NCBI RefSeq assembly: GCF_000175255.2
Contig: NC_017183.1
Coordinates: 1-32,000 of the forward strand
Direction of reading: 5' to 3'
Source of the DNA: Zymomonas mobilis subsp. mobilis ATCC 10988
GTDB lineage: Bacteria; Pseudomonadota; Alphaproteobacteria; Sphingomonadales; Sphingomonadaceae
DNA length: 32,000 bases
The position numbers were made by a program, and so were the translations under genes. Each line of letters starts with the position of its first letter. Position 1 is the first letter of the stretch. Positions 1 to 32,000 of this stretch are shown in pieces. The notes under the pieces are model-generated. The model searched no databases and was not told where the DNA came from. It worked only from the letters and a program-made list of their open reading frames with translations.

Positions 1-140
1 AGAGCCGCTGCTCTATGTCGATCCGGAAACTTGCTTTTGGTTTGCAGGGAGAGGGAGATTTCCGTTTTGCCAAGACAGGCTTGCAGGGCGACCGGGACGG
101 CACGGCGGAAATGGTAATGAGAGCCGATAAGATGCAGCAT
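1..140 (-). CDS. tyrosine integrase, N-terminal end only (gene runs off the left window edge)
   Basis: Minus-strand ATG at 140..138. The translation MLHLIGSHYHFRRAVPVALQACLGKTEISLSLQTKSK aligns by eye with the N-terminus of the decayed integrase starting at 4043 (MPRIRGTTYHFRRIVPPTLRAALSRREIWVSLKTGYHAK). It is absent from the ORF track because fewer than 60 codons lie inside the window. Confidence 0.55.
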   Translation of the reverse strand, partial: MLHLIGSHYHFRRAVPVALQACLGKTEISLSLQTKSKFPDRHRAAA

Positions 141-228
141 GTGAGTTCCCAGACTGGGAAGGCAACTGGGAAAGTCCCGTTCACCTATCACAATCCGGTT
201 TTGTGGCGTCTTTTCAAGGATATAGCGC

Positions 229-370
229 AAAAATCTGAGGGACTCGAACCCTCACTTCCCCGCAGGCTCAGTCGCACAACACCTTGAAAAGACAGCGGAT
301 AATGACACGCGGTCTTCTGGTTGAATTTTCTGCCTTCAATTCTGGTTAAACACTCTGGGTGCGTCAAGCC
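229..370 (-). other. integrase-upstream module A: T-arm-like hairpin plus T-run, preceded by about 110 nt homologous to 4161..4275
   Basis: The minus strand reads gtgagggttcgagtccctcagattttt. This is a 6-bp stem (236..241 / 249..254) around a TTCGAGT loop, followed by a T-run. The upstream part shares blocks with module B (gtcttctggtt, gaatttc, ggttaaaca-tctggg). I could not fold it into a complete tRNA because no 5' acceptor strand lies at tRNA distance. Confidence 0.4.
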
Positions 371-893
371 AAAAGAGAGAAGAGGCCATGTTGGGCGTGA
401 AGCTGGCTCGTTCAAAAAAAGAGGGCAGCCATGCGTCCAAACCAGCGGACATGTTGTGTCGCGGTGGTTTGCAAACCGGTCAGGGGTAGAGCAAAGCTCT
501 CCCCCGTGGACCCTCTCTTGATGTCAGAATGGGAGGGAAGAACGGAAGGTCGACTTTGTGTAGGGCGATCGATAAAATAGGACATTTACTCATAAAACAG
601 CCAAGCACCAGCCAATTGATTCAGTTTGAGTGTTCGAACCTACCTAGTCCGCCGATTGCTCTCCATAACCCGATATTGCCGCCGATCACCGCATATCTCG
701 TGCAGTATAGCAAGTTTCATGCTATTGCTTGATAACTGCTTACCCGAGCCGGCAGTACGGCAGCTTTCGACCACCTTTAAGACATTTAGATGTGTTGATG
801 TGAGCAACAGCTTATACTGGAGTATGTCACTCGGCTCGCACGAACCGACCGGGCGCAACGCAGAATCAATTTAGTCGAAGGGAAAAATGACAG

Positions 894-2396
894 GTGATCT
901 CGAACTCACGAAAGTCGATTGCTGCCCTTGCCGAAGATTTCATTGCGCTATCTAAGCAAGGCAACAACTGGTCGCATGGAGCCGACGGGATTCAGTTCAT
1001 GAGGGAGTTCGAACGGCACTCAGACAATCCCGAAGCGGGCGAAGAACTGGTGGCCGCTTTGGAAGAGCGCGGCGACTTGATACTTTCCCCGCTGGTGGAG
1101 TTGGCATTTACCCCGCTCGTCGTTATGCGCCAGCATAGCGTCGGGCACGGGGGATTCCACACCGGTGCGATGGGACGTGGCAGTGCGCGCCTCCGTTGGG
1201 TTTACGACTGTGGCGCTTCACGAACCGAGGGACAGCAGAGACTCTCAGAGGAGATCGGCATTTTGGCGGGCGAGCCAGGCGACGCGAAGCGGCGCATCGA
1301 CCTCTTGTTCATTTCGCACTTCGATCGAGATCATATCTCCGGGATCGTGCAGCTGATGTCTGCGCTGGAGGTCGACACGGTCGTGATCCCGTATCTTGAC
1401 GATCTCCAGCGTGCGATAATTCTCGCTGGCGAAATAGCGGACCGCGAGGAAGCGGGGGCTAGCGTGGCGCCGGGACTGACCCAGGCGCTGTTCGACCCGG
1501 TCGCTTGGCTGACTGAGTTTGGTGCGAAGTCGGTGATACAGGTTCGCCCGGGGGGACCGGGCTTTGATGGGGCCATGCTTCTGAGTTACGGCCCCGGCGA
1601 CGGGCCTGAGTTATCAGAGGACGTCGAAGGTGCGAAGCCTGTACTTGTTCGTCAGAGTGACGATGCGGTCAACGCCGCGGATGATCACAGTGTGGTCGAC
1701 TCTGGTTCGGGTTGGATGGTGACGCATTTCGGTCGCCGGTTCGGGGATTGGTGTTTCCTCCCGTATGTAACGTCGGCTAAGCAGAGTGCGCGTGACGCGT
1801 TCAGAGCGGCGTTTGACGGACTGATCGAGCGCCGAGAGGACGAAAGCATGATAGCTGCCTTCCATCGCAAGATGGAAGAGACAGACTTTCCGACCAAGGT
1901 TAAAGCTACCTACAAAGAGCACGAACTGGGCGACGCGAATGCAGTATCCATGTCGCTCTACGTCGGGCCGTTCCGGGATGAGGTCTATTTTAGCCGCAAG
2001 CCATTGCGGGCAGGCCAGAAAAGACACGAGGCTGGTCCCGGCTGGTTGCTAACGGGCGATGCGAAGCTTGCGCAGGTCGGCAGGCGCAACGACTGGTGCA
2101 CTTTTTACAAGCCGTTAAAGAGCCGCATCGGCGCACTGATGCTTCCGCATCACGGCTCTCATCTGAACTTCCACGAGGATATTCTCGACATCGTGGAAGA
2201 GGATTGTCTCCTCTTCGCGTGCAGACGCGCGAAGTTGGGGGACCCCCTGCACGAGAACGTCTGGACGGTCGTTGAGCGCCGACCGGTCGCCATCGTATCC
2301 GACGACCGCGAGACATCGCTCATGCAGGTTAGCGGAGCCACAGTTCTAAAATATGCTGAGCGAGAGCTCTCAGACTTGGCTAAGGAATGGTGCTGA
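894..2396 (+). CDS. stand-alone MBL-fold metallo-hydrolase (ComEC/Rec2-type beta-lactamase domain), 500 aa, GTG start
   Basis: Motif series typical of ComEC-type MBL domains: VGHGGFH, WVYDCG, DLLFISHFDRDHISG and, near the C-terminus, LPHHGSHLNF. No obvious transmembrane segments. The sequence is visibly GC-rich compared with the rest of the window. Confidence 0.7.
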   Translation: MISNSRKSIAALAEDFIALSKQGNNWSHGADGIQFMREFERHSDNPEAGEELVAALEERGDLILSPLVELAFTPLVVMRQHSVGHGGFHTGAMGRGSARLRWVYDCGASRTEGQQRLSEEIGILAGEPGDAKRRIDLLFISHFDRDHISGIVQLMSALEVDTVVIPYLDDLQRAIILAGEIADREEAGASVAPGLTQALFDPVAWLTEFGAKSVIQVRPGGPGFDGAMLLSYGPGDGPELSEDVEGAKPVLVRQSDDAVNAADDHSVVDSGSGWMVTHFGRRFGDWCFLPYVTSAKQSARDAFRAAFDGLIERREDESMIAAFHRKMEETDFPTKVKATYKEHELGDANAVSMSLYVGPFRDEVYFSRKPLRAGQKRHEAGPGWLLTGDAKLAQVGRRNDWCTFYKPLKSRIGALMLPHHGSHLNFHEDILDIVEEDCLLFACRRAKLGDPLHENVWTVVERRPVAIVSDDRETSLMQVSGATVLKYAERELSDLAKEWC

Positions 2397-2654
2397 CGCC
2401 TAGTTAGCCATATGTTTTCCCGAAACTCAGACTATCGCGACGGCAGCCAATTACCGAAGGCGGGCTGAAGAGGGCTATGGCGTAGACGTAGTTCTCATCC
2501 GATTCTGGCGCGCCTCGTCCGCTATCCGCCTTTTCCGGCAGAGCGTCGAATAATTCATGTCAGCTTTCGGGAAACTTTCCCAACCGCCTGGATGACCGAT
2601 ATGAGGCGGAAGCGGTCATTAAAGTCAGCTTTAATTCTTTGTTTGTGGGGCAAC

Positions 2655-2702
2655 GGGGGTGGAACTCCCCCTTGCCAGATGTTGAATGGGTAGCCATTCA
2701 AC
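2655..2702. terminator. two adjacent hairpins between convergent genes (possible bidirectional terminator)
   Basis: First hairpin: ggggg-tggaact-ccccc (2655..2671). Second hairpin: gttgaatgg-gtag-ccattcaac (2681..2702, 9-bp perfect arms). They lie between the 3' ends of the MBL gene and the integrase pseudogene. No clean T-run follows either one. Confidence 0.3.
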
Positions 2703-2717
2703 ACTGCTGGCTCCCTT

Positions 2718-4079
2718 TTAAATCGTCATGTTTGCAAAGGCTGTGTCTGGGTGGCTTATTGCTTCTATGGTTTGCAGCAAGTTGGCTGTTGATATGCTGG
2801 TCAAATAGGTTGTGGTACCCTGACTTTTGTGGGTAGCTTCATGACCCAGCAGGCGGTCTATCCATACTTCCCGGATGTTGGCATCTGCGTTTCTGAGTTG
2901 TGTGGAGACGGTGTGCCGGAGAATGAAACGTGATTTCTGCTGGCAGGCCGATATGGGTCTTGAACAATGAGAAAGCTCTGCCAAGGGCTGCTCCCCTGAT
3001 ACCTTGTTTCGAGGTCTCAATACCGGAAATGAGGTAAGGGACATTCGTGGTCTCTTTCAGTACCAGCACACCAGCTTCAATCAGTTTTGAATGGACTGGC
3101 ACAATGCGGGTGCCTGCGTCAGTCTTGGGTGCCCAGCCGGTTTCGGTATGGGGGCGGATAAGAAAGCAAGGGATACCGTCAACACTCTGAAGGTCTTCTT
3201 TGCGCAAGACGTAAATCTCGCCCAATCGCATTCCGCTATAAGCTGCAATCAGTGTGACCAGCCGGAAGGTCTGTTCTGGCACGGACGTGCTATGCCATGA
3301 GGCAGAGGCTAGCAAAGCCAGTTCTCTGGCAGTCCAGCTTCTGCGTATGGTCTTTTGCCCATTCTCAAAACTCCAGCCTGTCCACGGATTGCGTGTGACC
3401 AGTTCCCGCTGGTATAACTGATTCCACAGGGCAGAGAGGCGCATCATGTGGTTCTTGACGCTTTTCTCGCTCAGGGTGGGCAGACCTTCCTCTCTGGCTC
3501 TCTGAGCATCTTCCTCAAGTGTAAGGCTGCTCTTGCGCTTTCCCAGTGAGGCCGGAAGGGAAAACAGGAGGTCTCGAAACGCTCCGGCCTTCTCGCCACC
3601 AATAATAGATACAAGAGCGTCTCTGAAAGTTTGTAAAAACAACTCTCCCGCCCGTTGTATTGCTTTCTTGGTGTCGGCGCTGGCATAGGGATTATCCAGC
3701 ACGAAGCGTTTCAGCGCACCGGAGAGCATTAAAGGTTGGTTTGGCCGTTTTCTTCACTGTCCGGGGTTTGGGGATCGATGCTGCAACTGGCAAGGACCCC
3801 GTTTCCTGAGCAGATGAAGGCAGGTTCACGCTCTGCAAATCCCGCATCCTTCAAGCCTGCTTAAAGCATCCGGTTCAGAGAGGACAAGATAGGGCTGGGA
3901 GAATAATTCTGTAAGGAGTGATGCCTTTTTGCATGGTAGCCGGTTTTCAGGGAAACCCAGATTTCCCGTCGGCTTAAGGCGGCTCGCAGGGTAGGGGGAA
4001 CGATACGGCGAAAGTGGTAAGTGGTGCCTCGGATACGGGGCATAAAATCTTCCCTCAGTGGGGAATGACGATGGAGCAA
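2718..4079 (-). pseudogene. tyrosine recombinase/integrase, broken across three reading frames
   Basis: N-terminus MPRIRGTTYHFRR... is in ORF 3861..4079 (ATG about 4043). The core-binding and first catalytic part is in ORF 2839..3729. Box II (ILRHTVSTQLRNADANIREVWIDRLLGHE...TTY) is in a different frame, ORF 2718..3044. At least two frameshifts are therefore present. Confidence 0.8.
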
Positions 4080-4132
4080 AGACAGCCTTTGCCCCTCATT
4101 CAGCCGAAAAATCGTGCCATTTCAAGTGTCTG

Positions 4133-4160
4133 TGGTGCGAACTGCGGGACTCGAACCCGC
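4133..4160 (-). other. tRNA 3'-end-like segment (T-arm, acceptor strand, CCA); probable att core next to the integrase
   Basis: The minus strand reads gcggg-ttcgagt-cccgc-agttcgc-a-cca. No matching 5' acceptor strand (gcgaact) or D/anticodon arms lie upstream, so this is a fragment and not a gene. It sits 90 nt upstream of the integrase ATG, the same spacing as in module A. Confidence 0.45.
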
Positions 4161-4565
4161 ATCAACCCACAGTGACACTTTCCTAACCCTTTGAAACAGC
4201 AAAAAGAATGCGACGTGCTGTCTTCTGGTTACTGAATTTCCTATATCGTTGGTTAAACAATCTGGGAAGTATCATGCTGAAATTTGTTCAAAAATAAGCC
4301 TGCTTCGGCCTTCATCTCGGATATGCAATATTGCGATTTGATTTCTCGAAGTAAATATCTAAAAAATAATGGTTGATAGATGCGTCGAAAATTCTCATGT
4401 TGGGCTATCGTAATCCTAATTACCCTATTAAAGTTCCCATCAACTTTTAACGTCTGGATTATGGTTAATAAAACAGCGGATCAATTAAGCGCGGGCTTCA
4501 TGGAAGACGGTGATACCCATGGCCTTTGCTGCGCATAGCCACTTGTCTAATGGACTGGGGGAATA

Positions 4566-7500
4566 GTGGATACTTTGAATTTTGGGTTTTTAGGGCCGCA
4601 CAATAAGCAATTAGTAACCCTTGCAGCTCTTGCAGAGCACTATTTCCCTAGCGATCCCTCTACTGTGATCGTCAAGCTACGCCAGTTTGCTGAGTTGATG
4701 GCCAAGTTAGTCGCTGCTCATCACGCTGTTTATCGTGATGAGCGTGAAACATTTGAAGAAACTCTGCGTCGCTTATCATATGACCGCCTGATACCGAAGG
4801 AGGTCTCTGATATTTTTCATACTCTTCGGAAGGCCGGAAACAGCGCTATACATGAAGCAAAGGGCGATCATTCCACCGCTCTTGCCGCGCTAAAATTCGC
4901 TTGGTCTCTCAGTATCTGGTTTCATCGGACTTATGATCGAGCACCCAATTTTAAGTCCGGTGCTTTCGTGCCACCGCGAAAGCCCATCGATGCGATGGTT
5001 GCTCTGCGCGAAGAGATTGAAACACTTAGGCAGAAAGTAGCAGATACTGAAGGTGATGCTGCTCGCGCTCGTCTTGAAGCTGAAGAACAGGCTCAGGCGC
5101 GCGAAGCAGTAGAAGAAAGGCTACTGCGAGAGGCCGAGGAGCGTGCCGCCTGGGAGAAGATTGCTCAGGATATTGATGCCGAAAAGGCCGAGGTCACAAG
5201 CAAGCTCACTGCTCTCCAAGCCGAAGCGGAAACCAGTCCTCGTGCCGAGGCTGCTCAATTGGTGGAGCAGGGTAAAAAAGCTGCGGTAAAAATTGACCTC
5301 GACGAGGCAGAAACCCGCGCCCTCATAGATCAGCAACTGCGCGACTGCGGATGGGAAGTCGATACCCAAGATCTTCGATACAGCAAAGGTATTCGCCCAG
5401 CCAAAGGCCGTAATCTCGCTATCGCTGAATGGCCGACCGCAAAAGGGCCTGCTGATTACGCCTTGTTCGTTGGTTCTACGTTGGTCGGCGTTGTTGAGGC
5501 AAAGCGGAAACGGAAAAACGTGTCCGCAGCGATTGATCAGGCTGAGCGCTATTCAATCGCCATTAAGGACAATGCCGATTTTAGTTATGCAGGTGGTCCT
5601 TGGGGTGATTACAAAGTACCATTTGTGTTCAGCGCGAACGGCAGATCCTACCTCAAGCAGATTGAGACAGAGAGCGGGATCTGGTTCCGTGATACCCGCC
5701 GTGCCGCAAACCATCGCCGTGCATTGGTAGACTGGCCGACGCCAGAAGGCCTTACCGGTCAGCTTGAAGTCGATCAGGATGCGGCCAACGCTGCCCTGAA
5801 GGCGCAGCCATTCGAATTCGGTTTTCCGCTGCGGCATTATCAGGAAAGTGCGATTCGCTCAGTTGAATCCGCGCTATCTGCGGAACAACGCGCCGTCTTG
5901 ATCGCAATGGCAACCGGCACCGGAAAGACTAAACTCGCTATCGCCATGCTATACCGCTTGCTCTCGGCCAAGCGGTTCCGGCGCATCTGCTTTGTAGTAG
6001 ACCGCAGTGCTCTTGGCGATCAGACAGAGGGAGAGTTTTCGACGACCAAAGTCGTATCCGGAAAGACATTCGCGGAAATTTTTGGCCTTAAAGGGCTGGG
6101 AGATGTGACGCCAGATATAGAAACCAAAGTCCATATCTGCACGATTCAAGGCTTAGTGAAGCGTGTGCTGTTTGCTGCTGATGCTGCGTCTACACCGCCT
6201 GTCGACCAATATGACTTGATGGTCATCGATGAATGCCATCGTGGTTATCTGCTTGATCGTGAAATGTCTGATGCTGAGCTGAGCTTTCGGGGGCAAGATG
6301 ATTATATCTCCAAATATCGGCGTGTGCTGGACTATTTTGATGCGGTTAAGATTGGCCTGACTGCGACACCTGCGCTGCATACCACTGATATTTTTGGTGA
6401 TCCGGTCTTCACATATTCCTATCGCGAGGCAGTAGTTGATGGTTTCCTAGTCGATCACGAACCACCTATCCGTATCGAAACAGCTCTGGCGCGGGCAGGC
6501 ATTAAGTTCGAGAAGGATGAAGAGCTTGAGCAGCTCAATACCCAGACTGGCGAGGTCGATCTGGTCAACGCGCCCGACGAAATCAGTTTTGAAGTTGAGG
6601 CATTCAACAGGCAGGTTATTACTCCGGAGTTCAATCGCGCTGTTGCAGAGGAGTTGGCGCAGCATATTGATCCGGCACTTCAGGGTAAGACGCTTATTTT
6701 CGCGGCGACCGATGCCCATGCAGACATGGTGGTGAGCGCTATAAAGAAGGCTTTTGCAGAGCAATATGGTGAAATTGATGATGCTGCGGTGAAGAAAATT
6801 ACCGGCAGCGTGGACAAGGTAAAAAACTTGATCCGTTCGTTCCGTAACGATGCCACTCCGCAAATCGTTGTAACGGTCGATTTGCTTACCACAGGCATTG
6901 ATGTACCAAAAATCACCAACCTTGTGTTCCTGCGTCGCGTGAACAGTCGTATCCTATATGAACAGATGATCGGACGTGCGACGCGCCTGTGTCCGGAAAT
7001 AAATAAGGAGGTTTTCCGGATTTTTGATGCGGTTGATCTTTATCCTCATCTTCAGAACGTGACCGACATGAAGCCCGTCGTCGTTAATCCATCGATTAGT
7101 TTCACTCAGCTTGTTCAGGAAATGATGGCAGCGCAGAACGATGAGCAGCGTGAGGTTATTCGAGAACAAATTGCTGTCAAGCTACGTCGCCAGATCAAGA
7201 AGCTGACCGAGGAAGCAAAGCATCAGTTTGAGGCCATCGCGGGGGAAGCACCGGAGGCGACGTTGCAGAGGGTTATGGCCGGTGATGCACCGGGCCTTGC
7301 TGCATGGCTGAAGGATCGTGTCGCGATTGGCTCCATTCTCGACTGGAAGGATGGTGATGATAATCCCCACTATGTTCCGATTTCTCACCATGCGGACCAA
7401 GTCGTTGCTGTATCGCGTGGTTATGGCAGCGCCACCAAGCCTGAGGATTTTCTAGACAGCTTCACCGCTTTCGTGCGCGACAATATCAACACTATTGCTG

Positions 7501-7943
7501 CGCTGAAACTTGTCGTGCAGCGCCCCCGCGATCTGACCCGCGCCGATTTGAAGGAATTGCGCCTAGCTCTGGATTCCAAGGGATTTTCCGACGCCAACCT
7601 GCGTCGTGCTTGGGCGGATGCGCGTAATGAGGAAATAGCCGCGTCCGTCATTGGCTTTGTCCGTCAGGCCGCGCTGGGAGACGCTCTCGTTCCCTATGAA
7701 GATCGCGTGCGGGAAGCTATGTGTGCGATCATGGCGAGCCGCGCATGGACCGACCCGCAGAAGCGCTGGCTCAAGCGGATCGGCGAACAGATTGAAAAAG
7801 AAATTGTCGTAGACCGAGCGGCCATCGATAAAGAGCCATTTATCTCCGATGGCGGCTTCAATCGCCTGAATAAGGTATTCGGCGGGGAGCTGGAAAATAT
7901 CCTCGCCGGGATCAATGAAGAATTGTGGAAGAAGATCGCGTAA
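4566..7943 (+). CDS. hsdR: type I restriction enzyme R subunit with N-terminal DUF4145-like domain and coiled coil
   Basis: 1125 aa. N-terminal helical block ends in LRKAGNSAIHE. An Glu/Ala-rich coiled coil follows at about aa 150-240. A PD-(D/E)xK block reads ADYALF...VGVVEAKRK. Helicase motifs are MATGTGKT, VIDECHRG and QMIGRATR. GTG start. Confidence 0.9.
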   Translation: MDTLNFGFLGPHNKQLVTLAALAEHYFPSDPSTVIVKLRQFAELMAKLVAAHHAVYRDERETFEETLRRLSYDRLIPKEVSDIFHTLRKAGNSAIHEAKGDHSTALAALKFAWSLSIWFHRTYDRAPNFKSGAFVPPRKPIDAMVALREEIETLRQKVADTEGDAARARLEAEEQAQAREAVEERLLREAEERAAWEKIAQDIDAEKAEVTSKLTALQAEAETSPRAEAAQLVEQGKKAAVKIDLDEAETRALIDQQLRDCGWEVDTQDLRYSKGIRPAKGRNLAIAEWPTAKGPADYALFVGSTLVGVVEAKRKRKNVSAAIDQAERYSIAIKDNADFSYAGGPWGDYKVPFVFSANGRSYLKQIETESGIWFRDTRRAANHRRALVDWPTPEGLTGQLEVDQDAANAALKAQPFEFGFPLRHYQESAIRSVESALSAEQRAVLIAMATGTGKTKLAIAMLYRLLSAKRFRRICFVVDRSALGDQTEGEFSTTKVVSGKTFAEIFGLKGLGDVTPDIETKVHICTIQGLVKRVLFAADAASTPPVDQYDLMVIDECHRGYLLDREMSDAELSFRGQDDYISKYRRVLDYFDAVKIGLTATPALHTTDIFGDPVFTYSYREAVVDGFLVDHEPPIRIETALARAGIKFEKDEELEQLNTQTGEVDLVNAPDEISFEVEAFNRQVITPEFNRAVAEELAQHIDPALQGKTLIFAATDAHADMVVSAIKKAFAEQYGEIDDAAVKKITGSVDKVKNLIRSFRNDATPQIVVTVDLLTTGIDVPKITNLVFLRRVNSRILYEQMIGRATRLCPEINKEVFRIFDAVDLYPHLQNVTDMKPVVVNPSISFTQLVQEMMAAQNDEQREVIREQIAVKLRRQIKKLTEEAKHQFEAIAGEAPEATLQRVMAGDAPGLAAWLKDRVAIGSILDWKDGDDNPHYVPISHHADQVVAVSRGYGSATKPEDFLDSFTAFVRDNINTIAALKLVVQRPRDLTRADLKELRLALDSKGFSDANLRRAWADARNEEIAASVIGFVRQAALGDALVPYEDRVREAMCAIMASRAWTDPQKRWLKRIGEQIEKEIVVDRAAIDKEPFISDGGFNRLNKVFGGELENILAGINEELWKKIA

Positions 7944-9407
7944 ATGAGCACTACTACCGATATCGTCGCCAAGCTCTGGAGCCTCTGTAACGTCCTGCGT
8001 GATGATGGCGTCACTTACAATGAATATGTGACGGAGCTAACCTACCTGCTGTTCCTCAAGATGCTGGAGGAAACCGAGAAGGAGGCGCGCCTGCCGGAAG
8101 AGTGGCGCTGGAGCCTACTTGCCAAACGTGAAGGCCTGGATCAACTCGACTATTACAAGGCGATGTTGCTTGAACTTGGCAAAGCAAAGGACAAATTGGT
8201 CAGCGCCATTTTCATCGACGCCCAAACTCGGCTGCGCAAGCCGACTAACCTCAAGGCCCTGACTTCCAACATCGATCAGCTCGATTGGTTTTCTGCCCGT
8301 GAAGAAGGGTTAGGCAATCTTTATGAAGGCCTGTTGGAAAAGAACGCATCTGACAAGAAATCCGGTGCTGGACAATATTTCACACCCCGTCCTCTGATCG
8401 ACTGTATTGTGCGCCTGATGCGGCCTCAGGCGGGGGAAGTGATTCAAGACCCGGCAGCGGGCACAGCGGGTTTCCTCGTCGCAGCTGATCGTTACATCAA
8501 GGACCATACCGACGATCTTTACACATTGACTAAGGAACAGGCTTCCTTCCAACGGCATAACGCCTTCTGTGGTGCGGAATTGGTGCCAGACACCCACCGC
8601 CTGAGCATGATGAATCTGCTGCTGCACGGCATTGAAGGCGGCGTGGAGAATATCGACACGCTCTCACCTGATGGCGAGGCGCTTCCCAAGGCCAATCTGA
8701 TCCTGACCAATCCGCCCTTCGGCACGAAGAAAGGCGGGGGACGTCCAACCCGTTCCGATTTCTCGATCACAGCGGATACGTCGAATAAGCAACTCGCCTT
8801 CGTCGAGCATATCGTGCGCGCATTGAGCCCCGGCGGGCGTGCCGCTGTGGTCATTCCAGACAACGTGCTGTTTGAGGATAATACTGGCCGCCGCCTGCGT
8901 ACTTGGCTGATGGATCTGTGCGACATGCACACCATCCTGCGCCTGCCGACTGGCATTTTCTACGCACAAGGGGTCAAGACTAACGTGCTGTTCTTCCAGC
9001 GTGGCAAGAGCGACAAGGGTAACACCAAGGCGGTCTGGTTCTATGACATGCGGGCGAACATGCCCGCTTTTGGCAAGACCCGCCCGTTAACCGTTGCCGA
9101 CTTTGCGGATTTTGAGAAGGCATATGGTGCGGAAGCCAATGGCGGAGCCAAGCGGCGAGATGGCGGAGAGGACAGCCGTTGGCGCAAGTTCGACCGTGCA
9201 GCCATCGCCGAGCGCAACGATAATCTCGACATCAGTTGGCTGCGTGATACCGAGGTAGAAGCTGAAAAAACGCTGACTGAACCAGAAGACATCGCCGCTG
9301 CAATCATCGGCCATCTGAAAGCGGCGCTGGATGAGATCGAGACGCTGTCAGACGAATTGGAACCAGATAGCGTCGAAGAGGCTGCTTCTGTGGAGGAAGC
9401 AGAATGA
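7944..9407 (+). CDS. hsdM: type I R-M N6-adenine DNA methyltransferase subunit
   Basis: SAM-binding motif DPAAGTAGFL and catalytic motif NPPFG. The ATG directly abuts the hsdR stop codon. Confidence 0.95.
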   Translation: MSTTTDIVAKLWSLCNVLRDDGVTYNEYVTELTYLLFLKMLEETEKEARLPEEWRWSLLAKREGLDQLDYYKAMLLELGKAKDKLVSAIFIDAQTRLRKPTNLKALTSNIDQLDWFSAREEGLGNLYEGLLEKNASDKKSGAGQYFTPRPLIDCIVRLMRPQAGEVIQDPAAGTAGFLVAADRYIKDHTDDLYTLTKEQASFQRHNAFCGAELVPDTHRLSMMNLLLHGIEGGVENIDTLSPDGEALPKANLILTNPPFGTKKGGGRPTRSDFSITADTSNKQLAFVEHIVRALSPGGRAAVVIPDNVLFEDNTGRRLRTWLMDLCDMHTILRLPTGIFYAQGVKTNVLFFQRGKSDKGNTKAVWFYDMRANMPAFGKTRPLTVADFADFEKAYGAEANGGAKRRDGGEDSRWRKFDRAAIAERNDNLDISWLRDTEVEAEKTLTEPEDIAAAIIGHLKAALDEIETLSDELEPDSVEEAASVEEAE

Positions 9408-10663
9408 GCAACTTGCCACAAGGATGGATTCAAACAACATTTGCTGACATTACAAATCAGCGATCGGGTAATAGTAAGCTCGTCAAAGGGAAGCTTGAAA
9501 GCCAAGAGAGCAATGGCCTTTACCCGGCTTTCAGCGCTAGCGGTCCAGATGTCTGGCGAGATGCTTTTGAATATGAAGGCGATGCCATCATTGTGTCCGC
9601 AGTCGGTGCGCGTTGCGGCAAGGCATTTCGCGCTAAAGGTCAGTGGAGCGCGATCGCAAACACGCACATTGTTTGGCCAGAGCCCCAAGTGGTTGAGACG
9701 GAATTTCTATTTCTACTCCTGAATGACGAAAACTTTTGGGAAAAGGGCGGATCGGCGCAGCCCTTTGTGAAGGTACGTGCTACTTTTGAGCGAACGATCA
9801 ACCTCCCCCCTCTGCCTGAACAACGGAGGATTGTGGCGAAGATCGACAGCCTCACCGGCAAATCCAGACGTGCACGCGACCATCTCGATCACATCCCCCG
9901 CCTCGTCGAGAAATACAAACAGGCCATCCTCTCCGCCGCCTTCAGGGCCGACTGGCCGCTCATATCGGTTGGCGAAACCATCCGGGCGGTTGTGGCTGGC
10001 AAAAACCTGCGCTGCGAGGAACGCCCACCTTTCGAACACGAAAGCGGTGTCGTGAAAGTCAGCGCTGTAAGTTGGGGAACTTTCGATGCACGAGCTAGCA
10101 AAACTCTTCCTGAAAGCTTCACGCCGCCCGAGAATACACGAATTAAGGCTGGGGATTTACTCATTTCGCGTGCAAACACACTGGAGCTTGTCGGCGCGGT
10201 GGTAATCGTGTTGGAATGCCCATCAAACTTATTTCTTAGCGATAAGGTGCTGCGACTGGACGTTGAGGATGGTGACAAGCCATGGCTGATGTGGTTCTTG
10301 CGCTCGCCTGATGGGCGTGCAGCTATAGAAGGTGCTGCGACCGGCAATCAACTCTCAATGCGCAACCTTAGTCAGGCCGCACTAAAGAGCATCTCGATGC
10401 CTTGGCCTGCCGCCGAGCAACGCGAAGAGATCGTTAGCCGCATCGAATCCGCATTTGCTTGGATCGAATGCCTCGCCGCCGATGCTGCTAGCGCCCGCAA
10501 GCTGATCGATCACCTCGACCAGTCCATGTTGGCCAAGGCCTTCAAAGGCGAGCTGGTGCCACAAGACCCGGCCGACGAACCCGCCAGTGCCTTGCTCGAT
10601 CGCATCCGGGCAGAACGTGCTGCCGCGCCAAAGGCCAAGCGTGGTCGCAGAAAGGTCGCCTGA
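9404..10663 (+). CDS. hsdS: type I R-M specificity subunit
   Basis: 419 aa with two variable halves. These are separated by the conserved spacer LPPLPEQRRIVAKIDSL and end with the matching WPAAEQREEIVSRIES region. ATGA overlap with hsdM. Confidence 0.9.
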   Translation: MSNLPQGWIQTTFADITNQRSGNSKLVKGKLESQESNGLYPAFSASGPDVWRDAFEYEGDAIIVSAVGARCGKAFRAKGQWSAIANTHIVWPEPQVVETEFLFLLLNDENFWEKGGSAQPFVKVRATFERTINLPPLPEQRRIVAKIDSLTGKSRRARDHLDHIPRLVEKYKQAILSAAFRADWPLISVGETIRAVVAGKNLRCEERPPFEHESGVVKVSAVSWGTFDARASKTLPESFTPPENTRIKAGDLLISRANTLELVGAVVIVLECPSNLFLSDKVLRLDVEDGDKPWLMWFLRSPDGRAAIEGAATGNQLSMRNLSQAALKSISMPWPAAEQREEIVSRIESAFAWIECLAADAASARKLIDHLDQSMLAKAFKGELVPQDPADEPASALLDRIRAERAAAPKAKRGRRKVA

Positions 10664-10666
10664 CCC

Positions 10667-11408
10667 ATGGTCATTCCATTGATGCTGCCTGTCTTGCTCC
10701 TTGCCGCTGTTGGCGAACAGCGCGTGGCCGATGCCGCAGAACGCATCGCCGATGAACTTGGTCTCACTCCCGATGAACGCGAAGAAATGCTGCCCAGCGG
10801 GCGGCAACGCCTGTTGCACAACCGCATCCATTGGGCAAAGTTCTATATGTCCAAAGCAGGGGCGTTTCATCGCGACCGAAGCGGGGCGGGCGCTGCTGGC
10901 ATCCAATCCTGCATGCATCAGTGTGAGCGACCTCAAGGACTATGAAGGCTTCTGCGAATTTTACAGTGGACAGAAATCTTCTGACGACGATGCCGGGTCT
11001 GTTGCCATTGCCCCGTCAGTCGAAACTGATACGCCATAGGAGCAGATTGAGACGGCCTATCAGGCTGTGCAATCGGCCCTTCGTGCGGAATTTCTGGAAC
11101 GCATCGTCCAGAACAGTCCGGCCTTTTTCGAGCAACTGATCGTCGATTTACTGATCGCTATGGGATATGGCGGATCGTACAAGAATGCAGTCACCCAGCT
11201 CGGCCGTTCTGGTGATGGCGGCGTGGATGGTGTCATCAACGAAGACAGGCTGGGGCTGGATCATGTTTATGTGCAGGCCAGGAGGTCTGTGGGTCGCCCC
11301 GATGCGCAGGCGTTCGTTGGTAGTCTGGTCGGGCATGCTGCTACCAAGGGCGTTTTCGTTACCCCTCCGCCTTCAGCAATCATGCCCAGGATTATGATAA
11401 ACACCTAA
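10667..11408 (+). pseudogene. mrr: Mrr-family type IV restriction endonuclease, decayed
   Basis: Mrr_N winged-helix sequence (DELGLTPDEREEMLPSGRQRLLHNRIHWAKFYMSKAG) is in frame 1 and continues in another frame (GRFIATEAGRALL). An in-frame TAG lies at 11037..11039 (TP*EQIETAY). The catalytic part reads GGVDGVINEDRLGLDHVYVQA. There is a further frameshift near 11360, and the last roughly 70 codons are lost at about 11405. Confidence 0.8.
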
Positions 11409-11580
11409 GGTGGCGCTTTTTATGCAGCCTTGCCCATTGGTAGCTTCCCTCGTTTTCCTGTTAAAATACTCCTTGTTTCTCAAAAGCTATGTCCTCTTTT
11501 TTTCGTTCTTCGGATTGTGTTTCATCTGGCTACGAGTAGGTACTTCTTAAAAAGAGGAAATGAGGAAAATTAGACAGGAA
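11406..11580. repeat. left copy of a long inverted repeat (partner at 30897..31170)
   Basis: By manual alignment, 11421..11500 is the reverse complement of 30975..31054 with 75 of 80 positions identical. Weaker similarity continues inward to about 11575 / 30897. An outer block at 11406..11426 matches 31153..31170. Confidence 0.85.
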
Positions 11581-11808
11581 TAGTCGTGGGAAGCTGCCGG
11601 TAAAAAGGTTCAACCATGCAATTTTGTTCGAGCTGAGAAAGATCAAATATAATATAAATGACCGTATCTATAATTATAAACGGTGTATGTTAAAAAAAGC
11701 CTTGATATCATTATCTCATTTCAGCTCAACAGAAAATCATAATAAAATTTTGTAAGTAAATACTAAATTTTTAGATTATCTATCTATATATTCTATAATT
11801 ATAATTTT

Positions 11809-14800
11809 TTAAGGTCTCATTTTTCTTCTAAGCTCGGTAAACTTAGGATCAGATTTTATACATTCAATATTACTGAGCTTATCGATTAATTCTCCTATTT
11901 TATATCCATAAAATATATCCTGTATATCAGATGGGATAATGACCTGAAGTAACTTAAAAATTTCTTTCGGAAATTTGAGTATGATTGTGTCATCCAAACG
12001 AGAAAAACAGTTAGCAATTTTCAAGCTATTTTTAATAATAGTTAATCGTGGTGAAATCAGTTGTACTATGTCCGGCATTTTATCATCTGCCAATAGCGCG
12101 ATTTCAATGAGTTCTTCAGATAAAGCTTGGGTTCGAGTTATAAGTTGACGTGGCCAGACTTTATTAAGAAATTCTATAACTTCTGTCCATTTTTGTTTTT
12201 CTTTTGCCCATATCTTGACAGAATTTATTATAGTAATGCGCCCTTTATCATCTGTTTTTATAAGAAAATCACGTAATTCTTCGTTATTAACTAGCCTGTC
12301 TCCTTCTTGATTTAATGATATCCATCCTCTAAATAGCAAGCGCATAACTATGCCATAATTTTTATGATTTTTCTGTGATACTAAATCGGTTAAAATTATT
12401 TTTAGACGAGCAAACAGATCATGGTTCCAGCTAGTATATTGACATGCTGATGAAATAAATGCCCTGGAGGATTCAGAATTAGGATTTTGCTCTATCTGTG
12501 AAATAATATGCTCATCAGTCCATTGCTTGTCGATAGAATAGATCCGGCCTAGCTTGGTGCCAAATATTGCCATAACACAACAAAGCGCATCATTCTTTGC
12601 TGATATTAGGCAATTAGCACGTGTGTGCCATTCCTCATCTATAGTCTTATTTAAGATTTCATCAATAAGTAATACTGTCATCTTACCTATAGGAGAGTTT
12701 ATCGATTTAAATAGCCAGTTTTCTTGTTTTTTATCTACAACTAGAGTTTCTGATTCTGCAAAAGAGATAAGGACAGATTTAACTATTCGTTCCCATAATT
12801 TTAAGTAGGATTTTTTTGCATCTATAGCCAATGCCCGACCATGTTGTTCCATCCATGATGCAATAGAATCAATGCTGGTATTGAATACTTCTTCTGATAA
12901 TGAGTAGATCCGTTCTACAATTAGTATCTTTAGTCTTAGTTTATCTGTACGGCGTGCTTCGTTACAGAGAAACTCTGACCAATATTGCCTACGGGTTTCT
13001 CCACGTTTCGCTGCATAAATTAAGGCAGCTAATGCCTTAACGGGGTATTCTTTTGATAATCCTTTAAAGGGGCGCCTTTCTATTAAAAAGTCAGGCGATT
13101 TTCTTGAAATATCATCAGATTTTTCTAGTATTTTATCAATAGGAATTCCAAATAGTTCTGTAATATCTGTGTCTGTAGCAACACAACCGCCGCGTGAACT
13201 TGATCTATAAGTATTATCTAGAGCATATTCCGGTGTCCATTCAGGGGTAATTTTACGCAGTTCTAGACGCTTTGTTTCTAAGTCGAAGCTGACCGTCAAT
13301 TTTTCTTTTTTAAGCCATTCAAGACGGTTAAGAATCTGACAGGTTCGATATTCTTTATATTGCTGGTCATCGATACCTTTATATCGTTTTGGACCGGATA
13401 AAATTTTATTTTCAATTTTTTCCCTTGTTTCTTCATCAAACTCGGACCATCGAGTATTAAGTGATACAAGCAAGTCATGCTGAATTTGGATATCCCAGAA
13501 CACATCATTCGATAAATTCAGAATTATGTCACTGGCCTCTTGTTGAGAGGTCAGTCCTGCTTGACCTGTTACCCAGACATATAAATTTCTAAAAATTTTA
13601 TCCTCTGAATCTGGCCATTTCCTCCATTCACAGCGCGCTGCCTCTGAATTATGCTCGTATAGCTGTTTTAATTCATTTGCGTAGTGTCTAATCAAAGAAG
13701 ATATATTTTCTTCCTCATTATCAGGAATGCTAGCTGGATCGTCATATTCAACGATAGGATGGAGTCTAGGATCAAAATAGCCTTGATTGTCAATCTCGAG
13801 ATCTTCGGCTGATTCTAGATAGCTGCGAATTACGCGTATATAACGAACTAAGAATTTTTTCGGGATTTTCATTTCAGTAGGATGATTTGGATAAATAACT
13901 TTTGCTGAGACGAGATCTTGATGATTTTTTGTATCATCTAGAGGTATTTTTCTTTTGCTTCCCACTGAAATGCGCGGTCGTTTTAGATTTTCAAATTCGC
14001 GCTGTAGCCAAGATGTCCAGCCTTCCTTTTTAGAAAAATAATATAGTTCCCAAAATTTTGAATTACAATTTTCATCCGATGAATCTGACTTAGATGACAA
14101 GAGTAAATGCCATGCCTGTCTGATAGGACTTTCCATATTTCCATCTATATTGTGAGTTATATTGTTAGTAAGTTCAGAGTGTAACCAGTTCTGGCGGCTA
14201 GCCCACCATACAGTGATATTTTGATTCACTACGCGGCCAATCCAGTACGCTAATGATTGTAGTCGTGCAGGAAGGTTGTTTCCTTTATTTCTGAGACTAA
14301 TAAACAAGTTCTGTTTGTTATTAGATGTTTCTTCAAATGCTGACCATACATTGGAAGGTATTAGATGTTTTTGTGAATTGTCCTCAGGAAGAGGTCGTGG
14401 ATCACTATCGAGGCAAAAGTTATTAAAGATCGCTAGGGGATCCAGTATTTCTTCAAATAAATCATGAAGATAATTTTGATTACTATATCGAATAAAAGGA
14501 TCAAAGACACATAGCCATTCCGCCGATGGGGGCGTTGCATGACCTGCAAATTTTTTCGCTCCAGAAGTTGATGACACGACATGGGCTACCTGTCCTCGTT
14601 CGTAAGGATCAAGCTCCCTAGGTTTTTTTAGTGCTTTGTCTGAAATGATAGATTTCTGCCACTCATGTGGATCATTCGCTCTCTCTCCCCACGCTTTCAG
14701 TGATTCCCACAGAGATGGGAAATCTTGATGAGAAATTGCAGTAACTCCCTTGTCCTGCCAGAGAGCGGAGGCTTCATCTTCCTTTCCTTGTTGAAAGGTA

Positions 14801-15537
14801 TACAGTCCTCTTGTTTTTGTTGATCCTTTCAAACCTTCAAGCAAATATTGAATCGGAGGATCATCTGCAGAATAACCAACGAAAACAATCTTATATCTTT
14901 CTACGAGAGTCTTCATGAAAGCTGTTGCCCATCCATCAGAGAGATAGGCGCGTCCAAAGTCGGCGGATGAGAGTATAAACTCCTTTGACGCTGCGTCTGA
15001 GTAGTCAGGATTGACCATACCATGCAAATGGATAATCCCTTCCCATTCATCTCTTCTGGGATCTGGCAAATCGGGGGGTGAAATTTCGGGGATATCTGGT
15101 GCAGCAAGCTGGAATAATCGATCAAAATTTGTTGTAATAAGCCGATGTCGTCCATTCGGCATTTTGGAAAGATTAAATAAAGATTTATGAGGATCAAGGC
15201 CAGGATTAGAGTTTGGTTTTACTGCCTGTGAAACATCTGATCGTATATCTTCTACCGCAAATTCTTGTTCTAATAATGCAAAAATTCTATCAGCGGGAGG
15301 TATACCTCCAACGCCGGGTGGGGTTTCTATCTTATCAGAAATTTCTAAAAGCTGTCGAGCTGGACTCGAAGCCGATGATCCAAGAGAAGAGATAACTCGT
15401 TTTGCTAGCTCAGGAAAGCTTAGCCCTCCTGCCTCTTGCATCGATATCCCAGCTCCACAGAAGAATAAAACTTCTCCTTCATCTCGCGCATAAAGAAGGT
15501 CATCTGGTATATCTGGGCCATCAGCAAAAAATCGCAT
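11809..15537 (-). CDS. large SIR2-domain protein, defence-associated sirtuin (DSR1/DSR2-like) candidate
   Basis: N-terminal SIR2_2-type motifs: FFCGAGIS, LITTNFDRLF, IIHLHGMV and VFVGYSADDPPIQYLL. About 1000 aa of helical sequence with no motif I recognise follows. Very AT-rich. The ORF track starts at TTG 15558; the ATG at 15537 (MRFFADGPD) is the more likely start. Confidence 0.8.
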   Translation of the reverse strand: MRFFADGPDIPDDLLYARDEGEVLFFCGAGISMQEAGGLSFPELAKRVISSLGSSASSPARQLLEISDKIETPPGVGGIPPADRIFALLEQEFAVEDIRSDVSQAVKPNSNPGLDPHKSLFNLSKMPNGRHRLITTNFDRLFQLAAPDIPEISPPDLPDPRRDEWEGIIHLHGMVNPDYSDAASKEFILSSADFGRAYLSDGWATAFMKTLVERYKIVFVGYSADDPPIQYLLEGLKGSTKTRGLYTFQQGKEDEASALWQDKGVTAISHQDFPSLWESLKAWGERANDPHEWQKSIISDKALKKPRELDPYERGQVAHVVSSTSGAKKFAGHATPPSAEWLCVFDPFIRYSNQNYLHDLFEEILDPLAIFNNFCLDSDPRPLPEDNSQKHLIPSNVWSAFEETSNNKQNLFISLRNKGNNLPARLQSLAYWIGRVVNQNITVWWASRQNWLHSELTNNITHNIDGNMESPIRQAWHLLLSSKSDSSDENCNSKFWELYYFSKKEGWTSWLQREFENLKRPRISVGSKRKIPLDDTKNHQDLVSAKVIYPNHPTEMKIPKKFLVRYIRVIRSYLESAEDLEIDNQGYFDPRLHPIVEYDDPASIPDNEEENISSLIRHYANELKQLYEHNSEAARCEWRKWPDSEDKIFRNLYVWVTGQAGLTSQQEASDIILNLSNDVFWDIQIQHDLLVSLNTRWSEFDEETREKIENKILSGPKRYKGIDDQQYKEYRTCQILNRLEWLKKEKLTVSFDLETKRLELRKITPEWTPEYALDNTYRSSSRGGCVATDTDITELFGIPIDKILEKSDDISRKSPDFLIERRPFKGLSKEYPVKALAALIYAAKRGETRRQYWSEFLCNEARRTDKLRLKILIVERIYSLSEEVFNTSIDSIASWMEQHGRALAIDAKKSYLKLWERIVKSVLISFAESETLVVDKKQENWLFKSINSPIGKMTVLLIDEILNKTIDEEWHTRANCLISAKNDALCCVMAIFGTKLGRIYSIDKQWTDEHIISQIEQNPNSESSRAFISSACQYTSWNHDLFARLKIILTDLVSQKNHKNYGIVMRLLFRGWISLNQEGDRLVNNEELRDFLIKTDDKGRITIINSVKIWAKEKQKWTEVIEFLNKVWPRQLITRTQALSEELIEIALLADDKMPDIVQLISPRLTIIKNSLKIANCFSRLDDTIILKFPKEIFKLLQVIIPSDIQDIFYGYKIGELIDKLSNIECIKSDPKFTELRRKMRP

Positions 15538-16166
15538 TCTAGATGTTAGCCTAAACAATAAGATTAAAATACATTTTAGTTTAATATTGAATAACTAAAT
15601 ATTTTTAATTGCATATAGATTTATCATCGTAAATTCAGGAAGGCTGTTAACCAGTCTACAAGTTTTTATAGAAAAAAATTATAAAATTTAAGTGAGGTAG
15701 AAGATAGCAATATATCTGGTACGTCCACGAACGAAGCGTGATCTATCTGCTCTTTCTGGATTGAAGCAGTTTTCCTCCATTGCAAGCCGTATGATCTGCT
15801 GCATAGGATATAAAGCGATCTTCTGGAGTTATGGAAATAACACAAAATGGAGACATCTTCGTGTTGCAGTGGAGGTTTGTTGGTGATCGAGATGTCTCTC
15901 ATGAACGCATCTGATCTATATAACTCTCTACATATTCCTGCGAAACAGTGCGATATGCTAGCCACCTGCCAACGATGAGCAGCTTATCGGTTGAGGTATC
16001 TAGCCAAAAATCCTAGGATCTAGATCAAGCAGTAGCGCGCTGTAGCCACTCGATATAAAAAATTGCGACATCATTTCTGGCTTTTATCCATTTTTTTCCA
16101 ACCATTTATTCCGTTTCAATTACCATATGGCTTAACTGACGAGGCGTCATCAGATCTGTTGTTTTT

Positions 16167-16184
16167 GTATCTTATTTAAGATAC
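16167..16184. promoter_or_regulatory. inverted repeat upstream of dinJ (candidate TA operator)
   Basis: gtatctt-attt-aagatac, with 7-bp perfect arms, lies 28 nt upstream of the antitoxin ATG. DinJ/RelB antitoxins classically autoregulate through such palindromes. Confidence 0.4.
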
Positions 16185-16211
16185 AATCTCAATCAAGATA
16201 GGAGTCCTCTC

Positions 16212-16490
16212 ATGCCTACAGCAAAAACAATGATACATATTCGGGTCGCAGGTGACCTGAAAGAACAGGTAAGCACTACCCTTGCCTCTATGGGCTTATC
16301 TGTTTCCGAAGCTGTTCGTTTATTCCTACATCGTGTCGTAGCAGAACAAAAATTCCCTTTCGAACTACGTGTCCCGAATGCAGAAACCCGGCTGGCAATG
16401 TCTGAAGCTGATGAAATTATTAAAAGCCACCAAAGTCGTTTTTCTAATTCCAAAGAGTTGATCGATGGCCTTGAAGCGCACAGCAAATAG
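16212..16490 (+). CDS. dinJ: RelB/DinJ-family antitoxin
   Basis: 92 aa. IHIRVAGDLKEQVSTTLASMGLSVSEAVRLFLHRVVAEQKFPFELRVPN parallels E. coli DinJ (VRARIDEDLKNQAADVLAGMGLTISDLVRITLTKVAREKALPFDLREPN). Confidence 0.85.
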   Translation: MPTAKTMIHIRVAGDLKEQVSTTLASMGLSVSEAVRLFLHRVVAEQKFPFELRVPNAETRLAMSEADEIIKSHQSRFSNSKELIDGLEAHSK

Positions 16491-16794
16491 TAAGCGTGCT
16501 TCTCTACCGAGATCCTCCGATTATACCAAAACCTTCCTAAAGGACTGGAAGCGCTTATCACGATCAGGACGCTACGATCTTAATCGTCTAAAGTCAGTCA
16601 TGATGCTCCTGATTGAGAATGATGAACCCTTGTCCGCTGAATGGTTAGATCATCCTTTAAAGGGTGAAATGGCCGCCTATAGGGAATGTCATATAGGGGG
16701 TGACTTCCTGCTTATTTACAGAATAGACAACAGCCGTCAGCCCGAAATGGTGATCTTCGTACGGGCGGGAACACATTCAGAACTCCTAGAATAA
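16465..16794 (+). CDS. yafQ: YafQ-family mRNA interferase toxin
   Basis: Motifs DHPLKGEMAAYRECHIGGDFLLIYR and RAGTHSELL. The ORF overlaps the antitoxin 3' end. The true start may lie a few codons downstream of 16465. Confidence 0.8.
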   Translation: MALKRTANSKRASLPRSSDYTKTFLKDWKRLSRSGRYDLNRLKSVMMLLIENDEPLSAEWLDHPLKGEMAAYRECHIGGDFLLIYRIDNSRQPEMVIFVRAGTHSELLE

Positions 16795-16849
16795 AGGCTT
16801 ATTTCTTAAAATACGTATCGACGTATATAGCTAAATACGTATTTAAGTT
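16790..16849. repeat. TACGTA-palindrome repeat, copy 1 (yafQ | parA gap)
   Basis: aataaaggctt...aatacgtatcg, then the core acgtatatagctaaatacgt (16821..16840) and atttaagtt. It ends 15 nt before the parA RBS and ATG. Confidence 0.85.
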
Positions 16850-16864
16850 AAAAAGGATTGACGT

Positions 16865-17488
16865 ATGCACGTTATTACGTTTTTAAGTCAAAAGGGCGGT
16901 AGTGGTAAGACAACCCTTTCGGTTCACACGGCTGTGGCAGCAGAGGCTGTCGGCAAGAAAGTCTGCATCATTGATGCTGATCCTCAAGAGAGTGCAACAA
17001 CTTGGGGGATGTCTCGGGAAAAGCCGACACCTATCGTAGCTACGGCTCAAGCTAGTGATCTGGATGCCGCCCTTTCGGCAGCTGAGGCAGAAGGTATAGA
17101 CTTGGCTATCATTGATGCACCGCCTCATGCCGCTCCTACGGCTAGTCAGATCGCCCGTCGAAGTGATTTTATTCTAGTCCCTATTAGACCAAGCGCTTTT
17201 GACTTAGCGGCTGTGCCGGCAATTATGGATATTATTAGGGCATCGAAATCGAGAGGCGCTTTCATTCTGTCAGCCTGTCCTTTCCGTGCTCCAGAGATCG
17301 AAGAGACACGCCTTGCTTTAGAAAGCTATAATCTTCCTATTTTTCCATCCGAGATTGTTGACCGTCGCGCTTTTGCTCGCGCAGTCACCACTGGATGCGC
17401 AGTCACAGAATTTGAAAGCAATGGCAAAGCTGCTGAAGAGATCCATCATTTATGGACTTGGATTAATAATACGTTAGAACGTATATAG
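16865..17488 (+). CDS. parA: ParA-family partition ATPase (small, type Ib-like)
   Basis: 207 aa with deviant Walker A SQKGGSGKTT, IIDADPQ and IIDAPP motifs. Confidence 0.9.
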   Translation: MHVITFLSQKGGSGKTTLSVHTAVAAEAVGKKVCIIDADPQESATTWGMSREKPTPIVATAQASDLDAALSAAEAEGIDLAIIDAPPHAAPTASQIARRSDFILVPIRPSAFDLAAVPAIMDIIRASKSRGAFILSACPFRAPEIEETRLALESYNLPIFPSEIVDRRAFARAVTTGCAVTEFESNGKAAEEIHHLWTWINNTLERI

Positions 17489-17520
17489 CTATATACGTAT
17501 ATACTTAAATAAGGGCTTTT
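17468..17520. repeat. TACGTA-palindrome repeat, copy 2 (parA | RHH gene gap)
   Basis: Perfect 20-bp palindrome acgtatatag|ctatatacgt at 17479..17498. It overlaps the parA stop codon and is followed by taaataagggcttttt. Confidence 0.85.
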
Positions 17521-17524
17521 TGCT

Positions 17525-17815
17525 ATGGCCAAGAAACCAACCGGACTAGCTGCTTTTTCCCGCCCTAAAGCGGTTACTCATCTTTCGACAGATGAGCCCA
17601 CCTCTACCATCGAAAATCAAACAGCCTTTCCGATGCGCAAGAAAAGAGGATCAGGTGACACCGTTGCTTTAACGGTGAAAGTTCGCCGCACCGATTGGCA
17701 ACGATTACGTCAGCTGGCGGATGCAGAGGGAACAACAATTCAAGCTATGGCCGAGGCAGGCTTTTCTGCTATCCTCGCCCAACATGGTTTAGCGTCTCTT
17801 AAGACAAGAAAGTAA
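17525..17815 (+). CDS. small ribbon-helix-helix protein, ParG/omega-like centromere-binding partner of ParA
   Basis: 96 aa. A disordered N-terminus is followed by an RHH-like C-terminus (VALTVKVRRTDWQRLRQLADAEGTTIQAMAEAGFSAIL). Located immediately downstream of parA. Confidence 0.6.
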   Translation: MAKKPTGLAAFSRPKAVTHLSTDEPTSTIENQTAFPMRKKRGSGDTVALTVKVRRTDWQRLRQLADAEGTTIQAMAEAGFSAILAQHGLASLKTRK

Positions 17816-17822
17816 ACGTATC

Positions 17823-17872
17823 AACGCATATAGCTAAATACGTATTGAGCTATATGCGTAAATAAAGATTTT
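17823..17872. repeat. TACGTA-palindrome repeat, copy 3 (nested palindromes)
   Basis: acgcatatagct (17833..17844), aaatacgtattg, then agctatatgcgt (17857..17868). The outer 12-bp arms are perfect inverted repeats. The inner AATACGTATT is itself a palindrome. Confidence 0.85.
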
Positions 17873-17912
17873 TTATATACGAGATGTCAATATTCACAGT
17901 TCTTGTCTAACA

Positions 17913-18572
17913 TTGCGCATCTGTCTTACTCAGATGAAAAATTGGTTAGAGTCTCATCCTCGTCATATACCGATTTTTGTTATGATCGAAGCCAAGGTAC
18001 AACCTTTGCATTTAAAGCTTGCTAGTAACCCAGCTAAAACCCCAAATTTTTCAAAAATACCGCCCTTCACCGATGAAACTTATAACGAAATCGATCAAAC
18101 TATTGTGGATGTATTAGGTCGAAACAAAGTTATTATCCCCGATGATGTGAGAGGCGGCTATCCTAATTTGGAAGATGCAGTTTTTGCTGGAAATTGGCCA
18201 ACACTTGGCCAAGCACGTGGAAAATTTATCTTTTTCTTAACAACAGCGACAGGCCGTGACGGCGTCGCGGCATATCTGAATGGTCATCCGGGGCTTAAAG
18301 GGCGAATGGCATTTATGGATTCCGAACCTGGAAAACCTTATGCCGCTTTTGTTCTTGAAGATAATGCCTTAACCCAGGGAAATATTATTCGGAATGATGT
18401 CAAAAAAGGATATATTGTCCGAACCAGAGCCGATATTGATACCTACGAAGCTAAAAAGAATGATCTAACAAGGGGGAAGGCTGCATTTGATTTTAGCGCT
18501 AAAGCGGCTGGCAACGCGGTATGTCGGAAAACCTCTGAGCACAATAAAGGTGCTCGGATTATTTCTCACTAA
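17913..18572 (+). pseudogene. fragment of a Ca2+-dependent PI-specific phospholipase C (PI-PLC-C1-like) gene
   Basis: The sequence starts mid-domain (WLESHPRHIPIFVMIE, NWPTLGQARGKFIFFL, GYIVRTRADIDTYEAKKNDLTR). The N-terminal catalytic half is absent and the expected C-terminal SGAQ..TDY end is replaced. The only available start is a TTG. Confidence 0.6.
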
Positions 18573-18707
18573 GAAGCGAAAAAATAAATATAGCGTTATA
18601 ATATAACTTTAAATATTAAATGTGATTCCCTGTGAGAAATAATATAATGTATTTTTTAAATGTAAAAAAAGTAATTTTAAAATAGATATTCATTTATTAA
18701 GTATTTT

Positions 18708-20078
18708 ATGAACGCATACGGAGAATTTTGTGGAAATAAAAAAATAAGTATTAAAAATTTCAGAGGCATTCAAAATGCCGATTTTGATTTTTGCAATAAA
18801 GTTAATCTAATAGTTGGTATTAATGGCGCAGGAAAAACGAGTGTTTTAGATAGTATAGCTCTATTATTATCATGGCTTATTAACAGAACTCTTAATAAAA
18901 ATTCTTCAGGACAACCAATTAATGATTTGAGTATTCGTAATGGGTGTCGGGAGGCCGCTCTTTCGATAACAGTAAATTATGATAATCAAGATTTTAACTG
19001 GATGCTTGTAAAAACAGGGAGAGGCTTAAATGCTAGATCTCAGAAATCAGAACTTTCTCTCTTGGCGGCTCTTTCCAAGAGATTCCAAATAGAGTTGGAT
19101 AATAAAAACGATGAGGCTTCACTGCCTTTGTTTGTCTATTATCCTGTAGATAGGGCAATTGTAAAGGTACCTATTCGGCGTCGAAGAAGACAGGCTTTTA
19201 GTCAATTATCTGCATATGATGAGGCTCTTAACCCAAACGTAAATTTTAAAAGTTTTTTTGAATGGTTTCGATTTGAGCAAGAGAAACATAATTCTTCTTT
19301 AGCTAATCTTCTGCATTCTATGGATTTGTCGGATACTGATTCCCTGCTTTTTAAAGCTACAAAATACAGAAAAACTATAAAAGAAATTCTTAAGGAATTA
19401 TATAATCCTCTATCTTCTAAAGGGTTGAAGGCGGTATGCCAAGCTATTTATGAATTTATGCCAGGATTTTCTGACCTTAGAGTTTTATACGAGCCATTAA
19501 GAATGGTGATCGAAAAAGAAGGTGTGCATTTAAATCTCCTTCAACTCTCTGGAGGAGAAAAATGTATGTTAGCGTTAATTGGAGATATCGCCCGACGACT
19601 TGTTCTAGCAAATCCCAGCATGGACAATCCCCTAAAAGGTAAAGCTATCATCTTGATAGATGAAATCGATCTTCACCTTCATCCAAGGTGGCAAAAAAAT
19701 ATTATAGAACGATTAAATTCTACATTTCCTAATTGTCAGTTTATTATAACAACACACTCTCCTCATATTATAACTCACGTTCATTCAAATTGTATATCCA
19801 TCATTTCTACAAATGAAAATGGAGCTTTTAATGTAAGTAAGGCTCGAAATTCTTACGGATTTTCTTCAGAAGTTCTTTTGTCTGAAATTATGGGACTGGA
19901 CACAACGCGTCCCCAAAAGATCCAAGATAAATTGGATAAAATTTTTCAAAATATTTCAGACAATGAACTGGATGAGGCAGAAACAAAGCTACAATGTTTA
20001 AAAACAATAATGAGAGACGATCCCGATGTCGTAAAAGCTGAGGCTCTTATTTTTAGAAAAAAAATTATCAATAAATGA
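18708..20078 (+). CDS. ptuA: Septu PtuA-like AAA ATPase (AAA_15/21 type)
   Basis: 456 aa. Walker A GINGAGKTSVLD, ABC-signature-like LSGGEK, Walker B ILIDEIDLHLHP and a TTHSP switch. Overlaps the downstream HNH gene by 4 nt. AT-rich. Confidence 0.75.
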   Translation: MNAYGEFCGNKKISIKNFRGIQNADFDFCNKVNLIVGINGAGKTSVLDSIALLLSWLINRTLNKNSSGQPINDLSIRNGCREAALSITVNYDNQDFNWMLVKTGRGLNARSQKSELSLLAALSKRFQIELDNKNDEASLPLFVYYPVDRAIVKVPIRRRRRQAFSQLSAYDEALNPNVNFKSFFEWFRFEQEKHNSSLANLLHSMDLSDTDSLLFKATKYRKTIKEILKELYNPLSSKGLKAVCQAIYEFMPGFSDLRVLYEPLRMVIEKEGVHLNLLQLSGGEKCMLALIGDIARRLVLANPSMDNPLKGKAIILIDEIDLHLHPRWQKNIIERLNSTFPNCQFIITTHSPHIITHVHSNCISIISTNENGAFNVSKARNSYGFSSEVLLSEIMGLDTTRPQKIQDKLDKIFQNISDNELDEAETKLQCLKTIMRDDPDVVKAEALIFRKKIINK

Positions 20079-20692
20079 AACAAATAAAAAAAACAAAAGA
20101 GCCTCAGTCCTTTTCTGAATGGAAGGCTAAAGCAAATTCTGATTGGAAACCTGCATGGGAAAATTTACAGAATCCTGAAAAAGTAGATATTTTAGAAAAG
20201 TTAATTGAAGATCAACATGGAATATGTTGTTATTGTGAAGCTAGAATCTCTGTAGAATCTGCACATATTGAACATATAGTTCCAAGGAGTATTGATATTA
20301 GAAAAAGGTTATCTTTTTCTAACCTTTTAGCATCTTGTCAAAAAGAAACTCAAAAAGGGGATCCTCTGACTTGCGGAAAATCTCGTGGCGATTGGTACGA
20401 TAAAGATTTTTATTTGAATCCATGTGATGAGAATTCTCGAAAAGAAATTATCTACTTATTAGATGGAAATGTTACGGTACAAAATAAAAATTTTAAAATT
20501 TTTATCGAAAAAATCAATTTAAATATTGAGTCAAAAAAAAGAGCACGTTCTAACGTTATAGATATTTTTACAGATTTAGATACTAGCGATGCCCAAAAAA
20601 TATTGGACGTTTGGCTCTCTGAAAAAGTATATCATCCTTATATAAGTGCAGCTCTCACTGCTGCTAAAGAGTTATGTGGAATTGAATACTGA
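20075..20692 (+). CDS. ptuB: Septu PtuB-like HNH nuclease (TIGR02646-type)
   Basis: 205 aa. HNH core reads CCYCEARISVESAHIEHIVPRS. ATGA-coupled to the ATPase gene. Confidence 0.75.
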   Translation: MKQIKKTKEPQSFSEWKAKANSDWKPAWENLQNPEKVDILEKLIEDQHGICCYCEARISVESAHIEHIVPRSIDIRKRLSFSNLLASCQKETQKGDPLTCGKSRGDWYDKDFYLNPCDENSRKEIIYLLDGNVTVQNKNFKIFIEKINLNIESKKRARSNVIDIFTDLDTSDAQKILDVWLSEKVYHPYISAALTAAKELCGIEY

Positions 20693-20822
20693 GAAATTTT
20701 TAACTTTCTAACACTACTAGATCGGAGAGATTTTACTTTGGCCATTTCCACTGGTCGTGTTGCCATAGAAAATAGAGGAAATATTGGTGGTTATCTTTGT
20801 TCTTTCCAGACCTTAAAAAATT

Positions 20823-20864
20823 AATACGTAAATACGTATGTAGTTATCTACGTATTTACGTAAT
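20823..20864. repeat. TACGTA-palindrome repeat, copy 4 (variant, downstream of ptuB)
   Basis: aatacgta, then aaatacgta-tgtagttatc-tacgtattt (9-bp perfect arms), then acgtaat. Confidence 0.7.
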
Positions 20865-20894
20865 TTTATCCATATTATTCCCTTACTATTACTA

Positions 20895-21741
20895 GGCTCA
20901 GGACTCATTCTTTGAGATAGAAGATGAAACTTGCTGCGATATGGATTGCTGACATGAATGTGTGAGCGCACCGGTCGTATCGTGTTGCGACACGCCGCCA
21001 GTCTTTGAGCTTTGCGAACATATTTTCGATGAGGTGACGTTTTTTATACAGATGCCAGTCGTAAGGCGGCTTTGATTTCCGGTTCTTCTTCGGCGGAATA
21101 CAGGCGGTGATATTCCGGTCTGCGAGAGACTGTCTGATTTTATTACTGTCGTATCCCCGGTCCCCGAGAATTTCTTGTGTTTCTTCCGGCAGATTTGCCA
21201 GCAGAACATCCGCGCCTTTGAAGTCACTGACCTGACCTGCGGTCAGATGCAGCCGGACAGGGCGGCCCTGACTATCGCATACAGCGTGAAGCTTTGAGTT
21301 CAGTCCGCCTTTCGTGCGTCCGATATGGCGGGGAAAAGCCCCTTTTTGAGCAGGGAGGCCGCTGTCCGGTGTGCTTTCAGATGTGTTGCATCGATCATCA
21401 GACGCTTTGAACGGCCTGCCTGCTCCGTCAGGGCGACGAAGATCCGGTCAAAGACACCCAGGCGGCTCCACCGGATAAACCGGTTGTATAAAGTCTTGTG
21501 CGGGCCATACGCTTTCGGGGCGTCTTTCCACTGAAGGCCGTTGCGGATCACGTAAACGATCCCGCTCAGGACACGACGGTCATCGACACGCGGCACACCA
21601 TGCGCCAGTGGAAAAAACGGCTTAATCCGTTCCATCTGGTGCTCAGACAGCAAAAACACGTCACTCACAGCTTCACCTCCATCGGTAAACCTGTGAATCA
21701 CAACAGCCCGCTCAACTCAAGAAATTAACAGGTCCTGAGCC
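20895..21741 (-). mobile_element. IS5-family insertion sequence (IS427-group-like), apparently intact
   Basis: Terminal inverted repeats ggctcaggac (20895..20904) and gtcctgagcc (21732..21741). Flanked by TA on both sides within a CTAG context. Length 847 bp. Confidence 0.85.
20905..21701 (-). CDS. IS5-family DDE transposase, two frames joined by a probable programmed -1 frameshift
   Basis: OrfA is 21300..21701. At the slippery ctcaaaaaggg (about 21335) the -1 frame continues as GGLNSKLHAVCDSQGRPVRLHLTAGQVSDF...GDRGYDS...HLIENMFAKLKDWRRVATRYDR...YLKE*. The ORF-track entry 20898..21227 is the wrong frame. Confidence 0.8.
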
Positions 21742-22300
21742 TAGATAAGCCAACTAGCTTAACGACAAGCCTTTGAACATTGGATACGATCCCGCGACAA
21801 CGAACTAACAAAACATTCCAGTGTTCTAACTCTGAAAGTTTTTATTCTGCTATCAAGCCAGACTGACTGGATAGATGACATCAAAATTGCTGATTAAATC
21901 AGAGTGTCCTTGGTCAAGAAATAGTGGTAAAATTATGTCTAATGTTGCCAAAAATCTCGAATTGACTTAAATGTGGAGTTCTGCGTTGAAATGCGTTGGG
22001 TGGAGAAGAATAATTTTATTAGATTATCTGCTTTATAGGCCTAAATACAGGCATTTATGACCTGTCTTGCGTCATATTCCGATGCGTAAAAATCGGGGGG
22101 CAAATTTACCGCGGGTTTCGGCTGGCATCGAACGCAAAGGGTCTGAAAAAACATTTCTGAAATAATATTGCTAACGTTTCGTTAGACATTTTTGGGTAAA
22201 TTTTAGACATAAAAAATCTGTCAGTTGTGCCTCACGCTTGATAAGCGAGGCAGATGCGTTACCTTCATACCATTCACATGATGGCGATCGAGATAATTAA

Positions 22301-22367
22301 AATAAAGGCTTTTTTGCAATACGTATAAACGCATATAGCTAAATACGTATTTAAATTGATAGCTACG
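22301..22367. repeat. TACGTA-palindrome repeat, copy 5 (upstream of darG)
   Basis: aaataaaggcttttttgcaatacgtata, then the core acgcatatagctaaatacgt (22329..22348), then atttaaattgatagcta. Same orientation as copy 6. Confidence 0.85.
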
Positions 22368-22377
22368 CCCGACCGGA

Positions 22378-23469
22378 ATGGTATTTCTGATGATTATCTT
22401 CACGCAAGGCAACCTACTAGAAGCTAAAGTCGAGGCTCTTGTTAATACCGTTAACACCGTCGGTGTGATGGGTAAGGGTATTGCGCTCATGTTTAAAGAG
22501 CGCTTCCACGAGAACTTTCGCCTGTATTCTGCTGCGTGTAAGGCTAAGGAAGTTCAAATCGGTAAGATGTTCGTTACTCCAGTCTATGAACTAGGGGAAA
22601 CACGCTGGATTGTGAACTTTCCGACTAAACAGCATTGGCGTAATCCGTCACGAATAGAATGGATTATAAAAGGCTTACAGGATCTACGGCGTGTCCTGCT
22701 CGAAAAGAATATAAAATCTATTGCTATTCCTCCTTTGGGTGCTGGCAATGGCGGGCTTTCATGGAAAGATGTTCGTGGACAGATCGAGTTGGCCTTAAGT
22801 GATCTCGATATTGATATTTTTGTGTTTGAGCCGACTACCCAATACCAAAACGTGGCTAAGAGGACAGGCGTAGAAAAACTAACGCCCGCCCGCGCGTTAA
22901 TAGCTGAATTAGTCCGTCGATACTGGGTAATGAGTATAGAGTGTAGTTTGCTTGAAATTCAAAAGCTGGCTTGGTTTCTTCAGAGAGCTATTGAACAGTA
23001 TTCTCCAGATAATAATCCACTGAATTTAGATTTTCAGCCACATAAATATGGTCCTTATACTCATCAGCTAAACCACTTGTTGAATAATTTAGATGGGAGC
23101 TATCTTCATTCTGATAAACGTATCAGCGATAGCGACCCGCTGGATGTCATTTTATTTGTTGATAAGCGCAAAGACGATTTACAGGCTTATTTGAAAAGTG
23201 AGGCCAAGCCTTACAGGCAAGCATTAGAATCTGCCGCCATGCTTATTGATGGTTTTGAGTCCCCCTTTGGGATGGAGCTGCTGGCTACAGTTGACTGGCT
23301 GCTAACTCGCGAAAATATAGAACCTAATGTGTCAGCTTTACGTAAGGGATTGCGTTCTTGGCGAGGTGGTGCAGATGCGGCCTTGCGTAAAGATCGAATT
23401 TTTAATGACCGATCTTTGGGAATTGCCCTTGATCGCTTAACTAAAATCTCTACGCCTGTAATGGCGTAG
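22378..23469 (+). CDS. darG: DarG-like macrodomain DNA ADP-ribosyl glycohydrolase (antitoxin) without a cognate darT
   Basis: The N-terminal 150 aa match the DarG macrodomain pattern almost motif for motif ([57 protein letters not shown]). The C-terminal roughly 200 aa contain a KLAWFLQ...KYGPY block. The likely true start is the ATG at 22390 ([10 protein letters not shown]). Confidence 0.8.
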
Positions 23470-23552
23470 AGTGTCTTATCTCTTCTTTATTGAGGAAGCT
23501 ATTAGGCCGAAATAGTCATCTGTTTTCAATTAGGTAATTATCCATAACGCCT

Positions 23553-23650
23553 AAAATAAAGGTTTTTTATAAATGGAGATACGTCTTAACGTATATAGCT
23601 AAATACGTATTTAAGTTAATAGCTATATTTGTATTTACGTATTATGTAGC
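23553..23650. repeat. TACGTA-palindrome repeat, copy 6 (downstream of darG)
   Basis: aaaataaaggttttttataaatggagatacgtctta, then the core acgtatatagctaaatacgt (23589..23608), then atttaagttaatagcta...gtatttacgtatt. Confidence 0.85.
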
Positions 23651-23783
23651 CTGATGCTACTTATATGATATTCGGTTAGCTGGGAGAGATAATGTAAAGA
23701 TACAGCCCGTTATTAACAGAAGGTTGAATGCCAATTTCACAGGAATTGCAGCGGTTAGAAAGAAAAGGGCTTTTGGTTCTTAA

Positions 23784-24047
23784 TTAAAAGAAATCGGGTG
23801 GAGGTGCCGGTGCCGGAACAGCATTTGCGTCGAATGCGAACAAGGCAAATTGCAACCAAGAGGGTTCTCGTTTTACTATCCCATTTTCAAAGCGAGAAAT
23901 CGATTGTTGTGTAGTGGTGAAAATAGCACCTCGCTTTTCAGCTTCCTTAGAAACCATATCGGCTAGCTTTTGCGCACTCCATCCCCTTTTTATCCGAGAC
24001 GCTCGAACAAACTCGCGGAGCTTATCTAAATCCGTTAAGTTATCCAT
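23784..24047 (-). CDS. atypical HTH (XRE-like) protein, paralog 1 of 3
   Basis: 87 aa. Carries the shared N-terminal module (RGWSAQKLAD...QQSISRFENG..K..PSWL). Confidence 0.65.
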   Translation of the reverse strand: MDNLTDLDKLREFVRASRIKRGWSAQKLADMVSKEAEKRGAIFTTTQQSISRFENGIVKREPSWLQFALFAFDANAVPAPAPPPDFF

Positions 24048-24052
24048 CTGGC

Positions 24053-24559
24053 CTATTCGTTGTAAAGCAAAGGGTGAGATAACGCGACTGGGAATTTTTT
24101 TGCCAGTGAAGATGCAATATTTTGTTTAAGTGACCATGAGTCACTAAAGTCTACATCCAAAGGAACTAATAAACTCAAAAACAAGTTTTTGAGTTTATCT
24201 TCGCTTGGAAGAATTTCTTTATAGATAATTTTTTTATTATCATCTTCTGATATTGTATCAGTCGAAAATTTCGGTTCTTCTTCTTTTGTGAAAGAAGGTT
24301 TAGATACTACAAAATCTGTTAGTTTAGCCTGCTCCAACAAAGCTGCTTTTACATAATTCAGCCACAGAGGTATCGACTTTATTTTTCCATTTTCAAACAA
24401 GGAAATAGATTGCTGTTGTAAATTTAGTTTAACGCCATGACGTGCAGCCACCTGTTTTGCTTCGTCAGCTAACTTTGCTGCCGTCCAGTTTATACGTTTA
24501 CGCTCATTTCTTATCCATGTGCGTATTTCGTCTATTTTTGAGATACTGGTCTGCGTCAT
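24053..24559 (-). CDS. atypical HTH (XRE-like) protein, paralog 2 of 3
   Basis: 168 aa. Same N-terminal module (INWTAAKLADEA...QQQSISLFENGKIKSIPLWL). Its C-terminal block LKNLFLSLLVPLD...IASSLAKKFP is shared with paralog 3. Confidence 0.65.
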   Translation of the reverse strand: MTQTSISKIDEIRTWIRNERKRINWTAAKLADEAKQVAARHGVKLNLQQQSISLFENGKIKSIPLWLNYVKAALLEQAKLTDFVVSKPSFTKEEEPKFSTDTISEDDNKKIIYKEILPSEDKLKNLFLSLLVPLDVDFSDSWSLKQNIASSLAKKFPVALSHPLLYNE

Positions 24560-24584
24560 AATATCTATTTATACCAAAAAGATA

Positions 24585-25034
24585 TTACTGAAACAAACTT
24601 ATCTGTTCCAAGCCTTTCGGAAGACGTTGCGCTAAAATACTGGCAATTTTTCGTTTTAATTGGGGTGTTATATCTTCCTCTACTGGAGTTAAAAGACCCA
24701 GAAACAATTTTTTAAGATCTTTTTCTTCCGGAAGGCCGACATTTTTTGATGCATTACATTTTGTTAAGGTAATGGAGTTCATCGTCGGAGAGATAGGGTT
24801 ATTCTCAAATGCAGCCATTACATAAGGCATCCATGACGGAATGCTCTTAATTTGCCCAAGTTCAAAGGCAGAAATGGATTGCTGCTTAAGGTTACTTTCG
24901 ACGTTTCTTTGTTTTGCAGCCATACGCGCTTCTTCAGCGAGTTTTGTTCGACTCCAGCCTCGTAGCTGTCGTTCTTCAAAAATCCACTTACGGAATTTTT
25001 CAACAGTTCTCAATTTTGAAGATGCTTCATTCAT
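24585..25034 (-). CDS. atypical HTH (XRE-like) protein, paralog 3 of 3
   Basis: 149 aa. N-terminal module RGWSRTKLAEEA...KQQSISAFELGQIKSIPSWM. C-terminal block LKKLFLGLLTPVE...IASILAQRLP. Confidence 0.65.
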   Translation of the reverse strand: MNEASSKLRTVEKFRKWIFEERQLRGWSRTKLAEEARMAAKQRNVESNLKQQSISAFELGQIKSIPSWMPYVMAAFENNPISPTMNSITLTKCNASKNVGLPEEKDLKKLFLGLLTPVEEDITPQLKRKIASILAQRLPKGLEQISLFQ

Positions 25035-25076
25035 GCAGCGATTCTACAATTGAATCAGATCTCAAACACCTGAAAA

Positions 25077-25172
25077 ACAATTGCATAATTTTTTATAAAA
25101 CTGAAAAATGATTTTTTTATATTGCAAAAAATTGCAAATCATAATATCCACAATAAAATGCAATTTTTTGGA
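25077..25172. promoter_or_regulatory. AT-rich divergent control region with repeated TTGCA(A/T) plus T/A-run boxes
   Basis: Boxes: attgcataatttttt (25080), attgcaaaaaattgcaaatc (25121) and aatgcaattttttgg (25157). They lie between the divergently oriented HTH operon and the small-gene operon. No function has been shown. Confidence 0.3.
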
Positions 25173-25314
25173 TTCGATTTAACTATGTTTCTATCTTTAG
25201 AGAATTTCTTTCGGCAAGAGTCAATCAAAAATTTGACTGTGGTTTAGGTAAAAAGAAAAAAATCACAATTTTTTGTTGGTTAGATACAATTATATACTCA
25301 AAAAGGTAGATAAA

Positions 25315-25536
25315 ATGATGGCAAACGAAGGTAAAGATATAAAGCCATCTACCATAATTCTATTTTGCCAACAGTTTGATTTGAAAAACAATAATCACGA
25401 TTATTGTTCTCAATTAATAGGCCGTCAATCTCTAAAAATCTTTTTTAAATCTAGCACTAACAAGACAGCCATAGCTTGTCTTTCATTGGGGCGGCCAGTT
25501 TCCCTTCGGGTGAAGAGTAAGATCAATGACAATTAA
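25315..25536 (+). CDS. hypothetical small protein (73 aa from ATG 25315)
   Basis: An ORF with an aaaagg RBS-like element about 9 nt upstream of ATG 25315. Its end overlaps the start of the next ORF. No motif recognised. Confidence 0.4.
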   Translation: MMANEGKDIKPSTIILFCQQFDLKNNNHDYCSQLIGRQSLKIFFKSSTNKTAIACLSLGRPVSLRVKSKINDN

Positions 25537-25843
25537 AACAGCCGAAAATATGCCCTCCTTAATTGATGGCGAGATCAGCACATTCAAGCAGAAGATTAGC
25601 AATGCCATGTATCTTTATATGGGGCAGATGGAATGCGGTCTTCGCCTGTTGATGGATCGCTTGGAAGGTATTCGTCGGGCAGAAGAGACCCGCTCTTATG
25701 CTTTACTGGAAAATGTCTCAAAAGATGAATTAATAAGATTTAATACTGAAATATTAAGTCTTATCGAGGTGATTAAACGTTCGGCAACTACGGCCAATGA
25801 GGGCTTGAACGGCTTTATCCAAAACTTTGGTTCGTCTTTATGA
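25526..25843 (+). CDS. hypothetical helical protein (105 aa)
   Basis: The start overlaps the end of the preceding ORF by 11 nt. The sequence looks helical. No motif recognised. Confidence 0.45.
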   Translation: MTIKTAENMPSLIDGEISTFKQKISNAMYLYMGQMECGLRLLMDRLEGIRRAEETRSYALLENVSKDELIRFNTEILSLIEVIKRSATTANEGLNGFIQNFGSSL

Positions 25844-25967
25844 CCCATTGTTTTTTCAGCCTTTCCTATTTGGAAAAGACCTGTTCTGTTTCCGTCAGTT
25901 CTAACCTTGGGCTTCAGACCGAGGCCTATTCGGCACCCCCTCATCTTCTCATTGGAGAGACCGTCTT

Positions 25968-26219
25968 ATGAGTTCTATTCATGCGACCGAAGAGCTGACT
26001 GAAAAGCTCCAATCCATTATCCGTCTTGAAGAAGAAAAGGCGCGTTTGGATGGCCAGATTGCCGAAGCCTATCGTGATCTGAAAGGCCAGAAATACGACA
26101 TCAAGAAGGCCAAGCTTGCGGTCAGCCGTTCGCGGAAAGGTCATCCTGAAAACTCTATTCGTATTCTGATCAACCAGATCGTCAATGATCGGGCGATGAG
26201 CCGGAAGCTTGTCCCGTGA
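25968..26219 (+). CDS. DUF2312 / GapR-like small DNA-binding protein
   Basis: KLQSIIRLEEEKARLDGQIAEAYRDLKGQKYDIKKAKLAVSRSRK parallels Caulobacter GapR ([48 protein letters not shown]), with a short deletion. Confidence 0.6.
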   Translation: MSSIHATEELTEKLQSIIRLEEEKARLDGQIAEAYRDLKGQKYDIKKAKLAVSRSRKGHPENSIRILINQIVNDRAMSRKLVP

Positions 26220-26268
26220 TCAGAACCGGCGCAGCCTCTTCCCTTTTATCTATTTCAAATTCAGGCCT

Positions 26269-26301
26269 GCCACAGCGGAGAATCTTCGCTGTGGCTTTTT
26301 T
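26269..26301 (+). terminator. Rho-independent terminator after the GapR-like gene
   Basis: gccacagcg (26269..26277), a 9-nt loop, cgctgtggc (26287..26295), then tttttt. Confidence 0.7.
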
Positions 26302-26325
26302 GCGTCCAAGACCGGAGCCCGCACA

Positions 26326-28083
26326 ATGACCGCCTCTTCTTCTTCATCATCTCATTTCGTGGCGTCGTCTCCTATGGCTCCTTCACTTAATGCCGATCTG
26401 TCCTCTTCTGTGAACCTGTCGGACACCTCTCTTTTTTCTCCAAAGCCTGATCTCGCGCCTGCCCCATTATCCGCTGAGTTGTCTTCTATGTCGCCTAACC
26501 TTGTATCGCCTTTGGAAGCTGCTGACTTATCCTTAGCAATCTCCGCTTCGTCTTCGCCATCCTTGGCTTCTCCATTACGTGCTACCATCTTACCAGATTC
26601 TTCTACAGCTCCATTACCTTCATCTCCCTCCTCTCTGTCTTTTAAAGGTAGCCCTTTTGTGGACAGGTTAGGCCGTTTCAAGCGCGGCACTTATCGTTCA
26701 ATGCTGATGCAGACGGGAATGTCCTACGACCATGCAAAAGACATGGCTGATCTTGCTGCTGAGGAATTTAAAAACGCCAAGAAAAGGGAGCCTATCGGTG
26801 CGACATATGACCACCAATCATCTTCCTTGGCCAATAACGTCGCCCCCGAAATTACGGCCTCAAATACCAATAGTGAGGTTACAGCCTCCGCATCAGATTT
26901 CGACGAAATCGAATATTTTGATCAGATGGTATCAAACGGCGTTGATCCTGAAACCGCTGCCGATATTGCCCGTAAAACAGCTATTGCCAGACGTAGAGAC
27001 CCTCTCGAACGATCCACCCGCTATAAAATCCGCCGTCGGACTCCTGATCCGGTGCATCGGGATTCTTATGAGGTGGGCGAACGTGAGAAGTCGGTCTGGA
27101 AGCCGGTCAATCCGCAAGAGATCGGTGCCTATCTGGAAGCGGTCGATCAATATTCGATCAAAACTAAGGGCTTAAGCGATAAGGCCGTTCGCCTTCTAAA
27201 GATGCTGTTTCGGATGGTCGACTTTAAAACTGGCCGTCTGGAACCGACCCTTGATACTATTTGCGATAGTGTTGGCTATGCCCGTGCGACGGTCGTCAAA
27301 TTGCTGCGACAGCTACAGGATTTAGGCTTCATCCGCTGGATACGCCGATCAATTAAGATCAAGGCGGACGGCAAAGGCCCCCGCCGCAAGCAGACCAGTA
27401 ATGCCTACGGCTTCTTGTCTCCCAAGTCTTGGCCAGAGTTGGCCAGACAGGTTTTCGAGCGTGTCATGCGTCGGAGGAATACGCCTGTTCCTGATGATAT
27501 TGACCACGCCCAAGAGGCGGATAAAGCTGAAACCAAAGCCATAATTGAAAACCTTCCCCCTGTTGAATTCATGAAAGAAATATCGGGGGCAAAAGCGCCT
27601 AATGCGCTCACAGATTCATTGATACAGTTAGCTAAATCTATCGAGCGGGCAGACCAACTGGAACAAGAAAAACAGGCTAAGAAGGCAGCACAGGCCGATC
27701 AGGAAAAGGTTAAAACATCTTCCAAAACCTCCAAGGAGGATACCTCAAAAAAGCCCCAAATTTCGGACAATCAACGCGAGTTCAATTCTTATACTCTATC
27801 CTGTTATAATTATTTAAATAATACCGGCGCTAAAAAATTTGAAACGACAGAAGAAAATAAAGACTGTCTCGCGCCTGCGTTAGCAGGAGCGACAGGCGTT
27901 ATTTTAGACACGAAACCTGAACCTGACCGCTTCACAAAAGAACTTAATACCCTGAACCTCCGGCCTGATCAGGTAGCAACCATCATTCAACACAGGAACA
28001 AGCGGAGGGAACAGCGCATGATGCCCCTTTCACCAAAAGATATCGCCGACCTCCTCATTAAAACAAGACAGATGCGCCCATGA
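26326..28083 (+). CDS. plasmid replication initiator (winged-helix Rep) with a long Ser/Pro/Leu-rich N-terminal extension
   Basis: Central HTH block reads GRLEPTLDTICDSVGYARATVVKLLRQLQDLGFIRWIRR. A Lys/Glu-rich C-terminal region follows. The ORF-track start at 26209 lies upstream of the terminator at 26269..26301, so the ATG at 26326 (MTASSSSSS) is preferred. Confidence 0.7.
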   Translation: MTASSSSSSHFVASSPMAPSLNADLSSSVNLSDTSLFSPKPDLAPAPLSAELSSMSPNLVSPLEAADLSLAISASSSPSLASPLRATILPDSSTAPLPSSPSSLSFKGSPFVDRLGRFKRGTYRSMLMQTGMSYDHAKDMADLAAEEFKNAKKREPIGATYDHQSSSLANNVAPEITASNTNSEVTASASDFDEIEYFDQMVSNGVDPETAADIARKTAIARRRDPLERSTRYKIRRRTPDPVHRDSYEVGEREKSVWKPVNPQEIGAYLEAVDQYSIKTKGLSDKAVRLLKMLFRMVDFKTGRLEPTLDTICDSVGYARATVVKLLRQLQDLGFIRWIRRSIKIKADGKGPRRKQTSNAYGFLSPKSWPELARQVFERVMRRRNTPVPDDIDHAQEADKAETKAIIENLPPVEFMKEISGAKAPNALTDSLIQLAKSIERADQLEQEKQAKKAAQADQEKVKTSSKTSKEDTSKKPQISDNQREFNSYTLSCYNYLNNTGAKKFETTEENKDCLAPALAGATGVILDTKPEPDRFTKELNTLNLRPDQVATIIQHRNKRREQRMMPLSPKDIADLLIKTRQMRP

Positions 28084-28260
28084 CCCTGTCAGCTATCATT
28101 CTGACAGATCACCGTCTATTTATTCCTCCGGTGCTGTTCGCTTCGCTCACAGGCTTGGCGAGAAAGGAATTTGCCTTTCAGTAGAGCTATCTAATTTCTA
28201 AAAATTCGCATTATCGATAATGTAATAAAAAGCTAATTTTTAAAAACCAAATTATAGCGA

Positions 28261-28288
28261 TTACATCAAATCTATGAATGTGTATAAT
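28261..28288 (+). promoter_or_regulatory. candidate sigma70-type promoter of hicA
   Basis: ttacat (28261..28266), a 16-nt spacer, then tataat (28283..28288). The hicA ATG lies only 7 nt after the -10 element, implying a leaderless or near-leaderless mRNA. Confidence 0.35.
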
Positions 28289-28295
28289 ACATAAT

Positions 28296-28445
28296 ATGAA
28301 AAGTCGTGATTTGATCAAAGAAGTTGAAAAAGCAGGATGGATACTCGACCGAACACGTGGCTCTCATCATATCACGATACCACATCCTAAAAAGGAACTT
28401 GGTGTTGGGCTTGTTCGGGCTATCCGTAAGCAAGCCGGATTGTAG
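28296..28445 (+). CDS. hicA: HicA-family toxin, unusually short (49 aa)
   Basis: MKSRDLIKEVEKAGWILDRTRGSHHITIPHPKKELGVGLVRAIRKQAGL. Absent from the ORF track (fewer than 60 aa). Compared with typical HicA, about 10 residues between GSHH and the PHPKK block are missing. Confidence 0.7.
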   Translation: MKSRDLIKEVEKAGWILDRTRGSHHITIPHPKKELGVGLVRAIRKQAGL

Positions 28446-28454
28446 GAGAAGTTT

Positions 28455-28880
28455 ATGCGTTATCCTGTTGCTATAGAGCCAGATACAAAATCTACGGCTT
28501 TTGGTATTGTCGTACCGGATTTACCCGGTTGCTTCTCGGCTGGCGATACGATGGATGAAGCTATTGCCAATGCTGAAGAAGCCGCATCTGCTTGGATCGA
28601 TGCCACATTAGATAGTGGTCAAGATATTCCTGTACCTAGTTCTATCTCAGATTTATATAAGAACCCTGATTATAAAGGATGGTCTTTCGGTTTTATCAAT
28701 ATAGATCCAGCTTTGTTGAGTGATAGGGTAAAGCGGGTAAACATTACTTTACCTGAAAGAGTTCTCGAACGTCTTGATCTCTTGGCCAAAAAGGCAGGAG
28801 AAACTCGTTCTGGTATGATCGCTTCTTTGACCTTAAAAGCTCAAAAACAAACAGATCATCATTCAGCTGTTATGATCTAA
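28455..28880 (+). CDS. hicB: HicB-family antitoxin with C-terminal RHH domain
   Basis: MRYPVAIEPD...FGIVVPDLPGCFSAGDTMDEAIANAEEA is the HicB fold. The C-terminus reads RVNITLPERVLERLDLLAKKAGETRSGMIA. Confidence 0.85.
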   Translation: MRYPVAIEPDTKSTAFGIVVPDLPGCFSAGDTMDEAIANAEEAASAWIDATLDSGQDIPVPSSISDLYKNPDYKGWSFGFINIDPALLSDRVKRVNITLPERVLERLDLLAKKAGETRSGMIASLTLKAQKQTDHHSAVMI

Positions 28881-28934
28881 CAAGTAGTAATCCAAATATA
28901 GTCCCATATATTTTATAGGGTATGTCGTAAAACC

Positions 28935-28966
28935 AAGAGCGCCGATTATTCGGCGCTCTTTTTTGT
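28935..28966 (+). terminator. Rho-independent terminator after hicB
   Basis: aagagcgccg-attatt-cggcgctctt, followed by ttttgt. Confidence 0.75.
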
Positions 28967-29112
28967 CGTCAAAGTTTTCCGTCTATTTTTCCTCGATAAT
29001 TCAGGCCGGAAACGGGCGGTTTCCCTCGCTAGCCAGAAAACACCTGGTTCAGGAACAATAAACAGGGAATACACTCAGCATGACTTTTCTGAATGGTACG
29101 TACGAACATCTA

Positions 29113-29850
29113 GGTTCTGTTGACAAAGGAAGGCAACCACAATTTTACGGCCGCGATATGAAGGAAGGCGAGGAAAGATTTTCTGGTTTTGTCATAGCGT
29201 GTAGCAATACGTCTGGACGGCTTCAGCTTATTAAACATCCGCTCAATACAATGATGATCTTTGTCGTGCTGGAGATTATAAGGAATAGGCTTTTTTCGAT
29301 TGGAACGAGGCGGGATAACAGGAAGAATGCCTCGAAAGGGTAGTTTTTCGCGTAACCTATTTATCAGCAAGAAAACAGCGGGGCGTTGTCACAGAGATAT
29401 CTCAGCACCAGAATAATCAGAGACCGCACCACCGGTTAGCGCGAAAGCTAGAGGGCGACCTTGACCATCGGAACGGGCGCGAATGATCGTGCTATCTATC
29501 ATATGTTGCCAGTCATCTGGTCAACCAGGGTTTCAAGAAGAGCGTCCCAGACACCCTGTTCCGACCACCTACGAAACCGAACATAGACCGAATTCCATTT
29601 CCCATAACGTTCATGCATGTCTCGCCACGGGCAGCCTGTTCGAATCACATGGAGCACATAAAGCATACCATTGAGAAATAACCGATTACTTTTGGCGGGA
29701 CGCACGCAGCGGCCTCGTTCGCTGGGAATAAGACCCTCTATTATCTGCCACTCCGCGTCCCTCAGATCTCCTCGCATCCTGTCTGCCATACAAAACTTGT
29801 TCTCAATTTATCTCTAAAAATCTTAAATTACACTCTTTGTCAACAGAACC
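29113..29850 (-). mobile_element. defective IS5-family element (internal deletion, broken transposase)
   Basis: Inverted repeats ggttctgttgacaaag (29113..) and ctttgtcaacagaacc (..29850), flanked by TA. Only 738 bp long. The transposase is split (29499..29789 and 29110..29370). The segment between MIDSTIIRA and GRPLAFALTGG, as well as the D-x-G-Y-D block, is missing, and there is an in-frame stop. Confidence 0.8.
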
Positions 29851-29851
29851 T

Positions 29852-30019
29852 AGTCATCAGCTACCTCTATTAAATAGTAAGCTATCACAGCGTGTCCGCT
29901 TTGCCGAGAGCGCATTGGATGGCCTGTCGGTATTCGATTATCCAGATAAACGTAATTTTGTGGCTGATGAGATCACAGCCATTAAAAATGAATTACTTGA
30001 GTTAGGGGCTTCATTATGA
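29852..30019 (+). pseudogene. C-terminal remnant of a second ParA-family gene, interrupted by the IS
   Basis: LPLLNSKLSQRVRFAESALDGLSVFDY parallels LPIFPSEIVDRRAFARAVTTGCAVTEF of the parA at 16865. No Walker A-containing N-terminus is present to the left of the IS. Confidence 0.6.
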
Positions 30020-30247
30020 CCAAAACAGCATCTTCAATCAGCTTAACGCGCCCGTCGCGTGCCGTTAAAAAGCCATCTTATGTTGATCAGTGGGTCGCAA
30101 AGTGGAACGCCGATGATAACGCAGAAAAGACAAATCGTTTTTGTCTATACCTGCAGACATTCATAGAAAGCTGAAACTTCAGGCCATGGATGAAGGGAAA
30201 ATGATGATCACTCTAGTCCGTGAAATTTTAGCCGAAAAGTTCGTCTA
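30016..30247 (+). pseudogene. frameshifted ParG/RHH-like partner of the dead parA
   Basis: ATGA-coupled start. The N-terminal frame stops at 30170..30172. The RHH-like end PADIHRKLKLQAMDEGKMMITLVREILAEKFV* lies in another frame. Confidence 0.55.
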
Positions 30248-30292
30248 GGTTTTGAGAAAATAAGCATTTTTTGCATCTTTTTTACGTTTTAC

Positions 30293-30416
30293 AAAATGCG
30301 TTGAGCATGCGTTTATTTGCGAACAGTAAAAATGGGCATTTTTCTAAAAAAATTTGTGCTTTAAAGGCTATTTTACGCAATATTTTTTATTTTGCGTTGG
30401 ATCAGAAATTGCGTAG
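30293..30416. repeat. cluster of A/T-TGCGT-T/A boxes (iteron or centromere candidates)
   Basis: Boxes: aaaatgcgttg (30293), gcatgcgttta (30305), atttgcgaac (30316), ttttacgcaat (30371, inverted), attttgcgttg (30389) and aaattgcgtag (30406). Confidence 0.45.
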
Positions 30417-30896
30417 AAAAGCGGCATGTATGGCGCGGAGGCTAGGGTTGGTCTACCGAACGCTAAGGGTATAATAAAAAAACACCTCTCTTGATATTTT
30501 TATATCAACTGATGGGTTTTGATACTGCTTCTTTAAAAAGAATTGATCCATTTCATCGGCGATAGTTTAGAGATCTACCTTTCCGAAAGCCAAAAGCTGC
30601 CTATACACCATCAGCCCAGAGATCCCTCTACAGCAAGAAAGAAGGTATATGACCAGTGGACCAAGAAGAGGAAGTATTTTACTCTGAGAAGACATCCTAA
30701 TGCTTTTTGGGCTTACAATCTTCTATCCATAAACCTTGACTAAAAATGGATGATGCAGAAGATAGCCTCTATCTCTCCATCTTCTTCTGTAATGAAGGGC
30801 TGATTTACCAAACAGTTAAAGATCCAAACTTCTATCCAGCCTGTATATTCCATTGCATTTCCCTGATCCTTCTTACTAGCTGATTGCTATAATTAT

Positions 30897-31170
30897 ACCG
30901 GTCTTATTTTTCTCAAACTCTCTCTTTTCTAACTCCTCTGCCCATAGCTAACTGAAGCCCAATCCCGAGGATAAAAAAGAGGATATAGCTTTTGAGAAAC
31001 AAGGGGTATTTTAACAGGAAAACAAGGGAAGCTACCAATAGACAAGGCTGCATAAATATGCATAAGAGATTTTCGGCCGTATTTCATTGAATAAAGCTAT
31101 TTTAAGGCCGTATTTTAGGTTATTTATGGCTGTCCTGCATAAGATCAAAAAATGCATAAAAAGCGACCTA
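30897..31170. repeat. right copy of the long inverted repeat (partner at 11406..11580)
   Basis: See the left copy. The right copy carries about 98 extra bp (31055..31152) containing additional TGCATAA and ggccgtattt short repeats. Confidence 0.85.
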
Positions 31171-31400
31171 TCTACGCCGAGGGCTTGGGTGGGACTACCA
31201 CTCCAAATAGGTCAAAATCATTTTTCGTAAAATCCTGATGACATCGCCTCGAGTTATGAGTTTTGAAACTCTGAGTTAGGGGATTCGCAATCGACATAAA
31301 TAAAGAGGGCATATGCTAATCTTTTTACGTTGGAGATAATAAAATGACGACTGATTCCTCGGCAGATCAAAGTCGAATTTCTATCAGCCATCTCATTGAT
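31170..31400 (-). pseudogene. possible diverged 3' fragment of a second mrr-like gene
   Basis: The minus-strand translation contains FIISNVKRLAYALFIYVDC (compare the Mrr C-terminal pattern IVLIDGxxLAxLMIxYxVG). After a frame change it reads DFTKNDFDLF and then a stop just before the repeat. This is weak, by-eye evidence only. Confidence 0.3.
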
Positions 31401-32000
31401 CCCTAAGAGTTGTCGACCTTATTTTGTTCAATCTGGCTAACACAAAATCATTGTTTGAAGCACGACAAGGATTTTTTATCTGATCAAAATCCCAACTGCT
31501 TTGAAGCAGGGAACCCCCTCGATGGTTTGCAGGTCTTCTTTCCGTAGGGTGCAGATTTCGCCCAGCCATAGGCAGCAATAAGGGTCACAAGCCGGAACGT
31601 AGGTTCAGGCACCAAGGCACTATGCCAAGAAGCAGAGGCCAGCAATGCCAGTTCCTGTGGCGTCCAGCTTCGTCGTACGATTTTGGGGGCACTCTCAAAA
31701 TGCCAGCCAGACCAAGGGTTCTTTGCCACCATCTCCCGTTGCACAAGTTGGTTCCATAGGGCGGACAGACGAAGCATATGGTTCTTGACGCTTTTATTGC
31801 TCATGGTCGGGAGACCATTAGACTTGGCTCTCTGTGCCTCCTGTTGCAGCGTCAGACTGCTTTTACCCTTGCCCAGTGTTGCAGGAAGGGCAAGAAGCAG
31901 GTCACGGAAGGCTCCAGCTTGGTGACCGCCGATGCCACTGACAGGCGTATCCCCAAAAGCCCTGATATAGAGGGCCACAGTTCTTTTGGTTGCCGGTGCT
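31393..32000 (-). pseudogene. tyrosine integrase fragment, paralog of 2718..4079; frameshifted, truncated, and running off the right edge
   Basis: GAFRDLLLALPATLGKGKSSLTLQQEAQRAKSNGLPTMSNKSVKNHMLRLSALWNQL...RLVTLIAAY closely parallels ORF 2839..3729. A frameshift after AAYGWA is followed by EICTLRKEDLQTIEGVPCF, and the sequence ends near 31480 before the catalytic boxes. Confidence 0.75.

Follow-up and report, generated by a model that had tools for sequence, protein, structure and literature searches.

Arrays of 8-bp repeats at a parA locus of a Zymomonas mobilis plasmid: probable partition sites multiplied by recombination

On a plasmid of Zymomonas mobilis, a TACGTA-rich palindrome recurs in the gaps around a parA gene and its downstream neighbors, which raises the question of whether the copies are partition sites, operators or seams of gene exchange. 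We analyzed a 32-kb stretch of this plasmid (hereafter the window). With at most three mismatches allowed, the ACGTATATAGCTATATACGT core matched the window seven times, compared with 0.00 matches in 100 shuffles, and ATACGTAT occurred eight times against 0.24 expected, with all occurrences inside 16811-23610. A register-aware scan of the whole 32 kb, with a threshold of at least 4/5 in-phase boxes, flagged exactly six arrays, whereas shuffles gave 0.03. The repeat family is therefore real, as an earlier note on this DNA had proposed, and the gene gaps named there for its copies are correct. Two starting positions were shifted: copy 3, placed at 17833, starts at 17824, and a variant placed at 20823 starts at 20834, in an array that begins at 20826.

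The 20-bp palindrome is only the center of each array. The true unit is an 8-bp repeat, composed of a 4-bp box (ACGT, AGCT, ACGC or GCGT) and a 4-bp AT-rich spacer. Almost all strict boxes (32/33) fall in one 8-bp register per array, and 65 of the 69 box-to-box distances are multiples of 8. The arrays, designated S1 to S7, are listed in Table 1 together with the surrounding genes.

Table 1. Genes, arrays and core matches in the window.
Feature	Position	Strand	Description
yafQ stop region (AATAAAGGCTTATTT)	16790..16804	+	yafQ ORF ends at 16794; copied along with the array at S5 and S6
S1	16805..16900	.	~10 units, 8-bp register, from 5' of parA into parA codons 1-8
parA	16865..17488	+	207-aa small Walker-type partition ATPase; Pfam AAA_31, CbiA, VirC1, MipZ
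S2	17463..17518	.	Covers last parA codons, parA stop and RHH-gene ribosome-binding site; holds the perfect palindrome
96-aa RHH gene	17525..17815	+	Candidate centromere-binding protein, directly after parA
S3	17808..17871	.	Begins at RHH stop codon; right end is deletion junction with PLC fragment
Variable cargo, S3 to S4	17861..20692	+	PI-PLC, ptuA-like, ptuB-like; Pfam
PI-PLC, 5'-truncated (ORF)	17913-18572	+	Pfam
ptuA-like ATPase	18708-20078	+	Pfam
ptuB-like HNH	20075-20692	+	Pfam
S4	20826..20865	.	Five units, nearly palindromic; right border of cargo
IS5-family element	20895..21745	-	Ends GGCTCAGGAC / GTCCTGAGCC, inverted; DUF4096 transposase domain; matches to IS5 elements
S5	22313..22368	.	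S1-type array, directly 5' of darG; yafQ-stop arm 22301-22315
darT 3' remnant and darG	22364..23469	+	Last 9 darT codons (22364-22390), then darG macro-domain antitoxin; tblastn with pZM1252602 darT, Pfam Macro
Second yafQ 3'-end relic	23497..23572	+	In front of S6; blastn 74-76% identity to functional yafQ-S1 region
S6/S7 fusion	23573..23644	.	Left part S6 (S1-type), right part S7 (S2-type)
ACGTATATAGCTATATACGT core match	16821		1 mismatch
ACGTATATAGCTATATACGT core match	17479		0 mismatches; perfect 20-bp palindrome 17479-17498
ACGTATATAGCTATATACGT core match	17824		2 mismatches
ACGTATATAGCTATATACGT core match	17840		3 mismatches; overlaps the 17824 match
ACGTATATAGCTATATACGT core match	20834		3 mismatches
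ACGTATATAGCTATATACGT core match	22329		2 mismatches
ACGTATATAGCTATATACGT core match	23589		1 mismatch

The product of parA, which is annotated as ParA in relatives, is without an N-terminal DNA-binding domain. The AlphaFold model of the 96-aa protein encoded after it consists of a disordered N-terminal half, a conserved strand (VALTVKV) and two helices (residues 55-68 and 72-86), with pLDDT >90 over the C-terminal strand/helix region. A family alignment indicates that an MAKKxTGLAAF motif is conserved at the N terminus. The top Foldseek matches of the model are all ribbon-helix-helix (RHH) proteins (ORF56, Arc, NikA, CopG, CopA and AmrZ), with ParG at rank 45, and their E-values are weak (0.7-7). 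The Pfam Antitox_RHH match is likewise weak and below threshold, and a search of solved structures with the family profile found no sequence match. Based on the model, the protein is predicted to have a C-terminal RHH fold. The vicinity also has genes for further small DNA-binding proteins (RelB, an HTH protein, a GapR-like protein and HicB), which counts against assigning the arrays solely to the 96-aa protein.

The arrays are conserved together with the par genes. In the three full-length Zymomonas plasmids that were scanned first, they lie at the same seven places, except that pZM1252602 is without S4. Among other alphaproteobacteria, 31 loci (RHH identity ~62-68%) have boxes in the identical register that extend from 5' of parA into its first codons; an array at the parA/RHH junction was flagged in 30 of these loci and one past the RHH stop in 29. 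High-GC hosts have the S1 counterpart at the equivalent position of their homologous loci, S2 is conserved across 17 distinct homologous sequences, and boxes are still present in homologues at 46-53% RHH identity. Among the homologues the boxes are kept, while the spacers drift with the GC content of the host. The box types are identical in all homologues, and protein-site covariation consequently gives no signal to compare. The view that type Ib centromeres consist of one cluster, from which the earlier note had started, does not agree with these three arrays around homologous parA-RHH loci, nor with parC1/parC2 of pB171 (PMC4270457) and the several parS sites of pSM19035 (PMC9499535). Its suggestion that the repeats are part of the partition system, and of a site type bound by RHH partition proteins, is supported.

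We consider it probable that the arrays are the centromere and operator sites of a type Ib plasmid partition system, and that the spare copies are paralogues made by recombination, which serve as crossover patches. The working locus would consist of S1, S2 and S3 around parA and the RHH gene. We infer that the RHH protein binds these sites; one dimer is expected per 8-bp unit, and the coating of 5-10 successive units would be cooperative. Its conserved N-terminal tail would contact the 207-aa ParA ATPase, which would move and space the plasmid copies. S1, a putative part of the centromere, is probably also an operator, through which the RHH protein would repress its own operon. The other arrays would have arisen as copies by recombination; with their boxes intact, they probably still bind the RHH protein and add centromere sites, and S5 may also repress darTG. 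Because the arrays are near-identical patches of 40-90 bp, they would double as crossover points for insertions and deletions.

The origin of the spare copies can be traced by alignment. In blastn comparisons, the S6 region matches the yafQ-3'/S1/parA-5' region (72.6% over 175 bp, E 2e-26), and parA-3'/S2 is the counterpart of the S7 region (70% over 132 bp, E 9e-15). The S6-S7 relic of relatives matches ParA residues 1-20 and 102-208 (E 7e-7 for the latter); the two arrays are spaced there by ~270 bp of dead parA, which has been deleted in the window by a crossover in an AGCTAT unit. As judged from these matches, a second par locus with a gutted parA left its S1-type array as S6 and its S2-type array as S7. 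The same one-unit deletion, by which the parA ATG was lost, is present in S5 and S6; by sequence, S5 is a copy of S6, and darT-darG is thus situated between direct repeats. The copies around darG are present because they derive from the second par locus. S3 and S4 correspond to a single array in pZZ6.02 (15 kb) and flank cargo in the larger plasmids; by this comparison, they descend from one ancestral array 3' of the RHH gene, and S3 carries a two-unit (16-bp) duplication in the window. The AATAAAGG(C)TTTTT arm, which the earlier note had regarded as shared among the copies, proved to have three origins. The arms at S1, S5 and S6 represent the paralogous yafQ stop region, conserved in the paralogue alignment, whereas the one at S2 corresponds to the RHH gene's ribosome-binding site and the one at S3 to a PLC-internal sequence introduced by deletion.

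The extra arrays might instead be selected operators that place darG and the defence cargo under the partition repressor, in the manner of omega on pSM19035, but we regard such a global network as unlikely. S5 lies 10-25 bp 5' of darG, which starts with an ATG at 22378 or 22390, and its equivalent in pZM1252602 precedes an intact darT-darG pair. Sequence conservation is far higher in the spare arrays than in their flanks, and on pSM19035 several promoters are overlapped by omega sites (PMC9499535). On ~14-kb sister plasmids, similar arrays occur 5' of a copG-like/rep-like operon and ~70 bp 5' of parDE, but these could bind the adjacent CopG-like or ParD RHH proteins. In the window, however, only S1 and S5 are located in front of genes, and a promoter search in both placed none. 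Neither S6/S7 nor S4 adjoins a gene start, the former being bounded by the 3' ends of two convergent genes and the latter by the 3' end of ptuB and the IS, and the 5' ends of ptuA, ptuB and the PLC gene are not preceded by an array. Moreover, S6 and S7 are explained as remains of the dead par locus. The network proposed in the earlier note, which would tie the defence cargo (ptuAB and PLC) to the partition repressor, is not supported, and the copies flanking darG are accounted for by descent. Control of darG by S5 is possible, S5 being the only credible extra operator.

It is improbable that only S1-S3, or no array at all, is in use and that the rest are decaying duplicates kept alike by gene conversion. 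In favor of this reading, the parA between S6 and S7 is dead, the window has lost part of S6 and S7 through their fusion, and pZM1252602 has lost S4. However, between S1 and S6 the array cores are identical at 39/42 positions (93%), compared with 91/150 (61%) in the flanks, and the spare arrays are kept in most relatives examined. This high identity could nevertheless stem from gene conversion between repeats instead of selection for binding.

The rearrangement junctions are consistent with the arrays being crossover patches of a partition system. The segment 18504-21745 (ptuAB, S4 and the IS, which sits ~30 bp right of S4) has no counterpart in four relatives, S4 alone being too short to register, and the PLC fragment at 17861-18503 has a counterpart in these four. 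Deletion junctions are located within S3, S5 and S6/S7. At the S3 junction the array runs into internal PLC sequence, indicating an illegitimate deletion. On its left side the darT deletion ends in the sixth unit of S5; darT is missing downstream of this array, between S5 and darG, and not upstream as first described. Three of the eight distinct synteny breakpoints from 16 to 25.4 kb fall inside arrays, which cover ~4% of that stretch. The junctions occur at differing units and positions within the arrays. Among the ORFs tested within or next to 16-25 kb, none had a recombinase domain. With junctions at varied places and no recombinase gene recognized nearby, the process looks like ordinary repeat recombination and not like a dedicated cassette system. 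Copies do not mark all cassette boundaries, as the PLC-ptuA boundary and the right side of the IS have no array. As a description, recombination seams are appropriate (the S3/PLC junction, the darT deletion in S5, the S6/S7 fusion and the equivalence of S3 and S4 in pZZ6.02). Dedicated sites at which a site-specific recombinase inserts and excises cargo, comparable to integron attC/attI, are hardly credible, despite two slots with direct-repeat topology (S3-cargo-S4 and S5-darTG-S6), because the copies bring flanking par-gene remnants with them, indicating duplication of a whole locus and not of a site.

Among known systems, KorB of RK2 is similar in being a partition protein and global regulator with sites scattered over a plasmid, but it is a ParB of type Ia, large and with a helix-turn-helix, and its targets are single 13-bp palindromes instead of short-unit arrays. 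The tandem 8-bp units with an ACGT center resemble the operators of MetJ, an RHH protein that binds cooperatively with one dimer per 8-bp met box (AGACGTCT). MetJ, a metabolic repressor encoded on the chromosome, works with a co-repressor, and we know of no ParA partner or partition role for it.

The par2 locus of pB171, in the order parC1-parA-parB-parC2, has site clusters on both sides of its genes (PMC4270457). It is a type Ib locus with flanking binding-site clusters, as found here. Its repeats are 6-bp units, and to our knowledge it has neither an array between its two par genes nor distant paralogous copies. On pSM19035, several parS sites also act as operators, serving genes of partition, copy control and toxin-antitoxin systems (PMC9499535). 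The omega-site comparison made in the earlier note is apt in architecture, as delta-omega also combines an RHH centromere-binding protein with multiple separate arrays of short contiguous repeats on one plasmid. The units there are 7-bp WATCACW heptads in a plasmid of a Firmicute host, in contrast to 8-bp units here, and only S1 and S5 precede genes in the window, where the operator role is putative.

In parH/OF of TP228, degenerate 4-bp boxes are separated by 4-bp AT-rich spacers and one ParG dimer binds per box; the orientation of the boxes is unimportant, and good activity needs at least 8 of them (PMC3130281). The 96-aa protein has no detectable sequence similarity to ParG, and the Zymomonas box (ACGT/AGCT) is itself palindromic, unlike the ACTC box of TP228. 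TP228 has one upstream block, whereas the Zymomonas arrays lie on both sides of each gene, overlapping both the start and the stop of parA as well as the RHH stop, with extra copies kilobases distant. Nevertheless, the box/spacer architecture is shared with parH/OF, and the gene pair resembles ParF-ParG: a small Walker ATPase comes first, and the small protein after it has a flexible N-terminal tail and a predicted C-terminal ribbon-helix-helix.

The repeats in the window form arrays of an 8-bp unit. The 20-bp palindrome ACGTATATAGCTATATACGT, which the earlier note took as their core, has seven matches in the window with up to three mismatches (at 16821, 17479, 17824, 17840, 20834, 22329, and 23589) and none in 100 dinucleotide-preserving shuffles of the window. 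The sequence ATACGTAT occurs in eight copies against 0.24 expected, all of them confined to 16811-23610. When all copies are set out by eights, the units run in strict register with the pattern ACGTATnn ACGTATAT AGCTAAAT ACGTATTT AAGTTAAT AGCTATTA ACGTTATT ACGTTTTT, in which each unit consists of a 4-bp box (ACGT, AGCT, ACGC, or GCGT; weaker toward the edges) and a 4-bp AT-rich spacer. The palindrome is thus present, but it is simply the centre of each array of 8-bp units. Almost all strict boxes in the window (32 of 33) keep one register per array, and 65 of the 69 box-to-box distances of up to 40 bp are multiples of 8. A scan of the whole 32 kb for at least four of five in-phase boxes gave exactly six arrays against 0.03 in shuffles; by this count and that of the core, the repeat family is real. 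Two of the copy positions first proposed were displaced by about 10 bp (17833 for 17824, and 20823 for 20834), and the gene gaps named for the repeats are correct by the ORF and Pfam map of the window. An Rfam scan of 16-26.3 kb with E-values up to 1 returned only two sub-threshold chance matches, and the arrays are not a known RNA.

Repeat arrays (from the in-phase box scan) and genes of the window, with the place of each array in Zymomonas relatives
Feature	Position	Strand	Place in relatives or remark
Type I restriction-modification genes	4566-10663		
SIR2-like protein, 1249 aa	11809-15558	-	
relB	16212-16490		
yafQ	16465-16794		
S1	16805-16900		gap between yafQ and parA
parA	16865-17488		
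S2	17463-17518		gap between parA and the RHH gene
RHH gene, 96 aa	17525-17815		
S3	17808-17871		past the RHH gene
PI-PLC, 5'-truncated			between the RHH gene and ptuA
ptuA/ptuB-like genes	18708-20692		
S4	20826-20865		palindromic variant
IS5-family element	about 20895-21745		
S5	22313-22368		upstream of darT-darG
darG, macro-domain	22378-23469		
S6/S7	23573-23644		S6 past darG; S7 ~290 bp beyond S6
rep-like HTH protein, 624 aa	26209-28083		GapR-like gene before the rep-like gene
HicB	28455-28880		

The three arrays of the par locus are interlocked with its genes. S1 extends into parA codons 1-8, S2 spans the final codons and the stop of parA together with the ribosome-binding site that serves the RHH (ribbon-helix-helix) gene, and S3 begins at the stop codon of the RHH gene. 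Both parA ends, namely codons 1-8 (16865-16888) and the last six codons with the stop (17463-17488), are spelled in array code, and the same bases presumably double as coding sequence and binding boxes. This overlap is kept in distant homologues (…TLER[KI] and stop at the 3' end). Array length changes in steps of one or more complete units: relative to the relative pZYMOP01, S3 of the window has a two-unit (16-bp) insertion at 17840-17855, ACGTATTG AGCTATAT, and S5 and S6 have in common a one-unit (8-bp) deletion that takes out the parA ATG.

ParA is a 207-aa Walker ATPase that is covered from residue 1 by the Pfam families AAA_31, CbiA, VirC1, and MipZ and has no extra domain, as in type Ib systems, whose ATPases have about 200-230 residues and lack an N-terminal DNA-binding domain. 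The small partner typical of this type is encoded directly downstream of parA; the 96-aa RHH protein is predicted to consist of a tail and a C-terminal RHH fold. Its match to Pfam RHH is weak and below the cut-off. In the family alignment, the N-terminal GLAAF motif is invariant, and a variable linker separates it from a highly conserved strand-helix-helix region, VALTVKV..DWQRLRQLADAEG..IQAMAEAGFSAVLAQ. In the AlphaFold model, residues 1-45 are either modelled with low confidence or disordered, and the conserved strand VALTVKV is followed by helices 55-68 and 72-86 with pLDDT >90. The best Foldseek matches of the model are all RHH proteins (ORF56, Arc, NikA, CopG, CopA, and AmrZ; ParG is at rank 45), with weak E-values, as expected for a domain of 45 residues. 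A profile of 26 family members retrieved no RHH or ParG chain from the PDB with E-values up to 10. The 96-aa protein falls outside the ParG family in the narrow sense and, judging from the model, resembles ParG in fold only. More than 120 homologues exist, nearly all unnamed and annotated only as "hypothetical". The family members, of 90-100 aa, are found on plasmids of Zymomonas, Brucella/Ochrobactrum, Agrobacterium, Rhizobium, Sphingobium, and others.

A genome scan for homologues of the RHH protein gave 31 loci in other alphaproteobacteria with approximately 62-68% identity, many of them on a plasmid of ~14 kb. In these high-GC hosts, boxes of the same types precede parA, keep the 8-bp register, and extend into the first parA codons; arrays were flagged at the parA/RHH junction in 30 of the 31 loci and directly past the RHH stop in 29. 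The junction sequences comprise 17 distinct ones, the window included. The spacers are richer in GC in high-GC hosts and the boxes are kept. Boxes are still present with homologues of 46-53% identity; a test of whether the boxes covary with the RHH strand among distant homologues found the same boxes throughout, that is, constant co-occurrence and no covariation signal. Regular short-box arrays next to the operon, a further type Ib feature, are represented here by three conserved arrays of 8-bp units that surround parA and the RHH gene. In the plasmid collection, similarity to the S1 region is confined to plasmids carrying this par locus. The 20-bp core was absent from viral contigs, and its single match in metagenomes is an isolated, unrelated palindrome. 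The arrays travel with parA and the RHH gene, and not with rep or the Zymomonas-specific HTH genes. From its sequence, we regard the element as a putative, previously uncharacterised type Ib RHH partition system with a distinctive ACGT-box 8-bp array. In the Zymomonas plasmid papers PMC5930841 and PMC10832546, a term search found no mention of the repeats, a centromere, or this par locus.

The sister plasmids, ~14-kb plasmids of other alphaproteobacteria with a homologous locus, carry two extra arrays, one flanked by a resolvase gene and a copG-like/rep-like operon and the other ~70 bp upstream of parDE. Therefore, several arrays per plasmid are a family trait. Contigs of ~13.9-14.2 kb (L011-L034) have almost the same par region and come from assemblies of numerous genera that are not related to each other, such as Sphingobium (L015), Rhizobium (L020), Microvirga (L022), Amorphus (L019), Altericroceibacterium (L027), and a "Bacillota" MAG (L013/L026); they represent either a small plasmid of very high promiscuity or DNA that repeatedly contaminates sequencing projects.

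The window belongs to a plasmid of the Zymomonas mobilis type, and parts of it are 90-95% identical to the Zymomonas plasmids pZA1001, pZM1252602, pZM32 (strain ZM4), pZYMOP01, and pZZ6.02. In pZM1252602, the S6 region matches the stretch from the yafQ 3' end through S1 to the parA 5' end (72.6% over 175 bp, E = 2e-26), the S7 region matches the parA 3' end and S2 (70% over 132 bp, E = 9e-15), and the interval between them matches ParA residues 1-20 and 102-208 (26% identity, E = 7e-7). Therefore, S6 to S7 is a second par locus with a gutted parA, and the copies flanking darG are paralogues of those at the par locus. S5 is a further copy of the S1/S6 type, which places darT-darG between direct repeats. 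S1 and S6 are identical at 39 of 42 array positions and 91 of 150 flanking positions (S2 and S7, 24 of 32 and 71 of 161). The arrays are much more alike than the surrounding DNA, which fits selection for binding or gene conversion. In pZM32, S1 lies around 4986-5073 and S5 around 11795-11874. At L005 (pZM32) 4660-4975 and 5644-5714, the annotated parA (5046-5714) overlaps the RHH gene (5690-5980; ZMO1_RS09195), S2 is weaker with three of four boxes, and yafQ is listed as a pseudogene in Table S1 of PMC7566282. The par locus of this model strain may be partly damaged.

The proposal that the repeats are recombination seams describes the rearrangements correctly, with junctions in S3, S5, and S6/S7, but these do not look like a cassette system. 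The 15-kb plasmid pZZ6.02 has one array after the RHH gene, flanked on the left as S3 is and on the right as S4 is; in whichever direction the event ran, S3 and S4 therefore go back to a single ancestral array, of which they are the two copies. Larger plasmids have variable cargo between the two: the PLC fragment and ptuAB in the window, a TonB receptor and PLC in pZM32, and PLC fragments, an IS5 element, a dCTP deaminase, and a hypothetical gene in pZYMOP01. S4 was lost in pZM1252602. The deletion in the window that took the TonB receptor and shortened PLC from its 5' end has its left junction within S3 (17846/17861), and the "arm" that had been described for the third copy is PLC-internal sequence brought there by this deletion. 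The darT deletion of the window has its left junction in S5 unit 6, keeps the last nine darT codons, and is common to pZYMOP01 and pZZ6.02; pZM32 has a different, internal deletion (L005 11875-12050). Among the plasmids examined, darT is intact in pZM1252602 only (L006 23737-25460). S6 and S7 of the window were fused by a crossover in an AGCTAT unit, which removed the parA relic. Three of the eight distinct synteny breakpoints in 16-25.4 kb lie inside arrays, which make up ~4% of this stretch. The junctions lie at varying positions in different arrays, one of them joins an array to a gene interior, and the ORFs tested within or next to the array region showed no recombinase domain; this combination looks like recombination of the ordinary homologous or illegitimate kind between DNA repeats. 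On the sequence comparison, the arrays seem clearly to be a recombination substrate with a well-resolved duplication history.

Several side observations concern the same region. The toxin gene darT was lost at least twice independently and the antitoxin gene darG kept (22364-23469 of the window). In the window and in pZZ6.02 (L039 about 13819-14650), an IS5-family element lies ~30 bp beyond the right end of S4; the two copies have opposite orientations and insertion points ~5 bp apart, and are two independent insertions at one hot spot beside the array. Between the IS and S5 (21746-22312, 570 bp), the only ORF of at least 50 aa is 22221-22490 on the minus strand, which runs on into darG. This segment is 93% identical to pZYMOP01, and the equivalent slot holds an opposite-strand toxin-antitoxin pair in pZM32 (HTH-PIN) and pZZ6.02 (phd/doc-like). 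Defence and addiction genes are densely packed in 1-16000 and 24000-32000, and a Mrr-N fragment also lies outside the array region.

The interpretation in the earlier note is partly supported as a whole; its other reading is a global operator network. The analogy with omega of pSM19035, an RHH protein with several arrays doubling as operators (PMC9499535), is apt in kind. In the window, however, only S1 (parA) and S5 (darG) lie before genes; S6/S7 is bounded on both sides by gene 3' ends and S4 by the ptuB 3' end and the IS, and no array precedes the ptuAB and PLC cargo. The copies flanking darG, once counted toward such a network, are accounted for by descent from the dead par locus. A consensus scan for promoters and terminators over 16.1-24.1 kb gave 22 promoter-like sites against 19.7 expected, none of them usable in S1 or S5, and for pZM32 the supplements of PMC7566282 gave processing sites only, and no transcription starts. 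Given the arrays of the sister plasmids, an operator network for rep and parDE is plausible. It seems rather unlikely that the arrays do two further jobs, namely omega-like repression beyond partition and service as preferred entry points of cargo. Through S5, the toxin-antitoxin/defence pair darT-darG could come under the repressor of partition, and the sister-plasmid arrays before rep and parDE would, if this reading is true, place replication and addiction under the same repressor. Cargo could enter by crossover between arrays on two molecules, as both variable slots have the order array-cargo-array. If true, this would mean an omega-like global regulator in alphaproteobacteria and centromere repeats that organise a site of defence-gene exchange on these plasmids.

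Other identities were rejected. An operator of the HTH proteins does not agree with the L015 sister-plasmid stretch, which is annotated without these HTH paralogues and keeps the arrays. Replication iterons do not agree with the position of the nearest array, S6/S7, whose end is 2.6 kb short of the start of the rep-like gene (26209). MITE- or REP-like elements were rejected because terminal repeats and target duplications are absent and the copies carry remnants of par genes, and integron-like or site-specific cassettes because of the variable junctions and the missing recombinase domain.

For the partition system, the predicted binding of the arrays by the 96-aa protein draws on architecture, fold, and co-occurrence. 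By analogy, the protein would coat the arrays, its conserved N-terminus would recruit and stimulate ParA, and at S1 it would repress the operon that encodes it. Among the spare arrays, S4-S7 probably stay bound and would add centromere sites, and S5 might repress darT-darG. For the unnamed family of 90-100 aa, this predicts both a role and a recognition unit, an ACGT-type box every 8 bp. For Z. mobilis, an industrial ethanol producer, the result marks the predicted stability determinant and the rearrangement spots of pZM32-type plasmids, information of use in designing vectors and curing plasmids. It is also a clear example of plasmid mosaicism that has repeated centromere DNA as its substrate: a slot for defence genes is now bracketed by what was a single ancestral array, and all that is left of a dead second par locus is its predicted binding arrays. 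The mechanism will not surprise the specialist; worth testing are the family-wide site prediction and the array-cargo-array topology.

Among known systems, pB171 par2 has the order parC1-parA-parB-parC2 (PMC4270457), which contradicts the earlier assumption that a type Ib centromere is a single cluster. Omega arrays consist of contiguous 7-bp WATCACW heptads, whereas the units in the window have 8 bp and ACGT-type boxes. The closest parallel is TP228, in which one dimer of the RHH protein ParG binds each degenerate 4-bp box, eight boxes form the operator OF and twelve the centromere parH, and the flexible N-terminal tail of ParG contacts the ATPase ParF (PMC3130281). The arrays of the window match this site architecture, on which the proposed roles of the 96-aa protein are modelled; the window system is taken to work like ParFG/parH, but has no sequence kinship with ParG.
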